Part shown: positions 1-64,000 of the stretch, one piece after another
Layout of the letters: the number at the start of each line of letters is the position of its first letter
Position numbering within the stretch: the stretch's first letter is position 1
Assembly (NCBI GenBank): GCA_944389595.1
Contig: CALXMY010000002.1
Span: 150,338 to 214,337 of the forward strand
DNA: 64,000 bases
Direction: 5' to 3'
DNA from: an uncultured Alphaproteobacteria bacterium
GTDB taxonomy: Bacteria > Pseudomonadota > Alphaproteobacteria > Rs-D84
Notes under the pieces: model-generated
The model's input: only the letters and a program-made list of their open reading frames with translations
What the model was told of the DNA's origin: nothing
Databases searched by the model: none
Translations under genes and position numbers: made by a program

Positions 1-724
1 ATATTAAATTATAATGTTCGTCACCTGTTTTGTCGGATAATGGGGCGCGTTTCTGTATGGCGGAATCTAACGCATCGGGGGATAATTTCTTTTTAAAATT
101 TGCATTTGTTAAATATTCAATGGTGTTTAATAAAAATCGTGCATCGCCATCGGCCATTTGCGCCAAATGCAGACGCGCGGCATCATCCAATGGTAATTTT
201 TTATTTAAAAATTTTTCGGCACGTGACATCAGTGTCATTAAATCTGATGTCCCCAGTGGTTGTAATACGCCGACATGGCATCGTGATAATAACGCATTGT
301 TTAAATTAAAACTGGGGTTTTCGGTGGTGGCACCCATGAACACCACTGTTCCATCTTCGAGATAGGGTAACAATGTATCCTGTTGTGTTTTATTGAACCG
401 GTGAATTTCGTCGATAAACAATAATGTTCCACGGCCAATCTCACGATTCATACGTGCGGCCTCCATCGCCTTTTTGATATCCGATGTTCCTGAAAATACC
501 GCAGACATTGGTACAAAATCCATATCAACCGATTTGGCCAATGCGCGCGCAATTGTCGTTTTGCCGCATCCCGGTGGGCCCCATAAAATCAGATTTGATA
601 ATTTATGATTATCAACCATTCGCCGAACCAATCCGTTTTCGCCCAATAATTGTGATTGACCCACAATTTCATCAATTGTTGATGGGCGCATTAAATCAGC
701 CAATGGTCTGTTTTCTGATTGCAT
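1..724 (-). CDS. rarA: Replication-associated recombination protein A (AAA+ ATPase RarA/MgsA), C-terminus runs off window start
   Basis: Reverse-strand translation MQSENRPLADLMRPSTIDEIVGQ...LWGPPGCGKTTIARALA (Walker A)...LFIDEIHRFNK (Walker B); ATG at 722-724. Confidence 0.85.
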   Translation of the reverse strand, partial: MQSENRPLADLMRPSTIDEIVGQSQLLGENGLVRRMVDNHKLSNLILWGPPGCGKTTIARALAKSVDMDFVPMSAVFSGTSDIKKAMEAARMNREIGRGTLLFIDEIHRFNKTQQDTLLPYLEDGTVVFMGATTENPSFNLNNALLSRCHVGVLQPLGTSDLMTLMSRAEKFLNKKLPLDDAARLHLAQMADGDARFLLNTIEYLTNANFKKKLSPDALDSAIQKRAPLSDKTGDEHYNLI

Positions 725-802
725 TTTATTGTTTTACTTGCGTTTTATTTAGTCTTTATTTGTGATATAATAAATCTTAGTAAATAAACATGGGGTTTTC
801 AA

Positions 803-1177
803 TTGGTAAGTGTAAATAAAGATTCGTCTGAATTTGCATTGGCGGTGGCGAATTTGGCCGCTGCGGCAATTGCGGCCAATCCGGCATTAAGCATGGACGA
901 TGCTGTGCGTGCCGCACGTGAAAGTTTGTGTGGCGTGTCGGTTAGTCCGCAACAAATTGCTGCGTCGGTTCAACCTGATAAAATTCAATGTCTGGAGGAT
1001 GGCACATGGCATGTCATGCTGCGGCGATATGTGCGTCGGAAATTTAATATGACACCGCAACAGTACAGAAAAAAATGGGGTTTGGGTGACGATTACCCAT
1101 TTGTTGCGCCGAATTATTCGCTGCGACGATCAAAAATTGCAAAGAAAACAGGACTGGGCAAAAAAAGGAAAAACTAA
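803..1177 (+). CDS. mucR: Ros/MucR family transcriptional regulator (TTG start)
   Basis: C-terminal ...CLEDGTWH...MTPQQYRKKWGLGDDYPFVAPNYSLRRSKIAKKTGLGKKRK matches the conserved Ros/MucR zinc-finger/C-terminal signature. Confidence 0.65.
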   Translation: MVSVNKDSSEFALAVANLAAAAIAANPALSMDDAVRAARESLCGVSVSPQQIAASVQPDKIQCLEDGTWHVMLRRYVRRKFNMTPQQYRKKWGLGDDYPFVAPNYSLRRSKIAKKTGLGKKRKN

Positions 1178-3108
1178 TGGCAGAAAAATTTCGAAAAGTT
1201 GTTGCAACTCCGGAACAGGCGACCGCAAAATTACGCAAAATAATTGAAAAAACGCATCCAGAAAAATATGTACGTGCACGTCGTACGGAAAAAAATGCTG
1301 ATGGTACGACTGGTCGATTTCCGGAATTAAATGATACCGTCGCAATTATGGGACTGGGGACGGCAAAATGGACTGCCTGGTTGGCGGCGGGTGGTGCCCA
1401 GTTTTTATTAACTTTGGCGCGGTGGATGACGATGGATAATGTGTTCCTGCGAAAAATGGAAAATCATTTCGCTGGGCGAAATGCTGGCAAACGGCGAAAA
1501 ACAACAAAATTATCGGCAATTGCAAAAAAGTATCCGAACGCATCGGCACATATTTTATGGTGGTTGGGATTGGCCGCGGTCGCAGGTGGTGGTTATTTTG
1601 GGACAGAAATCGCACCCGAAGTAATTACCCAGGTTAAAGAGTGGCAGAATGCGCGCGATGCAGAACGCTGGGCCGAGCAAGAAGCCCAGGGTACATATCG
1701 TGCGTTTTTAAATAAAATACGTCCGATTACACCGTTTATAATTGCTGATTTGATTGCCAAAGAAGGTGTGCATTTGGATGAACACGGACTGCATAAACCA
1801 TACCGGGATTCCAAGGGCGTGGCAACAATCGGATTTGGATCAACTGTGTTAAAAGATGGCAGTCGGGTTACAATGGATACTGCACCAATCACCACCGAAG
1901 AAGCATACGAATTGGCGCGGTGGCATTTGGAAGAGGCCGAAACTTATTTCGTTCTGTATTGTTATGATGTTGGATTGCAAAATGTAAATGTTAATACAAC
2001 CAGTGAAGCGTTTGGTATGAGTTCAATTATGTACAATACGTACGCTGATATAATTGAAAAACCAGACGATGAAAATTATCAAAACAGATTTGGTGAATTA
2101 AGAAAATTGCTGGATGAATATGGATATGCCGTGTCTGATGAACAAGTGCGACATGTGTTTGATAAATATCCCGTTACAAATTTAACCAGTTTTGGTGATG
2201 CTTGGATCAATGATTCTGATGCAAATATGATGGCTGATAAATTGGGTGAATTTTTGGCCGGTGGGCGCGGTATGCAATGGCGACGGTGGTTAGAGGCTGG
2301 ATTGCTGACCGGAAAGATAACGCCCCAGATGATGTTGGATTGTCCTGCGAATGGAATGTATGAATTTTACAAATATATGGGCAAAAAGAAGTCTGCATTT
2401 TTTACCGGTGCGGTTAATTCGCGCCAGGTTAATTTGGATACGTACGAAATATTCCAACAGTGGTTAAAAAATCCTGTGGATGAAAAGGGGCATTCACTGA
2501 CAAAGTGGAACAAAGTTGGCGATTGCCTGCCGGGCGATATATTGGCGTATTGTCAAAGTGGAGAATGCAAATTTGACAATAAAGATTTTAATAAGCATAT
2601 TGATAAACGTAAAAAAGTAGAATTGGAAACTTATACTTTGGGATATGATGCGCAGTATAAAAACGCAATCGCACAGTATAATGCGGGCGAATATGCGGGC
2701 GCGGCGCAATCTTTCCAAGATATGATAAAAAAATATCCAAACAATGCGTTGCTGCATAATGATTTGGCCGCGACTTATAACAAACTAGGTCAATATAATG
2801 ATGCTGTACAACAGGCGCGTGAAATACTGCATCGCATCGGGGATAAAAGCCAATATGCCGCGGCGCAATATAACGCAGGTGTCGCGTACGAGCAACTTGG
2901 CGATTATGACAGGGCGTTAATGAACTATAAATTATCCGTAAAAAATGGTAATTCGCGTGTGGCAAATGATGTGGCGCGTGTACAAAAAATGATAAGGGGC
3001 AAAACCATCGCGTTCCATGATGCGGCGGATAAATTAAATGTGAATGGTAAAACGTCTGGGGTTGATATAAATCAAGTCGTTAAACAATCCGGGCAAAAAC
3101 GGGTATAG
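1177..3108 (+). CDS. Membrane-anchored GH24 phage-type lysozyme-like domain protein with C-terminal TPR repeats
   Basis: Hydrophobic segment ILWWLGLAAVAGGGYF; lysozyme motif IAKEGVHL..KPYRDSKGVATIGFGST..ITTEEAYELARWHLEEA (T4L Glu/Asp/Thr-like positions); C-terminal TPR-like repeats (AIAQYNAGEYAGAAQSF...YNKLGQYNDAVQQA...); start overlaps mucR stop (TAATG). Confidence 0.55.
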   Translation: MAEKFRKVVATPEQATAKLRKIIEKTHPEKYVRARRTEKNADGTTGRFPELNDTVAIMGLGTAKWTAWLAAGGAQFLLTLARWMTMDNVFLRKMENHFAGRNAGKRRKTTKLSAIAKKYPNASAHILWWLGLAAVAGGGYFGTEIAPEVITQVKEWQNARDAERWAEQEAQGTYRAFLNKIRPITPFIIADLIAKEGVHLDEHGLHKPYRDSKGVATIGFGSTVLKDGSRVTMDTAPITTEEAYELARWHLEEAETYFVLYCYDVGLQNVNVNTTSEAFGMSSIMYNTYADIIEKPDDENYQNRFGELRKLLDEYGYAVSDEQVRHVFDKYPVTNLTSFGDAWINDSDANMMADKLGEFLAGGRGMQWRRWLEAGLLTGKITPQMMLDCPANGMYEFYKYMGKKKSAFFTGAVNSRQVNLDTYEIFQQWLKNPVDEKGHSLTKWNKVGDCLPGDILAYCQSGECKFDNKDFNKHIDKRKKVELETYTLGYDAQYKNAIAQYNAGEYAGAAQSFQDMIKKYPNNALLHNDLAATYNKLGQYNDAVQQAREILHRIGDKSQYAAAQYNAGVAYEQLGDYDRALMNYKLSVKNGNSRVANDVARVQKMIRGKTIAFHDAADKLNVNGKTSGVDINQVVKQSGQKRV

Positions 3109-3112
3109 CAAA

Positions 3113-5116
3113 ATGAAAGTATATGTAAATTATAATGATACGCGATGGCGTAAATGCAAAATTGATTTTGAACGTATTGCAAATGCGGCTGCATTGCAGT
3201 GTGGCCCCGATGCCGAGGTTTCGATTACATTAACCAATGATTCCGAAATTCATAATTTGAATCGCGAGTATCGCGGAATTGACCGACCAACAAATGTTTT
3301 ATCGTTTGAATTGGGCGATGATATTTTGTTGGGTGATATTTATATATCGTTTGATACAGTTTTGCGCGAGGCGGATGCGCAAAATATTTCGTTTGACGAT
3401 CATGTGACGCATATGGTGGTGCATGGTATGTTACATTTACAGGGGTATGATCATATAAAAAATCGTGATGCGCATCGTATGGAAAATATGGAAATAAAAA
3501 TATTGAAAAATTTAAACGTAAAAAATCCGTATATGGACGATTCCGCCGTATGCAGCGATTTATCATGTTGCCCGGGAAATAAATTTTTTACATTGTTGCA
3601 GCGCATTAAAATTCGTCCTGATGGATTTTGGCAATATGTTATTATGGCTGTTTTGGGTGCGGTTGCGGCATTGGGGTTTGCGCCATTTAATATATGGTGG
3701 GCGACATTAATTGCAATTGCGGGGGCATATAAATTAATGGTTCGTGTACCATCGCGAAATGTATGGCGGGCATTTTTGCGAATTTTACCGTTCAGTGCGG
3801 TATATGCAATTACTATGTTTTGGTGGGTTACAAATTCGATATATGTTGTGCCCGAATTGGCGGCACAGTTTGCAATATGGACGGTGCCGGCATTGATTGG
3901 AATTGGAATTGTTGGTGGAATAATATTTGCAATTCCATTTGTTATAATTTCACGTATACGCACGTTTCCGGCATGCAGACCATTTTTGTTTGCCGGCATG
4001 TGGACATTTGTTTTATGGTTGCGTGAATGGTTGTTTACCGGATTTCCATGGAATCCGATTGCAAATATAACAATGCCGATGCCGATGATTGCAAATTCTA
4101 TGTCGCTGTGGGGGGCATTGGGATTAACATTTGTAATAATTGGGCTGATTGCCACAGTGGTCGAAATATTGGGGGCACGGCGTGATAAATATTGTTGGAC
4201 GACATTGGTTATATTTATGTTATTGGTATTTTTAGGCGTGGCATGGGGACATAAAAATATACAATTATCACATCGTGTATCTGAAAATAGCCCGGTTATG
4301 CGCATAGTTCAACCCGCGCGCAGCGCATCACAAAAAGCCACACATTCACGTGCAGATGCATTACGAAATGCAACCGAAAATGTGCGCATGTTGTCCGATT
4401 TGGCCGGTGCACCCGGCAATCCGGATGTGGTTGTGTTCCCGGAAACATCGTATCCATTTGTTATTGTGGATGGTGATAATATGCCATTGGCAAAAATGTT
4501 GGGACGCGATACAGTTATTGGTGCGAATTCATATTTAAATGGAAATATGTATAATTCAATGATTGTTGCATCCCCAGATGGGGAAATAGAAACCGTATAC
4601 AGCAAATCGCATTTAGTACCATTTGGTGAATACAGACCATTTGGTGATATTATTCCAACGCCTGGCCAATTGTCGCGCGGGGCGGGTGCGACGGTTATAA
4701 ATATTGGGAATTTTTCATTTGCGCCGGCAATTTGCTATGAAATTATTTTTTCAGATTCGTTGATTCCGGTTGGCGAAAATCCGAATGCGATTATTAATAT
4801 TACAAATGATACATGGTTTGGCACAACGCCGGGTACGTACCAACATTTGGATATGGTGCGTCGTTATGCAATTGAATCGGGGCTGCCAATTGTGCGGGCG
4901 AATTATTCCGGAATCAGTGCGTTTGTTTTATCAGATGGTACAATTACATCGCAAATACCAGTTGGTCATGCAGGATACGCCGATGGTGTTGTATTTGGTG
5001 CACATATGACACTATATCGTAAAATTGGTCGTGATTGGTGGATGTTTGTTATTTTGATGTTTTCGTGTATATGCACGATTTCGCTGTATACAATACAACA
5101 GAAAAAATATTTATAA
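3113..5116 (+). CDS. In-frame fusion ORF: rRNA maturation endoribonuclease YbeY (N-terminus) plus apolipoprotein N-acyltransferase Lnt (C-terminus)
   Basis: YbeY zinc motif HGMLHLQGYDH; Lnt N-terminus FFTLLQRIKIRP (cf. E. coli FASLIERQRIRL), LFTGFPW, CN-hydrolase motifs VVFPETSYPF and ICYEIIF; no stop codon between the modules; internal ATGs at 3533 and 3644. Confidence 0.7.
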   Translation: MKVYVNYNDTRWRKCKIDFERIANAAALQCGPDAEVSITLTNDSEIHNLNREYRGIDRPTNVLSFELGDDILLGDIYISFDTVLREADAQNISFDDHVTHMVVHGMLHLQGYDHIKNRDAHRMENMEIKILKNLNVKNPYMDDSAVCSDLSCCPGNKFFTLLQRIKIRPDGFWQYVIMAVLGAVAALGFAPFNIWWATLIAIAGAYKLMVRVPSRNVWRAFLRILPFSAVYAITMFWWVTNSIYVVPELAAQFAIWTVPALIGIGIVGGIIFAIPFVIISRIRTFPACRPFLFAGMWTFVLWLREWLFTGFPWNPIANITMPMPMIANSMSLWGALGLTFVIIGLIATVVEILGARRDKYCWTTLVIFMLLVFLGVAWGHKNIQLSHRVSENSPVMRIVQPARSASQKATHSRADALRNATENVRMLSDLAGAPGNPDVVVFPETSYPFVIVDGDNMPLAKMLGRDTVIGANSYLNGNMYNSMIVASPDGEIETVYSKSHLVPFGEYRPFGDIIPTPGQLSRGAGATVINIGNFSFAPAICYEIIFSDSLIPVGENPNAIINITNDTWFGTTPGTYQHLDMVRRYAIESGLPIVRANYSGISAFVLSDGTITSQIPVGHAGYADGVVFGAHMTLYRKIGRDWWMFVILMFSCICTISLYTIQQKKYL

Positions 5117-5123
5117 GATAATT

Positions 5124-5327
5124 TTATTGTCTGTATTGTTTTAAAATCCAAACGCGAATGGCGGCGGATAAATTTGTATCTGGGGTGCGATTGTCGTCAA
5201 TATGTTCAATTATTGATGCAACGGATTTATTTTGTATATGTGCCAAATCATGCAGCGCATCAATAAATTCAGGCTCCAGTGATATACTGGTTTGGTGACC
5301 CGATAAAGATACCGATATTTTTTTCAT
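5124..5327 (-). CDS. Ribbon-helix-helix (CopG-like) small protein
   Basis: MKKISVSLSGHQTSISLEPEFIDALHDLA...LSAAIRVWIL resembles the alphaproteobacterial RHH family; start overlaps stop of upstream gene. Confidence 0.5.
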   Translation of the reverse strand: MKKISVSLSGHQTSISLEPEFIDALHDLAHIQNKSVASIIEHIDDNRTPDTNLSAAIRVWILKQYRQ

Positions 5328-5794
5328 TATATTTTCCCCGCAGCCAGGCAATCCGATAATGCGCGCCATGCATCATCATACTTGCGCAATGGGTTTAATG
5401 TTAAATTATCAATCATAAAAAAGTTGCCAAACGAATCAAAAGAAAACCAAAATAAATCATTACGGCCAAAAACCGTATGTCCACGCAGACGTGAAAACCC
5501 GATTAAATCATTGTTTATTTTTTGAATTGATGGGAATAAAAATTTTGGTCCTTCCATTGCGTCGATTGTGCCAAATATATAACCATTCCCCAGATTTATT
5601 CCATTACATTGTGTATATAAATCAATCATTTGTTGGGGTAATATTGCCGAGCGCATATGTTGTAATGTGGTATTTGCAATTGCAACAGATTGTGGTGTGG
5701 CCGGTGGCGCGCACCACGCATTTTGTTTTTTTACAAATATCATAAATTCATCATGTGTCATTTTTTTATTGTCCGTTTCCACGTGCCGCAACAA
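5327..5794 (-). CDS. SUKH (Smi1/Knr4)-like protein, immunity-protein family candidate (alternative start at 5761)
   Basis: ILPQQMIDLYTQCNGINLGNGYIFG ... GRNDLFWFSFDSFGNFFMID ... DDAWRALSDCL matches the LP..Y..fl...NGg / ...gnylcfd / ..sFeefl pattern of SMI1_KNR4. Confidence 0.45.
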   Translation of the reverse strand: MLRHVETDNKKMTHDEFMIFVKKQNAWCAPPATPQSVAIANTTLQHMRSAILPQQMIDLYTQCNGINLGNGYIFGTIDAMEGPKFLFPSIQKINNDLIGFSRLRGHTVFGRNDLFWFSFDSFGNFFMIDNLTLNPLRKYDDAWRALSDCLAAGKI

Positions 5795-6278
5795 TTTGTG
5801 CCGCGATTTGGCTTAATCGGTCAGATGTTGCATTTCCGCCATCTCCCCCCGATGTTTCGTGTGATGTGACGTACACCTTTTTCGCAGGATTGGGCAGCCA
5901 TATTGTATCCGCCCCGGATTGTTCAATTATAAATGTATCCAAACGCCACGATTGCGGGAAAGTGCGGCACATGAACAAATTATTTAATTCCAATTTGCCG
6001 CCCCATACCAATGGAACCCGGAATCGTATGGATGTGTTTTGTGGCATTGCACGTCCCATAATCAGTGCCATGAATTCGTCCTGGGTCAGGCCCATGAACA
6101 TGGCCAACTCTTCGATTGAATCGGTTAATGATTCCATAAATTCATGACATAATTTTTTATATTTTAGAAACCAATCAGAATCCACACGCGTTGGTTTTGG
6201 GCGTATTTCCATTACCGGCATATCGTTCATATGCATATCAGATAAACGCTTTTGTGCAGATTCATGACTTAATTGCAT
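5766..6278 (-). CDS. Hypothetical protein (candidate toxin partner of the downstream SUKH-like gene)
   Basis: 170-aa ORF translationally coupled on both sides; no recognisable family. Confidence 0.4.
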   Translation of the reverse strand: MQLSHESAQKRLSDMHMNDMPVMEIRPKPTRVDSDWFLKYKKLCHEFMESLTDSIEELAMFMGLTQDEFMALIMGRAMPQNTSIRFRVPLVWGGKLELNNLFMCRTFPQSWRLDTFIIEQSGADTIWLPNPAKKVYVTSHETSGGDGGNATSDRLSQIAAQIVAARGNGQ

Positions 6279-7240
6279 TACATTTTACCCATATGTGTTA
6301 TGACGGCATCGATGTATTGCGAATATGCATCAAACATACCGTCATCGTCCGGTGGTATCGGTGGATTTGGATTTTGTTCCATATATTCACGTAACTCACC
6401 CATTGAATTAAATTTTAATATATCCTGAAATTCCGATGTGTCGGCATCGGGTGCGGTTATCGCAAAAGCGTTTATGTCAATATATGTTTCGTCCAATGTA
6501 TCTGTGAATATACCGCGGAATTTTTCAACTATGTTATGCACATCGGTTGTTTTAACACCAACGCATCCAATCCATATTGTTTGTTCGGTTCCAATCGCGG
6601 TCAGGGCAATTTGAATTCCATTTACACGTGGGGATGGTTTTATAACATATCCGGCGTTTGTAAATATTTCGCGCAATTCGGGCCAATTTTCTGTTTTTGT
6701 TGGCGTTGTTTGTATCACGGGCGTGGTACCAATCGGCGCATTTTGCGTTGCGGTGTGTGTGGCGCGTGGTGGCGCAGAATATTGATTGCCCAATGCTGAT
6801 GGCATTAATCTGGGTGGGCGTGCGGATGTCGATGGTGCCATTGTTTCAGATTGGGGTGACATTTGTGCAGGGTGCGTTTCCGTTGCCGGTATTTCCAATA
6901 CAGATGCGTCATTATCGGGTAATTCGTGCGCCGCTTTTTCAATATTGTTTTTTTCATGCGTGTTTTTTGATACGCGCATAATTGGTAATCTGATACGACG
7001 GGTGCGGGGACGTAACACCATGTATAGCCCCAATATGGTTATAAAAATTGTTACCGCAATTGATACATAAAAACCATTTTTAACCGGTGTTTGCGCCGCC
7101 TGTAGCGATGCGATGTATTCCCAGTGTGCCGCGGAAAATATGTTAAACCCAAATGCGGTGTTGAACCAAAAACTGGTGGCCAGTGTTACAGCCACCACCC
7201 ATAAAATACATATTAATATGTTGTCGGTACGTATTCTCAT
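6278..7240 (-). CDS. Hypothetical membrane protein with Pro/Thr-rich linker and C-terminal globular domain
   Basis: Two N-terminal TM segments, low-complexity P/T/S/A linker, conserved-looking C-terminal approx 130 aa; first gene of a 4-gene overlapping operon. Confidence 0.45.
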   Translation of the reverse strand: MRIRTDNILICILWVVAVTLATSFWFNTAFGFNIFSAAHWEYIASLQAAQTPVKNGFYVSIAVTIFITILGLYMVLRPRTRRIRLPIMRVSKNTHEKNNIEKAAHELPDNDASVLEIPATETHPAQMSPQSETMAPSTSARPPRLMPSALGNQYSAPPRATHTATQNAPIGTTPVIQTTPTKTENWPELREIFTNAGYVIKPSPRVNGIQIALTAIGTEQTIWIGCVGVKTTDVHNIVEKFRGIFTDTLDETYIDINAFAITAPDADTSEFQDILKFNSMGELREYMEQNPNPPIPPDDDGMFDAYSQYIDAVITHMGKM

Positions 7241-7283
7241 TTGGCTTTAATTATATCATATTTATGATAAAGTAAAAAGAGTA

Positions 7284-7949
7284 ATGATTTATTCTGATGA
7301 AATTCTTGATAAGATTTATAACGCCGGATTATGGTGTGGGGCGGATAATGATTCCGCTGATTTGGCGCGTGCGGCATCAATTGCAATTGATGCGGGATTG
7401 GATATCATATCGGTGGTGCCGGATTCTGTGCCAATTTTATGGCCGTGGCTGGAAAATAAGAAAATAAAAATAATGGCCCGATTTTATTTGAATGCGGCTG
7501 ATTCGGAAAATATTTCGCACAGTGTTGAAAAAATTAACACTGCATTACGGCGTGGTGCGGATGGGGTACAGATTTTTTTGGCCCCGCGTGATTTGGATGC
7601 GTTTGTGTCGCAATTATATTTAATACGTGATGATTTATTTTTTAATCGGCATGTATATATCGGGTTTGATATTGAAAAAATAGGGCCGTTTGATTGGGCA
7701 AATGTATATGCTGCGGTGGCCAAAATGCGTGCCACGGGGGTTGTATTGGCATTGGTAACCGACAGGGGGGACAAATCTGATTTTGTTGGTCGGGTATATG
7801 CGGCAATTAATACGGCGGATGTGCCCAGGGATATTAATTTGCATTTTGTTATTGGTAAAAATCCCGCGCGTGCGGAACAGGCGGCGCGATTGGTAAAATC
7901 TGTGCGGCCCGATTTATATCAGAATTTACGTTTTTTTGTGAATGTTTAA
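7284..7949 (+). CDS. Hypothetical protein
   Basis: 221-aa ORF divergent from the 6278-7240 operon; no confident family assignment. Confidence 0.4.
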   Translation: MIYSDEILDKIYNAGLWCGADNDSADLARAASIAIDAGLDIISVVPDSVPILWPWLENKKIKIMARFYLNAADSENISHSVEKINTALRRGADGVQIFLAPRDLDAFVSQLYLIRDDLFFNRHVYIGFDIEKIGPFDWANVYAAVAKMRATGVVLALVTDRGDKSDFVGRVYAAINTADVPRDINLHFVIGKNPARAEQAARLVKSVRPDLYQNLRFFVNV

Positions 7950-8578
7950 TGTTTGATAATTAAATACCTGGGCGATTCGGTGCCGGCCTTGTTCTTTTTC
8001 TGGTATCTGGTTTGTATTGTTTCGATGTCTGGGGTGTAATATTTTAAATTCGCGGCAACAGATTGTGCGCAAATCCAATCAAAATATTCCCAATGATCGG
8101 TGCCAATAATTATTTCGCCATTTTGGGCCAGGTATTTTATTAATGTTTTTAAGAAATCGGCATTTAACAGGCGACGTTTTTCATGTCGTGCCTTGGGCCA
8201 GGGGTCGGGATGCAGAATCCAAATTTGTTCAAATTGCGAATCGGTTTGGCGCAAAAAATCACGCACATCGTCGGCAAAAATTCTGATATTTTTATATTCA
8301 TCGCGAACAGTATTCGATTCGTTTGTAATTGCCGATAATAATGATGCAACGCCATTCATAAATGGTTCTGCGCCAATTATGATTTTACCCGGGTTTTGCC
8401 GGGCAATTTCACGCAAATGTTCGCCCGCACCAAAACCAATTTCCAGTATTTTACCGGTATTTGCCGGCAAATTTGTTGGTGAAATTGTCGGTAAAATCCG
8501 GTCAATCAGCATTGTTTGACGGGCTGATAATTTTTTGCCGTGTCTGCGGCCAAATGTTCTTAATTCTTGTTTTTCCAT
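7946..8578 (-). CDS. trmB: tRNA (guanine-N7)-methyltransferase
   Basis: SAM-MTase motif ILEIGFGAGEHL and TrmB-type C-terminus. Confidence 0.8.
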   Translation of the reverse strand: MEKQELRTFGRRHGKKLSARQTMLIDRILPTISPTNLPANTGKILEIGFGAGEHLREIARQNPGKIIIGAEPFMNGVASLLSAITNESNTVRDEYKNIRIFADDVRDFLRQTDSQFEQIWILHPDPWPKARHEKRRLLNADFLKTLIKYLAQNGEIIIGTDHWEYFDWICAQSVAANLKYYTPDIETIQTRYQKKNKAGTESPRYLIIKH

Positions 8579-8624
8579 ATATTTAGTATAAAATTCAAAA
8601 GTTGATAAAACAAGGATTTATAAA

Positions 8625-9185
8625 ATGACCGATTTTCCAAAAACAATAGACTGTGGTGATTTCCGTTTGGAAAAAGTTGCGCCAACATTCGATACGGCGC
8701 GTTATCTGTTTGAATTGGTGGATTCCCAACGTGAGTATATGGCCCAGTGGTTGGGATGGGTGGATAAGTCAAATTGCCCAGAAGATATGTATCCGCATTT
8801 GTTGAAGTCTTCTGAAATCACGACATCGAATTACTATATCATTATGGATGGTAAAATTGTCGGTTCGATTGATTTCGTAAGAATGGATAAAAACCATAAA
8901 ACGGCCGAGATTGGGTATTGGTTATCGCGCGATTATAATGGGCGTGGAATTGTGACGCGTGCGGTGCGTGCAATGGAAAAATTGGCGTTTGATATGTTGG
9001 AAATGCGCCGGGTGGAAATTCGCGCGGATGTGCGTAATAAAAAATCATGTGCGGTGGCCGAACGCGCCGGATACGTGTATGAAGGTGTCTTGCGTGGCGC
9101 GTATATTTTGCGCGACGAGTCAACTGATGTTGCGGTGTATTCAAAATTAAAATCAGAATGGGAAAAGGAAAATAAAAATGCGTAA
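8625..9185 (+). CDS. GNAT family N-acetyltransferase (RimJ/RimL-like)
   Basis: Acetyl-CoA binding region RGIVTRAVRAMEKLAFD...; approx 186 aa. Confidence 0.6.
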   Translation: MTDFPKTIDCGDFRLEKVAPTFDTARYLFELVDSQREYMAQWLGWVDKSNCPEDMYPHLLKSSEITTSNYYIIMDGKIVGSIDFVRMDKNHKTAEIGYWLSRDYNGRGIVTRAVRAMEKLAFDMLEMRRVEIRADVRNKKSCAVAERAGYVYEGVLRGAYILRDESTDVAVYSKLKSEWEKENKNA

Positions 9186-10752
9186 TGGTTTATCGGCTGA
9201 TTTAATTGCACGTGTGTTGGGCGACGCGCCAAAATATACTTTGGCGGAACTGGAGGAAAAATTCCCGCCACGCAATTTGCCGGATGGTGCGTTTGTAACG
9301 CGCTTTGCACCCAGTCCCACGGGTTATATGCATATTGGTGGCCTGTACCAGGCATTGATTGATTGCAAATTGGCATATGATACGGGTGGTGTTTTTATGC
9401 TGCGCATCGAAGATACAGATACCAAGCGCGAGGTTGCAGATGCCGTAGAAATAATCAAAAATTCAATGCAACGATTCGGGTTGAAGTATAATGATATGCC
9501 TGAATATGGGCCGTATTATCAGTCCCAGCGGCGCGATATTTATCACAGTGTGGCGGCCGATTTATTGGCGCGTGGTTTGGCGTATCCGTGCTTTTTAACC
9601 GCGGACGAGATGGCGCGTATTCGTGAAAATCAAAAGGCTGCGGGCTTTGCCACCGGCATTTATGGTGAATTTGCGCGCGACCGCGATATTACTGATGATG
9701 AAATAATTCGCCGTCTGGACGCGGGAGATGTTCCATCGATTCGTTTGTATTCAACCGGTAATCCGCAACAGCGAATTTTCTGTAAAGATGCCGTTCGTGG
9801 TTCAATTGGTTTCCCAGAAAATAACGAAGATATTGTTTTAATTAAATCAAATGACGGTTTGCCAACGTATCATTTCGCGCACCTGTGCGATGACCATTTT
9901 ATGCGCACAACACATGTTGTGCGTGGCGAAGAATGGTTGCCGTCATTTCCGTTGCATATTCAATTGTTTCGCATGATGGGGTGGGCACCGCCGATGTATA
10001 TTCATACATCAACAATTGATAAAATTGATGCGGATACTGGAAAACAGCGAAAATTATCCAAGCGTCATGACCCCGAGGCAAATGTTGCATTCTTTCTGGC
10101 CGATGGTTGGCCGGTCGAGGCTGTGTTGGAATATTTATTCAATATTGCGGCATCTGGATATGAAGAGGCAAAAAACAAAGGACAGGTTAAAAATATTTGG
10201 GAATACCAATTGCGACCCAAAAAAATTCCGATGTCGGGCGCGTTGTTTGATATGAAAAAGTTAGAATGGTGGGCGCGTGAATTTATCGGGACGTTGCCGG
10301 TTGATGAATTGGCGCGGCGCGTTCGTGATTGGGCAAATGAATATGACCCGGTGTGGGCGGCGCGAATCGGTGATAAACCGGAATATCTGAAAAATATTTT
10401 GGCAATTGAACGTGATAATCCAAAACGCATTCGCAAAGATTTTATTACGTGGAAACAAACTTTGGACGAAGTGTCTTATTTTTGGGACGATTTATTCGCG
10501 CCGAATACCGAATATGCGTTTAATTATGATTTGTTGCGCGCGTTTTTGGATGGGTTTGACATTTGTGATGATAAAGATACTTGGTGGAATAAAATTGTTG
10601 CGATTGCCGCAAATGCGGGTGTTAAAAATGGTGATGTTGCGATGAATCTGCGTGTGGCGGTGACGGGACGCACAAATACCCCGGACCTGTATTCGATTAT
10701 GCGGGTTATGGGGCAAGAACGTGTTGTGCAAAGAGTAAAAAATGCAATTTAA
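9178..10752 (+). CDS. gltX: Glutamate--tRNA ligase
   Basis: FAPSPTGYMHIGG (HIGH motif) and KLSKRH (KMSKS-like motif). Confidence 0.85.
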   Translation: MRNGLSADLIARVLGDAPKYTLAELEEKFPPRNLPDGAFVTRFAPSPTGYMHIGGLYQALIDCKLAYDTGGVFMLRIEDTDTKREVADAVEIIKNSMQRFGLKYNDMPEYGPYYQSQRRDIYHSVAADLLARGLAYPCFLTADEMARIRENQKAAGFATGIYGEFARDRDITDDEIIRRLDAGDVPSIRLYSTGNPQQRIFCKDAVRGSIGFPENNEDIVLIKSNDGLPTYHFAHLCDDHFMRTTHVVRGEEWLPSFPLHIQLFRMMGWAPPMYIHTSTIDKIDADTGKQRKLSKRHDPEANVAFFLADGWPVEAVLEYLFNIAASGYEEAKNKGQVKNIWEYQLRPKKIPMSGALFDMKKLEWWAREFIGTLPVDELARRVRDWANEYDPVWAARIGDKPEYLKNILAIERDNPKRIRKDFITWKQTLDEVSYFWDDLFAPNTEYAFNYDLLRAFLDGFDICDDKDTWWNKIVAIAANAGVKNGDVAMNLRVAVTGRTNTPDLYSIMRVMGQERVVQRVKNAI

Positions 10753-11758
10753 ACCAGACGAAACTTTCATTGATATGGGAAAGCCAATGGAGGCTGGTAT
10801 GCGGCGGCCACCGTATGTTGCAGTATTTGAACGAGACGGAAAAAAATTATTTTATTTAGCGGAAACGCATTCGACTGTCGAATCGTTTAATATGGTTAAT
10901 GATTGCTTTAAACATAAAGATTTGCCTGATGTTTTTGTTGTTGAGTATGAAAGTTCCGGGCGAAAACTACATGATTTAGATAGCGATGCATTGGTATCTC
11001 GTATAAAGTTTTATAACATATTATCGGCGATGCAAAAATTGGAACCCGGTAAAGAATTTACAATTAGTAGTGATAAGAGTTTGAATACATTAGAGTACGG
11101 AGCGGCTATGGCCACAAGTCTGGGTGTTCCAGTCGTCTTGGCAGATATTGGGCACGATGCGCGTCAAGCGGCATTAAATGATGCATTTCCTGGGCATAAA
11201 ATAGATGTTCGGGCAGCGGTTGCGGCGACGCCGAAAACTGGATGTACTAATATGGTTGAGGCGTTTGAGCTTCAGGTTTTTAATGCGTTGCAAGAAATTT
11301 ATCCCGGTTATAAATTTGATAGGCAGAAATTATTGCGTGTTTTTAATGCTGGATGCAGGGAAAATTGTAATGTAGCGGATATTTCGGTTCAAAAGTTATT
11401 ACGACGAAATATGGTACGCGCATGGAATGAAAATTTCCCAGATTTACCAATTGATATTAATGGTATGAATAATATTTTGAATTCAAAGTGGGTTCAGGAT
11501 TTTGAGTTTTTGAAACAAAATCCAAATGCATATCTGCAAATGACTATGCTGTTTCGTGATCCGTATATGTTGAATCAAATTGCTGATGCGTTAAATAAAA
11601 ATGATACTGTATGGTGTCATTTTGGTGAAGGGCATTTCCGCAGCCAGTATAAAAATCTTGTTAAGTGGATGGGTATGCCAAAATATTATATTGATTATGC
11701 GAATAATCGTAAAAATAAAGTAAATTTAAAGCAATTGGAACAGGAGTACGATAAATGA
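10742..11758 (+). CDS. TraB/GumN (Tiki-like) family protein, putative; atypical codon usage
   Basis: N-terminal LFYLAETH and C-terminal HFGEGHF resemble the LGTxH ... GxxHL motifs of TraB/GumN; codon usage (CTT, TCT, AGT, GGA) differs from neighbours. Confidence 0.35.
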   Translation: MQFKPDETFIDMGKPMEAGMRRPPYVAVFERDGKKLFYLAETHSTVESFNMVNDCFKHKDLPDVFVVEYESSGRKLHDLDSDALVSRIKFYNILSAMQKLEPGKEFTISSDKSLNTLEYGAAMATSLGVPVVLADIGHDARQAALNDAFPGHKIDVRAAVAATPKTGCTNMVEAFELQVFNALQEIYPGYKFDRQKLLRVFNAGCRENCNVADISVQKLLRRNMVRAWNENFPDLPIDINGMNNILNSKWVQDFEFLKQNPNAYLQMTMLFRDPYMLNQIADALNKNDTVWCHFGEGHFRSQYKNLVKWMGMPKYYIDYANNRKNKVNLKQLEQEYDK

Positions 11759-12501
11759 CAAAAACAACAAAAGTTATACGTAAAAAATTGAAAGAAGTTA
11801 AACACAATCCTCGGGGTAGTCGTTTATTACGTATTCTACGTGCTACGGGCTTGTTTCGTTGGGAAAGACCAAGTACGAAGTCGGAAGAAGTCTTAAATAT
11901 CTTGACGCATGGGATTGGTATTGGTCTTGCAATAGCCGGTTTAACTTTATTGGTTGTCTTTGCGGCTTTGTCTGGTAATGCGTGGTCAATTGTTTCTTGT
12001 GCTATATTTGGCGTAACTATGTTTACGTTGTACTTCGGTTCCACAATGTGCCATGCAACGATTGGCAAAAAAAGCGAATGTTTTTTTGAAGTGTGGGACA
12101 GCGTTGCCATCTATGCATTGATTGCCGGCACATACACGCCATTTTTGCTGGTAAATTTGCGTGGTGGATTGGGATGGACTGTGTTCGGCATTTTATGGGC
12201 CATTGTGATTTTGGGCGCGATTATGAAAATGCGCAGTCCAAAACAGCAACCAAAATGGATTGTTGCGTTGTATCTGGTTATGGGGTGGACATTGTTGTTC
12301 ATATTGCCGGCAATGTTGCATAATATTCCGCCGCGTGGATTGTGGTTTATTTTGGCGGGCGGATTGTCGTATTCGTTGGGGGTAATATTTTACCTGTGGC
12401 GGAAAATGAAGTTTTCACATGCGATTTGGCATCTGTTTGTAATCGGGGGCAGTGTGTGTTTCTTTTTCGCGGTTTTGTTCGGATGCATAATTGATTTTTA
12501 G
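11755..12501 (+). CDS. Hemolysin III family channel protein (PAQR)
   Basis: 7-TM protein with ...THGIG..., HAT...D..IY..IAGTYTPF, ...HAIWHLFV motifs. Confidence 0.75.
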   Translation: MTKTTKVIRKKLKEVKHNPRGSRLLRILRATGLFRWERPSTKSEEVLNILTHGIGIGLAIAGLTLLVVFAALSGNAWSIVSCAIFGVTMFTLYFGSTMCHATIGKKSECFFEVWDSVAIYALIAGTYTPFLLVNLRGGLGWTVFGILWAIVILGAIMKMRSPKQQPKWIVALYLVMGWTLLFILPAMLHNIPPRGLWFILAGGLSYSLGVIFYLWRKMKFSHAIWHLFVIGGSVCFFFAVLFGCIIDF

Positions 12502-12505
12502 CATA

Positions 12506-12534
12506 TTGACATTTATATAAATTGGTACTATTAT
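12506..12534 (+). promoter_or_regulatory. Sigma70-type promoter TTGACA-N17-TATTAT upstream of thrS leader
   Basis: ttgaca at 12506-12511, 17-nt spacer, tattat at 12529-12534. Confidence 0.6.
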
Positions 12535-12544
12535 TCATTTTGTT

Positions 12545-12604
12545 ATGAAAAAATATTTTATTTTCTTTGTCACAACAACAACTACAACCCCCGCGGGGGT
12601 GTAA
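12545..12604 (+). CDS. Thr-rich leader peptide (MKKYFIFFVTTTTTTPAGV) upstream of thrS
   Basis: ATG 12545; six consecutive Thr codons aca aca aca act aca acc; stop TAA 12602-12604 embedded in a 12-nt perfect palindrome cccccgcggggg. Confidence 0.55.
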   Translation: MKKYFIFFVTTTTTTPAGV

Positions 12605-12687
12605 GATTCTGTTTGCGGTTTTTACCGCGTAATGCAATAATTTAATCAATTCGAAATTTAACAAAATAACTGACAAAGGAATTTATT

Positions 12688-14421
12688 ATGTCATATCCAA
12701 TTGAAACTGTACGACATTCGCTGGCGCATGTTATGGCGGCGGCGGTGAAAAAACTATATCCAGATGTAAAGTTCGCGGGTGGCCCGGCCATCGAAAATGG
12801 CTTTTATTACGATTTTGATACTGAACACCGTTTTTCCGAGGAGGATTTTGAAAAAATCGAACGTGAAATGCGCGATTTAATCAAATCAAACGGTCGTTTT
12901 GAACAGCGTAATGTATCACTGGACGAGGCCAAGGAAATATTCGCATCCCAACCGTATAAAATGGAATGGTTGAACGAATATGATGCCGCGGGCGAGGCTT
13001 TATCGATATATACTTTCCGCGATTTTGTGGATTTGTGTCGTGGGCCGCACGTTGAAAGTTCCAAGGATTTACCGCGTGACGCGTTCAAAATTCGCACTGT
13101 TGCCGGCGCGTATTGGAAGGGCGACGCAAAAAATAAAATGCTGCAACGTATTTATGTTGATGCGTTTGCAAGCAAGGAAGAACTGGACGAATTTTTGAAA
13201 ATGCAGGCCGAGGCCGCCGCGCGTGATAACCGCAAATTGGGCAAAGAAATGGATTTGTTCCATTTTGAACCAGATTACGCGCCGGGCGCAGTGTTTTGGC
13301 ATGACAAGGGATATAAAATTTATCGCAAACTGATTGACTATATTCGTCATCGCCAGGAACGCGCTGGTTACCTGGAAATTTCCACGCCGTCGGTTATGGA
13401 CCGGTCGCTGTGGGAACGCAGTGGGCATTGGGCCAAATACGGTGAACACAATTATTCCGGAAAAACCCAGGATGGTAAAATATTCTGTGTAAAGCCTATG
13501 TCTTGCCCGGGTGGGATGTTGGTGTTTGGACAGGGTATTAAATCGTACAAAGATTTACCGATGTATTTGGCCGAATTTGGCAAAGTTAATCGGTACGAGG
13601 CCGCAGGCGGTCTGTCCGGCCTGATGCGTGTGCGCGAATTTACCCAGGATGATGCGCATATTTTCTGTACCGAAGAACAGTTGGAGGACGAGGTTGTAAA
13701 AATCCTGCGGTTTATCAAGGATGTTTATGCTAAATTCGGATTTACCAATATTTCCATGAAGTTGGCCACGCGTAAAGATTCTGAATTCCGTATCGGATCG
13801 GACGAAATTTGGGACAAGGCCGAAGGCGCATTAAAACACGCGTTGGATGCAAATGGTATCGAATACGAAATCGAACCGGGTGATGCCGCGTTTTATGGGC
13901 CGAAAATCGATAACTATCTGAAAGATGCGCTGGGGCGCACGTGGCAATGTGGCACCGTGCAATTGGATATGAATTTGCCGGAACGCTTTGATTTGTCGTA
14001 TATCGGCGAAGATGGCGAAAAGCATCGTCCGATTATGTTGCATCGTGCTATGTTGGGTTCTATTGAACGGTTTATGGGTATATTGCTGGGATCAACGGGT
14101 GGAAATTTGCCGCTGTGGTTATCGCCTGAACCCGTGGTTGTGACCCCGATTTCGGAAAAATTCCGCGAATATGCCGTTGAAATCGCGGACCGTCTGCGCG
14201 ACGCGGGTGTGTATGCACGTGCTGATTTGCGTGATGAAAAGGTTAATTATAAAATCCGCGAATTGTCGTTGGCAAAAACGCCAATCATCGCGATAGTAGG
14301 CGAAAAGGAAATGGAAAATAAATCTGTGACGCTGCGCCGTTTGGGTGTGGAAAAGCAAGAAACCATTCCCGTCGATGAATTTATTGCGCAAATGGTGGAT
14401 GCGGTTAAAATGCCTGCATAA
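12688..14421 (+). CDS. thrS: Threonine--tRNA ligase (lacks N-terminal TGS domain)
   Basis: HSLAHVMAAAVKKLYP (N2 editing domain), class II catalytic core, anticodon-binding C-terminus; 577 aa versus approx 640 in E. coli. Confidence 0.85.
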   Translation: MSYPIETVRHSLAHVMAAAVKKLYPDVKFAGGPAIENGFYYDFDTEHRFSEEDFEKIEREMRDLIKSNGRFEQRNVSLDEAKEIFASQPYKMEWLNEYDAAGEALSIYTFRDFVDLCRGPHVESSKDLPRDAFKIRTVAGAYWKGDAKNKMLQRIYVDAFASKEELDEFLKMQAEAAARDNRKLGKEMDLFHFEPDYAPGAVFWHDKGYKIYRKLIDYIRHRQERAGYLEISTPSVMDRSLWERSGHWAKYGEHNYSGKTQDGKIFCVKPMSCPGGMLVFGQGIKSYKDLPMYLAEFGKVNRYEAAGGLSGLMRVREFTQDDAHIFCTEEQLEDEVVKILRFIKDVYAKFGFTNISMKLATRKDSEFRIGSDEIWDKAEGALKHALDANGIEYEIEPGDAAFYGPKIDNYLKDALGRTWQCGTVQLDMNLPERFDLSYIGEDGEKHRPIMLHRAMLGSIERFMGILLGSTGGNLPLWLSPEPVVVTPISEKFREYAVEIADRLRDAGVYARADLRDEKVNYKIRELSLAKTPIIAIVGEKEMENKSVTLRRLGVEKQETIPVDEFIAQMVDAVKMPA

Positions 14422-14488
14422 ACGCAAAAAAATATGGCGCGGCGTGTCCGCGCCATTATAATATGTGTATAAGCAAAGGAATGGAATT

Positions 14489-14632
14489 ATGAAAAAAGCA
14501 TTTTTATTGTTGGCAATATTGGTCGCGCCAATCGTTTTGACGGCATGTGCCGGTTCATGTGAAACGGAACCAATAGTCGAAGAAAATCATAAATTAATTG
14601 TGCCACCAAATTTTGGGCAAATGCCGAAATAA
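14489..14632 (+). CDS. Small lipoprotein (47 aa)
   Basis: MKKAFLLLAILVAPIVLTAC... lipobox LTAC; below the ORF-track size cutoff. Confidence 0.4.
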   Translation: MKKAFLLLAILVAPIVLTACAGSCETEPIVEENHKLIVPPNFGQMPK

Positions 14633-14707
14633 CGGAATGTACATAATTTTTGGAATTCATGGTTTTTTATGATATAATATATGGGACAGAACCATGGGGG
14701 ACAACCA

Positions 14708-15520
14708 ATGAATAATGACGACAATTTGGATTTATTGGATTTAAATGATGATACGGATGGTGCCGATTCGTTACCTGATGCCGCGCCATTGGCGGCACCA
14801 CGGCCAAAAAAACCGTGGTTGTTGCTGGGGGTTGGTGTATTAATAATTATATTGGCAACATATGTTATTATCCGTGTCGTTGGCGGTGATTCGTCATCTA
14901 CGATGGAAATTGATTTGGATGCACCGGCCGTTATTGTCGAGGGTGTTGATCCAAATGCGCCATTGGTTGTTGGAAATGCTGTCCCCGGGGCACCAGATGC
15001 AAATGTACCAAATGTGCCACCGGCACCCGCACCACAACCGGCGGTGGTTGCACCCGCGCCCGCGCCAGTGCCACAACCTGTTGTTCAAAATACCACGCCT
15101 GGGGTGCCCGTGCGTGTTATAGAGGACAGAAAGGAAGTAACGTTTAATCCGAATGTGGCGGTTGAAAAGCCGGCAAGCAAACCGGCGGCAAAACCAGTGG
15201 CCAAACCAAAAAATGTTGAAAAACCAGTGCGGCGTGCAAACGCACAAACGCAACGTGCACAAACTGCACCGGCCAGCGCGGCGTGGTATGCACAAATTGG
15301 ATCATACAGTACGCGTGCATTGGCGGAAAGTGGCCAACGGCAGTTAACCGCATCGCATAAATCACTGTTTTCCGGACATCAATTTGTAATTTTGGCGGCT
15401 GTTTTACCAAATGGAAAAAACACATACAGATTGCGTGTGGGATTTGATACATCGGCCGCGGCAAATAATTTCTGTCGTAATGCCAAGGCAGATGGTTTGG
15501 AATGCTATGTGACGAAATAA
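14708..15520 (+). CDS. SPOR domain-containing protein with Pro/Ala-rich linker
   Basis: TM helix LLLGVGVLIIILATYVII, P/A-rich repeats, C-terminal SPOR fold WYAQIGSYSTRALAE...YRLRVGFDTSAAANNFC...CYV; RBS gggggA 9 nt before ATG 14708. Confidence 0.7.
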   Translation: MNNDDNLDLLDLNDDTDGADSLPDAAPLAAPRPKKPWLLLGVGVLIIILATYVIIRVVGGDSSSTMEIDLDAPAVIVEGVDPNAPLVVGNAVPGAPDANVPNVPPAPAPQPAVVAPAPAPVPQPVVQNTTPGVPVRVIEDRKEVTFNPNVAVEKPASKPAAKPVAKPKNVEKPVRRANAQTQRAQTAPASAAWYAQIGSYSTRALAESGQRQLTASHKSLFSGHQFVILAAVLPNGKNTYRLRVGFDTSAAANNFCRNAKADGLECYVTK

Positions 15521-15540
15521 ATTCATACGGGGGTATAAAA

Positions 15541-15834
15541 ATGTTTGGACGTTTGGGCGGTTGGGAAATTCTGATAATTGTTTTGCTGGTTGTTATATTG
15601 TTTGGGCACAGCAAAATTCCCGGCATGATGAAAAATTTGGCCGATGGCATTAATACATTTAAAAAAGAAATAAAAAACAAGTCGGAAAAAAGTACTAAAA
15701 AGCCGGCAAAGGCCGGTGATGTCCCCCAGGGTGACAAAGGTGCCAAAAATCATGCAACAGATAAAAAAACGGTAAAAAAGCCGGTAAAAGCCGGGGGCAA
15801 AAAAACACCGGGCAGAAAGTCGACAACAAAATAA
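15541..15834 (+). CDS. tatA: Twin-arginine translocase subunit TatA with Lys-rich C-terminal tail
   Basis: MFGRLGGWEILIIVLLVVILFGHSKIPGMMKNLADGINTFKKE. Confidence 0.8.
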   Translation: MFGRLGGWEILIIVLLVVILFGHSKIPGMMKNLADGINTFKKEIKNKSEKSTKKPAKAGDVPQGDKGAKNHATDKKTVKKPVKAGGKKTPGRKSTTK

Positions 15835-15902
15835 TTATTATAAAAAATGTATAAAAAAGCCGGTAAATATCGGCGATGCAATAATTAGAAAATTTATTAA
15901 TT

Positions 15903-15940
15903 TGCGTGGTGCGCGTGCGTCACGCATTTTTTATTTTTTT
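15903..15940 (+). terminator. Rho-independent terminator after tatA
   Basis: GC-rich hairpin tgcgtggtgcgcgtgcgtcacgca followed by ttttttattttttt. Confidence 0.7.
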
Positions 15941-15968
15941 ATACTTAAATTTATGGTATCATATTTTG

Positions 15969-16148
15969 TGACATAACGTATTGTTGTGTCGGGGTATAGC
16001 AACCCTTATTCAAGAGCGTCTGTTATGACGTAAAAACTCCTGCTGCAGGCAGGAGGATGTGTGGAATATACAGAATACACCATACTATTATCTCTTGAAT
16101 ATAGTTGCTAACCTCCTGCCACCTTATAATTTTTGGTGGTTTTTTATT
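15969..16148 (+). ncRNA. Structured leader RNA or sRNA with alternative CCUCCUGC/GCAGGAGG pairings and 3' intrinsic terminator
   Basis: Extended -10 TGgTATCAT at 15954-15962; long helix 15995-16016 with 16092-16110; ctcctgc (16037-43), ggcaggagg (16048-56), cctcctgcc (16112-20) mutually exclusive; terminator ccacc-loop-ggtgg plus T-run 16119-16145; downstream RBS gcaggggg. Confidence 0.5.
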
Positions 16149-16168
16149 AAAAAAAGCAGGGGGACAAA

Positions 16169-17077
16169 TTGAAGTATTTTCTGTTAATATTTGCGCTTTA
16201 TGCGTTGGGTTGTGGCAAATGTGTTGCGGCCGATAAAATCGTGCCCGGTACAAACAATTTGCCATTGGGTAGGAATAGTTTACAAACAGAAAATAGTAAT
16301 TTAACCACAGAAGAATACAAGGCCGCCGCAGAATTACAGGCGGAATTAATAAATTCTGAATTGAATGAAATTGCGGCACAAATTAAACAGTTAAACCCGG
16401 ATTTATATAATCAAATGCAGTCTGAATCAGCAATGAAACAGTTATATGCGTATCGCAGTTGGTTGGCCAGGCAGGCATTTGATTGGTATAAAACACGTTT
16501 GATTGCCGATTTAAAATTAAAAAGTAAAAATACCGGGCGTAATATAAAAAAAATAGGTGAACAAAATAAAGATTATATTTTTTCAAATGAACAAGAGTTT
16601 GATGATTATATCGCTGTAAATTGTGGTGATGATAATGCGTGTCAATTTTGGCTGGATCGTGGCAAGTATGATTCGCCTGAATGTTATACCAAAGATGGTT
16701 ACCGCGATTTTGGCATATGTGAATATGCATTAGATTTTGAAGAATATACATTGTCGTTGTCACCAAATAATATATTCGTTATCAAGGGTGATGCCACAGA
16801 TAATACATTTACTTTTTATGATATTGTTTTGTCACAAACAGAACAGGAATATTTTTTGGATGTTACGGCAACGGTTGGTGATTTGTCTGAATGGATAACG
16901 CATGATAATCAATCAATAAAATTTTATAAGGCGTTGAATGAATTACAAGGACGTGAAAAAAGGCAGTTTATTAAACAATATAGTCAATCATATATGAATG
17001 GTGAAATTGATAATACTGTTCCTGGCAGTGATGTGTGGGGGGTAAGTGTTAATGGTATGGGGGTATTTAATAAATGA
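16169..17077 (+). CDS. Secreted lipoprotein, hypothetical (TTG start)
   Basis: Signal peptide with lipobox ALGCG, Cys-containing C-terminal region; AT-rich lineage-specific gene. Confidence 0.5.
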   Translation: MKYFLLIFALYALGCGKCVAADKIVPGTNNLPLGRNSLQTENSNLTTEEYKAAAELQAELINSELNEIAAQIKQLNPDLYNQMQSESAMKQLYAYRSWLARQAFDWYKTRLIADLKLKSKNTGRNIKKIGEQNKDYIFSNEQEFDDYIAVNCGDDNACQFWLDRGKYDSPECYTKDGYRDFGICEYALDFEEYTLSLSPNNIFVIKGDATDNTFTFYDIVLSQTEQEYFLDVTATVGDLSEWITHDNQSIKFYKALNELQGREKRQFIKQYSQSYMNGEIDNTVPGSDVWGVSVNGMGVFNK

Positions 17078-17805
17078 AATTAGTCCCATATTTGTTCGGA
17101 ATTTTTTTTATAAATGTAACGTTTGCCGCGGAATTGGATGTTTTATGGTTGGGTGATAACCCGTATGCATCCATTTATAATAAAACGAATTCATTACTAA
17201 TTATTAATACATACGATAAAATATCAGAATTAGAAGAAAAATATAATTTGGCGGTTGGCCGCGAACAATCATATGCAAATCGTATGCTGGGTGCGGTATC
17301 GATTGGTGCCGGTGGTATTGGTGGGATGATGTTGGCATCTGGCATTGCGGAACAATCGGCCGATGCGGCGGCGGAACGTGATATGTCTGCATATTTGGCA
17401 ACATTTCGTTGTGATTATGGGGCGGGTAAAAACATTCGTGGTGGTGAAACAAACATAACATTACCGGGTGCAAATATATTGTTAAACCTGCGGACGGAAT
17501 ATATAACATTGGCGGCGGATATAAAGGAACGAAAAACGATGTTGGGGTTAAGTCCCGGGATAGAATCAGCAGTAATAGATGATGCAACGGAATATAATTT
17601 ATATAACAACACCAGCCTAGGAAAGACAGATGGTGCGTATACATCAATATCGCGCGCATTAAGCGAGCCCGGTGGCGATGATGCGACTGAATGGGCGGCG
17701 CAAAAATCAGAATCACAACAACAAACGCAGACAGGTGGTATAGTTGGTGGTGCCGGTGTTGGCATTGGAATAATTGGTAATGTCATTATTAACGGGAAAA
17801 AATAA
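17074..17805 (+). CDS. Secreted glycine-zipper protein, hypothetical
   Basis: Signal peptide MKLVPYLFGIFFINVTFAA; Gly-zipper segments GAVSIGAGGIGGMMLASGIA and GGIVGGAGVGIGIIGNVII; ATGA overlap with upstream gene. Confidence 0.5.
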   Translation: MKLVPYLFGIFFINVTFAAELDVLWLGDNPYASIYNKTNSLLIINTYDKISELEEKYNLAVGREQSYANRMLGAVSIGAGGIGGMMLASGIAEQSADAAAERDMSAYLATFRCDYGAGKNIRGGETNITLPGANILLNLRTEYITLAADIKERKTMLGLSPGIESAVIDDATEYNLYNNTSLGKTDGAYTSISRALSEPGGDDATEWAAQKSESQQQTQTGGIVGGAGVGIGIIGNVIINGKK

Positions 17806-17831
17806 ATTGTAAAATTTTAGATAATAAAAAA

Positions 17832-17853
17832 ACGCGCGTCATTTGGCGCGCGT
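17832..17853. terminator. Bidirectional terminator hairpin between convergent genes
   Basis: acgcgcg-tcatttgg-cgcgcgt flanked by A/T runs. Confidence 0.6.
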
Positions 17854-17869
17854 TAGTTATTGATAAAGT

Positions 17870-18301
17870 TTATGGATTTCGTTTTTCGTGTTCTTCCTGT
17901 TCGTCAACGGTCATTGTTGCCAACGGACGTGCCAACATGCGTGACAAACCAATTTCATCACCAGATACAACACTGTATCCAAATGTGCCGTTTTCGATTC
18001 GTTCCAATGCCGCATTAATTTTCTTTAACAGGTTATTATCACGTTCCGACATGCGCAGATTCATGGTTATTTCCTGTTCAAATGTGGCATTGTCTGATTC
18101 GTCGCCAACGCCCGCAGAATCGGCCTGGTCAGCGGTGCGAACAGCGTTTAACGCCGATCTGGAATCCTGTAATAATTCTGCCTTTTGTGCATTTAACAAA
18201 TGATAAAAATATGCCAAATGCTGTGGACACATATATGGTTCCGATTTTTTTGGAACGTATTTTGGCGGTAATTCAATGTTTTTATAATTTTTGGTTGCCA
18301 T
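17870..18301 (-). CDS. dksA: RNA polymerase-binding transcription factor DksA (zinc-finger-less variant)
   Basis: DksA/TraR coiled-coil region with acidic tip (DSAGVGDESD); C-terminus lacks the C4 cysteines. Confidence 0.65.
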   Translation of the reverse strand: MATKNYKNIELPPKYVPKKSEPYMCPQHLAYFYHLLNAQKAELLQDSRSALNAVRTADQADSAGVGDESDNATFEQEITMNLRMSERDNNLLKKINAALERIENGTFGYSVVSGDEIGLSRMLARPLATMTVDEQEEHEKRNP

Positions 18302-18303
18302 CT

Positions 18304-18624
18304 TTAGGATCCTTTTAGTTCACGTATCCAATCCACAAGAGTATCCTGGTCCATAAGACCGGTGCGTGCCTCTATTAATTCGCCATCGCGAAATGCCAAA
18401 ACACTGGGGATGCTGCGAATGCCGTATTTGGCCGGTGTACGACGATTTGATTCATCAATTTCGAATTTGACGAATTTTACGTCCGTTATTGCGTCAGATG
18501 TTGATTCAAAGATAGGTCCAAACATACGACATGGACCGCACCAAGGTGCCCAGAAATCAACCAGCGTTACACCGGATCCAATAAATGATTCGAATGTTGC
18601 ATCGGTTGCATGTTCTATAGCCAT
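18304..18624 (-). CDS. trxA: Thioredoxin
   Basis: WAPWCGPCRMFGP active site. Confidence 0.85.
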   Translation of the reverse strand: MAIEHATDATFESFIGSGVTLVDFWAPWCGPCRMFGPIFESTSDAITDVKFVKFEIDESNRRTPAKYGIRSIPSVLAFRDGELIEARTGLMDQDTLVDWIRELKGS

Positions 18625-18697
18625 CTTTTGCTCCTTCCTTGTTGATATTTCACAGGAGTGTATTATAATCCCCACAAAATGCAAGAGAAATCATAAA

Positions 18698-19837
18698 ATG
18701 AATAATATCATATACTTAGATGCTGCCGCCAGTGCGTTGAAGCCTGAATCCGTGATACAGGCGGAAATTGATTTTTTACAGAATGACTATGCAAACGCAG
18801 GGCGGGGGATTTGTGCACGGGCCAGTAATGTGGACAATATGGTTGCAAATGCGCGTGCGCGCGTTGCACGGTTTATAAATGCGGCACCAGACCAGATTGT
18901 TTTCACGTCCGGTACAACTGATGGTATGAACAGAATCGCCCATATAATAAATGATCGTGTGTGTGGGGCGGGGGTTAAAAATAAAACCGTGATGGTGTCT
19001 GATTTGGACCATCACAGTGCGCGTTTGCCATTTGAGTTATTATATGATTCTGATTTGTGCAATATTGTTTTGTGTCCAATGGATGCACAATATAATTTGA
19101 TGTGTTCAGATTTACCAAGGGCAGATGTTTTTGTCATAACTGCTATGTCAAATGTTATGGGCGTGCCCCAAGATGTCGCAGGATTGATTGCTGCGGCGCG
19201 TAAAAAAAATCCAGATGTTATAACTGTTGTTGATGCGGCGCAATATATTGTGCATAACGAAATTGATGTTCAAAAATGGGATTGTGATTTTGTGTGTTTT
19301 TCGGCGCATAAAATCGGGGCTGATACAGGTTTGGGAATTATGTATATGAAAAATCCTGAACGATGGGTCAGTCCTGATAAGTTTGGTGGCGGAATGATTT
19401 CAAAAATAACGGGCAGCGCGGTTGAACATAATGTCTGTTTTCAATGGGAAAGTGCGCCGGCTAAATTTGAAGCGGGCACGTTACCATTGACCCAAATTAT
19501 TGGTTTGCCGGCGGCCATTGATTATTTGTCTGCGAATCGGCCCAATTTGGATTTAATAAAATATTTATATGACAGATTGTCTAAAAATCCGCGTATAAAA
19601 ATTATTACCCCGCGTGATTCGGCATTATTCACATTTTATATTGATGGTATGCATATACTGGATTTTGGGGCATCTGTCGGTGCGCGCGGGGTATGTTTGC
19701 GGATTGGTAATATGTGTGCCAGTTGGATTCACAAGTGTTTGGGTGTGGCCGGTACTGCGCGGATTTCGGTTGGGCCGTGGAATACGATGGATGATGTGGT
19801 GCGCGGGGCTGATATAATCGAAAGTGTGGTTAAATAA
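18698..19837 (+). CDS. sufS: Cysteine desulfurase (SufS/NifS-like, class V aminotransferase)
   Basis: Aminotransferase class V fold; SAHKIGADTGLGIMY (PLP-Lys region); adjacent sufT and sufE. Confidence 0.7.
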   Translation: MNNIIYLDAAASALKPESVIQAEIDFLQNDYANAGRGICARASNVDNMVANARARVARFINAAPDQIVFTSGTTDGMNRIAHIINDRVCGAGVKNKTVMVSDLDHHSARLPFELLYDSDLCNIVLCPMDAQYNLMCSDLPRADVFVITAMSNVMGVPQDVAGLIAAARKKNPDVITVVDAAQYIVHNEIDVQKWDCDFVCFSAHKIGADTGLGIMYMKNPERWVSPDKFGGGMISKITGSAVEHNVCFQWESAPAKFEAGTLPLTQIIGLPAAIDYLSANRPNLDLIKYLYDRLSKNPRIKIITPRDSALFTFYIDGMHILDFGASVGARGVCLRIGNMCASWIHKCLGVAGTARISVGPWNTMDDVVRGADIIESVVK

Positions 19838-19838
19838 A

Positions 19839-20156
19839 ATGACAGATTTGACACGTGAAAATATTATAGATGCATTAAAAACCGTGTATGACCCGGAAAT
19901 ACCCGTGAATATTTGGGATTTGGGTTTGATATACGATATTAATATAACCGATTCGTTGGTTAATATTACCATGACTTTTACCAGTCCGACATGTCCCATG
20001 ATGGAGGATTTATTACAACAGGTTCATGACAGCGTTATTGCAATATCGGGTGGGCGTGATGTTCATGTTGATTTGGTTTGGGATCCGCCATGGGATTTGT
20101 CGCGTATGTCTGATGCGGCGCGATTGGAACTGGATTTAACAGAACAGGGATGGTAA
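19839..20156 (+). CDS. sufT: Fe-S assembly protein SufT-like (DUF59/MIP18 family)
   Basis: YDPEIPVNIWDLGLIYDI...TSPTCP motif. Confidence 0.65.
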   Translation: MTDLTRENIIDALKTVYDPEIPVNIWDLGLIYDINITDSLVNITMTFTSPTCPMMEDLLQQVHDSVIAISGGRDVHVDLVWDPPWDLSRMSDAARLELDLTEQGW

Positions 20157-20160
20157 TGCG

Positions 20161-20523
20161 ATGACTTATTCGGAAATGAAAAAATTTTTATCAATGATAT
20201 CAGACCCGGTTGAACGGCTGAACGCCGTGATGGATTTTGGCACTCAAATGGCCCCAGTGCCGGATTCGGCCGTATGCAGTGAAATTCATGGATGTGCGTC
20301 GTGGGTTGAAATATGTCGCGATGGAAATAACTTTTATGGCCGGGCCGATTCGGCATTGGTGCGCGGAATTGTTGCAATTATTACCGCAATGGTTGATGGG
20401 AAAAGCCCGCAACAGATAAAAAAAATGGATTTGGCCGGTGAATTCGCATCGTTGAATATAAATTTGGGTACCGGCCGGCTGGGTGGTGTCAATTCTATGA
20501 TTCGTTTTTTGCAAAATTTGTGA
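20161..20523 (+). CDS. sufE: Cysteine desulfuration protein SufE
   Basis: SufE fold with conserved Cys-containing region IHGCASWVEI. Confidence 0.65.
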   Translation: MTYSEMKKFLSMISDPVERLNAVMDFGTQMAPVPDSAVCSEIHGCASWVEICRDGNNFYGRADSALVRGIVAIITAMVDGKSPQQIKKMDLAGEFASLNINLGTGRLGGVNSMIRFLQNL

Positions 20524-20560
20524 TAACATTAAATGCAGGTATATTTTATATGGTGAAAAT

Positions 20561-20863
20561 ATGGGCGAATCAAAAAAAATGTTACATATTGGGTTTGGTG
20601 CATTGTGTTTGGTGTTGATGTTGTCCGCGATTTTACAGGTTTGCTATCGTACACAAAACAGGGCGCGAAACCGTGTTCGCAACGCAATTGTCCAAACACA
20701 ACAGGATATTGCTGTTGCACAGGCTGATTTTGCATCATATGTTAGACCGGAAATTTTGCGTAATATGGTAACAAGTGTATACCCAAACGCCGAAACTATC
20801 AGTTTTCATAAACATGTGTCTGTGCACGATTTGCCGGCACGCAAAGTGGCATTGCAGCAATAA
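20561..20863 (+). CDS. ftsL: Cell division protein FtsL-like
   Basis: 100-aa bitopic protein (TM GFGALCLVLMLSAIL) immediately upstream of ftsI. Confidence 0.5.
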   Translation: MGESKKMLHIGFGALCLVLMLSAILQVCYRTQNRARNRVRNAIVQTQQDIAVAQADFASYVRPEILRNMVTSVYPNAETISFHKHVSVHDLPARKVALQQ

Positions 20864-22476
20864 TGTTTGAAATAGGTCGCGATATTTTTAAGCATGGGTC
20901 ATTAAACGCGTCAAGTGATAGACGTGGACATCGGCGTATGCGAATCGTTTATTATGTGTTTGTTGTTGCATTCGCAATTTTTGTTGTGCGCACATTGGCA
21001 TTGGGAATCGAAGGTACAGACAGGGCGCGACGTGCCGGGGCGGATGGTGCATGGACGGCCCAGCGTGCGGATATTATTGACCGAAATGGTGATATATTGG
21101 CAAAAAATATTATGTCGGGGCATATTACTTTGCGGCCGCCGTATGTTGAAAATCGTGATGCTGTGGCGCAAACTATACACCAAATTTTGCCATATGAATA
21201 TACATTGGCCCAGGCATTGAATTTGGTTAATTCGTCGCGTAAATTTATATATGTGAAAAAATATGCGTCTGATGATCAACGGACTGTTGTTGAAAAAGCA
21301 AAATTGCCCGGACTGGAAATCGAGGCAGAGCAAAAACGTCGGTACCCAAAACGCAGATTGTTTTCGCATATTATAGGATTTGTTGGGCGCGATGGATATG
21401 GGCTGGAGGGTATTGAACGTATATATAATGATTATTTGTCTGAAAATTCTGATCCGTTACAATTATCGTTGGATTCGCGAATTCAGGCGGTTTTTTATGA
21501 CCAATTAACAATCGCAATGCAAAAATATCAGGCACGCGCCGCGATGGGATTGTTGATGAATTCGCGCACAGGCGAAATGATTGCAATGGTTTCTTTGCCG
21601 GATTTTGACCCGGAAAACAGGGAACTGGACCCTGTATCAAATCGTATGTTTATGCCGTTGCGCGGGGTGTTTGAAATGGGATCTATATTTAAAATATTTA
21701 ACACCGCAATGGCCATGGAAAATGGCATAGACAAAGAATATTATGTGGCCGAACCGTTCCCAATTACTGACAAATTCGGTCGTGTTGTAAAACGTGTGCG
21801 TGATGTCAGCAGTTTTAAACCACCGCGACCAAATTTAAGCATAGAAGAAATTATGTTGCATTCATGTAATGCCGGCAGTGCGCAAATTGCGCTGGATTTG
21901 CCGGATGGCACGCAACAGGAATTTTTCCGGCGGTTACATTTTGATGAGCCATTGGAACTGGAATTTGGAACAACAGAGCGGCCATTGCCACCGGCAAAAT
22001 GGGGGCCTGTGGAACGCGCAACCGTATCATATGGGCATGGTATTTCTGTTACGCCAATGCATTTATTGTTGGCCGTAAATGCGATGACAAATGGCGGAAT
22101 TTATATTTACCCAACAATTTTAAAACGTGGGGTGGGGCCCGTTCGTGGGGAACGCGTGGTGTCCGATGAAATATCGGCACGATTGCGGAATATAATGTTT
22201 AATATTGCCGAACAAACCAGCGGTAAACAGGCCCGTGTTGCCGGAATACAAATTGGTGGTAAAACCGCCACGGCCGAAAAATATGGAAACAGTAAAAAAA
22301 ATCTGACGGCGTTTGCGGGTATCTTTCCGGTATCTGCACCACAGTATACAATTTTAGTTATATTGGATGAACCCAAAGGAACCAAAGAATCATTTGGTCT
22401 GCGTACTGCGGCGTGGAACGCCGTGCCGACAACGGGAAAAATTCTTGATAGTATACTGCCGTTGCTATTTGAATAA
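20863..22476 (+). CDS. ftsI: Peptidoglycan D,D-transpeptidase FtsI (PBP3)
   Basis: SIFK (SxxK), SCN (SxN), GGKTATAE (KTG) transpeptidase motifs; N-terminal TM. Confidence 0.8.
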   Translation: MFEIGRDIFKHGSLNASSDRRGHRRMRIVYYVFVVAFAIFVVRTLALGIEGTDRARRAGADGAWTAQRADIIDRNGDILAKNIMSGHITLRPPYVENRDAVAQTIHQILPYEYTLAQALNLVNSSRKFIYVKKYASDDQRTVVEKAKLPGLEIEAEQKRRYPKRRLFSHIIGFVGRDGYGLEGIERIYNDYLSENSDPLQLSLDSRIQAVFYDQLTIAMQKYQARAAMGLLMNSRTGEMIAMVSLPDFDPENRELDPVSNRMFMPLRGVFEMGSIFKIFNTAMAMENGIDKEYYVAEPFPITDKFGRVVKRVRDVSSFKPPRPNLSIEEIMLHSCNAGSAQIALDLPDGTQQEFFRRLHFDEPLELEFGTTERPLPPAKWGPVERATVSYGHGISVTPMHLLLAVNAMTNGGIYIYPTILKRGVGPVRGERVVSDEISARLRNIMFNIAEQTSGKQARVAGIQIGGKTATAEKYGNSKKNLTAFAGIFPVSAPQYTILVILDEPKGTKESFGLRTAAWNAVPTTGKILDSILPLLFE

Positions 22477-22518
22477 TTTTTGATTATAATTATTCCGATA
22501 ATAATAAAAGAGTAAAGT

Positions 22519-24282
22519 GTGAGAAAAGTAGTGGACAAGTCCATGCTGGGGCAGGCATGGGCGGTGGCGACGTATCCGGGTGCGGACGATGTTCCAAGTT
22601 CGGCAGATAATTTATTACAAAAAATTTTAATCAGTCGCGGTATTACCGATATGGCCGCGATGGATAAATTCTTGAACCCTTGTGTTAAAGATTATATGCC
22701 TAATCCATCGGTGTTGTGCGATATGGACAAGGCCGCCGCCATAATTGCGGACAGTGTTTTAAATGGTGATAAAATTGCAATTTATGGTGATTATGATGTT
22801 GATGGAATAACATCCACGGCTGTGTTTGTGAAATATTTACGTTCGTTGGGCGTGGATGTAATGTGGCATTTGCCCACACGCGAAGGCGAAGGTTACGGGT
22901 TAAATATTGGTGCCATTGACGAGATTGCCCAACATGGCGCGAAATTGATAATAACCGTTGATTGCGGTATAAGTGGTGTGGCCGAGGTCGCGCATGCAAA
23001 ATCGTTGGGTTTACGTATTGTGGTGACGGATCATCATTCCCCGGACGAGGTTTTGCCCGCTGCGGATGCGGTTGTAAATCCAAAACGCGCGGATGATGTA
23101 TCTGGGTTGTCGTATTTGGCGGGGGTTGGTGTTGCTTTTTTGACAATAGTTGCATTGCGTCGCGAATTGAAATCGCGTGATTTATCACCAGATATGGCCC
23201 AGAAAATCGCAGATGCCAATCCAATGAATTTTTTGGATTTGGTCGCATTGGGTACAATATGTGACACCATGCCATTAATTGGATTAAATCGCGCCTTTGT
23301 TGCAACGGGATTAAAAGTTTTGGATTTGCGTAATAATTTGGGGTTGCGTACATTAATGGATGTTGCGGGGATAAAAAAATCGTCTGTGTATGCGGCCGGA
23401 TTCGCAATAGGACCGCGGTTGAATGCGGCGGGGCGTTTGGATTCGGCGGCACCGGCATTGGATTTGTTGTTGACTGATAACCCATTAATTGCAAATGATT
23501 TGGCACAAAAATTGCATCGTATGAATCAGGAACGTATTGATATTCAAAATGCAATTATGTTGTCCGCCGGTGAAATGGCGCAAAAATGTTGCGATTCGGG
23601 ACGGTGCAGTTTGTTTGTTTGTGGTGATAATTGGCATGGTGGGGTTATGGGCATTATTGCCGGCAGACTAAAAGATAAATATAATTTGCCGTCATGTGTG
23701 GCAACCCGTTGTGATGGAATAATAAATGGTTCGGGGCGTTCAATACCGGGTGTTGATTTAGGGCGCATCATACATGACGCATTAGGGGCAGGTATTATAA
23801 CCGAAGGCGGCGGGCATGCAGCGGCGGCGGGATTTTCATTAAATGCAGATAACGAAGCGCGTTTTTGTGAATTTTTGGAAGATGCCGTCAGAACCCAATT
23901 AAATGGTCATTTGCCGCACAAGGAAATAGTTGCAGATGCAGAAATGGATGCCGGGGGTGCCACTTTAAAATTAGTAAATAAATTGGCATCATTGGAACCG
24001 TATGGCCAGGGCAATCCGGAACCAACGTTGATATTACATGGGGCATCGTTACGATATGCAACAACAATGGGGCATGGCGCGCATTTGCGCGGGGCCGTTA
24101 TGACCAGCAGTGGCACGCAATTATCATTTGTGGGATTTAATTTGGTTGGTACGCCCGTTGGTGATTTTTTGCTGGACGATGCAAACACAAACACTAAAAT
24201 AAAAATGTTAGGTAAATTAAAAGAAAATGAATACAATGGACATGTAAACGCACAATTTTTTGTCGAGGATATTGCCAAATAG
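22519..24282 (+). CDS. recJ: Single-stranded-DNA-specific exonuclease RecJ
   Basis: DHH motifs YGDYDVDGITS, VTDHHSP; DHHA1 domain GGGHAAAAG. Confidence 0.8.
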   Translation: MRKVVDKSMLGQAWAVATYPGADDVPSSADNLLQKILISRGITDMAAMDKFLNPCVKDYMPNPSVLCDMDKAAAIIADSVLNGDKIAIYGDYDVDGITSTAVFVKYLRSLGVDVMWHLPTREGEGYGLNIGAIDEIAQHGAKLIITVDCGISGVAEVAHAKSLGLRIVVTDHHSPDEVLPAADAVVNPKRADDVSGLSYLAGVGVAFLTIVALRRELKSRDLSPDMAQKIADANPMNFLDLVALGTICDTMPLIGLNRAFVATGLKVLDLRNNLGLRTLMDVAGIKKSSVYAAGFAIGPRLNAAGRLDSAAPALDLLLTDNPLIANDLAQKLHRMNQERIDIQNAIMLSAGEMAQKCCDSGRCSLFVCGDNWHGGVMGIIAGRLKDKYNLPSCVATRCDGIINGSGRSIPGVDLGRIIHDALGAGIITEGGGHAAAAGFSLNADNEARFCEFLEDAVRTQLNGHLPHKEIVADAEMDAGGATLKLVNKLASLEPYGQGNPEPTLILHGASLRYATTMGHGAHLRGAVMTSSGTQLSFVGFNLVGTPVGDFLLDDANTNTKIKMLGKLKENEYNGHVNAQFFVEDIAK

Positions 24283-24290
24283 GTATAAAA

Positions 24291-25250
24291 ATGAAGACCG
24301 TGGATTTAAAATTTTTATCACAAAAAATATGCGATGCAAAACGTATTTTGATTGCCGGACATAAAAATCCAGATGGCGATTCGTTATGTTCTGTATTGGC
24401 GTTGGCACAATTAATTAAATTAAATTTTAGTAAAGATGCGGTGTGCGCATATGATGGTAATATACCTGATATGTTGGATAATATGCCGATGCGAAGTGAA
24501 ATGCAATATTACGCACATATCGATGCGGGCACACCATTTGATTTGGTGTTTATATTGGATTATGGAACGAAAAATCATATTGGTGGCGTGATGCCGTTTG
24601 TCAAATCGGCCCGGTATGTTATTGAAATAGATCATCATAATAATTGTGATTTAATTGGCGATTTGGCGTTTTGTGATGATGCATCCGCTGCGACGGGGGA
24701 AATTATATTTAATATCGCAAATAAATTAAAATGGACACACGATGCGACCGTAAACGATTTATTGGCCGCATCTGTTTTGACCGATACAGGTTTCTTTAAA
24801 TATGTGCGTCGTGGCCGTGTATTGCGTATGATGGCTGATTTGGTTGATGCGGGTGTTGATATTGAAAAGATATCAAATGCATTAAATAATAAACCACGGA
24901 AAACCGTCTTGACCGAGGCGGGGGTTGTTTCGCGGGCCGAATTTTTTTATCACGGGCGGTTGGCGTTGGCAATCATAGATGAACATGATTATAAAAATTT
25001 AGATGGACGTGGCGAAATGGTTTTGTCGTTATTGGGACAAATCAAGGGTGTTGAATATGTTGCGTTATTAAAACGACAAAAAGAAATGCAAACTGGTGTT
25101 TCGTTGCGTGGGAAAACAATGCCTGTGGATGAAATTGCGGCCAAATTGGGTGGTGGTGGGCATACGTATGCCGCTGGTGCCGTTGTTGCCGATTCGTTGG
25201 AAAATGTACGCACGCGTGTTTTGGAATTGTTCAGGGGGGCGAAAAAATGA
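24291..25250 (+). CDS. DHH/DHHA1 family phosphoesterase (NrnA-like oligoribonuclease/pAp phosphatase)
   Basis: HKNPDGDSL, IEIDHHNN, GGGGHTYAAGA. Confidence 0.6.
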   Translation: MKTVDLKFLSQKICDAKRILIAGHKNPDGDSLCSVLALAQLIKLNFSKDAVCAYDGNIPDMLDNMPMRSEMQYYAHIDAGTPFDLVFILDYGTKNHIGGVMPFVKSARYVIEIDHHNNCDLIGDLAFCDDASAATGEIIFNIANKLKWTHDATVNDLLAASVLTDTGFFKYVRRGRVLRMMADLVDAGVDIEKISNALNNKPRKTVLTEAGVVSRAEFFYHGRLALAIIDEHDYKNLDGRGEMVLSLLGQIKGVEYVALLKRQKEMQTGVSLRGKTMPVDEIAAKLGGGGHTYAAGAVVADSLENVRTRVLELFRGAKK

Positions 25251-25861
25251 AAAAATTAATATTTGGATTGTGCGGAATTATGATGTGTGGTGTGGCGTAT
25301 GCGGATGTGAATGGTACATTGGTGACAATGGCCGAAAAATATTTGAATTCCATAACGGGACTGACGGGTACATTTGTTCAAACAGCAAATGGTAAACAGG
25401 AACAGGGTGTGTTTTCTATGCTGCGGCCGGGGCGTGTGCGTTTGGATTATGATAATATGCCGGTACAGTTAATTTCGGATGGACGTGATTTATATTTTTT
25501 TGATAAATCGTTGGACCAAATTACAACTGTGCCATTGACCAGTACGCCGGCCGGAATTTTAATTCGTGAAAATATAGATTTGCGAAATGCGGATATTAAT
25601 GTTGTTGAAACGGCCGATATGGGTGAAACGTTTTCGTTAAAAATGAACCTGCGTGGCCAGGAAGGCATTGGTAATATGAATGTGATTTTTGATAAAAGCC
25701 CCGTAAAATTAAACGCATGGACAGTTGTTGATGCAACGGGGGCAAAAACAGATGTGGCGTTTTATAATTTGGGGGTGCGGACAGATTTTCCGTCTGATTA
25801 TTTCCAAATTCAACGGCACAGAACAATCAGTACCAGTGGTGGTGACGCGTTTTATGATTAA
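25247..25861 (+). CDS. lolA: Outer-membrane lipoprotein carrier protein LolA-like
   Basis: Signal peptide plus LolA-like beta-barrel sequence pattern; approx 200 aa. Confidence 0.55.
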   Translation: MKKLIFGLCGIMMCGVAYADVNGTLVTMAEKYLNSITGLTGTFVQTANGKQEQGVFSMLRPGRVRLDYDNMPVQLISDGRDLYFFDKSLDQITTVPLTSTPAGILIRENIDLRNADINVVETADMGETFSLKMNLRGQEGIGNMNVIFDKSPVKLNAWTVVDATGAKTDVAFYNLGVRTDFPSDYFQIQRHRTISTSGGDAFYD

Positions 25862-25863
25862 AA

Positions 25864-26202
25864 ATGTTTGGAATCAGTTGGGCCGAATTTTTAGTGATTT
25901 TATTGGTTGGTGTGTTGGTTATTCCCGCACGCATGTGGCCCGATGTTGCACGGTTTTTGGCGGGGGCGGTAACATTTGTTCGTAAATTAATTTGGAAAAT
26001 TACGGATGCATCTGAACAAATAAAGCATCAAATTGATTTGGAAAAACCAATTGATGATTTAATTCGTACAACCACATCTGATATGCTGGATGGATTTTCC
26101 GAACCAATTAAACAGATAAAGAAAACTGGAAAAAAGCAATCCGTCACCCGGGGGCGTGTGGTTACAAAAACACGTGTTAAGTCAGGGGGGCGGCGCAAAT
26201 GA
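25864..26202 (+). CDS. tatB: Twin-arginine translocase subunit TatB
   Basis: MFGISWAEFLVILLVGVLVIPARMWPDVARFLAGAV, followed by tatC. Confidence 0.75.
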   Translation: MFGISWAEFLVILLVGVLVIPARMWPDVARFLAGAVTFVRKLIWKITDASEQIKHQIDLEKPIDDLIRTTTSDMLDGFSEPIKQIKKTGKKQSVTRGRVVTKTRVKSGGRRK

Positions 26203-26924
26203 AAAAAAATACCCGTATGACCATGGGACAACATTTTGCAGAATTGCGCCGGCGCATATTATGGACTTTTACAGTGTTTGTGGCGGCATTGGTTGGTGGG
26301 TGGTATGTTGCGCCATGGTTGCAGGCATTATTGACCGTGCCATTAATGAATGTTTGGCCGAATGGTGAATTGCTGTATACCGGATTAACAGATGGGTTAA
26401 TGATTCGTTTTTCATTGGCCGTGTTGTTTTCATTATTTGTAACTGTGCCTGTTGCGTTGTGGCATTTATGGCGATATATTGCGCCGGGACTACGTGTGAA
26501 CGAGCGTCGTATTGTATGGCCTGTTTTAATTGCATCGCCAATATTGTTTTTAATCGGGGCGGCGTTTGCGTTTTATATTTTATTTCCGTTTGTGTTTGGA
26601 TTTTTTATCGAGTTGAACCAAAATACCCCCGTGCCGGCAGTTTTGTTGCCGGCCGCGACAAATTATTTATCATTTTCGATTGGTATGTTGAAAGTATTTG
26701 GAATTGCGTTTCAATTGCCATTGGTTTTGGTTTTATTAAATCGCGTTGGGATTTTATCGCGTGCGCGCGCGGTTAAAATGCGGCGGTATGCAATTGTTTT
26801 AATTGTTGTTGTGGCCGCTGTTTTAACACCACCGGATGTTGTGTCGCAAATATTGTTGGCGTTACCAATGTGGGGGCTGTTCGAATTAAGTTTATTATTT
26901 ATGCACGATGATGAAAATAGATAA
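26199..26924 (+). CDS. tatC: Twin-arginine translocase subunit TatC
   Basis: 6-TM protein with HFAELRRRIL N-terminal motif. Confidence 0.8.
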   Translation: MKKNTRMTMGQHFAELRRRILWTFTVFVAALVGGWYVAPWLQALLTVPLMNVWPNGELLYTGLTDGLMIRFSLAVLFSLFVTVPVALWHLWRYIAPGLRVNERRIVWPVLIASPILFLIGAAFAFYILFPFVFGFFIELNQNTPVPAVLLPAATNYLSFSIGMLKVFGIAFQLPLVLVLLNRVGILSRARAVKMRRYAIVLIVVVAAVLTPPDVVSQILLALPMWGLFELSLLFMHDDENR

Positions 26925-26957
26925 GATTTATTTTCTTTTTTGTGATATAATTGTCGT

Positions 26958-28253
26958 GTGAAAAAAATCTGGATTGGTTTTGCGGGTGTTTTTGTGCTGC
27001 TGGTTGCGGCATGTGATTTACAACCAAAAATATTGGCGTTGCCTGATACAGTTGGTGAATTTATTTCGTCGCGTTATCCGGCATTGTTGGCCGATCCGGA
27101 AACTGAACCAGAAATTTATAATGCCGCATCAATTGATTATGGCGTTTATGCATCGCCGACATTGTATGGCTCGGTTGGGAATTCTGATTATGTTGAATAT
27201 GCCAGTGTGAATGATTATATTGTTCCGCCACAAACGATCAGTGCAAGTGCCGCGGCAATGTATGGTGATGTGTCGTCTGTTGATTTTGGGGGCCAGATTG
27301 TAACCAGTCATACTGCCGGGGACGATTATTTGCGTGTACCAATGTATGGTGGAATGAAAACTGTGCAAACAACATCGGAAATAACAGTTGCCGCCGGTGA
27401 TACATTGTATTCATTGGCCCAGATGTATGGGACAACAGTTGATGAGTTGATAAATGAAAATAATTTATCTGCGCCGTTTACGTTATCGGTCGGACAAAAA
27501 TTAAAGGTGCCGGTGGAAACTGTTGCCAATGGTGTGCAAACTGTTACTGTGCCGGTTGCAGATGTGGATGTGGGCACCGCGACAAATACAAAAACACGTG
27601 TTGATTTAACGGAAATAACGGTTGCTGCCGGTGATACTTTATATTCTTTGTCACGGCGATATTCTGTTCCGGTCAATGATTTGGCGGTTATGAATAATTT
27701 ATCTGCGCCGTTTACGCTGTCGGTCGGGCAAAAATTAAAGGTGCCCAATTTGGCCGATGCACCGATTCGCACAACAAATGTGGTACAGGCCACATCATCG
27801 GGTACATCGACCGCCCAGCCAAAACAAAAAATTTCGTCGGACCCAACGCAAAAGCTACCGAAAATTAGCGCGCGTTCGTCATCAAAGTTTTCATGGCCGG
27901 TGCGGGGCAAGGTATTATCAGCATATGGTGCCAAGGGGGATGGTTTATTTAACGACGGAATTAATATTGCCGCTGTGCGGGGAACAGCTGTGGGGGCGGC
28001 CGAAAATGGTGTTGTTGCGTATGCCGGGAATGAAGTAAAAGGTATGGGAAACTTAATAATTATTCAACATTCTGGTGGATGGATGACCGTATATGCGCAT
28101 TTAGATTCAATGTCGGTACGTCGTGGAAACAAGGTATCTGTGGGACAAAAAATTGGCACAGTTGGTGAAACAGGCAAGGTTGATGAACCACAGTTACATT
28201 TTGAAATTCGTAAAGGAACCAAGGCGTATAATCCATCGTCTTATTTAAAATAA
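26958..28253 (+). CDS. nlpD: LysM-LysM-M23 peptidase lipoprotein (NlpD/EnvC-type murein hydrolase activator)
   Basis: Lipobox LVAAC; two LysM repeats (TVAAGDTLYSLA...LSVGQKLKVP); M23 domain GINIAA..G..V.A..NGVVAYAG...GNLIIIQH..G..TVYAHL. Confidence 0.75.
   Translation: MKKIWIGFAGVFVLLVAACDLQPKILALPDTVGEFISSRYPALLADPETEPEIYNAASIDYGVYASPTLYGSVGNSDYVEYASVNDYIVPPQTISASAAAMYGDVSSVDFGGQIVTSHTAGDDYLRVPMYGGMKTVQTTSEITVAAGDTLYSLAQMYGTTVDELINENNLSAPFTLSVGQKLKVPVETVANGVQTVTVPVADVDVGTATNTKTRVDLTEITVAAGDTLYSLSRRYSVPVNDLAVMNNLSAPFTLSVGQKLKVPNLADAPIRTTNVVQATSSGTSTAQPKQKISSDPTQKLPKISARSSSKFSWPVRGKVLSAYGAKGDGLFNDGINIAAVRGTAVGAAENGVVAYAGNEVKGMGNLIIIQHSGGWMTVYAHLDSMSVRRGNKVSVGQKIGTVGETGKVDEPQLHFEIRKGTKAYNPSSYLK
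27373..27745 (+). repeat. Near-identical tandem duplication of the LysM-coding module
   Basis: approx 27373-27510 and approx 27606-27745 share long identical nucleotide runs (aatttatctgcgccgtttacg...tcggtcgg.caaaaattaaaggtgcc). Confidence 0.7.
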
Positions 28254-28263
28254 TAAAAATGAT

Positions 28264-28300
28264 GTATGTGTATGAAGTTCTGCACATACAGCTTTTTTGT
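28264..28300 (+). terminator. Rho-independent terminator after nlpD
   Basis: tgtatgtg-loop-cacataca hairpin followed by gctttttt. Confidence 0.65.
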
Positions 28301-28344
28301 GTGAATAAAAGCCACACTTTATTTGGGAAATTTTACTGTTATAC

Positions 28345-28385
28345 AGCAATAAAAAAGCCACACTTCGCACAAGGCTTCGTGTGGC
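28345..28385 (-). terminator. Minus-strand intrinsic terminator downstream of tRNA-like element
   Basis: gccacacgaagccttgtgcgaagtgtggc followed by ttttttatt on minus strand. Confidence 0.6.
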
Positions 28386-28428
28386 ACTAAAATTTCTTAA
28401 ACTCACTGCGTTCGTTAACGAAATTTTG

Positions 28429-28567
28429 TGGTGGGCGCACAGGGACTCCCTCGCACGGTGTGGAACACCGGCTGCGGGGCATTCGTGACGATTTGACCAC
28501 GTTGCACTTGTCAAATCTACTCGTTGTCGAACCCTGAGGCAGGGTTCTCGTCCGGTTTGTCCGGACC
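28429..28567 (-). other. tRNA-Lys 3'-half-derived element (T-arm/acceptor mimic ending CCA with approx 80-nt insertion in T-loop); pseudo-tRNA or att remnant
   Basis: Ends ...gagtccctgtgcgcccacca, identical to last 20 nt of adjacent tRNA-Lys; upstream cagggttcga matches tRNA T-stem/loop 5' half; no 5' acceptor strand; sits between two minus-strand terminators. Confidence 0.5.
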
Positions 28568-28576
28568 AAAAAAATA

Positions 28577-28593
28577 AAACCGCGTTGCGGTTT
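28577..28593 (-). terminator. Terminator hairpin after tRNA-Lys (minus strand)
   Basis: aaaccgc-aac-gcggttt followed by T-run on minus strand. Confidence 0.55.
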
Positions 28594-28600
28594 ATATTTT

Positions 28601-28676
28601 TGGTGGGCGCACAGGGACTCGAACCCTGGACCCACTGATTAAGAGTCAGTTGCTCTACCAACTGAGCTATGCACCC
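28601..28676 (-). tRNA. tRNA-Lys (anticodon CUU), CCA encoded
   Basis: GGGUGCAUAGCUCAGUUGGUAGAGCAACUGACUCUUAAUCAGU...GGGUUCGAGUCCCUGUGCGCCCACCA cloverleaf; anticodon loop CUCUUAA. Confidence 0.9.
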
Positions 28677-28876
28677 GGGTCCACTTGAAATGTATCAATT
28701 TTTGATTGACTGGGGCAATTATAGCCCTTTTTTCAATAAATGCAAGGGCTTTGTATTTATTTGCGTGCCATGATATTGGGCATCCATACCTATGTAAACT
28801 TTGTTTTTTGTCTGATAGAATTACAGTGTTGACATGAAAGAAACTTTATACAACAAACCTACAAAGGAGAGAGAAA

Positions 28877-29488
28877 ATGAAAAAAATAGTTATATCAACA
28901 TTGGCTGTGCTGGTTGCATGTCCGGCATTCGCAGCAGGACGTAATCCAAACGCCAGTTCGTGGCAATTGTTTGGATTGGATCCGTATATTGGGCTGCGTG
29001 GTGGTGCCAGTTATACAAATTTGAATTATCGCTATAACGACCATCGGGAAACTGTATCTGATATGGCGTTCCAGGGCAGGGCCGCATTAGGATTGGAAAT
29101 ATGCGACACGGTACGTGGCGAAATTGAATGGTCTATATTCAGCAAGACAAAAGATACTGCGACATTTGGTGATATTAACGATGTTAAAATAGAAACCAAA
29201 ATGCAGACGTTGTTATGGAACATGTATTGGGAATTTGGCGAATATCACATTGTTCGTCCATTCTTTGGATTGGGTGCCGGTGTGGCATTTACCAATGTTA
29301 AACGCGAAGTGCCGGTTGTTGGTGACCACAGCGAAAGCAACACCCGTTTTTCAGCAATGGGCGCATTGGGTGTAACGTTTGATATGGAACGTTTCGCAGT
29401 TGATATCGCGGCACGTTATAATTATGTAGATATTAATTCCGGTTTACATAATTTCGGCGGTGATATCGGTATCAGATTTATGTTTTAA
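28877..29488 (+). CDS. Outer-membrane beta-barrel protein (OmpA-like/OMP_b-brl family)
   Basis: Signal peptide AFAA, alternating amphipathic beta-strands, C-terminal ...IGIRFMF ending in Phe. Confidence 0.6.
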   Translation: MKKIVISTLAVLVACPAFAAGRNPNASSWQLFGLDPYIGLRGGASYTNLNYRYNDHRETVSDMAFQGRAALGLEICDTVRGEIEWSIFSKTKDTATFGDINDVKIETKMQTLLWNMYWEFGEYHIVRPFFGLGAGVAFTNVKREVPVVGDHSESNTRFSAMGALGVTFDMERFAVDIAARYNYVDINSGLHNFGGDIGIRFMF

Positions 29489-29561
29489 CTAAAATTGCGC
29501 TGTATGCATAAACAGTGCACACAGCGCAAAATACAATAAATAAAGTCAAAGGGAGAAAATA

Positions 29562-30107
29562 ATGAAAAATTTAATTAAAAAAATGTTGACGCTGTCATAT
29601 GTTTTGGGTGTGGCGGTATTGTTATCGGGTTGTGCGGGATGTGGCAAGCAACAACCACGGCGTGCACCACAGGCGGCACCGCAAACAACAGAAACAGTTG
29701 TTTTTTACCAAACATATGAAGATTCCGATGTCAGCCATGTGCATGCCAAAATGTACACACACAGCAGTCATGGTGGCGAATCCAGAATGGGGTATATCAA
29801 ATTCTTTGAAACTGATGCAGGTTTGAAGATGGAAGTTGATTTGAAAGATTTGCGTCCGGGCAAAGTGTATAACATTCGTATACACCAATGCAGCAGTTGC
29901 AACAATAACAGTATGTGCTGTGACAAAGAACCGATGTCTGTTAATTTGCCGACATTAAGTTCACAAAGAAGTGGCGGAAAGTTAAAAGAATCGTTCATTA
30001 TTCGTGGTTTGACCGCGGAACAGTTGAATAATGCAAAAATCTATCTGGAACGTGACGGCGGCTATAAAGCCGGTTGGGGCACGCTGGAAAAAGGCATGAT
30101 GTTATAA
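29562..30107 (+). CDS. Lipoprotein with Cu/Zn superoxide dismutase-like fold (tentative)
   Basis: Lipobox LLSGCAGC; SHVHA and DLKDLRPGKVYNIRIHQCSSC resemble SodC HGFHVHE / GL.PG motifs. Confidence 0.35.
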   Translation: MKNLIKKMLTLSYVLGVAVLLSGCAGCGKQQPRRAPQAAPQTTETVVFYQTYEDSDVSHVHAKMYTHSSHGGESRMGYIKFFETDAGLKMEVDLKDLRPGKVYNIRIHQCSSCNNNSMCCDKEPMSVNLPTLSSQRSGGKLKESFIIRGLTAEQLNNAKIYLERDGGYKAGWGTLEKGMML

Positions 30108-30199
30108 GTTGTTCGGTGGTAAAAAAACATTCCGGGGAACCGGAATGTTTTTTTAATAAAATACTTTAAGATTTTTTTCTTATATGCTAACCTGGGTAT

Positions 30200-31765
30200 G
30201 TGGTTTTAAGACATTGCATCTTTATTGCATTGATGGTATCCGTTGTCGCGGGTGAATTGCCAGCCGCGGCAACAATGTATATTGACCAGAATTTAATTTC
30301 ATCTTTTTATAATATTAGCGATGATACTATTGTTGCAGATTCTGTTATCGTTGATGTTGATAATATCAATATTTCTAATTTTATTTCGTTGGAAAATTAT
30401 GGATACATAGAGGGCGCAATAAACGTTGGCTATGGGTGCGCGGTGCGTATTAAAAATGCCGGTGAAATGAATACCACATTTAATGTGGCACCGGGCGCGA
30501 ATATTGTTCAGGTTATAAATGACAACGCAGATGTAAATAAAATTGGTGGCGCAACAGGGCATGAAATAAACGTTGAAAATGCAGACCGCATTTCATGGGG
30601 TGCGTTGCGTGATATTTCAAGTGATGCCGCCAGAATAAGTTTTACAAATTCTGGGTTGGTTTTGGATGAAATTGGTGCGGGTGCCGGTATTGAACGCCCG
30701 ATTTTATCATTAAATGGGAATATAACATTATACGTAAATGCCGACGATATCATATCGGGTGCGCCATTGTTGGACAATATATACAGTGACGGTATGATAA
30801 ATTTGGATGTATCAAATGCAAATACAATGTTTTTGTTTACGGCCAATGTTCGGGATAATGCGCTGTATGTTGATATTGTGCGTGATACTGATTATTCAAA
30901 AATATTGAATAATAATGTTGGTGAATTTTTGGATGAATTACGTATTATGCGTCCCGATGATAATTTGTTGAACGAATTGGATGCGGCATCAGATATGTCT
31001 GAATTAAATGATATCATGTCACGATCTGTGCGATTAAATCCGATAAAATTAATGGATGCAATTCGTATGTTTAATGCGTTTGAAATATCAATGCCAATTG
31101 GTGTACGCAAAGGACTTGATTTTTCGCCAATGTTTATTGCATTTGATGATTTTTATATCGGTGGGGTTACGCTGGGTGCCGCGTATACATTTGAAAATGG
31201 TTTTTCTGTTGGGCTATCTGGGTATGCGGCGCGCATGGATTATGCCAGTGATACAGATGTATATAAATCTGTTCTGTACGGCGGAAATGTGCATATAGGC
31301 TATATTGCACCCAAATGGTTCGCACGCGCATTGGTTGGTATGACAAATACAGAATTTGATATAGGGCCGGTTTTTGATGGTGAAAAATTAATTGTGAATC
31401 CGCGTGGAAAATCTGTATATTCAATGGCGGATGTTGGAATAAATTTGAATTTATCGAAATCTGTTACTGCGTCGCCATTTATCAGAATGAAATTTGATGA
31501 AATATCGATGTTTGATGTGGCCGATTCGGTTTTTGGTTTTGGTGGCGGCGCAAACATAATGATACGTGTCACGGGATATGATGTTTCATATGATTATGGT
31601 ATAACAGTTGGTGCGGATTTTAATGGCCAAATTGATGCAGCATTACGTATTAATGCTATTTCTGGGGCGGACAGTGCAGGCGGAAGCCTTGAGGCAGGAA
31701 TGATTTACGATGATTTTGGTGGGTTTGGGTATAAATTGCGTTTAGGCGGCAGAGTGGTCTTTTGA
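30200..31765 (+). CDS. Autotransporter (passenger plus C-terminal beta-barrel translocator), GTG start
   Basis: N-terminal signal peptide, repetitive passenger domain, C-terminal approx 270-aa beta-barrel with alternating aromatic pattern ending ...YKLRLGGRVVF. Confidence 0.6.
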   Translation: MVLRHCIFIALMVSVVAGELPAAATMYIDQNLISSFYNISDDTIVADSVIVDVDNINISNFISLENYGYIEGAINVGYGCAVRIKNAGEMNTTFNVAPGANIVQVINDNADVNKIGGATGHEINVENADRISWGALRDISSDAARISFTNSGLVLDEIGAGAGIERPILSLNGNITLYVNADDIISGAPLLDNIYSDGMINLDVSNANTMFLFTANVRDNALYVDIVRDTDYSKILNNNVGEFLDELRIMRPDDNLLNELDAASDMSELNDIMSRSVRLNPIKLMDAIRMFNAFEISMPIGVRKGLDFSPMFIAFDDFYIGGVTLGAAYTFENGFSVGLSGYAARMDYASDTDVYKSVLYGGNVHIGYIAPKWFARALVGMTNTEFDIGPVFDGEKLIVNPRGKSVYSMADVGINLNLSKSVTASPFIRMKFDEISMFDVADSVFGFGGGANIMIRVTGYDVSYDYGITVGADFNGQIDAALRINAISGADSAGGSLEAGMIYDDFGGFGYKLRLGGRVVF

Positions 31766-31766
31766 T

Positions 31767-33068
31767 TTATTCAATAATTTTTCCGCGCAGTGATGCCTTG
31801 TTTGCCGCGGTTATTTTTATTTTTGCGGTTAGTGGGGCTGTATCCGCGGGAATGTTTACAATGCAGGTTTGCATATATGGGGTGCGATAAATTGTATGTT
31901 TACCTGTTTTGTCGGGGCCCTCGGCCAGGCATTCTAAATCGGCATCGATGCATGATTCGTTAAATTCGCGTTGGATTTCATTTAATAATTCGTCCAATTT
32001 ATATAATCTTTCCGATTTGATTTTTTCAGGAATCTGGTTCGGCATTAACGTCGCCGCCGTGTGCGGGCGCGGCGAATATTTAAATGAAAATGAATTAATA
32101 TATTTTATACGCCGTGCAATTTCCAATGTTTGTTCAAAATCCGAATCGGTTTCGCCGGGGAATCCAACGATAAAGTCGCTGGAAATTTGAACATCTGGTC
32201 GGGCGGATTTTAATTTGTCAACAATATCTATATATAGATCCAGCGTGTATGGACGGTTCATTCTTGTCAATACATTTTGCGACCCACTTTGTATAGGCAT
32301 GTTTAAAAACGGCAATAGTTTTGGTTCGGTTCGAAACCGCTCTATTAAATCATCGGTCATTTCGGTTGGGTAACTGGATGTAAAACGAATGCGTTTGATT
32401 GCATCCAGTTTGGCGGCCGCGTCAATTAAATCCGACAGGCGATATATTTTTTCACTGTCATCGGTGTATTTATACCCATTTACATTTTGCCCCAGAAAGC
32501 AGATTTCAATTGCGCCCGTGTTGGCGGCATGTACAGTGTCGCGCACAACATCATCAAATGGGCGCGATATTTCACGACCACGCGTGTATGGCACGATACA
32601 GTACGTACAGCAATGATTACATCCTTCCTGGATTGGTATGTATGCAACCGCGGGCGATGCATCCATTTGTGGCATTTCGTCGAATTTTTCCAATCCACCC
32701 AGGTCGATGTTAAACAGTCTGGAATCCGGGTTTTCCAAAATTTCCGGTAATTTATGATAACTTTGTGGCCCCAACACAAAATTTAATTCGGGCACACGAC
32801 GGAATGCATCCGCGCCCGATTCGCGTGCCACGCATCCAACAATACCCATCAGTGCATCAGGTTTTTTTTCGGCGCGCATACGCCCCAATGCGCTGAATAC
32901 TTTGTCGGTTGCCTTGGCACGTACGGCACAAGTGTTTAATATAATTATGTCTGCATCGGTGTAATCGTCGGTCTGGGTATATCCACGGCCACGCAGCATG
33001 GATGCAATGCGTTGCCCGTCATATACGTTCATTTGACAACCAAATGTATGAATAAAAAATTTTTTCAT
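31767..33068 (-). CDS. miaB: tRNA-2-methylthio-N6-dimethylallyladenosine synthase
   Basis: MTTase N-terminus FGCQMNVYD, radical-SAM CNHCCTYCIVP, TRAM domain. Confidence 0.85.
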   Translation of the reverse strand: MKKFFIHTFGCQMNVYDGQRIASMLRGRGYTQTDDYTDADIIILNTCAVRAKATDKVFSALGRMRAEKKPDALMGIVGCVARESGADAFRRVPELNFVLGPQSYHKLPEILENPDSRLFNIDLGGLEKFDEMPQMDASPAVAYIPIQEGCNHCCTYCIVPYTRGREISRPFDDVVRDTVHAANTGAIEICFLGQNVNGYKYTDDSEKIYRLSDLIDAAAKLDAIKRIRFTSSYPTEMTDDLIERFRTEPKLLPFLNMPIQSGSQNVLTRMNRPYTLDLYIDIVDKLKSARPDVQISSDFIVGFPGETDSDFEQTLEIARRIKYINSFSFKYSPRPHTAATLMPNQIPEKIKSERLYKLDELLNEIQREFNESCIDADLECLAEGPDKTGKHTIYRTPYMQTCIVNIPADTAPLTAKIKITAANKASLRGKIIE

Positions 33069-33078
33069 AATGGGTATT

Positions 33079-33264
33079 TTATTTTTGCTTTTGTTTTTCG
33101 GCGCGTATGCGTTTTGATTTTATCGCATGCAAGCGTTTTTGATACGTGTCAATTTCAGTGGGGGGCAGTGTTTTATACGGAACATTGGCTGTGCCATATT
33201 CAACACCAGTAATTGGATCGTCTTTGACGATGGTTACAATAGAAAATGTTGATTCGTTTGACAT
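33079..33264 (-). CDS. Small hypothetical protein (61 aa)
   Basis: ORF between miaB and gatB with basic C-terminus; no family assignment. Confidence 0.3.
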   Translation of the reverse strand: MSNESTFSIVTIVKDDPITGVEYGTANVPYKTLPPTEIDTYQKRLHAIKSKRIRAEKQKQK

Positions 33265-33283
33265 TTTGCACTCCCATTATTTT

Positions 33284-34807
33284 TTATGATAATTTTTTAC
33301 GCAGTATTTCATTTACAACGGCCGGATTCGCTTTGCCACCGGTTGATTTCATAACCGCACCAACAAAGAATCCCAGCAATCCCGTTTTGCCGGATTTATA
33401 TTGTTCAACCTGGGGGGCATTTTTGGCAATTACATCATCAACAACCGATTCGATTGCGGCGGTATCGGTAATTTGCTGCATACCGAATTTTTCGGCAATC
33501 GTGCGCGGGGTGCCTGTTTCGCCATCCAACATTTTGATAAATATTTCCTTGGCCTGTTTTCCGTTGATTGCGTTTTCGGCAATCATATCGACCAATTCGG
33601 CCAAATCAGACGGAGTGATAATCCGCGCTGTGCCGTGCTCAGATGTATCCAGCGCGTTTTTTGCATCCCAATTTTCTGGGTGTGCGAACAATTCAGAAAT
33701 CATCCAATTCGCGATGGATTTCGCGCGTTTTGGGTTGTTTCCAACCGCCGCATCAAACCATTTTGATATGTCCGTTGTTTCCGTCAGACGCGCGGCATCA
33801 TATTCAGACAGCCCGAAATCATGCACATAGCGCGCGCGGGTTGCCGCCGGCAATTCGGGCATATTGCTGCGAATGCGTTCAATCGTTTCTTCGCTGATTT
33901 CCAGTGGCAGCAGGTCCGGGTCCGGGAAGTAACGATAATCCAATGCGTCTTCTTTGCTGCGCATTACCGATGTTGTGCCGTCGGCCTGGGAATAACGCAT
34001 TGTGTCCTGGGACACCGTGCCACCGTTTTCGTATATTTCGATTTGACGGCGGGCCTCGTATTCAATGGCGGTTTTAATAAATTTAAATGATACCATATTT
34101 TTCGTTTCGGTGCGTGTACGGAATTCGGTTGAACCAACGGGGCGCACGGATACATTAACGTCGGCACGCATGGATCCTTCCTCCATATTTGCCTTGGACA
34201 CACCCAGTGCACGCGCAATTTCACGAATTTCACGCAGGTAACGTTCGGCCTCGTCCGGGGATGATATATATGAATTATTTTCCGGATTTTTGGTATCCAA
34301 AAATGTCACGATTTCCAGCAAGGCAACCCCCGTACGATTATAATCAGCAAATGATTTGGTTGGATGTACATCGTGTTTTAATTTTCCGGCATCTTGTTCC
34401 AAATGTGCGCGTTCGATAAATATTTTTTTGGTGTTACCATCATCGCCCATAATTTCAACCCAGCCACGACCAACAATTGGTGGTTCTGCGGGTGGTTGGG
34501 AAATCTGATATCCCTGGGGCAGGTCAGGGTAAAAATATTGTTTACGGGCAAATTTACTGCGGCGGGATATTTCCGCATTCAGTCCCAGTCCCATTTTTAT
34601 CGCCTGCTCAACACAGTACTCGTTTAATACCGGCAACATGCCCGGCATGGCGACATCAACCATTGAAACCTGGGTATTGGGGGATATCGACGGGTTATAG
34701 TCCGCGGATGCGCCACTGAACAGTTTGCTGTTGGACAGAACCTCGATATGAGTTTCAAGTCCGATAACCAATTCCCAATCTGTTGTTTTGCCCTTTATCG
34801 TAAACAT
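33284..34807 (-). CDS. gatB: Asp-tRNA(Asn)/Glu-tRNA(Gln) amidotransferase subunit B
   Basis: WELVIGLETHIEV... GatB N-terminal signature and YqeY-like C-terminal domain. Confidence 0.85.
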   Translation of the reverse strand: MFTIKGKTTDWELVIGLETHIEVLSNSKLFSGASADYNPSISPNTQVSMVDVAMPGMLPVLNEYCVEQAIKMGLGLNAEISRRSKFARKQYFYPDLPQGYQISQPPAEPPIVGRGWVEIMGDDGNTKKIFIERAHLEQDAGKLKHDVHPTKSFADYNRTGVALLEIVTFLDTKNPENNSYISSPDEAERYLREIREIARALGVSKANMEEGSMRADVNVSVRPVGSTEFRTRTETKNMVSFKFIKTAIEYEARRQIEIYENGGTVSQDTMRYSQADGTTSVMRSKEDALDYRYFPDPDLLPLEISEETIERIRSNMPELPAATRARYVHDFGLSEYDAARLTETTDISKWFDAAVGNNPKRAKSIANWMISELFAHPENWDAKNALDTSEHGTARIITPSDLAELVDMIAENAINGKQAKEIFIKMLDGETGTPRTIAEKFGMQQITDTAAIESVVDDVIAKNAPQVEQYKSGKTGLLGFFVGAVMKSTGGKANPAVVNEILRKKLS

Positions 34808-34860
34808 TTTTATTTTTCCTTGCTTTTTATCATTTGATACTTTATTATTCGTTTCACGTT

Positions 34861-34936
34861 GGCCAGATAGCTCAGTTGGTAGAGCAAGGGACTGAAAATC
34901 CCTGTGTCAGTGGTTCGATTCCACTTCTGGCCACCA
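34861..34936 (+). tRNA. tRNA-Phe (anticodon GAA)
   Basis: ggccagatagctcagttggtagagcaagggactgaaaatccct...ggttcgattccacttctggccacca; anticodon loop cuGAAaa. Confidence 0.9.
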
Positions 34937-34940
34937 TTTT

Positions 34941-36407
34941 TTATTTCCCCATTATTTTTGTTGGACGATTATCAACGCCGGCGAATTGCTCGATATGCTT
35001 TGCCAATTGCATCACACGCATATCATCAAATTTGCGGCCAACCGTTTGCATACCCAATGGTAACCCATTAGTGGCCAAACCCGCCGGAACACTGCATGCC
35101 GGGATGCCGGCCAGGTTCATCGCCACTGTGAATAAATCTAATGCGTAATATTCCAGGGGCGATAAATCTGAATCCAATGGCAGTGCCGTGCCCGCGCCCG
35201 CCGGGCATACAATTAAATCGCATTGTTCAAATGCGCGATCAAATGCATCGGCAATCAATCTGCGAACACGTGCGGCCTGCATAAAATAGACATCGTACGA
35301 TTCGCTGGATAAAACGGCCGTGCCAATCAGAATGCGGCGTTGGACTTCGGTTCCAAATCCCGCGGCGCGGGTTTTTTTATATGTATCAATTAAATCGGTG
35401 CCATCAACCCGCAGACCATAACGCATACCATCATAACGCGCCAGGTTGGATGAAGCCTCGGCCGGGGCAACAACATAGTATACCGCCAATGCGTCCAAAA
35501 TGTTTGGAATGGATACTTCGACAATTTCTGCGCCCAATGATTTTAAATCTGCGATGCGCGCATCAAATATTCGTTTCATATCGGGCGAAATTTCAACATT
35601 TGCAAATTCCTTTATCACACCGACGCGTAATTTTTTTCCGTCGCCCAAAATTGGTTCAAGCGGTGTATGTGCATGAAATCCGGCATCCGCGCTGGTTGAA
35701 TCCTTTGGATCATGGCCCGCCATCGCGCTTAATAATAACGCGGCATCATCAACAGTGCGTGCCACGGGGCCCGGTGTATCCAGACTGGATGCGAATGCAA
35801 CACAACCCCAACGACTGCACAGGCCATATGTTGGTTTCATACCAACCAACCCCGTTATGGATGCAGGAAAACGAATCGAACCACCCGTGTCCGTGCCCGT
35901 GCCACCCATGGCCAAACCGGATGCGACCGCACTGGTTGTGCCACCGGATGAACCACCAGCGGTTAATTTGCGTTCCAATTGCCACGGATTGACCGGTGCG
36001 CCAAAGTAACTGGTTTTACTGAATGTGCCCATGGCAAATTCGTCCAGGTTTGTTTTGCCCAACAAAACCGTGCCGGCATCGATAAATTTTTGCGAAACGG
36101 TGGATTCATATTGTGGAACAAAATTTTCCAACATATGTGATGCCGCGGTTGTACGAATACCGCGTGTTGCAAACAGATCCTTCATACCAATTGGAATACC
36201 GTCCAAAGGCAGGGGATTGCCCGCCGCATAGCGTGCGTCGGCGGCCGCTGCATCCGATAATGCACGTTCGGGTGTTAAGGTTATATAGCAATTTAATTCG
36301 GGACCATATTTTTCGATGCGTTCCAAATGTGCACGCGTCAATTCGGTTGCGCTGATGTCGCCAGATTTTAATTTTTCCAATGCTTCTGTAATTGTTAAAT
36401 CAATCAT
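34941..36407 (-). CDS. gatA: Glutamyl-tRNA(Gln) amidotransferase subunit A
   Basis: Amidase signature GGSSGGT...GTDTGGSIRFPA. Confidence 0.85.
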   Translation of the reverse strand: MIDLTITEALEKLKSGDISATELTRAHLERIEKYGPELNCYITLTPERALSDAAAADARYAAGNPLPLDGIPIGMKDLFATRGIRTTAASHMLENFVPQYESTVSQKFIDAGTVLLGKTNLDEFAMGTFSKTSYFGAPVNPWQLERKLTAGGSSGGTTSAVASGLAMGGTGTDTGGSIRFPASITGLVGMKPTYGLCSRWGCVAFASSLDTPGPVARTVDDAALLLSAMAGHDPKDSTSADAGFHAHTPLEPILGDGKKLRVGVIKEFANVEISPDMKRIFDARIADLKSLGAEIVEVSIPNILDALAVYYVVAPAEASSNLARYDGMRYGLRVDGTDLIDTYKKTRAAGFGTEVQRRILIGTAVLSSESYDVYFMQAARVRRLIADAFDRAFEQCDLIVCPAGAGTALPLDSDLSPLEYYALDLFTVAMNLAGIPACSVPAGLATNGLPLGMQTVGRKFDDMRVMQLAKHIEQFAGVDNRPTKIMGK

Positions 36408-36419
36408 TGTATTTCGCTT

Positions 36420-36827
36420 TTATTTTGTTTTTGTGTATTTGTTTGCAAAAAATTTTAATCCGATGTGTTTTATAACAAATTTATCGCGGCATGTTCCGGC
36501 AGCAATATTCTTAATACAATCCCCATAAAAACACATGGGGCTGTTTTTTAACCCAAATAATAATTCAATATATTTACCATCCGAATTTTGTGGCGTGTTT
36601 TCCTTACAATGGGGTCGGGTTAGTCTGGCTATGTTTTTGTTGTATTGATAATTGGTTTTTATATATTGAATACAACTGCTTTCTGGTATTTTTTTGCCGG
36701 CCAGTGTTTCTATGTAATCTGTGACACTTTGGGGGTCTTGTTTTATTTTGCATGACACAGGGAAGCAAATGTTACGCTCGCTCATCATATTGGTAATTGT
36801 GATGTTGGTTGTTTTTTTTGTGCCCAT
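36420..36827 (-). CDS. Cys-rich hypothetical protein inserted between gatC and gatA
   Basis: 135-aa AT-rich ORF with 9 Cys (CFPVSC, HCKEN, MCFYGDC, GTCRD); no family. Confidence 0.35.
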   Translation of the reverse strand: MGTKKTTNITITNMMSERNICFPVSCKIKQDPQSVTDYIETLAGKKIPESSCIQYIKTNYQYNKNIARLTRPHCKENTPQNSDGKYIELLFGLKNSPMCFYGDCIKNIAAGTCRDKFVIKHIGLKFFANKYTKTK

Positions 36828-36838
36828 ACGTGCCCCCT

Positions 36839-37132
36839 TTATTCGTCCATAACTTTTGGTACTGCAAAATAACCGCGGGATACCCCGGCGGTATCAGGAT
36901 CGTTTGCCAAAACCGCATCGCGAATATTGCCATCGGTCACCACGTCTGCACGGCGGGGTAATTTGTGTTCGGCCGGGTTTAACATTGGTTCAACACCGGT
37001 CGTGTCGATTTTTTGCAATTTATCCAGCCATTCAATAACCGAATCGATATTCATTTGTTCCAGTTTGTCATCTGTTATTTCAATGTGTATCAAATCAGCA
37101 AATTTTTGTAATTGTTGCTTGCTAAATGCCAT
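36839..37132 (-). CDS. gatC: Glutamyl-tRNA(Gln) amidotransferase subunit C
   Basis: MAFSKQQLQKFADLIHIEITDDKLEQM...DTTGVEPM GatC pattern. Confidence 0.75.
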   Translation of the reverse strand: MAFSKQQLQKFADLIHIEITDDKLEQMNIDSVIEWLDKLQKIDTTGVEPMLNPAEHKLPRRADVVTDGNIRDAVLANDPDTAGVSRGYFAVPKVMDE

Positions 37133-37184
37133 TTTGAATCCTATTCTGTTTATAATCTGTAAAAGTATCAAGGGGAATTATACA

Positions 37185-37637
37185 ATGATTTTGCCGAATT
37201 TCAACGATTTTCCGCGCATGGGGCGCATAATTGGAATTGATTGGGGCGCGCGTCGCACGGGGGTTGCGGTGTCTGATGTGTCGCGTGAATTTGTGTTTGT
37301 TCGTCCGGCGATTTTATCGGGACGGGGGGCGCAATCAATTGCACGACAAATCGCAGATTTGGCGCGTGTGGAAAATGCGGTTGGTATTGTATTTGGGTTG
37401 CCGTTGCATGCGGATGGTTCGCCGTCAGATACAACCGATGCGGTTCGTGCGTGTGCGGCGGAATTGTGTACATACGTCGATTTACCAATTGCGTTTATAG
37501 ATGAAACATTAACCAGTCGCGCCGCCCAGGATGATATGGGACGCGTGCGTGTTGCTGATATAAAACGTGGATTGGATTCACAATCTGCGCGTGTCATTTT
37601 GGAAAATGCAATTGCGGTTATGCGTCGTTTGAAATAA
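37185..37637 (+). CDS. ruvX: Putative pre-16S rRNA nuclease / Holliday junction resolvase-like YqgF
   Basis: IIGIDWGARRTGVAVSD...GLPLHADGSPS RNase H-like YqgF motifs. Confidence 0.75.
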   Translation: MILPNFNDFPRMGRIIGIDWGARRTGVAVSDVSREFVFVRPAILSGRGAQSIARQIADLARVENAVGIVFGLPLHADGSPSDTTDAVRACAAELCTYVDLPIAFIDETLTSRAAQDDMGRVRVADIKRGLDSQSARVILENAIAVMRRLK

Positions 37638-37674
37638 TAAAAAATGGCGGAAACGGTGCATACAGCACCGTTTA

Positions 37675-38721
37675 TTATTCGTCATTTTTATCCGGAATTT
37701 TCCCGTCGGCGGACAACAGTACCGCAATCCAACGTGTGGAATCAAATTGTGCGGTGATGATAAATATTGCAACCAATAATGGCACACTGAAAAACATGCC
37801 GGCCACACCCCAAATCATGCCCCAGAATACCAGGTTTATCAATATTGCCAATGTTGACAGGTTTAATGTTTTTCCCGTTAATTTGGGTTCCAATATGTTG
37901 CCAAATATAACTTGTAATGCGATTAATCCCGCCGCGGTCAGCAATGGCTGTTGTAATGATGGGGCGGTGACCAATGAATACAATATTGGCAATGCGCATG
38001 CGACAATGGCACCAATTGTTGGAATATAACTGGTGATAAAAACTATAAACGCCCATATACCCGCAAATTCAACGCCAATCATTTGCAGCCAGAAATATGA
38101 CAGCACGCCCGTGATTCCCGACAGTAACGTTTTCATAAATAAATATTTTTTCATATTATCGTCAATACTGTCGACGATAAAGCGGGCCTTTTTATATTCT
38201 TTTTTATTTGGAATTAATGCTGAAAATTTTTTGTTAAACGTGCTTTGTTCAACAAACAGGAATATCATATATACCAAAATCATGCCTGTGGATGTGACTA
38301 TGCCGGCAACAGATGCGCCAATTCCCGCGGCTATGTTTGCGATGTTTGGTATCATGCCCGCATCAAAATGCACGCCCAATGATTGGGACAGATAGTTTCC
38401 AAACTGTACAAATTTATGTTGTAATTCGGGCAGGGCGGCCGCCAATTCACGGAACATTGGTTGAATTTGTGTTGCAAAGAAATATAACAATCCGCACATA
38501 GCCAATACCGACAAAATATTTGATACCCAATCAAATGTGCGTGCCACAATTGGCCGTGTTACACGCATCTTTGCCGAATTAAATGGAAATAATTTTCGTA
38601 CGTACGTTGCGGTGGCATTTATCAAATACCATAAGAATGTTGCAACCAACAATGGTATCAGAATTGATCGGCCCAGCCACAGGAACATAATCAATGCGAC
38701 AAATAAAATTATTCCATTCAT
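37675..38721 (-). CDS. AI-2E family transporter (PerM/UPF0118)
   Basis: 8-TM permease with AI-2E-like topology and motifs. Confidence 0.6.
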   Translation of the reverse strand: MNGIILFVALIMFLWLGRSILIPLLVATFLWYLINATATYVRKLFPFNSAKMRVTRPIVARTFDWVSNILSVLAMCGLLYFFATQIQPMFRELAAALPELQHKFVQFGNYLSQSLGVHFDAGMIPNIANIAAGIGASVAGIVTSTGMILVYMIFLFVEQSTFNKKFSALIPNKKEYKKARFIVDSIDDNMKKYLFMKTLLSGITGVLSYFWLQMIGVEFAGIWAFIVFITSYIPTIGAIVACALPILYSLVTAPSLQQPLLTAAGLIALQVIFGNILEPKLTGKTLNLSTLAILINLVFWGMIWGVAGMFFSVPLLVAIFIITAQFDSTRWIAVLLSADGKIPDKNDE

Positions 38722-38765
38722 GATAAAACCTCCTGTGCGTTGTATATGTGCATCCAGCGCGTTTT

Positions 38766-39674
38766 TTATTGTACACTGGTTGGTGCAATATCACTGATGT
38801 TCATTGCAATGTTCATGGTATTATTTGGTGCGGTGGCAGCAAACAATATAACGCCAATTAATATTAATATGTTTACCGCAATTGCAACATATGTATATAT
38901 TTTTTTGAAATGTTGGCGAAATGTGGACAGCCCGGCAAAGCGATACCATAATGCAAATATAATCGCGCTGCACATTGTCAGCATTGTCATGCGAAAACCA
39001 AAAAAGAATCCGGAATAAATTGTTATTAATACAAAAGATGCCGTTACATGCGTCGGTGTTGCAATAATCCAATCTGTTAATTTTGAATACCATTTTGCGT
39101 GCACTGAAACCGATGAGTTGCTTTTGTTTTTATCGTCCATCAGATATCCGGGTATCCACAACATGCCCAATCCAAATGGAATTGTTAATATTATTTGCCA
39201 TGGTGCCAACCCCATTTCGCGGCATCGTTGATATTTTGCATACAGGTTTGTTAAACATATGCCACATAAATACATGAAAAACAGACCAACAAAAATTATC
39301 AGGCTGAAAAAGACATTCGGATTTATTGACCCGTATAATGCCAGTTTTGCAACCATTTGATTTTGATATGCGTATGCAATCAAAAATGCGGCAATCCAAA
39401 ATAAAGTAGTGGTCAAAAATATTTGTGCATTATTTAATGCGACAAAACCCCGTCTGTCCATATTACCGCGTGGCATGGCCCAAAAAGTTAATGCGGCGGC
39501 ACATGCCATTGATATTAATATTGCCATGGTTATTGGCCAGTTATTGTCCACATTTGGTATGGTCAGATTTAAAATAATTGTTGTCAGCATTATTAACAGA
39601 AATGCAATAACCGCAAATTTAAATGGGTGCCACAGTAACCATTTTAATATTGATTGTGATGGTTCAGGTTTCAT
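38766..39674 (-). CDS. Hypothetical polytopic membrane protein
   Basis: approx 8 predicted TM helices; no family assigned. Confidence 0.45.
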   Translation of the reverse strand: MKPEPSQSILKWLLWHPFKFAVIAFLLIMLTTIILNLTIPNVDNNWPITMAILISMACAAALTFWAMPRGNMDRRGFVALNNAQIFLTTTLFWIAAFLIAYAYQNQMVAKLALYGSINPNVFFSLIIFVGLFFMYLCGICLTNLYAKYQRCREMGLAPWQIILTIPFGLGMLWIPGYLMDDKNKSNSSVSVHAKWYSKLTDWIIATPTHVTASFVLITIYSGFFFGFRMTMLTMCSAIIFALWYRFAGLSTFRQHFKKIYTYVAIAVNILILIGVILFAATAPNNTMNIAMNISDIAPTSVQ

Positions 39675-39712
39675 GAAAAATCCCCTTTGTGTGTTCAGGT
39701 TATAAATCTGTA

Positions 39713-40405
39713 TTATTTTATCATAACTTTGCCATGTGATAAAGTTGTTATATTTGTTGGATGAACTAAATCCGTAAAGTTTTTTTGATGGCTGATGAAT
39801 AAAAATGTTGTATTTGGCATTTCACGCATAGCTTCAACGATTTGGTTTTGTGTTGCGGCATCTGCGCCGGAATCCGGTTCGTCCAAAATTGCCAATTTCG
39901 GTTCCGTCATAATCAGCCGCAATAACATCAGGCGTTTTCGTTCCCCACCGGAAAATCCAACGTTAATGCCGCGATTCAGCCATTCTTTTGGTATATCTAA
40001 TTTTTCACGTACTGATTCCAATTTGGTTAAAAATTCCCCCATTGATAAATCGCGACCGGTATTAAAATGTTGATGTGCAACCATGGAATGTTTTAAAAAA
40101 CTGAGTACGGTTAATCCCGGAATTTCCGGAACATTTTGTGCCCCCAGAAATATTCCCATCAATGCACGTGTGGTTATATTTTCATGCGTTATATCGCGGC
40201 CATCAAATATAATTTGTCCCGCATCCACCGTATATTCGGAATTTCCCGCAATTGTACCAACCAATGTGGATTTCCCAGAACCGTTATGGCCCGACAGTAA
40301 ATGTCGTGCACCATGTGAAACAGTCATATTTATATCATCCAGCAATTTTTTGCCGTCCAATGATACGGATAAATTTTTTATTTCCAAAATATTTGTTTTT
40401 TTCAT
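39713..40405 (-). CDS. sufC: Fe-S cluster assembly ATPase SufC
   Basis: Walker A GHNGSGKST, ABC signature FSGGERKR, Walker B ILDEPDSG. Confidence 0.8.
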   Translation of the reverse strand: MKKTNILEIKNLSVSLDGKKLLDDINMTVSHGARHLLSGHNGSGKSTLVGTIAGNSEYTVDAGQIIFDGRDITHENITTRALMGIFLGAQNVPEIPGLTVLSFLKHSMVAHQHFNTGRDLSMGEFLTKLESVREKLDIPKEWLNRGINVGFSGGERKRLMLLRLIMTEPKLAILDEPDSGADAATQNQIVEAMREMPNTTFLFISHQKNFTDLVHPTNITTLSHGKVMIK

Positions 40406-41739
40406 TTTCGTTCCAATGCCATTTGAATTAATTGTTTCGATTCCACCAAAAATTCCATTGGTAATCGCGATATTACGGGGGCCGCCGTGGCACCAATTAT
40501 TAATGCAGTGGCCGTATCTTCGTCAATACCCGATTGCATTAAAAATTGCAGTTGGCGCGCATCGATTGCACCGGTTGTTGCCTCGTGACTTTGCAGATTT
40601 TCGCCGTTTCCGTGTACAATTGTTGGAATTGTGTTTGCGGTTGCATTGTTGCCAATTAAGCGGGTGTCGCATTTTGACGCATTTTTTCCGCCACGGCCGG
40701 TAAAACTGACCAAACTGCGAAATGTTTGGCGCGATGTGTCCGTTGCCACGCCATATGATACAATGTTTGATACCGTGTTATTGCCAATGTGAATCATTTT
40801 TGTTCCGGTATCGGCCTGTTGCCCGCCACGTGTTATTGACAGTGAATAAAAATCTGATGCCGCCCCATCACCCGCCAGAATTGTTGATGGATATTTCCAT
40901 GTCATTGCAGAACCGATTTCAACCTGGGTCCAATCCAGTCGGGCATTTTTATCGCAACGCCCACGTTTGGTTACAAAATTTAATATGCCACCAGTTGATG
41001 CATTTTTTTTATTATTGGTCCAGTTGCCGGCGTACCAATTTTGTACGGTTGCATATTTTACGTATGCGTCGTCATGTGCGATAATTTCCACAACACCACT
41101 GTGTAATTGGTGATTTGGGCGACGTGGCGCACTGCAGCCCTCCATATAACTTAATTCGGCACCCGTATCAGCAATTATTAATGTGCGTTCAAATTGTCCG
41201 ATTTTTGCGGTTTCGATTCTGAAATAACTGGCCAAATCAATTGGGCATTTGGTGTGTGGTGGAATATATACAAATGTACCGTCTGAAAATACCGCAGCAT
41301 TTAATGCGGCAAAAAAATTATCTGTGGCCGGGACAACAGTGCCCAAATATTTTTTTACCAAATCAGGATGTATTTTTACCGCATCGGAAAATGGTAAAAA
41401 TATTATTCCCAATTTGTTCAATGTGTCTGTATATGATGTATGAACAGAACGACTGTCAATTACGGTATCTGTTGCCATACCCAACAGGGCGTTTTGTTCA
41501 TTTTTGGGCAAACCCATTTTTTCATATGTTGCCCGCAAGTCTGAATTATCAATTGGCTTTGGTTCGTTATAATAATTTAATTCATCATAATTAATTGGGG
41601 CATAATCAATTTCGGCCCAATGTGGTTCGTGCATTTTTTGCCATGCACGTAATGCGGCAATTCGCCAATCCAGCAACCAATTTGGTTCGCCACGCATATT
41701 TGATATTTCACAGACAAGTTTTTCAGATAATTTTGCCAT
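40402..41739 (-). CDS. sufB: Fe-S cluster assembly protein SufB
   Basis: SufB/SufD beta-helix family with C-terminal ...PMEFLVESKQLIQMALE; located immediately upstream of sufC. Confidence 0.7.
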   Translation of the reverse strand: MAKLSEKLVCEISNMRGEPNWLLDWRIAALRAWQKMHEPHWAEIDYAPINYDELNYYNEPKPIDNSDLRATYEKMGLPKNEQNALLGMATDTVIDSRSVHTSYTDTLNKLGIIFLPFSDAVKIHPDLVKKYLGTVVPATDNFFAALNAAVFSDGTFVYIPPHTKCPIDLASYFRIETAKIGQFERTLIIADTGAELSYMEGCSAPRRPNHQLHSGVVEIIAHDDAYVKYATVQNWYAGNWTNNKKNASTGGILNFVTKRGRCDKNARLDWTQVEIGSAMTWKYPSTILAGDGAASDFYSLSITRGGQQADTGTKMIHIGNNTVSNIVSYGVATDTSRQTFRSLVSFTGRGGKNASKCDTRLIGNNATANTIPTIVHGNGENLQSHEATTGAIDARQLQFLMQSGIDEDTATALIIGATAAPVISRLPMEFLVESKQLIQMALERK

Positions 41740-41745
41740 TTGTTG

Positions 41746-42291
41746 TTATTCTGTTGTTTGTGCGGCCAGTTGTTTTGCCTGGGCAAAAAATGTCAGCGAT
41801 TGCCCCAACAAACCGTCTGTGAATGTCGCAGCCAAGATTCCGTCGGGGTCGGTTGTTGTTAAATGATTTAAAAATCCGTCTGCGCGGTTCATGTAATTAT
41901 CAATACTGCGCGAAACTTCGGCATCCAATTTTATGCAGCGGCGTAATTTTTCCAATGCAAATGGATTTTTTGCGTATTCATCCATTATACCACCCAGTGC
42001 GCGCCATAATGGATGTTCGTTTGTGTTGCGCGGCATTACATCAATTGCCGCCATAATTGGAATCAGGTTTTGTAATAAATCCTGGTAAATCATTTCGGCA
42101 TTTTCGGCAACCGCATTTGTCGCAGATTTATTTTTTAATATTGATTGTATTTTTATTATAAGGTTGTTTTGATAATTTAATGTTTTTGCCATGCCGCGTT
42201 CGCGGGCAATTATTAAATATATAAAATATGCCATAATAATTTGAATCAATAAAATAACGCCGATTCCAATAGTGATAATCATATCCTGCAT
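41746..42291 (-). CDS. Hypothetical membrane-anchored protein upstream of sufB
   Basis: Single N-terminal TM; no family. Confidence 0.4.
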   Translation of the reverse strand: MQDMIITIGIGVILLIQIIMAYFIYLIIARERGMAKTLNYQNNLIIKIQSILKNKSATNAVAENAEMIYQDLLQNLIPIMAAIDVMPRNTNEHPLWRALGGIMDEYAKNPFALEKLRRCIKLDAEVSRSIDNYMNRADGFLNHLTTTDPDGILAATFTDGLLGQSLTFFAQAKQLAAQTTE

Positions 42292-42474
42292 AAAAACACC
42301 CCGTAATTTATTTTGTTATCGTTTTAGTATAGCATTTTTTAGCGATTCGTGCGATTTTATCTTTTGCATAAATTTTGTTAAAAAATCTGATGCGTTTTAG
42401 TCTTGCACAGATTCGGTCAAGTTGTTATAATAATACATAATAATATGATAACGCGTTCAGGAAAGGAAGTTTTT

Positions 42475-43557
42475 ATGTTCCGTAAATTTTTAATTGTTGC
42501 AATGTTGGCAACCGCTGCGGGCTATTGTTTCGCGGCTGAAAATCCACCCCAGGTTGTGACATCAGAAGTTTTTTATTCACAGCAACCGGTACAAACGGAT
42601 GCACAAAGTGCGCAGACATCGGATGAAAATGCCGCACAGCAAATTCCAGTGTGGCCGATTGCGGGCACCGATGCGGACATCGAAATTGCGTACGAGGGTA
42701 ATCCTTTGTCCGCCAGTGACAAGGACAATATTCGCATTGTGTCGAAAATAGGTGCCGATTTGGTTGTTGAAAATAATTTTAATTTAGGGTCCACGGCGGA
42801 CGGTGATTTTAATGGTTGGTCTGGGGGGGCAAATATGTTGCATGGTTCCCAGGTGCCGGCCGGATTTGATGACCCGTGCAACAGTGGAACTGAAATGCCG
42901 TTGCTGTCGCGTGAAATGTTGGAGGATGATGGCGGTTCGGTTTTGTCTGTTGCGCGCAGCAGTCGCCAGGATTGCAATAAATATCGCAATGGGTACGAGG
43001 CGTTTATGGCAAAAATCGGTATGAGCAAAGAGGAAATTGCCGCCGCAAACGATGCAAATACCAGTGTTTATATTGATTCCGATGGTAATACGGTGGAATT
43101 GGTCAGTGAAAAATATTATTTGAATACTGATGGAAATGTGGTTGACCGTGAAACAGATGAAGTGCAATTGGCATTATATGTTGATAATGATGGAAATGTG
43201 GTCGATCGCGTGACCGGGAATATTGTTGACAGAACAACGGCAAATATGGAAATTGCTGTGGATGTTAATGCGGACGAAGAGGCCCCAACCATTGTTTTAG
43301 ACCAGGTGCGTTCGTGGGTTGTTGCCAGTGGCCAAACTTTGCGCCAGGTTTTACAAGATTGGTGTAATAAAGAAGGATGGGATTTGGTTTGGGCGACATC
43401 ACGCGAATACCCAATAGAGGCCAGTGCCGTATTCAAGGGACGTTTTGTTGATGTGGCATCTGCGCTGGTGCGTAATTTTGCGCGCGCAACACCGATACCA
43501 TATGCTAAATTTTATAAGGGTAATCGTGTTTTGGTGATTTCAACAACCGAAGAATAA
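42475..43557 (+). CDS. Secreted protein, possible TcpQ/PilL-like secretin partner (tentative)
   Basis: Signal peptide MFRKFLIVAMLATAAGYCFAA; C-terminal domain TIVLDQVRSWVVASGQTLRQVLQDWCNKEGWDLVW... ; immediately upstream of lipoprotein secretin; RBS aggaaggaag. Confidence 0.35.
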   Translation: MFRKFLIVAMLATAAGYCFAAENPPQVVTSEVFYSQQPVQTDAQSAQTSDENAAQQIPVWPIAGTDADIEIAYEGNPLSASDKDNIRIVSKIGADLVVENNFNLGSTADGDFNGWSGGANMLHGSQVPAGFDDPCNSGTEMPLLSREMLEDDGGSVLSVARSSRQDCNKYRNGYEAFMAKIGMSKEEIAAANDANTSVYIDSDGNTVELVSEKYYLNTDGNVVDRETDEVQLALYVDNDGNVVDRVTGNIVDRTTANMEIAVDVNADEEAPTIVLDQVRSWVVASGQTLRQVLQDWCNKEGWDLVWATSREYPIEASAVFKGRFVDVASALVRNFARATPIPYAKFYKGNRVLVISTTEE

Positions 43558-43584
43558 TTACTCTTGCCGTAGGAGAAAAGAAGT

Positions 43585-45213
43585 ATGACCAACCCGATAA
43601 AATATTTTGTTATGTGTGCAATAATGGGGCTGAGTGTCGCGGGGTGCACAACAAAAGAATCTGCCAAGGTTGCGGCATCTGTTGACCAGGATTTTATTAA
43701 TGCATATGATGCGTTTGAAATGTCAAAAAATCCGCCGGCCAAGGTCGCCAGTGGTGATACTGTTACCATGTCCGAAGGTGTGTGGTTGGGTGCGTCGTCA
43801 ACGTTATTGGAACATCGTAATAATTTGCCGTCACAATTTGAATCCAATACCGGGATTACAATATTATTAAATGAACCGGTAACATTACAGGCATTGGCAA
43901 ACGATATTACGTCAATTACCAAAATTCCGGTAAAAATTGATAATCAAATTAATTCTGAAAAATTAAGAAAAACAATAAATGTTGCATATACAGGCAGCTT
44001 ATCAGGGTTGTTATCGCAAATCGCAACTGATTTAGATTTATTATGGTATTACGATAAATCCGCAATCGTTTTTTATGAAACAGAAACCAGAACGTTTACA
44101 TTATATGCATTGGGGACGGATGTTTCGTATCAAACCGCGGTTGAAACAGACGATGGAAATACAGTGTCGTTGGAATCCACATTAAAGGAATGGGATGAAA
44201 TTGAAAACGCGTTGGGTACCATCATCGGAAATGTTGATAATGCTAATTTTACAGTGTCGCGCAGTTTGGGGACAATTACTGTTACCGCGCCACCATCAAC
44301 ATTGGCACGTGTCGAAGATTATATTGCACGTCAAAATAGACGGTTGTCGCAATTGGTGACAATTGATGTAAAGGTTTTACAGGTGTCTGTATCCAATGAT
44401 TCGGCATTTGGATTGAATTTGGCGGCCGCGATTAATTCTGCGTCGGGGTTAAATATTGTTGCAAATCCGAAAAATAATTTAAGCAACACAGATGCCAGTT
44501 CAATGAATATTGCGGTTCTGTCAAATACGGTATCTGCGATGACGGGTGCCACGCACCAAGAAGGCAACAGCACTGTTTCAGGGGCATATACCCAGGATCA
44601 AATTAAAAATGGTTCGTTGTCTGGATTGGCGGGCACGGATGCATTGATTCAGGCACTGGCCAAGCAGGGCAAAGTGTCGTTGGTTACAAATGTTGGTGTT
44701 ACAACACGAAACAATCGGGTTGCGCCGGTAAATAATACGCGTACAACGGGGTATATCAAACGTTTTGAATCGCGTAACTTTACAACTGTGGAATCCAGCA
44801 CTGTTGACCAGGATGATTTGGAAACCGGTTTTTCAATGCAGCTGCTGCCCAATGTTTTGGAAAACGGCAAAATATTGTTGTTGTTCAGAATGTCGGTGCG
44901 TGAATTGCTGCGTATGCAGACACAAACAATTGGCGAAGTTACATTGCAATTGCCCGAGGTTGAAGAGCGCAGTTTCATGCAGGAAGTTATAATGGAATCC
45001 GGACAAATGTTGGTTGTTTCTGGTTTTGAAAAACAGGAAAACAACGACACGCGTTATGGATTGGGTGATCCGGACTTTATGGCGTTGTCTGGGTCGCGTG
45101 AAACATCGGCCACGCGTGATGTGTTGGTGGTTATATTGACACCCCAGGTATTGGTCAGTCCAATGGATGCAGAACGCACAATACAACAACATTGGGGGGC
45201 ACCGCTGAATTAA
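43585..45213 (+). CDS. Lipoprotein secretin (type IVb pilus / BfpB-TcpC-PilN-like)
   Basis: Lipobox LSVAGCTT; C-terminal secretin domain ...SGQMLVVSGFEKQENNDTRYGLGDPDFMALSGSRETSATRDVLVVILTPQVL (cf. DGqtvvlGGL..d...VPiLGDIP.LG.LF......ELLIFiTP.IV). Confidence 0.6.
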   Translation: MTNPIKYFVMCAIMGLSVAGCTTKESAKVAASVDQDFINAYDAFEMSKNPPAKVASGDTVTMSEGVWLGASSTLLEHRNNLPSQFESNTGITILLNEPVTLQALANDITSITKIPVKIDNQINSEKLRKTINVAYTGSLSGLLSQIATDLDLLWYYDKSAIVFYETETRTFTLYALGTDVSYQTAVETDDGNTVSLESTLKEWDEIENALGTIIGNVDNANFTVSRSLGTITVTAPPSTLARVEDYIARQNRRLSQLVTIDVKVLQVSVSNDSAFGLNLAAAINSASGLNIVANPKNNLSNTDASSMNIAVLSNTVSAMTGATHQEGNSTVSGAYTQDQIKNGSLSGLAGTDALIQALAKQGKVSLVTNVGVTTRNNRVAPVNNTRTTGYIKRFESRNFTTVESSTVDQDDLETGFSMQLLPNVLENGKILLLFRMSVRELLRMQTQTIGEVTLQLPEVEERSFMQEVIMESGQMLVVSGFEKQENNDTRYGLGDPDFMALSGSRETSATRDVLVVILTPQVLVSPMDAERTIQQHWGAPLN

Positions 45214-45245
45214 AAATCGCCCAGTTGGGCGATTTTAATTTTGTA
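45214..45245 (+). terminator. Terminator after secretin gene
   Basis: atcgcccagttgggcgat followed by tttaatttt. Confidence 0.55.
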
Positions 45246-45249
45246 TACG

Positions 45250-45290
45250 TAAAATACCGCCCAAATGGGCGGCGATTTTTTTCAGAATTC
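45250..45290 (-). terminator. Terminator after rpsT (minus strand)
   Basis: ccgcccatttgggcgg followed by T-run on minus strand. Confidence 0.55.
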
Positions 45291-45301
45291 TGAAAACGTA
45301 A

Positions 45302-45562
45302 TTATGCCATTTTGGCAACACGTTTGGTCAGACGAGAAATCTTGCGCGAGGCACGTTTTTTCGGCATAATTTTGCCCGCAGATTTCATTATACGACTTTC
45401 GGCATTACGCAGTGCCGTTGTTGCGGCCGCTTTGTCACCAGATTCGACAGCCACCAAAACCTTTTTCGCAGCGGTTTTCATTGTGCTGCGACGTGCGTTG
45501 TTAACGGCGTTTTTCTTTGCCGTTACCAGAATTCTTTTTTTAGACGATTTGTGATTTGCCAC
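45302..45562 (-). CDS. rpsT: 30S ribosomal protein S20
   Basis: MANHKSSKKRILVTAKKNAVNNARRSTMKT... Confidence 0.85.
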   Translation of the reverse strand: MANHKSSKKRILVTAKKNAVNNARRSTMKTAAKKVLVAVESGDKAAATTALRNAESRIMKSAGKIMPKKRASRKISRLTKRVAKMA

Positions 45563-45635
45563 TTTATTTTCCTTTTATTTGGTCACATTTTTTGTTATTT
45601 TATAGAAAACAAACATAAAATCAAGGAAAAATAAA

Positions 45636-46244
45636 ATGATGACAATATCTGATGGTTGGATTGCGGTGTTAACAATCGTGGTCGCGTACTTGTTGGGTTC
45701 AATTCCAATGGGATTAATTTTAACAAAAATCACGGGGCGGGGCGATTTGCGCCGTGTGGGCAGTGGCAATATCGGCGCAACGAATGTTTTGCGCGTTGGT
45801 GGGCTGCGTTTGGCGGCAATTACGTGGATTTTGGATATGACCAAGGCGATAATTGCGGTTTTAATTGGCGCAAATGTTGGTGGGGCGATATTTGGCGCAT
45901 GGTGTGGATTTGCGGCAATTGTTGGACATTGTTACCCAATATGGTTGGGCTTTCGTGGTGGCAAGGGGATTTCTTCGTTATTTGGGGTGTTGTTAATTAC
46001 ATCGCCATTGGCATTTATAACGTGCGGGGTTGAATGGCTGATTGTGGCGTTGACATCTGGTTATTCGTCATTGGGGGCGGTTGTTGCGTTTTGTTTAATG
46101 CCAATTTTGGGATTTGTAATAGATATTAATATGGGGTGGCCATTTTTGGCAATTGCGTTGCTGTGCCTGTGGCGACATCGTGGGAATATTAAACGGTTGC
46201 TTGACGGGACAGAATCGAAAATAGAATGGAAGTGGAAGAAGTGA
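45636..46244 (+). CDS. plsY: Glycerol-3-phosphate acyltransferase PlsY
   Basis: GSGNIGATNVLR and CYPIWLGFRGGKG motifs. Confidence 0.85.
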   Translation: MMTISDGWIAVLTIVVAYLLGSIPMGLILTKITGRGDLRRVGSGNIGATNVLRVGGLRLAAITWILDMTKAIIAVLIGANVGGAIFGAWCGFAAIVGHCYPIWLGFRGGKGISSLFGVLLITSPLAFITCGVEWLIVALTSGYSSLGAVVAFCLMPILGFVIDINMGWPFLAIALLCLWRHRGNIKRLLDGTESKIEWKWKK

Positions 46245-46338
46245 AAAAGAAAGATATATTTTTTTATTATATGTATTTAGTCTTTATTTCTTGGGTATTT
46301 TATGGTATAATGCGAAAAAGAAAATCAGGGAAAGAGAG

Positions 46339-47235
46339 ATGAAAAAATTACTGTCATTTTTTGCAATATTAATGGTTGCATCGCCCGCATTGGCAATGAA
46401 TGTGACGAATCAGGCACGGCGTTCTGTGGCGGCACAAATGGTGGCCCCGGCACCACGTGCAACCGCGTCAACAAATCAGATTACGGCCATGGCCAATGCA
46501 AATGCACCGGCCGGCAGTGCGGTTGTTGATATGTCCAGTATTCGTGTGCCGGTTGGTAATGGAACGGTTGATAATAATAATGGTGGTGATGGCGGCGATA
46601 ATAACCAGGGCGGTAATGGTGGCAATAATAATGAAAAGCCAGAGTGGCAAAAGCAAAAGGAAATTTGTCTGAATAATAATATCGGCGTGGGAAATACATA
46701 TGTTTGGGCTTCGCGGTACAGTAATACAAATAATTATGCATCAATGGTAGAGGATGTAAATAACCCTGAAAATAATGTTTGTTTTGTGTTGGTGGAAATT
46801 AAATCGGCCGACCCCAGAATAAGTGTATCTGATGTGCCGGATAAATATTTCCAAATGGGGCAAAACATAACATGTGGCAGCTGGGCCGATGCGGATGTAT
46901 TGCGTCAACGTATTTTGGACGCAAAAAAATCAGGGCGCACATGGGCAACCGTTGGTGGTGCGGTTGGCGGTGCCGGTTTGGGTGTCGGTATGATGGAATT
47001 ATTTGGTAACAGTTTAATTGGTGGTTCGGTTGAGGGGCAAAAGGCTTTATCTGGTGATGCGCAGTTAATGGCACAATTGCGTGCATTGAAAAATAAAAAT
47101 TCTGCGGAATTTGATCAGTTTATCAAGGCATTGCGCACATTAAGGACGGAATGCAACAAGGATATATGGCAATCAGACATGCCCGCCGAATGCACTCAAT
47201 ATAATTATGAATATTTGCTGAATGCGGCAAATTAG
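46339..47235 (+). CDS. Secreted Gly/Asn-rich hypothetical protein
   Basis: Signal peptide MKKLLSFFAILMVASPALA; low-complexity NNNGGDGGDNNQGGNGGNNN; Cys pairs. Confidence 0.5.
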   Translation: MKKLLSFFAILMVASPALAMNVTNQARRSVAAQMVAPAPRATASTNQITAMANANAPAGSAVVDMSSIRVPVGNGTVDNNNGGDGGDNNQGGNGGNNNEKPEWQKQKEICLNNNIGVGNTYVWASRYSNTNNYASMVEDVNNPENNVCFVLVEIKSADPRISVSDVPDKYFQMGQNITCGSWADADVLRQRILDAKKSGRTWATVGGAVGGAGLGVGMMELFGNSLIGGSVEGQKALSGDAQLMAQLRALKNKNSAEFDQFIKALRTLRTECNKDIWQSDMPAECTQYNYEYLLNAAN

Positions 47236-47261
47236 TTCGTAAATTATAATAACTTTTTATC

Positions 47262-47290
47262 CCGCGAAAAAAATCGCGGGATTTTTGTTT
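47262..47290 (+). terminator. Rho-independent terminator
   Basis: cccgcgaaaaaaatcgcggg followed by atttttgttt. Confidence 0.6.
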
Positions 47291-47324
47291 GAATTAGATG
47301 TGATAATTCATTTATAGTACAAAC

Positions 47325-48353
47325 ATGACAGATAATGATTTATTTAAACGGTTATTGATTTTGCGTACGCCCGGTGTTGGGCCGGTGCGGTATCGTGAAT
47401 TAATCAAACAGTTTGGTGGTGTGGATGCGGCCGCCGATGCGGTTGAACAAAGCGATTCGATTCGTGATGCTGTTTTACGTGAAATTGAAAATGCCAAAAA
47501 ATTGAATGTATATTATATATGTGATGATATGCCCGAATATCCAATCCAATTGCGGAAATTAAAAAATCATCCGCCGGTGTTAAGTGTTCGTGGAAATATT
47601 ACAACTTTGTCACGACCAACGGTTGGAATCGTGGGCACGCGTCATGCAACAGCGGCGGGAATGGGGTTTGTGGCCGAATTGGCACAAAAATTTGCCGAAC
47701 ATAATATTGTGGTGGCATCTGGGATGGCGATGGGCACCGATACCGCGGCGCATCGTGGTGCGTTGCGGGCCAATGGTGAAAATCAAACAATTGCCATATT
47801 GGCGGGCGGGGTTGATTCAATATGGCCATTGGAAAACGAATCGCTGTATTGGGAAATTATTGCGCGTGGCGCGGTTATCAGTGAAATGCCGGTTGGGTTT
47901 GCGCCAATGGCACAAAATTTTGTTCAACGTAATCGATTAATCGCCGGAATCAGCGAAAAATTAATATTGGGCGAGGCTGATTTAAAATCGGGCAGTATGA
48001 CAACCGTGCGATTCGCAATACAGGCAAATCGGGAAATATGGGCAATACCGTCGCATCCGTCGGATTCCCGGGCCGCGGGGCCAAATTCATTGATAAAATC
48101 GGGCGCGGCAAGGTTGTGCAGTGGACAAAGTGATTTTTTTAAAAATGAAAAAAAGACATTCATAAATGTTAAAAATGAAAAAAATTTCGATTCGGAAAAT
48201 CCGATATTGGATGCATTAGGAATGATTCCTGTGTCTGAATCTGTATTGTCAGAAATTGTCAAAAAAACGATTTCGGAAATAAAGTCTGAATTGGTTGTTT
48301 TGGAATTACAGGGATTGGTGCGAAAAGTTGACGGTGGTTATGTTCGCGTGTGA
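47325..48353 (+). CDS. dprA: DNA processing protein DprA (Smf)
   Basis: Rossmann-like core VVASGMAMGTDTAAHRGAL ... ILGEADLKSGSMTTVRFA. Confidence 0.75.
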   Translation: MTDNDLFKRLLILRTPGVGPVRYRELIKQFGGVDAAADAVEQSDSIRDAVLREIENAKKLNVYYICDDMPEYPIQLRKLKNHPPVLSVRGNITTLSRPTVGIVGTRHATAAGMGFVAELAQKFAEHNIVVASGMAMGTDTAAHRGALRANGENQTIAILAGGVDSIWPLENESLYWEIIARGAVISEMPVGFAPMAQNFVQRNRLIAGISEKLILGEADLKSGSMTTVRFAIQANREIWAIPSHPSDSRAAGPNSLIKSGAARLCSGQSDFFKNEKKTFINVKNEKNFDSENPILDALGMIPVSESVLSEIVKKTISEIKSELVVLELQGLVRKVDGGYVRV

Positions 48354-48789
48354 AAAAAATCTTGTCTATACATTGTATATACAACGCGCGGAAATCCGGC
48401 AAAAAAACGAATCGTTGTCAAAAAATAAATGTTGAAAAATTGTTTAACAAACTGTTGCAATGTCGAATTAATCTTATAACTTATCTGACGTATCCAAACG
48501 ATTGAGAGTTAATCCCAATCAAAATAAACAGGCGGGTGACATAAAATAATTTTCGTGTTACCCCGGCGCACAGAGAGAGATGATAAATTGCGGTGTCGAT
48601 TTATAACAGCAGTGTGATAAATCAACATGCCAATTTATAAAAGGGCGCAAAAGAGAGAGTTAAATGTAGGGCATAACATAAATACTAAATTTTTATGTAA
48701 CAGTAAAATTTAGCGTTTATGTGCGGGTGGTTTTTATACCCCTGGGGGCATGTGAAACCCTTTGTCAAAGGAAGGAAAGGAGGAAAAAC
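48354..48789. promoter_or_regulatory. Candidate oriC / dnaA upstream control region (tentative)
   Basis: 436-nt non-coding AT-rich region directly upstream of dnaA with weak DnaA-box-like 9-mers (tgtgataaa approx 48613, ttatctgac approx 48481, gatgataaa approx 48580). Confidence 0.3.
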
Positions 48790-50076
48790 ATGATGCAGAC
48801 AGCGGCAATAAAAACAATGGTGGATTTGAATCAAGTCAAGGGGGCCATTGCCGCAAAAATGGATTCTGCTGGGTTTACATCATGGATTGCGCCGTTACAG
48901 TTTGATGTTTGTGATGATACATTGGTTTTAACCGCACAAAATCAATTTTCTGCTGATTTTATTGGGGCTGTTCATAAAAACGTTTTAACGGATGTGGCAA
49001 ATCAATTTGGTTTGGGTTTAAAAATTGCGGTGCGTGGTACGGCTGTGTCAGCATCGGTTGCGAACGACAATAATATTCAATCATATACACCGGCGACGGA
49101 AACAAATACGCACACAAACACATTAAACGCATTTGATTCATTTGTATGTTGTGATGAAAATGCATTTGTGTTGTCGGCATGTAAAAAAATAGCGGCGGGG
49201 ACGGTTTCGTTTTCGCCACTGTTTATTTATGGTGTGGCGGGGTGCGGAAAATCGTTGTTGATGGATTGCATTGAAAATGCCGCCGCGGGGCGTGTAATAA
49301 AAATGTCGGGGGGACAGTTTGTTTCCGAATTTACGCGTGCATTGCATGATCGCACAATTTTCGCATTCAAGGATTTTTGTCGCAATTGTGACACATTTAT
49401 ATTGGATGATGTTCAATCATTGGCGGGCAAGCGGGCAACATGTGCGGAATTTGCACAATTGGTTATGGATTTGCGTGCGGCGGGTAAAAATGTTGTTTTA
49501 ACCGCAAATGTGGCACCGGGTAATTTGAACGGATTTGATCGCCGTACACAATCATTATTGGCATCGGGGTTGGTTGCCGATGTTATGGGGCCGAATGAAA
49601 ATGTGCGTCGTGTTATGTTGATGCGCGCGGGCGTTTCGGCAAATACTGCGGCGGAAATTGCATCGCATATTTCGGGCGATGGGCATTTGGTTGCGGGTGT
49701 TGCAATGAAAATTAAAACATATGCCGAATTAATGGGTGAAAATGTAACAATGGATGTTGCACAGCATTTATTATCAGATACATTGCAAAAATCAAAAACA
49801 CCGATTGCAATGGTTAAAATGATGTGTGAAAAATTGGGTGTGGCGTATGATGCGGTATGTGGTCGCGGGCGCAGTCGGGCAATTGTATTGGCGCGCCAGA
49901 TTATGATGGTGGTGTTGAAAAGTGCGACAAATTTGTCATTAAGTGAAATTGGGTGCGTATGCGGGGATCGTGATCATGCAACAGTGGTGTATGCAATTGC
50001 ACAAATTGAAAAATTAAAAAAGTCTGATTTGGTTTTGGCGGCGCAAATTAATCAATTGATTGCGGAATGCAAATAA
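48790..50076 (+). CDS. dnaA: Chromosomal replication initiator protein DnaA
   Basis: AAA+ box FIYGVAGCGKSLL; domain IV GRGRSRAIVLARQIMMVVLKSATNLSLSEIGCVCGDRDHATVVYA. Confidence 0.85.
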   Translation: MMQTAAIKTMVDLNQVKGAIAAKMDSAGFTSWIAPLQFDVCDDTLVLTAQNQFSADFIGAVHKNVLTDVANQFGLGLKIAVRGTAVSASVANDNNIQSYTPATETNTHTNTLNAFDSFVCCDENAFVLSACKKIAAGTVSFSPLFIYGVAGCGKSLLMDCIENAAAGRVIKMSGGQFVSEFTRALHDRTIFAFKDFCRNCDTFILDDVQSLAGKRATCAEFAQLVMDLRAAGKNVVLTANVAPGNLNGFDRRTQSLLASGLVADVMGPNENVRRVMLMRAGVSANTAAEIASHISGDGHLVAGVAMKIKTYAELMGENVTMDVAQHLLSDTLQKSKTPIAMVKMMCEKLGVAYDAVCGRGRSRAIVLARQIMMVVLKSATNLSLSEIGCVCGDRDHATVVYAIAQIEKLKKSDLVLAAQINQLIAECK

Positions 50077-50082
50077 TAATAT

Positions 50083-50108
50083 GCCACAAAATGTGGCACT
50101 TTTTTTTA
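50083..50108 (+). terminator. Rho-independent terminator after dnaA
   Basis: gccacaaaatgtggc followed by acttttttttatt. Confidence 0.65.
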
Positions 50109-50229
50109 TTTATGATGAAAATTCATTATTGGAATGATAATTAAAATATGATAAAATGCAGTATAATGAATGTAGTTTTATTATGCGAAAATAAATTTTG
50201 TTATTTTCGTCATAAAATGGGGGATAAAT

Positions 50230-51552
50230 ATGAAAAAGTTATTTTTAATTGTGACGGCATTTTGTGGAATATGCTTGTTTTCTGGACACGGCATGGCCAA
50301 CGTGGGTTGTGTGCCGACCAGTTGCGATGAAAGTATGGGGGACGACAGGTTAAATGCAAGTACGTTGGAGATTTCTGGCAAGGCCAGAAGACAGGCGGGT
50401 TCATGCTTTATCTGTGAACCCGGTTTTTGCGAAGATGGTGATATTGTTTATACCGCCGATTTTTCAAAATTTGCAGTTTGCAGACAGTCGCATGGGTGGG
50501 TTGGCAATGATCGCTGGCTGGAATTTACGCCAAAGCATTGCGCACTTGAAGAAGATTTAACCGCTGCATATAATCGTGGTAATACGAATGGTTTACACAA
50601 ACGCTGGAAGGTTAATGGTGTTGAATATGGGGAAACACAAGATACATTGAATAATTCCACAACGACAAGGGCCGGACAAGATATATGTTATTATTATACG
50701 TGTCCAGATGGCATGACATATAATGTAGAAAAAATGCAATGTGTTAGTGATGAACCGGAAACAGTAGTTGTTGTGCCAGTAGAGGCGACAACACCACCGG
50801 CACAAACAACAGTTACGCCACCGGCAAATACCACAACGCCCGGCACCAGCAGTAATTGCGAGGCCAGATGCAAGGGCATGACCGGGGAAAGACGTTCGCA
50901 GTGTGTTACATGTTGTGCCGTGTCGCGAAGTGTTGCGGAATGGCGGGATCCAAAATGTGTATGTGTTGACAATACCAAGGTGTGGGATGTGGAAACTGCG
51001 CAATGTGTGACACCAACGCCAACACAACCAACCCAACCGGTTCAACCAGTTGCGGATTATGAATGTTCGGCCAGTATGATTAGCCAATTAAATGTGTGGA
51101 TTGATAATTACCCGGATTGTGTTGTGCAAATAAATAATTTGATTGAATATTGTGATTCCGACCCACAGGCATCAGAAGCAAACAGTATATATGCACAAAT
51201 ACAACAATGTGTAAATAATGCCCAGGCCGCAGCAGAAGCAGCCCAGGCAACCGCTTTGTTGCAATCACAAAATGCATCGCGCCAAAATATTACAAGTGCG
51301 ATTTCAACATTGGATGGAATTAAATCTGGATTGAAAGTGACCGTGTGGCGTGACGAAGAAGGTAAATTTAATACATCACGTTTGCTGTCTGATTCCATTG
51401 CGGGTGTGGTTTTGGGAACCGCCGGCGGATTGATTACCAGTAATGTTGTAAAGAAAAATCAGGTCGAAGACGGATTCGAAGATTTACAATGCGCCATCGG
51501 TGGCCAGGCTGTGGCCGGATGGGGCGACGAGTTCCGCGTCGGTATCCAATAG
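50230..51552 (+). CDS. Secreted Cys-rich protein with Thr/Pro-rich linkers, hypothetical
   Basis: Signal peptide MKKLFLIVTAFCGICLFSGHGMA; >30 Cys; TTPPAQTTVTPPANTTTPG and TPTPTQPTQPVQP linkers. Confidence 0.5.
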   Translation: MKKLFLIVTAFCGICLFSGHGMANVGCVPTSCDESMGDDRLNASTLEISGKARRQAGSCFICEPGFCEDGDIVYTADFSKFAVCRQSHGWVGNDRWLEFTPKHCALEEDLTAAYNRGNTNGLHKRWKVNGVEYGETQDTLNNSTTTRAGQDICYYYTCPDGMTYNVEKMQCVSDEPETVVVVPVEATTPPAQTTVTPPANTTTPGTSSNCEARCKGMTGERRSQCVTCCAVSRSVAEWRDPKCVCVDNTKVWDVETAQCVTPTPTQPTQPVQPVADYECSASMISQLNVWIDNYPDCVVQINNLIEYCDSDPQASEANSIYAQIQQCVNNAQAAAEAAQATALLQSQNASRQNITSAISTLDGIKSGLKVTVWRDEEGKFNTSRLLSDSIAGVVLGTAGGLITSNVVKKNQVEDGFEDLQCAIGGQAVAGWGDEFRVGIQ

Positions 51553-51576
51553 AGAGAGTAAGATGGGGAAAACAAA

Positions 51577-51598
51577 AACACCGGCATATGCCGGTGTT
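51577..51598. terminator. Bidirectional terminator hairpin
   Basis: aacaccggcatatgccggtgtt between convergent genes. Confidence 0.6.
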
Positions 51599-51604
51599 TG
51601 TTCA

Positions 51605-52087
51605 TTAGTGTTGATTTTCGTTGATTTTATCAATGAATTTTTGACGAATTGCCATTTGCCGTTTAAAGTCACGGCGTGTGGCATGATTCATGCGTGATAT
51701 AAAATCCGGATCCATTGGGTTATGAACAACGCGATTTGTCGGAAATAACAGTGCAACCGTTTCGCGGGTATCCTTGTCCAGATATTCAACAATTGTGCGC
51801 GCCAATTTTTCGCCCATAACCGGTTTAAATATTTTAAATGAACATGCCATTTTGTATGCGGCCGGGTTTGGAAAATCCAGCCGCATTAAACCATTTGTTT
51901 GTCCGACAACAGGTTCGCCATTTATTGTTTCGATTATAAATGGTGTTGAACGCTGTGATTCATAATAAAATGCGCTGCCCGGGATTTTTACAACATATGT
52001 GTTTTTATCTTTCTTGCCTATGACAGGATTTTTTTTGTTGCTATCATTCATATCATGTGTCCTTTGTTCTGTTATAAAATAATACAA
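51605..52087 (-). CDS. Hypothetical protein
   Basis: 160-aa ORF (possible start at internal Met); no family assignment. Confidence 0.4.
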   Translation of the reverse strand: MYYFITEQRTHDMNDSNKKNPVIGKKDKNTYVVKIPGSAFYYESQRSTPFIIETINGEPVVGQTNGLMRLDFPNPAAYKMACSFKIFKPVMGEKLARTIVEYLDKDTRETVALLFPTNRVVHNPMDPDFISRMNHATRRDFKRQMAIRQKFIDKINENQH

Positions 52088-52161
52088 AAATTATAATTGT
52101 CAAGTTGCATTGTGTGTATAATTAACATGTTGGTAAAATTAAAATTATCATAACGGGTTAT

Positions 52162-54141
52162 TTATACGAATAAATCCTTTACAAATTGGGCATGTTCGGT
52201 GATGAATTTAAAACGAAATTCCGGTTTTTTACCCATTAATTCGGAAACAATTGTGCGGGTTTTTTCCGTATCTTCGGCACCGTCGTCCGTGCGCGGGGGT
52301 AATTCAACGCGTATTAATCGCCGCGTTTTTGGCGACATGGTTGTTTCCTTTAATTGATTTGGCATCATTTCACCCAGGCCCTTGAATCGTGAAATTTCAA
52401 CCTTTTTATTTTTATATTTTGTGGATTTTAATTGTTCCAATTCTTCGTCCGTATCGACATATACCGATTCGGTGCCGCATGTTAATTTATACAGTGGCGG
52501 ACACGACAGGTATAAATGGCCGCCATAGATTAACTGGGGCATAACCTGGTAAAAAAACGCCATTAATAATGATGCGATATGGCTGCCGTCGACATCGGCA
52601 TCGGTCATAACAATAATTTTTTCATAACGCAGTTTTGATTCGTCCCAATCACGTGCCGTGCCGGCACCAATGATATCAATTAATTCGTTTAATTCCTTGT
52701 TCGCGCTGAAACGTTCGTCGGAATTGGAAATAACATTTAACACCTTGCCGCGCAGGGGCATGATTGCCTGGGTCGCGCGGTCGCGTGCCTGTTTGGCGGT
52801 GCCGCCGGCCGATTCGCCCTCTACAATAAACAATTCGGTGCCGTCCACGCCATGTTTTGAACAATCCGCCAATTTGGCCGGCATGCGAATACGCTTGGTC
52901 GGGGTTTTGCGGGCAATTTCCTTGACCTGTTTGGTTTTTATGCGGGCGTTTGCCAAATTTATTACAAATTCCAATACGGCGTTTGCCGTTTTGGGATCAG
53001 ATGCCAAAAATATTTCCCACGGATCGCGCAGCGCGTTTTCCGTATAGCGCGCAATTTCGGGGTTTGACAGTTTTTCCTTGGTCTGGCCCAAAAATTGCGG
53101 TGTTTTATAAAATACGGATACAATCGCCGCAACGGAATCGAACACATCATCGCTGATTATATTGGCGGCGGATTTATTATTTATTTTATCGCCATATGAT
53201 TTTATTCCACGGGTAATCGCGGATTTAAAACCCGTTTCATGTGTGCCGCCATCAACAGTTGCAATGGTGTTGCAATATGATGCAAAGAATCCGTCATCGG
53301 ATGCCGCGCCATTTTCATCTGTTAAAAATGTTAATGCCCATTCAACACGGCCTGATGAATCCGGGAAATCAACCGTGCCACTGAAAATTTTTGGCAAGAT
53401 GCGCGGTTTGTCGCGGGTGCGTTCATCCAAAAAATCCGCCACGCCATTTGGGTAATAAAAATCTGTTTGCGCGGGAATATTCATATCGTCGGTTAATAAT
53501 TCCGGATTACAAATCCATTTTACGCGCACGCCGCGTGACAAAAATGATTTAGCACGCGCCATGCGATAAATTTTAACCGGTTTGAATACCGCGTTTATGC
53601 CGAATATTTCATCGTCCAATGTGAAACGAATTTTTGTGCCATGATTTTTTGTTGCATCCCCACGGGTCATACAACTGGTTGGTTTGCCGCGCGAAAAAGT
53701 TTGCCGCCATTCGTAACCATCGCGGGAAATTGTTACAATCATTTCAGATGACAGGGCGTTTACAACCGAACTGCCCACACCGTGCAGACCACCACTGGTT
53801 TTATACACATTATTATTAAATTTGCCACCGGAATGCAGTGTGGTTAAAATAACCTCCAGCGCGGATTTGCCGGGGAATTTCGGATGTTCATCAACCGGAA
53901 TGCCGCGACCATCATCGGTAATTTCAATTGTTTTGGCATCAATCAGGTTCACGGTGATATTTTTAGCATAGCCGGCAACAGCCTCGTCAATGGAATTGTC
54001 CAAAATTTCCACCGGTAAATGATGCCATGCCTTTTCATCTGTGCCGCCAATGTACATCCCAGGGCGCAGGCGAACCGGTTCCAGCCCTTCGAGTACCTGG
54101 ATATCTGATGCGTCATATGTATGTGTATTTTGTTCAGTCAT
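52162..54141 (-). CDS. parE: Type IIA topoisomerase B subunit, probably topoisomerase IV ParE (659 aa; lacks GyrB-specific insertion)
   Basis: GHKL ATPase N-terminus, EGDSAGG (EGESAGGT), Toprim PLRGK, DVDGSHI; length fits ParE rather than proteobacterial GyrB. Confidence 0.65.
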   Translation of the reverse strand: MTEQNTHTYDASDIQVLEGLEPVRLRPGMYIGGTDEKAWHHLPVEILDNSIDEAVAGYAKNITVNLIDAKTIEITDDGRGIPVDEHPKFPGKSALEVILTTLHSGGKFNNNVYKTSGGLHGVGSSVVNALSSEMIVTISRDGYEWRQTFSRGKPTSCMTRGDATKNHGTKIRFTLDDEIFGINAVFKPVKIYRMARAKSFLSRGVRVKWICNPELLTDDMNIPAQTDFYYPNGVADFLDERTRDKPRILPKIFSGTVDFPDSSGRVEWALTFLTDENGAASDDGFFASYCNTIATVDGGTHETGFKSAITRGIKSYGDKINNKSAANIISDDVFDSVAAIVSVFYKTPQFLGQTKEKLSNPEIARYTENALRDPWEIFLASDPKTANAVLEFVINLANARIKTKQVKEIARKTPTKRIRMPAKLADCSKHGVDGTELFIVEGESAGGTAKQARDRATQAIMPLRGKVLNVISNSDERFSANKELNELIDIIGAGTARDWDESKLRYEKIIVMTDADVDGSHIASLLMAFFYQVMPQLIYGGHLYLSCPPLYKLTCGTESVYVDTDEELEQLKSTKYKNKKVEISRFKGLGEMMPNQLKETTMSPKTRRLIRVELPPRTDDGAEDTEKTRTIVSELMGKKPEFRFKFITEHAQFVKDLFV

Positions 54142-54253
54142 AGCATAATATTATTAATACATTTCGAAAATTCTTGCAAGTGCTTTAAATCATCTTGATT
54201 TTTTTACAGTTATACTTATATATTTTGGGACAAGATAATTTTGGGACAGAAAA

Positions 54254-55384
54254 ATGAATAAAAATCCATATGAAGTTTTGGGCGTTGCACGAAATGCGTC
54301 GGATGATGAAATTAAAAAGGCTTACCATAAATTGGTGATGAAATATCATCCTGATCGAAATCCGGGTGACAAGGATGCCGAAGAAAAGTTTAAGGAAGTA
54401 AATAACGCGTTTGATATATTAAAAGATCCGCAAAAGCGGGCTGCGTATGACAGATTCGGTGATGCCGCGTTTGCCGGTGGAAATGCATCGGGGGCAAATC
54501 CCTTTGGGGCCGGTGGAAATCCATTTGGGGATGGCGCGTTCCATTTCAATATGGGCGGCGGTGCCGGAATGGACGATATCTTGCGCGAGGCAATGCGCGG
54601 ATTCGGTTTTGATATGGGCGGCGGGGATGCCCGTCGGAATGCCCAACGCCGTGGTCGCGATTTGTTGGATGATGTAACAATTGATTTGCGCGATGCGTAT
54701 TTTGGAACAACACATACAGTAAAATTTACAACAAATGTTGAATGTGAAAAATGCCACGGTTTTGGTACCGATGATGGCAAAGAGGCACCCGCGTGTCCGC
54801 GTTGTCATGGTTCGGGCTATGTGCGCACATCGCGTGGTTTCTTTGCAATGGAAACACCGTGTCCGGACTGTAATGGTTTGGGGCGCAAGATTGATAAAAA
54901 ATGTACCCAGTGTGATGGGGCGGGCGTGTTGCGGAAAACACGTACGTTGGATGTGAAAATTCCCGCCGGAATCGAAGATGGGGCGCGTCTGCGATTGGCC
55001 GGCCAGGGCGAGGCCGGGCAAAATGGTGCGCCGGCGGGCGATTTATATATAGATATTCATATCCGTCCGGATAAACATTTTATGCGTAATGGTGCAGATT
55101 TAATAACGCGCGCAGATGTGCCGTTTACTACATTGGCATTGGGTGGCGAAATTGAAATTGATACAATTGACGATAAGAAATTATCGGTCAAGGTTCCGGC
55201 CGGTACACAGGTTGGTGAAAAACTGCGCGTACGTGGGCATGGAATGCCAGGGCGGCGTGCGGGAACATTTGGTGATTTGTATATTGAAATAAATATGCCG
55301 GTGCCAACAAAATTAACAGATAAACAGAAAAAAATTCTGGCCGAATTTGCGGGCACAAAAAGTACCAAGAAAGGATGGTTTTAA
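54254..55384 (+). CDS. dnaJ: Molecular chaperone DnaJ
   Basis: J-domain with HPD (YHPDRNP), G/F-rich region, four CxxCxGxG zinc-finger repeats. Confidence 0.9.
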
Positions 55385-55470
55385 AAATTGCGCTGGATGC
55401 ATGAAATACTGCATACAGCGCATTTTTTTTGTAATAAAAAATCCCGCCATTTTGACGGGATTTTTATATG

Positions 55471-56088
55471 TTATTTTTTTATTTGTTTTAATTTTTGAAC
55501 AAACGTAAATGTATATTGGGTTGCCGACCATACTGATGCAAATAATGCCAACCATATGCCCCATATACCAATGTATGTCAAAATATTTATTATACGCATG
55601 ATGGTGCCCTCGGCGTTTATGTCTGATACCAGTGTGCTGAGTGCAAATAACAACAAGAATGCGCATATTGCAATCATTTGTAATGTTGTTTTTATTTTAC
55701 CCATTGAAAAGCGTGCCTTGGGTACCGGCATTTCAATTTTTTGTGTGCCCAGGAATTCGCGCAGACCACTGATATACAATTCACGTGCAATCATTATTAT
55801 TATCGGCACGATTATAAACCACAGTGGTGTTAAAACGGTCAACATAATTAATGTATTTGCGACCAATAATTTATCACCAATATGATCCATTACGCCGCCC
55901 AATTTTGTGCATACATTATATTTACGGGCCAAAAATCCATCAAACCAATCCGACATTGCCGCCAATACAAATAAGCCAAATGACCACCAAAATAGTACCG
56001 GGTTATACAGTGAAAACATTAATAATGGAATCAGCGCAAATGCGGATGCAATGCGGAATGCTGATAAAAAATTTACAAAAAATTTCAT
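55471..56088 (-). CDS. pgsA: CDP-diacylglycerol--glycerol-3-phosphate 3-phosphatidyltransferase
   Basis: CDP-alcohol phosphatidyltransferase motif SDWFDGFLAR...GGVMDHIGDK. Confidence 0.75.
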   Translation of the reverse strand: MKFFVNFLSAFRIASAFALIPLLMFSLYNPVLFWWSFGLFVLAAMSDWFDGFLARKYNVCTKLGGVMDHIGDKLLVANTLIMLTVLTPLWFIIVPIIIMIARELYISGLREFLGTQKIEMPVPKARFSMGKIKTTLQMIAICAFLLLFALSTLVSDINAEGTIMRIINILTYIGIWGIWLALFASVWSATQYTFTFVQKLKQIKK

Positions 56089-56115
56089 AATATACTCCTT
56101 TTATATACCATGATA

Positions 56116-57540
56116 TTATACCACTTCTGTATGAAAATGGGCATATATTTTTTTTGCGGCCGATTTGCCCAAGCCTGGTACGCGCATCAGTGCATCCAGA
56201 TTTGCATCTGTAATTGCGCGGACCGAACCAAAATGGTTTAACAATGCGCGTTTGCGCGTTGGGCCAATGCCATCAATTTCATCCAGTACCGATGATGTCA
56301 TTTGTTTCGCGCGCACGGTGCGATGAAATGTGATAACAAAACGGTGCGCTTCGTCACGTACGGCGCGTAATAATAAAAACAGGCGTGAATCCTTTGGTAT
56401 GTCACGACATACGGTGGAATCGGGCATAATAAAATGTTCGTCGCCATCGCGAACTTCGCCCTTGGTTACGCCCAATATTGGTATATCGGGTGCTGTTTTA
56501 TGGGCAATGTTCCATTGGGCGGGGCCACCATCAACAATTAATAAATCCAATTTTGGGCCACGTGCGGTTGCGCGCTGTACAAATTCGGCCATCATTGCAA
56601 TGTCGTTGCCGGCACGTGCCGCATCGCGCAGTTTGAAATGACGGTATCCGGATTTTATAAATCCATCGTGACCAAATGTTATCATTGCACCAACAGGATT
56701 TCGCCCGAACAGGTGCGAATTGTCAAATACACCCGCCATTTCAATTTTTATGCCCAACCATTTTTCCAAATCGGCCACTGCGTCGGTCCAATTGAAATTT
56801 GCGCTGTGTGCACGATTCCGCCGTATACCGCGTGTTGATGTTTGGGTTAATGCGGCAATTTTATCACGAATGATTGCGGCCGATTCAAAATCCATCATGT
56901 CGGAAAATTTTTTCATTTGTTTGGTTAAATCGGCAATAATAGGTTCGCTGTCACCGGTCAATATTCGTCGTGCCAACGCGACGTTTTCGGCATAATTGTT
57001 TTGTTGAATTGTGCATGGCGCGCTGCATCGGCCAATTTGATATAATAAACATGGTCGGGTGCGATTGCGCATAAATGTATCCGTGCATGTGCGCAGACGA
57101 CATACCTTTTGAATTGTTTTTATTGTTTCGTTTAGTGCGGTGACCGATGGGTATGGACCGTATACATCGCGACGTTGTGATATTTTACCACGAAATTTTA
57201 ACAGGCGCGGGAATTCTGATTGGGTTAATGCAATCATAGGGTACATTTTCCCATCAGTTAACATAATGTTATATTTTGGTTTTAGTGTCTTGATTAATTT
57301 TTGTTCCAAAATCAGTGCATCAGATTCTGTTGGTGTTATTTCCCATTCGACACGTGTGACCAATGTGCGCATAACCTGTTTGTGGGGTTCCAGCTTTGAT
57401 ATATCCATGTATTGTTTTAGCCGATTGGACAGATTTTTAGCCTTGCCCACGTATAACAGAACCCCGTCCGCGTCATACATTTTATAGACACCGGGGGCAT
57501 TAGGACTGTTTTCAATTAAATCAGAAAATTGAATATTCAT
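56116..57540 (-). CDS. uvrC: Excinuclease ABC subunit C-like protein (short, approx 474 aa)
   Basis: GIY-YIG N-terminus GVYKMYDADGVLLYVGKAKNLSNRLKQY; RNase H-like/endonuclease V region; C-terminal (HhH)2 GIGPTRKRALLNHFGS. Confidence 0.65.
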   Translation of the reverse strand: MNIQFSDLIENSPNAPGVYKMYDADGVLLYVGKAKNLSNRLKQYMDISKLEPHKQVMRTLVTRVEWEITPTESDALILEQKLIKTLKPKYNIMLTDGKMYPMIALTQSEFPRLLKFRGKISQRRDVYGPYPSVTALNETIKTIQKVCRLRTCTDTFMRNRTRPCLLYQIGRCSAPCTIQQNNYAENVALARRILTGDSEPIIADLTKQMKKFSDMMDFESAAIIRDKIAALTQTSTRGIRRNRAHSANFNWTDAVADLEKWLGIKIEMAGVFDNSHLFGRNPVGAMITFGHDGFIKSGYRHFKLRDAARAGNDIAMMAEFVQRATARGPKLDLLIVDGGPAQWNIAHKTAPDIPILGVTKGEVRDGDEHFIMPDSTVCRDIPKDSRLFLLLRAVRDEAHRFVITFHRTVRAKQMTSSVLDEIDGIGPTRKRALLNHFGSVRAITDANLDALMRVPGLGKSAAKKIYAHFHTEVV

Positions 57541-57591
57541 GATATTTATGATAAAATATAAAAAAACAAATAGCAAATAGAGGTTAAAAAT

Positions 57592-58056
57592 ATGAAATAT
57601 GAATCTGGACGTTCAATGATTGAAATGATGGGTGTTTTGGCCATTATGGGGGTTATTACCGTTGCCGCAATTGCCGCAATTTCCAGCGCGATGAATATAC
57701 AAAAGCGTAACGAGGTTAATGACCAGGTTTTACAAATGGTGACCCAGGTACGTCAACTGTTCACGGAATATGACGATTTTTCAAACATAAATAGTGCGAC
57801 TATATTTGGTGCAATTGGAATGTCTAATCAAAATCCGTATGGTGGAACATATGAAATATCTGTGAATCCGGCTGATACGCGGCAATTTGTTGTTTCAATA
57901 ACGGGGTTGTCGCAATCTGATTGTGAACATTTTGTAATCAAGGGATGGAATGGTTCGGTCGGTTATGAAATGTCGGGGCATACACAAAGTGGTGCCAGCG
58001 GCACATGTACAAATCCAAATGGGCAAAATGTTGTCCAAATAACATATGGCGAATAA
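57592..58056 (+). CDS. Type IV pilin / pseudopilin-like protein (prepilin-type N-terminal cleavage/methylation domain)
   Basis: MKYESG|RSMIEMMGVLAIMGVITVAAIAA: class III signal with Gly(-1), Glu(+5) and hydrophobic alpha1-N helix. Confidence 0.6.
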   Translation: MKYESGRSMIEMMGVLAIMGVITVAAIAAISSAMNIQKRNEVNDQVLQMVTQVRQLFTEYDDFSNINSATIFGAIGMSNQNPYGGTYEISVNPADTRQFVVSITGLSQSDCEHFVIKGWNGSVGYEMSGHTQSGASGTCTNPNGQNVVQITYGE

Positions 58057-58073
58057 TTCCACGGGTGGTTGCT

Positions 58074-59045
58074 ATGGCGGAAATGATAGAAGTTCCCAAA
58101 ACCGAGGATGGAACGCGGTTGTTGCGTTGGTTTTTGCGGAGATATCCCGCCATGCCCCAGCGTGAATTTTATAAATTATGTCGCGGTGGGCAAATTCGTG
58201 TAAATTCATCACGTGCGCAAGGTCAGGAAATTTTACGTGCCGGTGATGTTGTACGTGTGCCACCAACGTTGGGCAGTTATTCGGACGTGCCGGGTAAAAA
58301 AACAGAAAACGGCGCGCACTTTTCATTGGCCGATTTGGAATCCTTGCGTCAAAGTATTATACACAATGATGATGATATTGTTGTGTTTAATAAACCGGCC
58401 GGTTTGGCGGTCCAGGGTGGAACGGGTATACGCAAGTCTGTTGATAAAATGGCGGCGGCATTATTCCCGTATGATAAAGTTTCATTGGTTCATCGATTGG
58501 ATAGGGAAACAAGCGGTGTTTTGGTCGTTGCAAAAAATCAGCGTACTGCCCAGGAATTATCCAATGAATTTCAAAATAAAACTGCGCACAAGGAATATTT
58601 GGCGTTATTAAATGGTGATGTTCGGCCACAATATGGTGTGATTGATAATTATATGATAAAAGGCCAGGTTTTTGACAGTCCAAATCGGTTAAATGATGGC
58701 ACGGGTCAGCGGCCCCAGCGGGCAATTACGGAATATCGTGTATTGTCAACGGCCGGTGGGCATTTGTCGTGGGTGTTGTTTTCACCAAAAACTGGGCGTA
58801 CACACCAATTACGAATACACAGTGCATTATCACTGCATGCGCCAATTGTTGGCGATGATATTTATGGACGGGAACGTAAATTGGACGGAATGTTGCGTTC
58901 AATGTTATCAACAAATAACTTGTTTTTATTGGCGTATAGGTTAACATTCAGGCACCCCGGCAGCGGCAAAATGATGACATTTTGTGCGCCTGTGCCGGAT
59001 TTTATGCAGCCGGTATTAAAATTTTTGGAATTTAAATTGCCGTAA
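58074..59045 (+). CDS. RluA-family 23S rRNA pseudouridine synthase (RluC/RluD-like)
   Basis: S4 domain plus catalytic HRLDRETSGVLVVAKN motif. Confidence 0.8.
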   Translation: MAEMIEVPKTEDGTRLLRWFLRRYPAMPQREFYKLCRGGQIRVNSSRAQGQEILRAGDVVRVPPTLGSYSDVPGKKTENGAHFSLADLESLRQSIIHNDDDIVVFNKPAGLAVQGGTGIRKSVDKMAAALFPYDKVSLVHRLDRETSGVLVVAKNQRTAQELSNEFQNKTAHKEYLALLNGDVRPQYGVIDNYMIKGQVFDSPNRLNDGTGQRPQRAITEYRVLSTAGGHLSWVLFSPKTGRTHQLRIHSALSLHAPIVGDDIYGRERKLDGMLRSMLSTNNLFLLAYRLTFRHPGSGKMMTFCAPVPDFMQPVLKFLEFKLP

Positions 59046-59062
59046 AATTTAGTGATGAAAAA

Positions 59063-61162
59063 ATGGTTAAGAAAAAAAAGAAAAAGGGTACTTTTTTTAA
59101 AATAATGCGCGTTTTGGTCCTGTTTGTAATGGGACTGGTTGTGGCGGTGGTAATAGCGTTATCACAGATAAATTTGGAATCGTTGCGCAGCAGTTTGGTG
59201 GCGGTTTTACAGGATGCCACAGGTTTACCCGTGGAAATAGATGGGGCCGTGTCATGGAAATTATCGTTGCGCCCCCAGGTTGAGTTAAATCAGGTGCGTG
59301 TGGCAAATGCCGCGTGGGCAAAAAACAAGGATGGTTTTGTAGCAAAAAAAATAGATGTGACATTGGATTTGTTTTCACTGTTTCAGGCCAGACCAACAAT
59401 TCAAAATATAAAAATTTATGACGCAATTATTAATATGGAAAAAAATTTGGATGGCGATTTTTCCATGATGTCAAATATTATGCGCAGTATAAAATCCGAC
59501 AGTACGACAAAGGAAAAGCACGCTGTGCCGGATGATTTCCCGTTTGCAGATCCGGGGTTGGGCGGTTTGGAAATTCAAAATTTAAAGATAAATTTAGTGG
59601 ATGCATCATATGCAATTGATGGATTTCAAATTCGATATATGTCGCATGATGACAGTCGCGAATACAGCGGATGGATAAAAAATGATGGTAAATTATTTCC
59701 ATTTATTTTGGTGTTTTCAGAATACAATTCTGAACGTCGTGTATATCCAATGCGCATTGCGTTTGCCACCAGTGGCGATGCATTGATTGCAAATGTTGCA
59801 TTGGAAGGCACCAGTAAAGCCCCAATAGATTTTATTATCAAGGGCGATATTCCTGATATTGCCGAAATTGGGAAAATATTTAATATGGATTTGGAACCTA
59901 TGCCGACAATGAGTGTTAATATTGCCGGTGGATACGATTGGCAAAAATTATCGTTGCGAAGTTCGTCAATTACCGTACGTGGAAATAAATTGGCGTTTTC
60001 AGGGGTTGTTGATTGGTCGGGCGATTTACCAATTTTAACCGCTACATTTGAATCAAAATATATTAATTTGTCTGAATTATTTCCGGACTTATATGATGGA
60101 AATTGGACGCGGCCAAACAGGGATTTAAACGTATTCAAAGATATTCCATTATTTGGTGATGAATTTTTAAAATTTAATGCCGATGTGCATATTATGCTGG
60201 ATGATTTTATTGTATACCGTAATTTTAATTTAAAAGATACTGATGTTACATTAAATTTAAAAAATGGATATGCACGGGTTGATGCATCAATGGTGATTGC
60301 CGGTGGTGCAACGCGCGTGGGGGCAAATATAAATATTGCCAGTGATGGTAAAATGTATGCACGTGTTGGCGGTGTTGGGCGCGGTTTGGTAATAGGGCAA
60401 TTGTTGGATGAAATAAATGTTAAAAATTTGATTTCGGAATTGCCGGTGAATTTTGATATGTATGTCGAGGCCGAGGGCAACAATTTATCTGAATGGATGC
60501 AAACAATAACGGGGCCAGTGCGCGCGTATTCTGATGCACCGGGGTATGCGCATTCGGCATTAGTATCAAATATATATGGTACAGATTTCCTGACCACATT
60601 GCGCCATAGCATCCAGGATTTATTTAGTTCCGAAAAGAAATATAATCAAATGAAAATATCGTGTGTATCGGTAAATACTAAATTACGTAATGGATTAATT
60701 GAAACTGAAAATGGGGTGGCGATTGAAACAAACGCCATAAATGTCAGATTGGCGGGCGATTTGGATTTGGGACGCGAAACTATTCAGTTATCTTTGACAA
60801 CGGTTCCTGTTCGTGGATTAAAATTATCATTAACCGGCAATGTTGTAAATTCAATTGAAATTACCCAAAATTTGGCAGAGCCAACCATCCAAATCAGCGG
60901 TGCCGCCGTCGCAGGCAAGGTTGCATCAGCAACCGGTATAGGTTTGTTATTGGCACCATTTACCGGTGGAATTGGGTTGGTTGCCGGGGCCGGGGTCGGA
61001 TTGTTGGCGGGCGATTTATTGGAAAATTGGCTGGCCGATGATAAACCATGTGAAACGGCATTGTCACGTGGTGCGCCGTCGCGCCCAGATGACCCCGAAT
61101 GGATGGATATGCCGGTGACAGATTTGGCGGAATCAATAATAAATCCAAACGTCCGGGAATAA
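59063..61162 (+). CDS. AsmA family protein
   Basis: N-terminal TM anchor then ...LSLRPQVELNQVRVANAAW AsmA-like start; approx 700 aa. Confidence 0.6.
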   Translation: MVKKKKKKGTFFKIMRVLVLFVMGLVVAVVIALSQINLESLRSSLVAVLQDATGLPVEIDGAVSWKLSLRPQVELNQVRVANAAWAKNKDGFVAKKIDVTLDLFSLFQARPTIQNIKIYDAIINMEKNLDGDFSMMSNIMRSIKSDSTTKEKHAVPDDFPFADPGLGGLEIQNLKINLVDASYAIDGFQIRYMSHDDSREYSGWIKNDGKLFPFILVFSEYNSERRVYPMRIAFATSGDALIANVALEGTSKAPIDFIIKGDIPDIAEIGKIFNMDLEPMPTMSVNIAGGYDWQKLSLRSSSITVRGNKLAFSGVVDWSGDLPILTATFESKYINLSELFPDLYDGNWTRPNRDLNVFKDIPLFGDEFLKFNADVHIMLDDFIVYRNFNLKDTDVTLNLKNGYARVDASMVIAGGATRVGANINIASDGKMYARVGGVGRGLVIGQLLDEINVKNLISELPVNFDMYVEAEGNNLSEWMQTITGPVRAYSDAPGYAHSALVSNIYGTDFLTTLRHSIQDLFSSEKKYNQMKISCVSVNTKLRNGLIETENGVAIETNAINVRLAGDLDLGRETIQLSLTTVPVRGLKLSLTGNVVNSIEITQNLAEPTIQISGAAVAGKVASATGIGLLLAPFTGGIGLVAGAGVGLLAGDLLENWLADDKPCETALSRGAPSRPDDPEWMDMPVTDLAESIINPNVRE

Positions 61163-61290
61163 ATATACTTTTTGATATTTTTGTATATGGTGCAAATGAT
61201 ATGAATAACCCTTGCACCGAATCGGCATTTTTTGATAAACTGATTCAGAAAAGGATGTAGGGACGAAAATATTTATAACAGGAGCACATT

Positions 61291-62409
61291 ATGGAATTTT
61301 CAGTATTTCGTCAGGTTTTAATTCGTGCGCTGGGGCATATGCAGTCTATTGTTGAAAAACGTGCGACTTTACCGATACTGGTTAATGTAAAGATAGAGGT
61401 TGCCGATGATTTAATTTTGTCGGCGACAAATGTTGATTTGGAATTGGTTGAACATGTCGCGGCTGATATTACGTTGGGCGGTAAAACAACTGTCCCGGTT
61501 CAGATGTTATACGATATTGTTCGCAAATTGCCGGATGATGCCGAAATTTCGTTCAAGCAATCGGGTGATCAATTGGTTGTTTCCAGTGGTCGTGCTGTAT
61601 TTCATTTGCCAACATTGCCGGCCGAAAATTTCCCGGCGATGGCGGGCAGTAATTTGACCACAAAATTCCAAATGACAACGGGCGATTTGGCGCATTTGAT
61701 TAATCAAACCAAGTTTGCAATTCCGACCGATGATGTGCGCTATCATTTGGGGGGAATTTATTTCCATATATCTGACGAGGGCAAGGAAAAAATGTTAACT
61801 GCGGTTGCAACCGATGCCCAGCGTATGGCATTGTGCGCAATGCCGGCCCCCGCGGGCAGTGCGGAAATGCCGGCCGTGATTTTGCCGCGTCGTGTTATTG
61901 GTGAATTGTCTAAATTATTAGAGGATGCGACCGTTGATGATGTGACGGTGGAATTATCAGATACCAAGGCACGTTTTACCGTTGGGGCCGCAACATTAAC
62001 CAGTAAATTGGTTGATGCGCAATATCCAAATTATCGCGTTGTTATTCCAAAGGGTAACGATAAAATCGCAATATTGGACAGAAAGCAATTTTTAAACGCT
62101 GTGGATTTGGTATCGGTGGCCAGTGTTGATAAAACTAAATCGGTGCAACTGACATTTTCAATGAATAAATTGGTTGTTAATGCATCCAGTCCGGATGCCG
62201 GAACTGCAACCCAGGAATTAGATGTCGAATACAATGGTGACAGTTCGTTTACCGTTGTGTTTAATGTTAAATTCTTGATGGATGTTGCCGGCCAGGTCGA
62301 AGGTGAAAAATTCCAAATGGAAATGCAGGATCCTTTATCGCCAACAATTATTAAGTCGACCGATAAAAATACCGACGCGTTGTTTGTTTTAATGCCAATG
62401 CGTATGTAG
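61291..62409 (+). CDS. dnaN: DNA polymerase III subunit beta
   Basis: Three-domain sliding clamp pattern; MEFSVFRQVLIRALGHMQSIVEKRATLPIL. Confidence 0.85.
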   Translation: MEFSVFRQVLIRALGHMQSIVEKRATLPILVNVKIEVADDLILSATNVDLELVEHVAADITLGGKTTVPVQMLYDIVRKLPDDAEISFKQSGDQLVVSSGRAVFHLPTLPAENFPAMAGSNLTTKFQMTTGDLAHLINQTKFAIPTDDVRYHLGGIYFHISDEGKEKMLTAVATDAQRMALCAMPAPAGSAEMPAVILPRRVIGELSKLLEDATVDDVTVELSDTKARFTVGAATLTSKLVDAQYPNYRVVIPKGNDKIAILDRKQFLNAVDLVSVASVDKTKSVQLTFSMNKLVVNASSPDAGTATQELDVEYNGDSSFTVVFNVKFLMDVAGQVEGEKFQMEMQDPLSPTIIKSTDKNTDALFVLMPMRM

Positions 62410-62423
62410 TGTTTGCGTAAATA

Positions 62424-62454
62424 AAAATCCCCATAATGGGGATTTTTATTTTGC
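62424..62454 (+). terminator. Rho-independent terminator after dnaN
   Basis: aaaaatcccc-ataa-tggggattttt followed by attttg. Confidence 0.7.
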
Positions 62455-62523
62455 CAAATTCGCAATTGTATATTTGTTTTTTTATGTTAATCTGAAATTA
62501 ATTGTAAAAAAGGTTATATAAAA

Positions 62524-63063
62524 ATGATGAATTTAGAAAATATTATTCCAGGTCAGGAACCACCAAAAAAAATGAACGCTATCATAGAAGTCCCAGAAAA
62601 CGGATATGTTAAATATGAAATTGATAAATCAACGGGACTGTTGCGCGTTGACAGAATTTTGCATACACCGATGGCATATCCGGCAAACTATGGATATTTT
62701 CCCGGAACATTGGGTGATGATGGCGACCCGTTGGATTGTGTTGTTGTGTGTAATGCGCCATTAAATCCGGGCGTATTAATCGAGGTTCGGCCCATTGGCG
62801 CATTGTTGATGGAGGATCAATCCGGTGGCGATGAAAAAATTATATGCGTTCCGCGCGATAATATTGATCCATATTATACGCAAACGGAATATATTGAACA
62901 ATTACCGGCAATTTTACGACATAAAATAGAATATTTCTTTCATCACTATAAAGATTTGCAACCAAACGCATGGTCACGGGTAAAGGGCTGGGCCGATCGT
63001 GCGACGGCCGATAAATTGATTATGGACAGTATCGACCGGTATCATAAATGTTCTGCGCAATAA
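62524..63063 (+). CDS. ppa: Inorganic pyrophosphatase (family I)
   Basis: DGDPLDCVVV and IEVPENGYVKYEIDK motifs. Confidence 0.85.
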   Translation: MMNLENIIPGQEPPKKMNAIIEVPENGYVKYEIDKSTGLLRVDRILHTPMAYPANYGYFPGTLGDDGDPLDCVVVCNAPLNPGVLIEVRPIGALLMEDQSGGDEKIICVPRDNIDPYYTQTEYIEQLPAILRHKIEYFFHHYKDLQPNAWSRVKGWADRATADKLIMDSIDRYHKCSAQ

Positions 63064-63126
63064 ATGCTTGCGTTGGGATGATTGAAAATTATAATAAGCA
63101 CATTAAAAAAACCAAGGGGTAAAACA

Positions 63127-63696
63127 ATGGCATCATATATTGCAAATGATATGCGTGTGGGTTGGGTGATTTCGCATAATGGCAAACGTTATTCTGTTAT
63201 GTCTATAACCAAGGTTAAACCGGGCAAGGGCGGCGCATTTGTTCAGGCTGATTTGCGCGATATTGATTCCGGAAACAAGGGAAATGATCGTTGGCGTGCC
63301 GAAGACAAGGTTGAAAAACTGATGGTCGAAGATATCGAATGCCAATATTTATATTCTGATGGCGCAGATGCATATTTTATGAATTTAAATGATTATGAAC
63401 AATTTACAGTGCCGGTCGAATCGTTGGGCGAACAAATGAAATTTTTGGCACCAGAAATGTCAGTTCGTGTAAATTTCGTAGAGGGTCAACCGGTATCGGT
63501 TTCGTTACCAAAAACAGTCATTGCTGTTGTCGAGGAAACAGAACCCGCATTAAAGGGTCAAACGGTTTCCAACAGTGGTGGTAAGCCTGCAATCTTGGAT
63601 AACGGTGTACGTGTTCAGGTGCCTTTGTTCATTGAACAGGGTGAAAAGATAGTGGTAAATACTGAAACCCTGGAATATGTTGAACGGGCTAAATAA
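63127..63696 (+). CDS. efp: Elongation factor P
   Basis: KPGKGGAFV loop and three-domain EF-P pattern. Confidence 0.85.
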   Translation: MASYIANDMRVGWVISHNGKRYSVMSITKVKPGKGGAFVQADLRDIDSGNKGNDRWRAEDKVEKLMVEDIECQYLYSDGADAYFMNLNDYEQFTVPVESLGEQMKFLAPEMSVRVNFVEGQPVSVSLPKTVIAVVEETEPALKGQTVSNSGGKPAILDNGVRVQVPLFIEQGEKIVVNTETLEYVERAK

Positions 63697-63715
63697 ATTA
63701 TAATAATGCATCTAG

Positions 63716-63770
63716 CAACGGGGAATATTGCTCATGTAGCATTGTGTACACTACGCAATATTCCCCGTTG
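63716..63770. repeat. 16-bp perfect inverted repeat (caacggggaatattgc / gcaatattccccgttg) with 23-nt loop between convergent efp and fba
   Basis: Direct reading of sequence; no adjacent T-run. Confidence 0.6.
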
Positions 63771-63789
63771 TTATCTGCATCATTCTAAT

Positions 63790-64000
63790 TTATTTTCCAC
63801 TGTTCATTATATTTTTTATTTCGTTTACACAATTTTCATACATATTATTTTTTGCGGCGGTTAAATATTCGCGTGGGTTAAAAATTTCCGGATTTTGCGC
63901 CAATGATTTGCGTACCCCGGCGGTGAACGCCAGGCGCAGGTCACTGTCCACATTTATTTTGCATATATTTTTTTGTACCGCGCGACGTAATTGGTCGGGG
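63790..64000 (-). CDS. fba: Class II fructose-bisphosphate aldolase, C-terminal part (N-terminus beyond window end)
   Basis: Reverse translation ...KINVDSDLRLAFTAGVRK...NPEIFNPREYL... Confidence 0.6.
   Translation of the reverse strand, partial: PDQLRRAVQKNICKINVDSDLRLAFTAGVRKSLAQNPEIFNPREYLTAAKNNMYENCVNEIKNIMNSGK

Follow-up and report, generated by a model that had tools for sequence, protein, structure and literature searches.

A putative membrane-tethered, phage-type lysozyme with a TPR module is a core gene of the gut alphaproteobacterial order Rs-D84

The gene that we call lysTPR encodes a 643-aa protein whose central part is, by profile alignments and a predicted model, a genuine and complete GH24 lysozyme fold with conserved Glu, Asp and Thr, and it is a vertically inherited core gene of its lineage. 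The 64,000-nt stretch of DNA that carries it (hereafter the window) comes from the gut alphaproteobacterial group Candidatus Enterousia, which belongs to the order Rs-D84. With moderate confidence, we favor a model in which lysTPR is a housekeeping, inner-membrane-tethered peptidoglycan muramidase with a built-in TPR adaptor in the Rs-D84/Candidatus Enterousia lineage. The protein is probably a domesticated phage-type GH24 lysozyme; its family is uncharacterized and lineage-specific, although the enzyme class itself is well known. We found nothing relevant in the literature on a MucR–lysozyme operon or on a GH24–TPR enzyme. Both the upstream Ros/MucR gene and the 643-aa reading frame, described in an earlier sequence-only reading as joined by TAATG, are present, and their junction can be read directly (Table 1).

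Table 1. Features of the lysTPR locus, with nucleotide positions counted from the first letter of the window
Feature	Position	Strand	Basis
rarA/mgsA, AAA+ recombination protein; divergent, runs off the window	1–724	−	GPPGCGKTT in translation
Presumed extended −10 promoter, TGATATAAT, rarA–mucR intergenic	763–771	+	Comparison of loci
mucR, Ros/MucR-family DNA-binding protein, 124 aa, TTG start	803–1177	+	Pfam PF05443, E = 3.7e-25
Junction: AGGA, Shine-Dalgarno-like (1166–1169); mucR TAA (1175–1177); lysTPR ATG (1177–1179)	1166–1179	+	Sequence
lysTPR, 643-aa ORF	1177–3108	+	ORF
N-terminal region, aa 1–123	1177–1545	+	Hydropathy, charge, AF2
H2, putative transmembrane anchor, aa 124–146, AHILWWLGLAAVAGGGYFG...	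1546–1614	+	Best Kyte-Doolittle 19-residue window, 1.15
Predicted GH24 (phage T4/P22-type) lysozyme fold, aa ~184–380	1726–2316	+	hhalign, Foldseek, domain model
Predicted catalytic codons: Glu196 (1762–1764), Asp211 (1807–1809), Thr217 (1825–1827)	1762–1827	+	Alignment to P22 lysozyme
~60-aa helical insertion in GH24 domain, aa 296–355	2062–2241	+	
Lineage-specific extension packed against lysozyme domain, aa 381–485	2317–2631	+	No outside counterpart
TPR module, three repeats and capping helix, aa 489–605	2641–2991	+	Pfam, Foldseek
Poorly conserved, low-confidence tail, aa 606–643	2992–3105	+	
ybeY::lnt, YbeY endoribonuclease–apolipoprotein N-acyltransferase (Lnt) fusion	3113–5116	+	Pfam, NCBIfam matches

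The assignment to GH24 rests on sequence profiles and on structure. The Pfam profile Phage_lysozyme (PF00959) matched above its cut-off (28.4 bits vs 22.3), as a partial match of aa 206–259 to model positions 8–56 of 125, and an hhalign comparison with 34 aligned phage lysozymes gave a probability of 99.8% (E = 2e-28) over 99 columns. The top 14 Foldseek matches in the PDB were all GH24 endolysins (probability 0.99–1.00; target TM-score 0.43–0.70), with alignments of ~190–206 columns that spanned whole targets. A viral structure library gave the same picture, and the predicted domain model reached a pLDDT of 91 and a pTM of 0.89. The two-lobe T4/P22 fold, including the C-terminal helical lobe, was found by Foldseek, in the viral library and in the model, in agreement with the T4-lysozyme fold that had been proposed from the sequence. 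Pfam matches to SLT, 3D/MltA, YceG or DPBB domains were absent from lysTPR; with no lytic transglycosylase domain and a GH24 catalytic domain, the protein does not belong to the Slt/MltA/MltB/MltG/RlpA housekeeping families, as the earlier reading had also held.

The catalytic motifs quoted in that reading are all present. In the hhalign alignment, E196, D211 and T217 fall opposite E16, D25 and T31 of P22 lysozyme, and K195-E196-G197, D211 and T217-I218-G219 are invariant in 30 orthologs (45–90% identity). Among the library representatives, the Glu is kept wherever the site is spanned, with the exception of one split alignment, the Thr is present in all, and the Asp is present in nearly all, being replaced by C, S, I or N in a few distant family members. 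The WRRW..E segment (aa 368–373) matches the GH24 C-terminal GL..RR..E motif by eye, and the GH24 core is the best-conserved part of the protein (column identity 0.79–0.85). One HMMER alignment set the phage 'EG' opposite a variable xG204, which would imply loss of the canonical catalytic Glu. We rejected this placement because the profile–profile alignment and those phage lysozymes that carry the same 6-residue insertion between Glu and Asp put the Glu at E196. We infer that lysTPR has muramidase activity.

The nearest sequences and structures outside the family are phage GH24 endolysins (e.g. P22 gp19, 2ANV; FAHEc1 endolysin, 7M5I; AbLys1, 8APP; phage 21 R21, 3HDE), and NCBIfam adds a faint match to the BaGTA endolysin. 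lysTPR has in common with the phage enzymes the two-lobe fold, the Glu/Asp/Thr residues, the YxDxxGxxTIGxG motif and the C-terminal RR..E. However, the phage enzymes are ~150–190 aa long and are encoded in lysis cassettes, whereas lysTPR is chromosomal, syntenic across the order and much longer. It adds to the phage enzymes an insertion of ~60 aa, an extension of ~105 aa, a TPR module and, at the N-terminus, ~145 aa predicted to be cytoplasmic or membrane-associated. Matches outside the family cover only aa ~195–295, and the extension (aa 381–485) has no Pfam, PDB or viral-structure counterpart. Within it, C459 and C464 are mostly jointly present or absent across representatives and probably form a disulfide, a co-variation that we count in favor of periplasmic placement.

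Beyond the extension, the C-terminal TPR module proposed earlier was recovered, although over ~110 aa (three repeats and a capping helix, aa 489–605) and not the roughly 200 aa first suggested. Pfam TPR_19 (32.4 vs 25), TPR_17, TPR_12 and TPR_6 all scored above their cut-offs within aa 490–590, and Foldseek superposed the module on designed CTPR3 with an rmsd of 1.7–2.7 Å and a target TM-score of 0.77–0.85 over ~116 columns. The repeats are well conserved relative to the tail that follows them (column identity 0.70 vs 0.34). No specific homology of the module beyond generic TPR was found; the NCBIfam TPR matches were all sub-threshold, the best of them being YbgF.

As to topology, a membrane anchor had been recognized earlier, but as one hydrophobic helix; we find two weakly hydrophobic, Gly/Ala-rich segments, H1 (aa 55–86) and H2 (aa 124–146), with Kyte-Doolittle values of ~1.0–1.15. 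The first 123 residues comprise a basic helical segment with a conserved MxEKFRKIV..PE motif, then the conserved H1, and then a strongly basic loop (aa 87–123). Over 30 orthologs, the N-terminus has a mean net charge of +6.2 and the loop one of +5.3; the flank downstream of H2 has a net charge of about −0.6. AF2 gave helices with a pLDDT of 60–78 for this region and drew H1 as one long helix. From these features, aa 1–123 would be cytoplasmic or membrane-associated and H2 would be a transmembrane anchor with its N-terminus inside and its C-terminus outside; the positive-inside charge pattern thus argues for an enzyme in the periplasm. Relatives with a short N-terminus lack the N-terminal region and, at the place equivalent to H2, carry either one signal anchor or a lipobox, which makes the lysozyme extracytoplasmic in those relatives. 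In the long-N-terminus clade, a two-pass topology of H1 and H2 could, less probably, leave the enzyme in the cytoplasm; the weak hydrophobicity of both segments and the single long helix drawn by AF2 for H1 are consistent with this. The secreted effector that had also been suggested is not supported, given the basic N-terminal region, the internal anchor and the signal anchors or lipobox of the relatives.

The genomic setting of lysTPR is that of a core gene. It occupies a single locus in each of 77 species-level genomes, and the order rarA(−)/mucR–lysTPR–ybeY::lnt is retained in ~70 of them, so that the pairing of mucR with the lysozyme extends to relatives. The steadiest neighbor is rarA, which adjoins in nearly all loci, including those of distant relatives without mucR. 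Downstream, ybeY::lnt starts 4 nt past the lysTPR stop, and its YbeY and Lnt parts are in frame with no intervening stop in 74/75 related loci. The surroundings include further housekeeping genes (trmB, gltX, thrS, lolA, tatC, dnaA and genes for a SPOR protein, a PBP and a LysM-M23 protein), and no phage, holin, spanin, secretion or pilus genes were found near lysTPR. A PHROGs search returned a sole match, the lysozyme itself, as an endolysin. The most divergent member of the family adjoins a gene for an AMIN-Amidase_3 (AmiC-like) protein, which suggests a link to wall metabolism. One related locus (L083) was considered as a 'Rosetta-stone' case of split lysozyme and TPR genes, but its second gene also has a lysozyme domain, which points to a tandem duplication. 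The Candidatus Enterousia lineage has genomes of <1 Mb, lacks flagella and retains RodA, MreB and MrdA; Rs-D84 is also without glycolytic steps, respiration and standard transporters, and these bacteria have been proposed to live in dependence on a partner, possibly with connections between cells (PMC12306168).

These observations are consistent with a model in which the basic N-terminal ~120 residues would lie in the cytoplasm, with H1 in or on the membrane, and H2 would span the inner membrane, followed by a helical linker and the enlarged GH24 domain in the periplasm. Following the mechanism of the T4 and P22 lysozymes, Glu196 would serve as the acid and Asp211 and Thr217 would hold the attacking water in place, such that MurNAc-GlcNAc bonds would be cut within reach of the tether. 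The 3-TPR module may dock the enzyme on a partner, for example a synthase, a lipoprotein or another hydrolase, and docking could restrict cleavage to places where the wall grows or the cell divides. This would be comparable to the part played in E. coli by NlpI, CpoB/YbgF and LpoA, which are separate TPR adaptors of peptidoglycan enzymes. They likewise place a short TPR module in the periplasm beside a wall-modifying activity, whereas lysTPR fuses the TPR to the hydrolase.

A tethered muramidase could also serve a dedicated machine. Brucella abortus SagA and Salmonella Typhi TtsA are cell-encoded, T4-lysozyme-like muramidases dedicated to secretion, and their presumed tethering to the inner membrane would keep cleavage local (PMC8334348). 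lysTPR is likewise a non-phage, cell-encoded putative muramidase with T4-type Glu/Asp/Thr, and, as a probable membrane-tethered enzyme resembling SagA (PMC8334348), it might be a specialized, space-making enzyme that clears the wall at the site of an envelope-spanning machine, for example a type IV pilus or a competence-like system, analogous to the role of SagA with its T4SS or of TtsA. The window does encode a TcpQ-domain protein, a secretin, DprA and a weak pilin-like protein, and a component of such a machine might be what the TPR module docks on. We nevertheless consider such a role, close to the enzyme for envelope-spanning machinery of the earlier reading, to be unlikely. The only secretin and TcpQ genes of the window sit ~40 kb from lysTPR, and neither these nor pilus-like genes are linked to it in any related locus examined; the immediate neighbors are rarA, mucR and ybeY::lnt, with no adjoining secretion or pilus genes, and the lineage has no flagella (PMC12306168). 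In addition, SagA has a C-terminal anchor and a distinct peptidoglycan-binding C-terminal domain, lacks a TPR, and is linked to the VirB T4SS and the inhibitor PhiA. lysTPR, in contrast, has an N-terminal anchor, a TPR module and no adjacent secretion genes in the window or in the related loci examined, and does not fit the SagA/TtsA type (C-terminal anchor, peptidoglycan-binding C-domain, secretion link). Neither SagA nor TtsA structures appeared among its top 50 fold matches.

Other alternatives start from the phage ancestry of the domain or from its departures from the phage enzymes. SAR endolysins such as P1 Lyz and phage 21 R21 have a weakly hydrophobic, Gly/Ala-rich anchor directly before the catalytic domain and belong to a holin/pinholin cassette. 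The anchor helices of lysTPR are similar in composition, but 50–120 conserved residues precede them, a linker of ~40 aa follows, and there is no holin or phage context. Because such anchors are releasable and R21 (3HDE) is among the fold matches, one might imagine a muramidase released or presented at a contact site to break through the wall of a partner, or through the cell's own wall at an intercellular connection; the proposed partner dependence and possible intercellular connections of the lineage (PMC12306168) and the large lineage-specific additions without known function would fit this view. We judge it improbable, since no export signal is visible beyond the inner-membrane anchor, lysTPR has no linked system of the kind required to cross the outer membrane, the long conserved, presumably cytoplasmic N-terminus favors a resident membrane protein, and the operon partners are housekeeping genes. 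It is more doubtful still that the lysozyme-like domain has no catalytic activity and that the protein is a scaffold in the membrane, which would bind peptidoglycan or act as a regulator and use its TPR and cytoplasmic domains to recruit or control other wall enzymes. The restriction of the sequence-level GH24 match to the N-terminal lobe, the Glu-to-Asp insertion and the loss of the Asp in a few distant members could be read this way, but ordinary phage lysozymes carry the same insertion, every representative that spans the site retains Glu and Thr, nearly every one retains Asp, and no region of the protein is better conserved than the catalytic lobe. The proximity to phage endolysins in sequence and structure, together with the faint BaGTA match, might finally suggest a remnant prophage or gene-transfer-agent endolysin for programmed lysis. 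This we regard as scarcely credible for a gene at an identical position in ~70 species-level genomes, beside rarA and ybeY::lnt, with no holin, spanin or structural phage genes found nearby, four times the size of an endolysin and with conserved added domains. A prophage origin of the locus was rejected on the absence of phage genes and the fixed synteny.

Under the housekeeping model, a whole order of genome-reduced gut Alphaproteobacteria would have fixed a phage-type lysozyme as a core envelope enzyme, and a hydrolase, a membrane tether and a docking module that are separate proteins in model bacteria would be combined in one polypeptide. lysTPR would then be a compact system in which to ask how wall cleavage is spatially restricted, and possibly a marker or target for a widespread uncultured gut lineage. 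A bolder version, which we hold only as a speculation with the chances against it, is that Rs-D84 recruited a phage endolysin during genome reduction and rebuilt it as its principal glycan cleaver by adding the cytoplasmic N-terminal domain, a ~165-aa elaboration of the catalytic domain and the TPR adaptor. The tail might couple cleavage to the cytoskeleton or divisome while a zinc-less MucR sets expression; alternatively, the wall might be opened at contacts with partner cells. Such a history would imply a distinct, lineage-defining mode of peptidoglycan turnover in a minimal alphaproteobacterial cell.

The gene upstream of lysTPR is a member of the Ros/MucR family by homology (ROS_MUCR, PF05443: 88.8 bits vs a cut-off of 25.4, aa 45–119; Ros87, 2JSP: E = 2e-17 over the DNA-binding domain). 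It shares with Ros87 and Brucella MucR the DNA-binding domain, a basic C-terminal tail and a hydrophobic N-terminal region. In contrast to their full zinc-ligand set (C24, C27, H37 and H42 in Ros87), the corresponding positions are C63, D66, Y76 and F81, and three of the four Cys2His2 ligands are thus replaced. The C/D/Y/F(Y) pattern recurs in all 69–70 lineage copies, which, as judged from these alignments, form a lineage-wide variant; 46/69 copies also have a TTG start. Zinc-free Ros homologs have been described in Mesorhizobium loti, and the lineage variant resembles them. The earlier description of this gene as a virulence or symbiosis-type regulator is not supported: MucR now counts among the H-NS-like nucleoid proteins (PMC10746212), this copy lacks three zinc ligands, and the organism lives in the gut with a reduced genome, as a commensal or in dependence on a partner (PMC12306168). 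lysTPR has no bearing on virulence or symbiosis regulation.

Finally, the junction between the two genes says less about function than its 1-nt overlap might suggest. Among 57 relatives, the spacing from the mucR stop to the lysozyme start varies between −17 and +14 nt, purine-rich motifs precede the junction, and TAATG itself occurs at just 4 of these loci. In the window, 15 of 46 same-strand neighboring ORF pairs overlap or abut, and thus the exact overlap is not special. Several relatives have lost mucR and kept the lysozyme gene, which further weakens the functional coupling that the overlap had been taken to indicate. The tight junction allows translational coupling but mainly reflects genome compaction. 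Nonetheless, mucR and lysTPR are very probably co-transcribed, given junctions of −1 and +4 nt along the unit and a conserved upstream element that is reused for the lysozyme gene in loci without mucR. A generic promoter and terminator scan, in which counts were near the shuffled expectation, missed this extended −10 element because it has no −35 element. Comparison of loci revealed TGnTAnAAT at the homologous place in 66/66 related loci, and we presume it to be the promoter from which mucR–lysTPR–ybeY::lnt would be transcribed as a unit; where mucR has been lost, the element still stands upstream of the lysozyme gene.

Our results support a model in which lysTPR, the 643-residue lysozyme-TPR protein, very probably has a GH24 muramidase domain that lies in the periplasm and whose catalytic residues are intact. 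An AlphaFold2 model built with 30 orthologues had pLDDT values above 85 over aa 170-610, and modelling aa 165-485 alone gave a pLDDT of 91 and a pTM of 0.89. The best 14 matches in a Foldseek search of the PDB were all GH24 enzymes, including the FAHEc1 endolysin (7M5I), AbLys1 (8APP), the P22 lysozyme (2ANV), PHAb10, PHAb11, R21 of phage 21 (3HDE) and one fungal enzyme; each had a probability of about 1.0 and a target TM-score of 0.43-0.70 over ~200 columns, with the whole target covered. A viral structure library likewise returned the GH24 fold. In Pfam, PF00959 (Phage_lysozyme) matched aa 206-259 with 28.4 bits (cut-off 22.3), and profile-profile comparison with 34 phage lysozymes (probability 99.8%) aligned E196, D211 and T217 with E16, D25 and T31 of P22. 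One HMMER alignment placed the phage 'EG' on a variable lysTPR position and was rejected; the register was settled at E196 because this short insertion, placed between 'EG' and 'PYxD', recurs in several phage lysozymes. K195-E196-G197, D211 and T217-I218-G219 were invariant in the 30 orthologues (45-90% identity), as was a W368-R-R-W-x-E373 motif that, judged by eye, is the counterpart of GL..RR..E at the C-terminal end of GH24 enzymes. Representatives from a library of 1.84 billion proteins all have the Thr, and nearly all have the Asp; the catalytic Glu is likewise present wherever a representative spans its site, one split alignment excepted. Thus, the lysozyme fold and conserved catalytic residues proposed by the sequence-only reading both held.

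Features of the locus, of the lysTPR protein and of the surrounding window (aa, residues of lysTPR; other positions in nt of the window)
Feature	Position	Strand	Remarks
Extended -10 element TGATATAAT	763-771		5' of mucR, with a conserved T-rich motif upstream
mucR	803-1177	+	124 aa; TTG start; Pfam ROS_MUCR, E 3.7e-25
lysTPR	1177-3108	+	643 aa; ATG start; Pfam Phage_lysozyme and TPR families
ybeY::lnt	3113-5116	+	667 aa; starts 4 nt past lysTPR end; Pfam and NCBIfam matches: YbeY-Lnt fusion
rarA/mgsA	off left edge	divergent	partial
H1, H2	aa 55-86, aa 124-146		weakly hydrophobic, Gly/Ala-rich
Helical insertion	aa 296-355		~60 aa; specific to lysTPR family
Extension	aa 381-485		~105 aa; specific to lysTPR family
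TPR module	aa 489-605		three canonical repeats and capping helix; superposes on designed CTPR3 at 1.7-2.7 A
Four-gene block	5124-7240	-	convergent with ybeY::lnt
SPOR-domain protein	14681-15520		wall-related
Class B penicillin-binding protein	20863-22476		wall-related
LysM-M23 (DipM/NlpD-like)	26958-28253		wall-related
TcpQ-domain protein and secretin	42403-45213	+	adjacent
DprA	47325-48353	+	
dnaA	48721-50076		
gyrB	52162-54141	-	
Pilin-like (N_methyl) ORF	57592-58056	+	weak
dnaN	61291-62409		

The family is sharply bounded. An exhaustive profile search gave 46 cluster representatives at E below 1e-30, most of which span the whole 321-position domain (fragments do not), and past this value the matches fall off to ordinary phage lysozymes of ~150 aa, which align only with about aa 195-295. 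For the family-specific insertion and extension, neither the PDB nor the viral library holds a similar structure, and query TM-scores never rose above 0.40. Column identity peaks in the GH24 core (0.79-0.85) and falls through the TPR module (0.70) and the two family-specific parts (about 0.62) to 0.48 in the N-terminus and 0.34 in the tail; the protein's last ~38 residues are poorly conserved and also have low model confidence. Several Pfam TPR families matched aa 490-590; the TPR assignment of the sequence-only reading is therefore confirmed, but the module is only about half as long as had been estimated.

The placement of the enzyme follows from its N-terminal half. Across the 30 orthologues, mean net charge was +6.2 in the N-terminal region, +5.3 in the loop between H1 and H2 and -0.6 after H2, and from this pattern and the positive-inside rule we infer, for the long N-terminus, that it lies in the cytoplasm together with the loop, and the enzyme in the periplasm. 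H1, which AlphaFold2 renders as a single long helix, would be embedded in the membrane or rest on its surface but not span it. Independent support for a periplasmic enzyme comes from the short-N-terminus members of the family, which have a single N-terminal signal anchor. Cys459 and Cys464, mostly co-present or co-absent across representatives, fit a putative periplasmic disulfide. The mode of membrane attachment varies within the family: the representatives P0146, P0124 and P0160 swap the long N-terminus for a lipoprotein-type signal (ending LVTGVAGC in P0146) or a plain signal peptide (cleavable-looking in P0160).

Both ORFs, their overlap and their family matches were present as originally read. 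The mucR TAA (1175-1177) and the lysTPR ATG (1177-1179) have one A in common, and an AGGA motif lies 7 nt 5' of the ATG. This arrangement is compatible with translational coupling, as had been proposed, but it is no evidence of a special functional bond, because 15 of 46 same-strand neighbours in the window overlap or abut and coding density is ~94% (both from a crude longest-ORF gene set), as is normal in this compact genome, and because just 4 of the 57 loci with defined ends have the exact TAATG, where the mucR stop to lys start distance ranges from -17 to +14 nt. Co-transcription of mucR, lysTPR and ybeY::lnt has better support than functional coupling through the overlap. The extended -10 element was found in 66/66 loci and is kept directly 5' of the lys gene in lineages that lost mucR. 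The fusion gene is itself an odd pairing, a YbeY endoribonuclease joined to the polytopic membrane apolipoprotein N-acyltransferase Lnt; the two parts share a single stop-free frame in 74/75 related loci.

The mucR product matches Ros87 (2JSP) at E 2e-17. Whereas Ros87 has Cys2His2 zinc ligands (C24, C27, H37, H42), these positions are held by Cys, Asp, Tyr and Phe in all 69-70 lineage copies, 46/69 of which start with TTG. Recent work treats MucR proteins as H-NS-like nucleoid-structuring silencers (PMC10746212) rather than as regulators devoted to symbiosis or virulence, the description adopted at first. A general role, in chromatin or as a global regulator, is probable for such a protein in a genome of ~900 genes.

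A word-indexed search gave 217 full-length homologues, all from metagenomes or MAGs and none with a functional name. Scanning a single genome for each species gave 77 loci, labelled Candidatus Enterousia, uncultured Alphaproteobacteria or 'Rickettsiales' and sampled from the guts of humans, chickens, ruminants and other hosts; the lineage is the order Rs-D84. About 70 of the loci kept the order rarA(-) / mucR(+) lys(+) ybeY::lnt(+), so the mucR-lysozyme pair is indeed retained in relatives. Five loci lack mucR, and there rarA directly adjoins the lys gene; the distant L079 has rarA-lys without mucR or ybeY::lnt. At L083 (2203-6366) a tandem duplication reads mucR, lys without TPR (412 aa), lys with TPR (516 aa) and ybeY::lnt. 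GH24 enzymes, TPR modules and MucR proteins are each familiar; the novelty lies in the architecture, in the lineage-specific additions and in the status of a conserved core gene in an uncultured, genome-reduced order. We found no name for the family in databases and no description in the literature.

On balance, we favor as reasonably likely the reading that lysTPR is a domesticated GH24 muramidase, a resident autolysin that is tethered to the inner membrane and serves the growth or division of the wall. Docking would be the task of the TPR module, an adaptor built into the enzyme, the conserved cytoplasmic N-terminus may link the enzyme to cytoplasmic partners, and the gene is very probably transcribed together with mucR and the envelope/ribosome-maturation fusion gene. 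In the most divergent family member, L078 (3592-6626; 541 aa, single N-terminal anchor), lys-TPR is divergent from an AMIN-Amidase_3 (AmiC-like) cell-division amidase gene, with no mucR, rarA or ybeY::lnt nearby; its catalytic Asp is replaced by Asn. That lysTPR is an inactive scaffold strikes us as very unlikely, and origin as a prophage or GTA lysis remnant as scarcely credible. The other window ORFs scanned were housekeeping genes (among them the wall-related genes of the table, trmB, GNAT, gltX, HlyIII, thrS, recJ, lolA, tatC, gatA/gatB, suf genes, plsY, dprA, dnaA, gyrB, dnaJ, uvrC, an AsmA-like protein, dnaN, ppa and efp).

By analogy with Brucella SagA (PMC8334348), lysTPR might make space for a specific machine, but we rate this role as unlikely. 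The TcpQ, secretin, DprA and pilin-like ORFs suggest a putative type IV pilus or competence/DNA-uptake-like apparatus in a genome of <1 Mb, but the TcpQ and secretin genes lie ~40 kb from lysTPR and such genes were never linked to the lys gene in related loci. Rs-D84 genomes are about 0.75-1.0 Mb and encode RodA, MreB and MrdA, but flagella, respiration and parts of glycolysis are missing, and a partner-dependent lifestyle has been proposed (PMC12306168); we consider a partner-directed or releasable enzyme quite unlikely. No SLT, MltA, YceG or DPBB domain (canonical lytic transglycosylase) was found among the window ORFs scanned. It is conceivable, if doubtful, that a minimal alphaproteobacterial envelope relies chiefly on lysTPR for glycan cleavage, or that the enzyme opens the wall at contact sites.

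Since dnaA, gyrB and dnaN all fall within it, the window lies near the replication origin and probably spans the origin region. The four-gene block convergent with ybeY::lnt encodes an 81-aa RHH_4 protein, a 155-aa protein with weak similarity to SUKH/SMI1 and two products of 170 and 320 aa that match no family, the longer of them Pro-rich in its middle, and it likewise lies 3' of ybeY::lnt in the distant relative L081.

Follow-up and report, generated by a model that had tools for sequence, protein, structure and literature searches.

Toxin-immunity pairs are usually regarded as mobile, fast-evolving weapons. The described pair that most resembles the locus presented here is YhhZ/YrhA of E. 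coli, in which the SUKH gene yrhA lies directly downstream of yhhZ. YhhZ forms group 32 in the His-Me finger classification (PMC5714182), and YhhZ/YrhA is a putative member of the T6SS effector-immunity pairs of the Hcp-ET1/ETI1 class, which is described in PMC6099711. In Pfam, E. coli YhhZ matches T6SS_HCP and, below threshold, HNH (E = 0.0051; 17.4 bits against a cut-off of 21.4). SUKH proteins are also known as immunity proteins of polymorphic toxins (PMC3113570, PMC3482391). A precedent for a membrane-associated housekeeping role of a SUKH protein, rather than immunity, is Syd, the SecY-interacting SUKH-2 protein of E. coli (PMC3113570).

The locus lies in a 64-kb window, the whole stretch of DNA analysed, from an uncultured alphaproteobacterium, and its GC content is unremarkable. 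Four genes are chained on the minus strand. ORF1 (6278–7240, 320 aa) is a predicted inner-membrane anchor, and ORF2 (5766–6278, 170 aa) carries a domain like the C-terminal, HNH-derived domain of YhhZ without the HNH histidines, and is interpreted as a pseudo-nuclease. ORF3 (5327–5761, 144 aa) is a SUKH-fold protein, divergently related to the YrhA family and presumably the binding partner of ORF2, while ORF4 (5124–5327, 67 aa) is an RHH_4 ribbon-helix-helix DNA-binding protein that presumably regulates its own operon. The same set of genes, of 320, 170, 144 and 67 aa, was predicted independently on four public contigs of this species, in agreement with the four chained frames proposed in an earlier, sequence-only reading of this DNA. 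Both the ORF1/ORF2 and the ORF3/ORF4 junctions read TAATG, with 1-nt overlaps at 6278 and 5327, respectively. One start had to be moved: that reading had begun ORF3 at 5794, an upstream in-frame TTG that would give a 29-nt overlap with ORF2, whereas the gene callers and a 34-sequence alignment back the ATG at 5761, which leaves a 4-nt gap. ORF1, ORF2 and ORF3 have 137, 505 and 265 homologue clusters, respectively, and are thus real genes and not chance ORFs; the same holds for ORF4 because of its Pfam match and its conserved position in the block.

The relationship of ORF2 to YhhZ was traced by comparing profiles with hhalign. The alignment of the ORF2 clade (A1) matches that of a paralogous clade linked to a coupling protein (A4) at 98.9% (E = 1.4e-17), and A4 in turn matches the C-terminal HNH domain of E. 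coli YhhZ, residues 250–383, at 98.6% (E = 1.1e-15). The link between ORF2 and YhhZ is transitive, since the direct comparison of A1 with YhhZ is not significant (E = 0.19). On this chain of profiles, ORF2 is judged to be descended from a toxin domain, with homology across the whole ~135-residue C-terminal domain, beyond the beta-beta-alpha core. As in YhhZ/YrhA, the HNH-type domain is followed at once by a SUKH gene of YrhA-family affinity. Pfam and NCBIfam searches with ORF2 returned no match, HNH included, and a Foldseek search of the PDB with its model, the check for nuclease-type folds that had been suggested earlier, gave nothing significant, with HNH domains heading the list (best E = 0.76). 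Tox-REHH, a recently described, divergent HNH toxin that sometimes has a SUKH immunity protein (bioRxiv 10.64898/2026.09.22.753552), was also considered as an identity for ORF2 and was set apart by its description, the delivery contexts being different.

What distinguishes ORF2 from YhhZ is above all its active-site region, in which the pattern HH...N...H has become R/F...N...S/D. Across 121 relatives, R85, N100 and D114 are present without exception, position 86 is F, L or M (F86 in ORF2 itself), and position 110 is S or A in all but two (S110 in ORF2 itself). No conserved histidine is left at any HNH position in these sequences, so that neither the catalytic general base nor the metal-binding histidine remains and only the structural asparagine, N100, is retained. 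Also invariant are Q120 and a C-terminal GGDGGNATxDRLSQ tail, the GGxxxxxDR pattern of which is an addition relative to YhhZ. Among the 120 homologues listed of the 505 clusters, lengths are 166–170 aa and identities 61–78%, apart from a 99% match that is the window's own species. The domain has moreover turned acidic, whereas the C-terminal domain of YhhZ is basic (pI 9.7). With every HNH histidine lost and this change in charge, ORF2 is most likely a non-catalytic pseudo-nuclease and may well have lost nuclease activity, while the loss of canonical histidines is not in itself proof of lost toxicity. The earlier suggestion of a toxin domain is thereby borne out with respect to ancestry through A1, A4 and YhhZ, but not with respect to a working toxin.

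ORF3 has the alpha/beta SUKH fold. The top three Foldseek matches of its AF2 model (pLDDT 91) are 3d5p, 2icg and 2pag (E = 3.9e-4, 7.3e-3 and 0.21; probabilities 1.00, 1.00 and 0.89; TM 0.60–0.66), all of which are named SUKH structures (PMC3113570). The three sequence motifs on which a SUKH assignment had originally been based, DDAWRALSDCL among them, are present in the translation. The assignment stands for the fold, but the profile scores fall below the curated cut-offs: Pfam SMI1_KNR4 gives 17.2 bits against 25.4 and is matched by only two of 34 family members, and NCBIfam YrhA gives 28.8 bits (E = 9.5e-7) against 55. The ORF3 paralogue encoded beside the coupling protein, with 76.8 bits, exceeds the latter cut-off, and the ORF3 profile matches this paralogue at 97.5% (E = 5e-12), which relates ORF3 to the YrhA family; fragment 1 of E. 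coli YrhA gave no significant match to the ORF3 profile. ORF3 resembles the SUKH immunity proteins of polymorphic toxins in its fold and in its place directly downstream of a nuclease-derived domain (PMC3113570, PMC3482391). Its likeness to Syd is one of fold; Syd is of a different SUKH subgroup and without a nuclease-like partner. The usual pattern of a basic nuclease and an acidic immunity protein is inverted in the ORF2–ORF3 pair: median pI is 5.5 for ORF2 with 8.45 for ORF3, as against 9.1 for the HNH-like domain with 4.9 for the SUKH protein in the pair linked to the coupling protein.

Unlike YhhZ/YrhA, the pair shares its operon with genes for a membrane protein and for an RHH protein. 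ORF1 contains two hydrophobic segments (19-residue windows starting at residues 3–10 and 55–61), corresponding to TM helices at about residues 8–28 and 56–78, and a Pro/Thr-rich linker, as had been noted from the sequence, which bears a conserved RPPRL motif. Its C-terminal domain is acidic (pI 4.3) and, by the positive-inside rule, would be cytoplasmic. At the N-terminus, the motif FGFNIFS.AHW.Y shows homology to a 348-aa protein from the coupling-protein cluster (hhalign, 95.3%, E = 2.2e-8), whose C-domain is matched by that of a distantly related ORF1-like protein on a 2.3-kb contig (L056; BLASTP, 2e-7). ORF1 showed no relation to the 398-aa and 480-aa proteins of the L025 coupling-protein locus and has no match in Pfam or NCBIfam. 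Profile searches of the PDB with the alignments of ORF1, ORF2 and ORF3, and with the 221-aa protein of the divergent gene, gave nothing significant.

ORF4, earlier taken for a ribbon-helix-helix protein, is indeed one: it matches Pfam RHH_4 (PF13467) with E = 2.4e-19 over profile positions 2–66 of 67. It is a bare RHH_4 domain encoded by the last gene of the operon, not the first, and it has the same position in L041, L042, L046, L058, L059 and L060. A literature search on RHH_4/PF13467 found nothing relevant. Upstream of ORF1, a 43-bp region (7241–7283) carries the palindrome ATCATA-AA-TATGAT (7255–7268), which overlaps two −10 elements. One is an extended −10, TGATATAAT (7258–7250, minus strand), located 9 nt ahead of the ORF1 ATG, which would make the ORF1 transcript near-leaderless; the other belongs to a promoter-like pair, TTGGCT/TATGAT, that would serve the plus-strand gene of 221 aa (7284–7949). 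The region and its palindrome are conserved across species, and ~28 nt are almost identical between species whose ORF1 proteins share only 36% identity. From these features the region would act as a promoter and operator. Within it lies ATCATAAATATGAT, and a similar site occurs at the start of uvrC (57539–57552). The 221-aa protein has no match in Pfam, NCBIfam, PADLOC or PHROG. Its gene is co-conserved with the block, with tblastn homologues at the same position in L041 and L042, and in L046, L059 and L060 the corresponding place is taken by genes of 220, 192 and 221 aa, respectively.

The check suggested earlier, for conservation of the block in relatives, came out positive. ORF1–ORF2–ORF3 is found in eight genomic contexts, among housekeeping genes that differ between contexts; the full four-gene block, with RHH_4, is present in seven, and the eighth, the 2.3-kb L056 contig, has ORF1–ORF2–ORF3 only. 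The block adjoins trmB, gltX or ybeY-lnt, at the same place in several species. Compared with L041, identities are 81% for GltX, 76% for HlyIII, 63% for TrmB, 62% for ORF2, 63% for ORF4, 51% for ORF3 and 36% for ORF1; compared with L042, they are 40% for YbeY-Lnt and 35% for ORF2. These identities suggest that ORF2 diverges at about the rate of TrmB, which is the behaviour of a core gene. Because the residues for cutting are gone from ORF2 and the operon follows the inheritance of a core gene cluster, the block is probably a repurposed protein complex, encoded by a vertically inherited, core-like chromosomal operon, rather than a functional weapon or defence module.

The alternative that survives best, though it is considered unlikely, is that of a live toxin-immunity or addiction module, in which ORF2 would be a toxin with a non-canonical site, neutralised by ORF3 and regulated by ORF4, and fixed because it cannot be lost. 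The ancestry of the pair is that of a toxin and its immunity protein, and the tight coupling of toxin-derived, SUKH and terminal RHH genes has the look of a live toxin-antitoxin operon. The strong conservation of ORF2 (R85, N100, D114, Q120 and the GGDGGNATxDR tail) argues for some site under selection. Against this stand the absence of histidine from all HNH positions and the acidity of ORF2, where the C-terminal domain of YhhZ and the coupling-protein-linked domains are basic. Unlike YhhZ, ORF2 has no Hcp or other delivery or trafficking domain; its 170 aa are the domain alone, with no hydrophobic segment or signal. A single SUKH gene is present and, unlike in polymorphic-toxin SUKH systems, there are no tandem SUKH arrays, no large secreted toxin protein, no cassette arrays, no polymorphism or diversification and no sporadic distribution; the block instead recurs at the same place beside trmB, gltX or ybeY-lnt. 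Small size, translational coupling and the inclusion of an RHH protein are shared with type II TA operons that have RHH antitoxins. However, the RHH gene comes last rather than first and encodes the 67-residue RHH_4 domain alone, with no toxin-binding extension, and no known TA toxin family was found in the block with Pfam, NCBIfam or PADLOC. The earlier interpretation of a working toxin-immunity or defence module is not supported by charge, delivery, SUKH gene number and polymorphism, nor by the SUKH profile scores, which stay under the curated cut-offs.

In 35 species of gut Alphaproteobacteria (L006–L040), a cluster centred on a VirD4-like coupling protein holds paralogues of ORF1, ORF2 and ORF3; such a coupling protein is present beside the paralogues in L005–L040. 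The coupling protein is 61–95% identical to that of L025 across these 35 loci, and the HNH-like and SUKH paralogues lie immediately downstream of it in all 35 loci with an upstream flank present. The cluster shares with the window block the relative order of its paralogues, namely those of ORF1 (348/387 aa), of ORF2 (the C-domain of the MWDWS proteins) and of ORF3 (a YrhA-family protein of 144–147 aa). Unlike the block, it contains the coupling-protein ATPase, has three or four histidines that are conserved, though outside the canonical general-base position, retains the basic/acidic charge pairing and has neither an RHH_4 gene nor the divergently transcribed gene of 221 aa. The linked paralogue has a conserved N-terminal extension, MWDWS, that is absent from the window block.

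This cluster bears on a decidedly unlikely alternative, a chromosomal DNA-surveillance or defence-like role, in which a NERD-like membrane protein, an HNH-like protein and a SUKH protein would form a reduced, ATPase-less version of a VirD4-like translocase system and act at the membrane on DNA that is foreign or damaged. It would fit with the flanking of a VirD4-like ATPase by paralogues of all three proteins, with the absence of a VirB4-sized gene within 10 kb of the L025 cluster, and with the PHROG relatives of the coupling-protein-linked HNH-like protein. A weak NERD match (E = 0.016) points the same way, but it was obtained with one of 25 ORF1-family members, so the NERD assignment of the ORF1 C-domain is a lead only. 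PADLOC searches at E up to 0.1 gave no match for any of the four proteins, for the divergent gene or for the paralogues linked to the coupling protein, and PHROG gave none for the proteins of the window block. The window version, furthermore, has neither the ATPase nor the catalytic residues, and its core-gene rate of evolution and fixed synteny are unlike those of defence islands; with the block among housekeeping genes in all eight contexts, the defence module envisaged in the sequence-only reading is not borne out. Very improbable is an accessory or adaptor module of a T4SS or DNA-transfer machine encoded elsewhere, with ORF2 and ORF3 as substrate-recruiting partners of a coupling protein, which the position of the paralogues directly downstream of the coupling protein would favour, but tblastn with the L025 coupling protein as query revealed neither a coupling protein nor any other T4SS gene in the 64-kb window, and the block has no MWDWS extension.

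The favoured reading, held at slightly better than an even chance, is thus a domesticated complex of a pseudo-nuclease and a SUKH protein, with ORF1 as its membrane tether and ORF4 as its autoregulator, in a gut alphaproteobacterial lineage. ORF2 and ORF3 would be the domesticated descendants of an HNH nuclease effector domain and a SUKH immunity protein of the YhhZ/YrhA kind. The nuclease domain, having lost all HNH-site histidines and turned acidic, would most likely be non-catalytic; ORF3 would still bind it, the charges of both having swapped together. ORF1 would hold the ORF2–ORF3 complex at the cytoplasmic face of the inner membrane by its long flexible linker, and ORF4 may act at the conserved palindrome to repress the operon and perhaps the divergent 221-aa gene as well. 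A fuller history is put forward tentatively, at somewhat less than an even chance: the pair and its membrane partner would have been duplicated from the VirD4-like ATPase cluster and disarmed by the replacement of the three metal or catalytic histidines with an invariant Arg/Ser/Asp set, with the charges swapped, and would now form a fixed, possibly essential, membrane-tethered complex throughout a gut alphaproteobacterial lineage.

At this locus, a pair derived from a toxin and its immunity protein behaves as a core operon, with the catalytic histidines gone in every member examined. A SUKH gene beside a nuclease-like gene is therefore not automatically an active toxin-immunity module, which is a lesson for annotation. 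Confirmation of the favoured reading would document the recycling of conflict systems into bacterial cellular machinery, and would also offer a way into two protein families, so far uncharacterised, that occur in hundreds of genomes of gut Alphaproteobacteria. If the fuller history is true, the block would stand as a clear example among bacteria of exaptation of a toxin-immunity pair to a housekeeping or regulatory role, and the parent cluster around the VirD4-like ATPase would represent an undescribed conserved system.

The minus strand at 5124-7240 carries all four ORFs that the sequence-only reading had proposed as a candidate toxin-immunity or defence operon, and the four-gene block is confirmed as ORF1 (6278..7240), ORF2 (5766..6278), ORF3 (5327..5761) and ORF4 (5124..5327). 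As read from the sequence, the ORF1/ORF2 and ORF3/ORF4 junctions each consist of TAATG, a 1-nt overlap, and a 4-nt gap separates the ORF2 stop from the ORF3 ATG at 5761. The ORF3 start first proposed, 5794, is an in-frame TTG further upstream; ATG 5761 is favoured because of the family alignment and the gene calls in the same species (320, 170, 144 and 67 aa on four public contigs). The host is an uncultured gut alphaproteobacterium, and names attached to ORF2 homologues include Candidatus Enterousia and 'Alphaproteobacteria bacterium'. The block has no GC anomaly and is flanked by housekeeping genes, with a ybeY-lnt fusion and genes for MucR and a lysozyme-TPR protein on one side, and trmB, a GNAT acetyltransferase gene, gltX, HlyIII and thrS on the other. 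In the fusion, the YbeY endoribonuclease (residues 19-134) and the apolipoprotein N-acyltransferase Lnt share one 667-aa ORF (3113-5116, plus strand); it is also called in two other alphaproteobacterial loci, L042 (596 aa) and L046 (670 aa), and is therefore a lineage trait, not an assembly error. The 643-aa protein at 1177-3108 (plus strand) combines a segment resembling phage lysozyme (residues 206-259) with TPR repeats at its C-terminus, and its ORF begins on the final base of the stop codon that closes the MucR/Ros regulator gene (803-1177, plus strand). Further conserved ORFs of 338, 302 and 243 aa at 10742-11758 and 16169-17805 (both plus strand) match no Pfam family; the 338-aa ORF overlaps the end of gltX.

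ORF4, first described as a ribbon-helix-helix protein, consists of an RHH_4 domain alone (PF13467, E 2.4e-19). The SUKH motifs quoted earlier for ORF3 are present, and the assignment holds at the level of fold but not of curated profiles: ORF3 scores 17.2 bits against SMI1_KNR4 (cut-off 25.4), a profile matched by only two of 34 ORF3 relatives, and 28.8 bits (E 9.5e-7) against the NCBIfam YrhA family (cut-off 55). Its confident AlphaFold model (pLDDT 91) has 3d5p (E 3.9e-4), 2icg (E 7.3e-3) and 2pag (E 0.21) as its best three PDB matches, with TM 0.60-0.66; since these are the structures with which the SUKH superfamily was defined (PMC3113570), the model supports a SUKH fold. ORF2 has no match in Pfam, NCBIfam, PADLOC or PHROG. 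Its homologues form 505 clusters, of which the 120 listed measure 166-170 aa and show 61-78 % identity, except for a 99 % match from the window's own species. Invariant motifs are SIRFRxPLxWGG, NLFMC, WLPNP and GGDGGNATxDRLSQ. The ORF2 model (pLDDT 82) contains a strand-strand-helix unit at residues 82-118, and HNH domains head its Foldseek list, none of them significantly (best E 0.76).

A profile search with ORF2 over 1.8 billion cluster representatives recovered 75 relatives. Many are three-part proteins of 320-430 aa, with a conserved MWDWS N-terminus, a Pro/Gln-rich linker and a C-terminal ORF2-like domain (PENFNVHxKxPxEYGG..FSNLxLIQTHPYHxxIHKF). A genome scan located these MWDWS proteins in 35 gut alphaproteobacterial species (loci L006-L040). 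In every case where the contig includes that flank, a coupling protein of the VirD4/TraG type (PF02534, E 1e-56) is encoded directly upstream, and directly downstream is a 144-147-aa protein that passes the NCBIfam YrhA cut-off (76.8 bits against 55) and aligns with the ORF3 profile (hhalign 97.5 %, E 5e-12). At L025 (930-10993), for example, the gene order is 398, 480, 387, 348 and 317 aa, coupling protein, MWDWS protein and YrhA-family SUKH. None of the five upstream proteins matches Pfam or NCBIfam, the 348-aa protein is a paralogue of the 387-aa protein, and coupling proteins across loci share 61-95 % identity with that of L025. This coupling-protein cluster may be an undescribed system.

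YhhZ was compared with the ORF2-type families because yrhA directly follows yhhZ in E. coli. YhhZ, group 32 among the His-Me fingers (PMC5714182), combines an Hcp domain with an HNH Pfam match that stays below threshold (E 0.0051; 17.4 bits, cut-off 21.4). Its residues 250-383 align with the coupling-protein-linked family (98.6 %, E 1.1e-15), which in turn aligns with the window ORF2 family over 145 columns (98.9 %, E 1.4e-17); compared directly, ORF2 and YhhZ align in the same register but without significance (E 0.19). Given this chain, and characterised Hcp-HNH effectors with cognate immunity proteins such as Hcp-ET1/ETI1 (PMC6099711), the earlier pairing of an ORF2 toxin domain with SUKH immunity is right as ancestry; as a working module it is not supported. 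The motif GG-x5-DR, which the window clade carries as GGDGGNATxDRLSQ (ORF2 residues 144-157), is also conserved in both paralogous families, and the AF2 model has low confidence there (pLDDT <50 at residues 143-148). YhhZ ends 5-9 residues beyond the hhalign-matched region (residue 383 or 387 of 392), which leaves no space for such a tail. The motif is probably a partner-binding peptide.

HNH enzymes take their general base from the second position of the HH dyad and bind metal through the remaining histidines. YhhZ aligns with an HH dyad, Asn and a distal His. The coupling-protein-linked proteins keep three or four histidines, with I, V, L or R and never His at the general-base position (27/27 parsed), and may not be canonical nucleases either. 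The window ORF2 family has R85, F/L/M86, N100, S/A110 and D114 at these positions; R85, N100 and D114 occur in 121/121 sequences, and no conserved His is left. The Arg/Asp pair, invariant at former metal-ligand positions, suggests a salt bridge in place of the metal site. The YhhZ C-terminal domain has a pI of 9.7, and the coupling-protein-linked domains (median 9.1) with their acidic SUKH partners (4.9) follow the usual nuclease/immunity pattern. In the window family the charge is inverted (median pI 5.5 for ORF2, 8.45 for ORF3): the basic DNA-binding face is gone, and the retained complementarity argues that the two proteins still bind each other. ORF2 has no delivery domain, and the block has one SUKH gene and no arrays. 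PADLOC and PHROG gave no match.

The block recurs in several species and contexts. A second species has the same neighbours as the window, while L041 and L060 adjoin trmB and gltX with different downstream genes, and L042 adjoins ybeY-lnt with different upstream genes. L058 lies among acetyl-CoA carboxylase, AsmA and uvrB genes, L059 among tatC, an M23 peptidase gene and leuS, and the 2.3-kb contig L056 holds the first three block genes only. Block identity to the window tracks that of the housekeeping neighbours, both in L041 (GltX 81 %, HlyIII 76 %, TrmB 63 %; ORF2 62 %, ORF4 63 %, ORF3 51 %, ORF1 36 %) and in L042 (YbeY-Lnt 40 %; ORF2 35 %, ORF4 52 %, ORF3 30 %, ORF1 25 %). A still-toxic module would fit the ancestry and the ORF2-ORF3 pairing, but active site, electrostatics, architecture, evolutionary behaviour and databases leave an active toxin-immunity or defence role unsupported, and we consider a still-toxic module unlikely. 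A domesticated pseudo-nuclease/SUKH complex, with ORF1 as membrane tether and ORF4 as autoregulator, is the most likely reading, somewhat better than an even bet.

ORF1, described earlier as a membrane protein, has two hydrophobic segments and a Pro/Thr-rich linker. In its family an N-terminus with two TM segments is conserved (FGFNIFS.AHW.Y), the linker varies except for a nearly invariant RPPRL motif, and the C-domain is acidic and, from the positive-inside rule, predicted to be cytoplasmic. Homology links the N-terminal module to the 348-aa protein encoded ahead of the coupling protein (hhalign 95.3 %, E 2.2e-8), and the C-domain of a distant ORF1-like protein in L056 matches that of the 348-aa protein (BLASTP 2e-7); ORF1, ORF2 and ORF3 therefore all have paralogues in the coupling-protein cluster. 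A coupling protein is missing from the window block, and the cluster has neither an RHH_4 gene nor the 221-aa gene divergent from ORF1. L025 has no other VirB4-sized ORF within 10 kb, and its coupling protein has no obvious place in a secretion apparatus. A DNA-surveillance system related to the cluster is unlikely, and an accessory of a T4SS encoded elsewhere is very unlikely.

The 43-bp control region (7241-7283) between ORF1 and the divergent gene is nearly identical in four species (window, L046, L041 and L060), with the near-invariant sequence ACTTTATCATAAATATGATA.AATTAAA upstream of ORF1, despite only 36 % ORF1 identity in L041. An extended -10, TGATATAAT, ends 9 nt before the ORF1 ATG, and in L042, which is more distant, TGCTATAAT precedes the ATG by 6 nt, a placement that suggests a near-leaderless ORF1 mRNA; the opposite strand has a promoter-like pair. 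The palindrome ATCATA-AA-TATGAT (7255-7268) lies within this region. A one-mismatch copy (ATCATAAATATCAT, 57539-57552) overlaps the uvrC start codon (gene at 56116-57540, minus strand; Pfam UvrC, GIY-YIG) and could be a second RHH site or a coincidence; overall, the motif is no commoner than chance would give (6 matches, 2.2 expected; 4/100 shuffles reach 6). The divergent gene (7284-7949, plus strand, 221 aa) has no family assignment. It is co-conserved with the block: L041 and L042 have tblastn homologues at its position, and in L046, L059 and L060 the place is taken by genes of 220, 192 and 221 aa, while L058 lacks it. It may form one functional unit with the block. ORF4 may bind the palindrome and autoregulate the block, and ORF1 would tether the complex to the membrane.

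Follow-up and report, generated by a model that had tools for sequence, protein, structure and literature searches.

The thrS gene of a Candidatus Enterousia-like alphaproteobacterium, which belongs to a small-genome gut genus, is preceded by a short leader open reading frame (ORF), two putative promoters, and two small predicted hairpins. We studied the gene within the window, which is the whole 64-kb stretch of DNA that was analysed, and in a comparison set of 33 sequences comprising the window and 32 usable related species-level genomes. The host lineage is uncultured and is known from metagenome-assembled genomes only. thrS (12688–14421, on the plus strand, as are all features of the locus given below) was identified from its translation and Pfam domains as encoding a threonyl-tRNA synthetase (ThrRS) of 577 amino acids, and its ATG is read at 12688. 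The protein contains the class II core, the anticodon-binding domain, and the tRNA_SAD editing domain, and according to Pfam it is missing the N-terminal TGS domain. The ThrRS of relatives at 63% identity or less have about 67 additional N-terminal residues. The thrS genes of L033–L080 start about 200 nt further upstream and include the TGS domain, and the Thr-rich upstream ORF (uORF) was not found before the true thrS starts of these TGS-bearing loci. L074, with 54% ThrRS identity, might have represented a separate, distant lineage, but we rejected this: the first 183 residues of its ThrRS are Enterousia-like, as are the genes that flank it, and its thrS was therefore judged to be a mosaic.

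The leader ORF (12545–12604), which is thrL-like and encodes MKKYFIFFVTTTTTTPAGV, consists of 19 codons from the ATG at 12545, is closed by the stop codon at 12602–12604, and ends 83 nt upstream of thrS. It is preceded by the putative promoter P1. The near-consensus promoter TTGACA-N17-TATTAT that a sequence-only reading had placed here was confirmed at 12506–12534. The −35 hexamer TTGACA (12506–12511) conforms to TTGA(C/T)N in 31 of the 33 sequences, the −10 hexamer TATTAT (12529–12534) to TAnnnT in all of them, and the spacer is invariably 17 nt long. The −10 box ends 10 nt 5' of the uORF ATG in the window and 6–10 nt from it throughout the set, and none of the 33 uORFs has a Shine–Dalgarno (SD) sequence. 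Therefore, the start of the uORF is probably leaderless or nearly so, and the P1 transcript is predicted to begin at or near the leader ATG.

The uORF contains, as had been reported for its 19 codons, six consecutive Thr codons (ACA ACA ACA ACT ACA ACC, 12572–12589), which are the putative sensing codons. This is the only run of at least five identical residues among the short ORFs of the 64-kb window. The Thr-run uORF lies upstream of thrS in 32 of 32 usable relatives as well as in the window. Since it is unique in the window and recurs in all relatives, the ORF is far beyond chance expectation. No other codon-run leader was found in the 64-kb window, and gltX is without a leader. An apparent Leu-run ORF at 18610–18645 was discarded because it overlaps the start of an apparent thioredoxin-like gene on the minus strand. 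P1, the ATG, the reading frame, the peptide length, the Thr run, and the stop codon are kept in every one of the 33 sequences, and the linkage of the leader to thrS is retained even where the upstream hlyIII and gltX genes are displaced or replaced. This conservation despite upstream rearrangements supports the earlier suggestion that a translated Thr-rich leader is functionally tied to thrS.

The leader peptides are 17–20 amino acids long, and all 32 usable relatives share with the window the ending TTP-x-GV before the stop, while the N-terminal peptide sequence is poorly conserved across the 33 loci and its codons are A/U-rich at all three positions. Each leader contains four to eight Thr residues, two to seven of them in a contiguous run that directly adjoins a Pro codon in every sequence. 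The runs are built mainly from ACA (58%) and ACT (30%), and every one of the 33 ends in ACC. ACC accounts for 3% of the other leader Thr codons, as opposed to 29% of the Thr codons of thrS.

The final Thr codon is part of hairpin 1 (12587–12600), in which ACCCC and GGGGT enclose the loop CGCG, and which is encoded by the last five sense codons of the leader (Thr-Pro-Ala-Gly-Val). The perfect 12-nt palindrome cccccgcggggg noted previously is present at 12588–12599, but the stop codon is not embedded in it, as had been thought; it lies 2 nt past the 3' arm of the hairpin, and 2–5 nt past the stem in all 33 sequences. The stem ACCCC-N4-GGGGT is unchanged in 32 of 33 sequences, and its 4-nt loop varies (CGCG, CACG, UGCG, UUUG, GUUG, UUGG, GUUU, and UUUU). 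The synonymous sites of the ACC and GGG codons are fixed in 33 of 33 leaders, although GGG makes up only 22% of the Gly codons in thrS, whereas the loop positions and the third position of the Val codon vary freely. This difference indicates that selection on hairpin 1 acts at the level of RNA or DNA. RNAalifold detected no covariation in hairpin 1 among the 33 sequences, since the stem is invariant. A sequence-specific ligand may therefore act there. The calculated energy of the core stem is approximately −8 to −9 kcal/mol, and when flanking pairs are included most values lie at about −9 to −14 kcal/mol, with one locus reaching −18 kcal/mol.

Hairpin 1 is followed by the U-rich tract GATTCTGTTT (12605–12614), located between the uORF stop and the −35 hexamer of the second promoter, P2. 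All 33 sequences have a T-rich tract of 6–13 nt at this place; most relatives have TTTCTATTT, and at most loci hairpin 1 is followed by UUUCUAUUUG, with or without a preceding A. We infer that the tract may be the tail of a weak terminator or pause site, T1, but it could equally be an A/T-rich flank of the P2 −35 hexamer. T1 has a core stem of 5 bp, and its U-rich tract begins 4 nt after the stem, while canonical terminators of the host genome have stems of 7–14 bp and tails of T5–T7. By the standard of the host genome, the predicted T1 is a poor terminator and only moderately terminator-like, and a consensus terminator scan found no plus-strand terminator from the leader stop to thrS. Loci L004, L017, L074, and L029 contain extra bases between the stem of hairpin 1 and the U-rich tract. 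The outer helices that appeared to compensate for them were rejected because they were no better than those formed by shuffled flanks, which were at least as good in fractions of 0.45 (L004), 0.79 (L017), 0.59 (L074), and 0.08 (L029) of the shuffles. The outer helix of L029 is a marginal exception.

The second promoter, P2, is of the sigma-70 type, has the consensus TTGCNN-N17-TATAAT, and lies between the uORF and thrS. It had been overlooked by the sequence-only reading. Its −35 hexamer in the window is TTGCGG (12613–12618), with TTG present in 32 of 33 sequences, and comparison of the loci identifies an extended −10 element (12633–12641) made of TG (12633–12634), one base, and AATAAT (12636–12641). 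A hexamer of the form (T/A)A(T/A)AAT is kept in every sequence. The TG is present in 11 of 11 sequences with AATAAT, as opposed to none of the 22 with TATAAT or TAAAAT. The 11 AATAAT sequences fall in one or two clades. The predicted 5' untranslated region (UTR) of the P2 transcript (12648–12687), with the start deduced from the −10 box, is A-rich, and across the loci it consists of 59% A, 6% G, and 13% C. It contains the thrS SD sequence AAGGA (12676–12680); SD-like purine motifs are located 6–9 nt 5' of the thrS ATG at every locus. Because P2 is downstream of the leader, thrS would have a promoter of its own, and the presence of P2 would enable an essential gene to tolerate a terminating leader.

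The spacer of P2 contains hairpin 2 (12615–12628), in which GCGGT and ACCGC enclose the loop TTTT (gcggtttttaccgc), and the 5' arm of which overlaps the −35 hexamer. A small hairpin is predicted at this site in 32 of 33 sequences, with energies from −3.7 to −8.7 kcal/mol and variable loops of 3–9 nt. The distance between the −35 and −10 hexamers is 17 nt in about 28 of the 33 sequences and 16 or 18 nt in the others, so that it is held at 17 ± 1 nt although the length of hairpin 2 varies. The pairs formed by the −35 hexamer covary, both at position 6 (GC 17, CG 6, AU 4, UA 1, UG 2, and GU 1) and at position 5 (GC 27 and AU 3). No U tail follows hairpin 2 in 23 of 33 sequences. The U-run previously seen in gcggtttttaccgcg is the loop of this small hairpin and not a terminator tail, and GTAATGCAATAAT, which follows the hairpin, contains no U tract.

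When the 33 leaders were folded with the region covered by a stalled ribosome masked, hairpin 2 stayed in place, with a mean pair probability of 0.71, compared to 0.81 in the free RNA. RNAalifold returned hairpin 1 as the sole consensus structure of the leaders, with no consensus alternative. The mutually exclusive GCGG/CCGC pairing put forward earlier is possible where the variable codon is GCG (Ala), as in the window, but 22 of 33 sequences carry TTG, TTT, or TGG instead. The predicted architecture is one of two independent hairpins without conserved alternative pairing. At gathering thresholds, the only Rfam matches in the window were two tRNAs, and neither Thr_leader (RF00506) nor T-box (RF00230) matched. 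A permissive Rfam scan of 12400–12800 yielded only noise of at most 21 bits, mostly on the wrong strand. The operator of the E. coli type, in which ThrRS binds a mimic of the tRNA(Thr) anticodon arm, has a hallmark 7-nt anticodon-like loop with NGU, which is absent beside the thrS ribosome-binding site (RBS) here; hairpins 1 and 2 have variable loops and are both more than 45 nt from the thrS SD sequence. The comparison of the loci shows that both predicted promoters, the ORF with its Thr run, and the two hairpins are present and that alternative pairings are absent.

Based on these features, a mechanism of thrS control can be proposed. The leader ORF is very probably a sensor of Thr-tRNA supply for thrS. 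We further propose, with a probability of roughly 40%, that the leader is a leaderless sensor of Thr-tRNA(Thr), in which a stalled ribosome masks hairpin 1 and so sets how much P1 contributes on top of the constitutive P2. The translation of the leader, stalling at its Thr codons, the function of hairpin 1 as a terminator or pause site, and the direction of the regulation are inferred parts of this mechanism. Transcription from P1 would begin at the leader AUG or no more than about 3 nt away from it. Once loaded on the 5' end, a ribosome would read eight to ten A/U-rich codons and then enter the Thr run. The codon that ends the run would form the G+C hairpin 1 together with the four codons after it (ACC CCN NNN GGG GUN), and the stop codon and the U-rich tract would come next. 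At a low supply of charged tRNA(Thr), the ribosome would linger on the Thr codons, and its footprint would keep the 5' arm of the hairpin open. Weak intrinsic termination or pausing would be prevented by this masking, and transcription from P1 would reach thrS. When Thr-tRNA is plentiful, the ribosome would clear the leader, hairpin 1 would form, and most P1 transcripts would stop before thrS. P2 would provide a constitutive floor for the essential ThrRS.

Two kinetic considerations complicate this mechanism. A ribosome close behind RNA polymerase would mask the single hairpin at plentiful Thr too. In addition, 18 of 33 loci have runs of 6–7 Thr codons, and hairpin 1 would be out of reach for a ribosome that stalls on the first of these codons. 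Homeostatic control would therefore need a pause of RNA polymerase or another step.

The control of synthetase genes is known mainly from the T-box, the E. coli thrS operator, and the attenuation of pheST. The leader of pheM is SD-dependent and has a canonical U-run terminator with an antiterminator alternative, whereas the leader described here is leaderless, lacks conserved alternative pairing and a canonical terminator, and is followed by a second promoter before the gene. pheM–pheST is the classic aminoacyl-tRNA synthetase operon under leader-peptide attenuation (PMC1262725), and leuS and trpS attenuators have been described in Streptomyces (PMC1262725). In common with pheM–pheST of E. coli, the locus has a leader ORF of cognate codons directly before the synthetase gene, and the expected logic is that a shortage of charged tRNA leads to more synthetase. 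In Streptomyces lividans, the leaderless thrL upstream of thrS (MKRVRPFLETTPGFVPAR) is reported to be accompanied by one hairpin without a U-run (PMC8079986). In both leaders, Pro and Gly codons come after the Thr codons. However, Streptomyces belongs to another phylum, its thrL contains only two Thr codons, a tandem P2 was not reported for it, and there is no demonstrable sequence homology to the Enterousia-like leader. The logic of the proposed mechanism matches that of pheM–pheST, T-box synthetase control, and the leaderless thrL–thrS of Streptomyces, which we count in its support. A leader peptide on thrS had been called unusual; pheM–pheST and the Streptomyces thrL–thrS are precedents that weaken this claim, but we found no report in the literature of a cognate-codon leader on thrS in Alphaproteobacteria.

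The run of Thr codons resembles that in the leader peptide of thrL–thrABC of E. coli (RF00506), in which the 1:2 hairpin pairs C-rich Thr codons with G-rich Gly codons. Hairpin 1 resembles this 1:2 hairpin. The E. coli thrL, however, controls biosynthesis genes and not thrS, and it forms the full 1:2, 2:3, and 3:4 structure with a long U-run; equivalents of 2:3 and 3:4 are absent here. As in pyrBI, pyrE, and ampC, there is a single hairpin into which the end of the leader ORF extends, and ribosome occupancy is proposed to decide whether this hairpin forms, with no need for antiterminator RNA. Those leaders respond to the speed of the polymerase (UTP) or to the abundance of ribosomes rather than to the charging of a single tRNA, and they have clear U-run terminators, unlike the locus described here. 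We put forward only tentatively that the locus is a minimal attenuator free of an antiterminator, in which the ORF encodes its own hairpin and the ribosome is the sole antiterminator, upstream of the constitutive P2. Polymerase released at T1 would then possibly feed P2, or hairpin 2 may take part.

The same sensor may have another output, which we regard as possible but on the unlikely side. A ribosome on the Thr run could protect the P1 transcript from Rho or RNases, either by hiding the G-poor leader from Rho, in the manner of tnaC or toiL, or as an ermC-like 5' stabiliser, and the hairpins would be pause sites only. For this output it would not matter at which Thr codon the ribosome stalls, which suits runs grown to 6–7 codons, the first codons of which are more than 15 nt from hairpin 1, and the kinetic problem of occlusion of a single hairpin would be avoided. 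Both the leader RNA from the AUG to hairpin 1 (G 10%, C 16%) and the downstream UTR (G 6%, C 13%) are G-poor, and the lack of a canonical terminator is also consistent with transcript protection. However, the RNA 5' of hairpin 1 is only about 42 nt long, a short stretch for Rho to load on. The 64-kb window itself contains no rho gene. The avoidance of ACC in the run implies that C-richness was not selected, which also argues against the involvement of Rho. In addition, protection of the transcript leaves the strict adjacency of the run to hairpin 1, and the invariance of the hairpin, without a reason.

The kinetics of a single hairpin overlapping the end of the leader ORF would, in turn, suit a reversed logic of the pyrBI/ampC type, which we consider unlikely. 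Efficient decoding of the Thr codons would bring the ribosome onto hairpin 1 and melt it, so that transcription from P1 continues, and in a shortage of Thr-tRNA the ribosome would stay upstream, hairpin 1 would form, and thrS would fall back on P2. The 18 loci with long runs are consistent with this logic, since a stall at the first codon leaves hairpin 1 free, and P2 would guard against the collapse of an essential function. Nevertheless, it would put ThrRS under positive feedback, which to our knowledge is unlike all characterised synthetase controls. The run would have no need to adjoin the stem so strictly, and the runs of only two or three Thr codons adjoining the hairpin in L004, L021, L023, L027, L028, and L029 would place a stalled ribosome on the hairpin.

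It is improbable that the locus does not sense Thr at all, and that either P1 and the ORF are an independent small gene, for a hydrophobic peptide or a small RNA, or the palindrome is an operator to which a dimeric regulator of P2 binds, with the Thr codons incidental. Invariant half-sites, a variable 4-bp centre, and the lack of covariation are typical of protein operators, and the palindrome is at about −60 to −47 of P2. However, it is not at a fixed distance from the P2 −35 hexamer, with 10–17 nt between them in the different sequences. Each locus has a single exact copy of ACCCC-N4-GGGGT, and so does the 64-kb window as a whole; a repeated operator was rejected, as no second copy was found in the 64 kb and 32 × 7.7 kb searched. 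A small gene would have a precedent in the trpL attenuator RNA and peptide of Sinorhizobium, for which trans functions have been described (PMC6614838 and PMC7968998), but the poor conservation of the N-terminal peptide sequence argues against it. Both versions have to account for a run of the amino acid cognate to the synthetase that all 33 sequences keep in frame and directly joined to the palindrome.

Translational attenuation, in which U-rich leader codons pair with the thrS SD region and a stall on the Thr run frees it, is very improbable, even though the window itself provides a strong example. In its minimum free energy fold, UUCUUUGUCA (12563–12572) pairs with UGACAAAGGAA (12671–12681) in a duplex of −14.1 kcal/mol (z = −3.4), and the calculated accessibility of the SD sequence rises from 0.18 in the free RNA to 0.64 with a stalled ribosome. 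Similar pairing was predicted in L004, L018, and L028. Such leaders would recall the poly-Cys short ORFs of mycobacteria, which are leaderless, have a run of one codon type, and are proposed to sense charged tRNA via stalling that opens a duplex sequestering the downstream RBS (bioRxiv 10.1101/834739). Here, in contrast, the sequestering duplex is limited to the window and three other loci. The mean z-score was +0.21, with only four of 33 loci below −1.64, and the mean SD accessibility across the loci was 0.47 in the free RNA, 0.50 with a stalled ribosome, and 0.55 in the P2 transcript, from which the leader is wholly missing. We therefore rejected sequestration of the thrS SD sequence by the U-rich leader, in cis or in trans.

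The classical attenuator of the thrL type assigned to the locus by the sequence-only reading, in which antiterminator and terminator hairpins would exclude each other and a U-run terminator would precede thrS, is largely refuted by the comparison: the cognate-codon ORF, the two downstream G+C hairpins, and the potential of CCGC (12591–12594) to pair with GCGG (12615–12618) in the window are outweighed by the loss of the CCGC complement in 22 of 33 sequences, the persistence of hairpin 2 with a modelled ribosome on the Thr run, the missing consensus alternative, the position of hairpin 2 in the P2 spacer without a U tail in most sequences, and the lack of an Rfam Thr_leader match.

The locus also calls for caution in annotation: the element was missed by Rfam and by gene callers, and a promoter was hidden within an apparent attenuator. 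The unit is compact, with two promoters, one leaderless ORF of 19 codons, and two 5-bp hairpins in about 140 nt, and this compactness makes it possible to test how much of a classical attenuator is needed and whether ribosome occupancy by itself gates a terminator. If the sensor function is correct, a reduced-genome, uncultured gut lineage retains a dedicated Thr-tRNA sensor on thrS. The minimal attenuator, if true, would be an undescribed design for the control of a synthetase gene by tRNA charging, and it would have arisen in a genome of about 0.9 Mb, along with the loss of the TGS domain from ThrRS.

In the window, the promoter P1 (-35 TTGACA at 12506-12511, -10 TATTAT at 12529-12534, 17-nt gap) precedes a short Thr-rich reading frame, the leader (MKKYFIFFVTTTTTTPAGV*; ATG at 12545, stop codon at 12602-12604), whose end contains the palindrome cccccgcggggg (12588-12599). 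The hairpin 2 sequence gcggtttttaccgc (12615-12628), the Shine-Dalgarno motif AAGGA (12676-12680) and the 577-residue thrS reading frame (ATG at 12688) follow on the plus strand. Read directly from the sequence, the promoter, Thr-run ORF, palindrome and downstream thrS start lie within 12500-12690 where the sequence-only reading had placed them. The Pfam domains of the ORF at 12688 (class II core, HGTP anticodon and tRNA_SAD editing domains) identify it as a threonyl-tRNA synthetase (ThrRS) without the N-terminal TGS domain. The six-Thr run is the sole run of at least five identical residues among the short ORFs of the 64-kb window. We propose, with a probability of about 0.8, that the leader is a sensor of Thr-tRNA supply. 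This part of the sequence-only reading holds; the thrL-type architecture that it assigned to the leader was wrong.

The ThrRS protein was searched against one genome per GTDB species, which yielded 80 loci. The 32 nearest loci (76-94% ThrRS identity), all from metagenome-assembled genomes of animal and human guts, carry the label Candidatus Enterousia or 'uncultured Alphaproteobacteria'. The genus Enterousia is part of the uncultured order Rs-D84, and its genomes measure about 0.75-1.0 Mb (PMC12306168). The comparison set of 33 sequences consisted of the window and 32 usable public loci, with the truncated L031 dropped and L074 added. The Thr-run ORF that the earlier reading proposed to look for upstream of related thrS genes was present in all 32 public loci, directly 5' of thrS and with the ending ...TTP-x-GV*, in which x is a variable codon. 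It stays with thrS in every Enterousia locus despite a changing upstream neighbour: between the end of hlyIII and thrS there are anything between about 190 nt and over 2.4 kb, or there is no hlyIII within 3 kb. The ThrRS of L074 is only 54% identical overall, yet it is a mosaic (L074:3001-4737, JAGCVZ010000007.1), with residues 1-183 about 92% and residues 184-579 about 38% identical to those of Enterousia L017. L074 was rejected as a distant lineage, since its N-terminal 183 residues, leader, and hlyIII and gltX neighbours all resemble those of Enterousia, which leaves just the catalytic and anticodon-binding part as foreign. The mosaic reflects either domain replacement by recombination or horizontal transfer, or a chimeric assembled contig. 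The evidence for the element thus comes from a single genus. Relatives with at most 63% ThrRS identity have an extra TGS domain (MVAIKLPDGS..., in almost all of L033-L080), and their true thrS starts therefore lie about 200 nt further upstream. No Thr-run ORF was found at these rescanned starts, and thrS of these relatives is usually located closely behind another gene. The Enterousia ThrRS (window 12688-14421 and L001-L032) is 576-577 residues long and lacks the TGS domain, the loss of which coincides in Enterousia with the gain of the Thr leader.

The gap between the P1 hexamers is exactly 17 nt in all 33 sequences; the -35 hexamer is of the type TTGA(C/T)N, with two exceptions, and the -10 hexamer is TAnnnT. 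The distance from the -10 end to the leader ATG is 6-7 nt in 16 loci and 9-10 nt in 17 (10 nt in the window), and none of the 33 sequences has a Shine-Dalgarno motif before the leader ATG. Judged from this spacing, the P1 transcript should start no more than about 3 nt from the leader AUG, or at the AUG itself, so that the leader is probably leaderless. In L005-L007, L009, L023, L026, L027 and L030, canonical terminators of the upstream gene (G+C stem and T-run), about 40-60 nt 5' of the leader ATG, pass directly into the P1 -35 hexamer (TTGATTTTT). In the window, no terminator lies between the hlyIII stop codon (12499-12501) and P1, so that read-through of the gltX-hlyIII unit could reach the leader.

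The leader peptides are 17-20 residues long. Their first 8-10 codons vary in sequence but share a richness in A/U at each of the three codon positions (U share 50%, 63% and 53%), a pattern that speaks for a constraint on the nucleotides and against conservation of the peptide as such. The number of Thr codons per leader is 4-8; in every leader, 2-7 of them form an uninterrupted block next to the Pro codon. Compared with thrS (ACA 30%, ACC 29%, ACG 27%, ACT 13%), the Thr runs of the 33 loci show a strong preference for ACA (58%) and ACT (30%) at the expense of ACC and ACG. The leader may have this bias because it senses one tRNA(Thr) isoacceptor, or because structures competing with hairpin 1 are avoided.

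Hairpin 1 (12587-12600) is formed by the last Thr codon and the four codons that follow, ACC CCN NNN GGG GTN, which pair into the stem ACCCC/GGGGT around a loop of 4 nt. In 32 of the 33 sequences this stem is unchanged. Its ACC codon occurs in 33 of 33 leaders, compared with 3% of the other leader Thr codons, and its GGG codon in 33 of 33, compared with 22% of thrS Gly codons. The third position of the Pro codon, the whole x codon (Leu, Ala, Thr, Phe or Trp) and the third position of the Val codon vary freely. Frozen synonymous sites in the stem beside free sites in the loop and the Val codon indicate a constraint on nucleic acid, which accounts for the apparent conservation of Pro, Gly and Val in the peptide. 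Because the stem does not vary, it shows no covariation; the single observation that favours an RNA structure is that hairpin 1 always adjoins the Thr run without a gap and in frame. Each locus has just one exact copy of the palindrome, and so does the whole 64-kb window. The core stem has a stability of about -8 to -9 kcal/mol, and with flanking pairs mostly -9 to -14 kcal/mol (-18 in one locus). Behind the stem come G-UAA and then a U-rich stretch that is conserved, reading UUUCUAUUUG in most loci and GAUUCUGUUUG in the window. The stop codon, previously placed inside the palindrome, sits 2 nt past the hairpin, and the U-run of the sequence-only reading forms the loop of a small hairpin instead of a terminator tail.

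Directly after the U-rich stretch, every one of the 33 loci has TTGCNN, separated from a -10 box (TATAAT, TAAAAT or AATAAT) by 17 nt in about 28 loci and by 16 or 18 nt in the remainder. The spacing is constant though the hairpin within the spacer spans 11 to 19 nt. The window has TTGCGG at 12613-12618, TG at 12633-12634 and AATAAT at 12636-12641, with a predicted start near 12648. An extended -10 TG is present in 11 of 11 sequences with the weaker AATAAT box and in 0 of 22 others, an association that counts as few independent events because the 11 represent one or two clades. Single-sequence promoter scores for the region were not significant. From the conserved arrangement we conclude that thrS has its own predicted sigma-70-type promoter, P2. 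Hairpin 2 (12615-12628 and 32 further loci) sits within the P2 spacer, with its 5' arm on the -35 hexamer. Its arms (GCGG/CCGC, GCGC/GCGC, GCAC/GUGC, GCGA/UCGC, GCGUU/AACGC and UUCGC/GCGAA) covary, with six pair types at one stem position; it is therefore a selected structure, presumably one of P1-derived RNA. There is no U tail in 23 of the 33 loci, and the spacer behind the hairpin reads (U/A)UUCU in ten.

What survives is a core of a putatively leaderless Thr-run ORF ending in a G+C hairpin and followed by a U-rich tract, a unit that is set between the strong upstream promoter P1 and the weaker gene-proximal P2. The simplest reading of its specific mechanism, which we hold tentatively and at somewhat less than even odds, is occlusion of a terminator or pause site (T1, hairpin 1 with the U-rich tract) by a ribosome on the Thr codons. 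A ribosome held beside the stem would keep hairpin 1 open, and transcription from P1 would run on to thrS. Without a held ribosome, P1 transcripts would stop before P2, which would supply the basal level of thrS. Several points weaken occlusion. T1 is far weaker than ordinary terminators in this genome, stem extensions at loci with inserted bases are not above chance, and the U-rich tract could be part of P2 instead of T1. With a single hairpin, a closely coupled ribosome would mask hairpin 1 also under plentiful Thr, and a ribosome stalled at the first codon of a 6-7-codon run would fail to reach it. Because of these weak points, three rivals stay alive: a parked ribosome may protect the P1 transcript from Rho or RNase, the control may follow a reversed, pyrBI-like logic, or a protein may recognise the invariant palindrome.

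A terminator/antiterminator switch, the mutually exclusive folds of the sequence-only reading, was rejected as a family-level feature: masking the 28-nt footprint of a ribosome with its A site on the third-last Thr codon hardly altered hairpin 2 pairing (0.81 unmasked, 0.71 with the stalled ribosome), RNAalifold of the aligned region returned hairpin 1 alone, and the proposed GCGG/CCGC pairing needs GCG as the x codon, its complement being missing in 22 sequences. Release of the Shine-Dalgarno region of the ermC-like or mycobacterial type was also rejected at the family level, as the leader-UTR duplex over 33 loci is no better than with shuffled leaders (mean z = +0.21) and mean Shine-Dalgarno accessibility is the same with or without a stalled ribosome. 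In the minimum-free-energy fold of the window, leader UUCUUUGUCA (12563-12572) pairs with the thrS Shine-Dalgarno region (12671-12681; 11-bp complementarity, -14.1 kcal/mol, z = -3.4). The duplex is significant in four loci only, the window and three others, and may be a lineage-specific extra control layer.

Downstream of thrS (14422-14640), a hairpin with a 9-bp stem (14434-14456) is preceded by A7 and directly followed by TATAAT, with no U-run on the plus strand. A 47-codon lipoprotein-like ORF (14490-14631, MKKAFLLLAILVAPIVLTAC...) that follows is conserved in several loci. A 667-residue ORF at 3113-5116 combines a YbeY endoribonuclease domain with apolipoprotein N-acyltransferase (Lnt) domains, in that order; it represents a gene fusion, or else two separate genes were read as a single ORF. 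The presence of dnaA (48721-50076) and dnaN (61291-62409) places the window close to the replication origin region, and most of the window has a positive GC skew.

The pheST genes of E. coli are an established case of synthetase genes under leader-peptide control. PMC1262725 cites this case and predicts leader-peptide control of Streptomyces leuS and trpS. The same was predicted for alaS, leuS, trpS and thrS of S. lividans, where the leaderless thrL (MKRVRPFLETTPGFVPAR) has a single hairpin downstream and lacks a U-run (PMC8079986). Leaderless codon-run ORFs that work via ribosome stalling are documented in mycobacteria (10.1101/834739). A full-text literature search turned up no description of a Thr leader upstream of thrS for Alphaproteobacteria. 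Pro and/or Gly codons also follow the Thr codons in ThrL of S. lividans (...ETTPGFV...) and E. coli (...TTGNGAG); unrelated Thr leaders may have converged on a C-run/G-run hairpin right behind these codons. The Enterousia element shares with known synthetase leaders a cognate-codon ORF and, presumably, ribosome stalling as a principle, but differs in that it is putatively leaderless, has a single hairpin embedded in the ORF, lacks an antiterminator and includes a second, nested promoter. In view of the precedents in other groups, the Enterousia element therefore represents the same principle in a different build.
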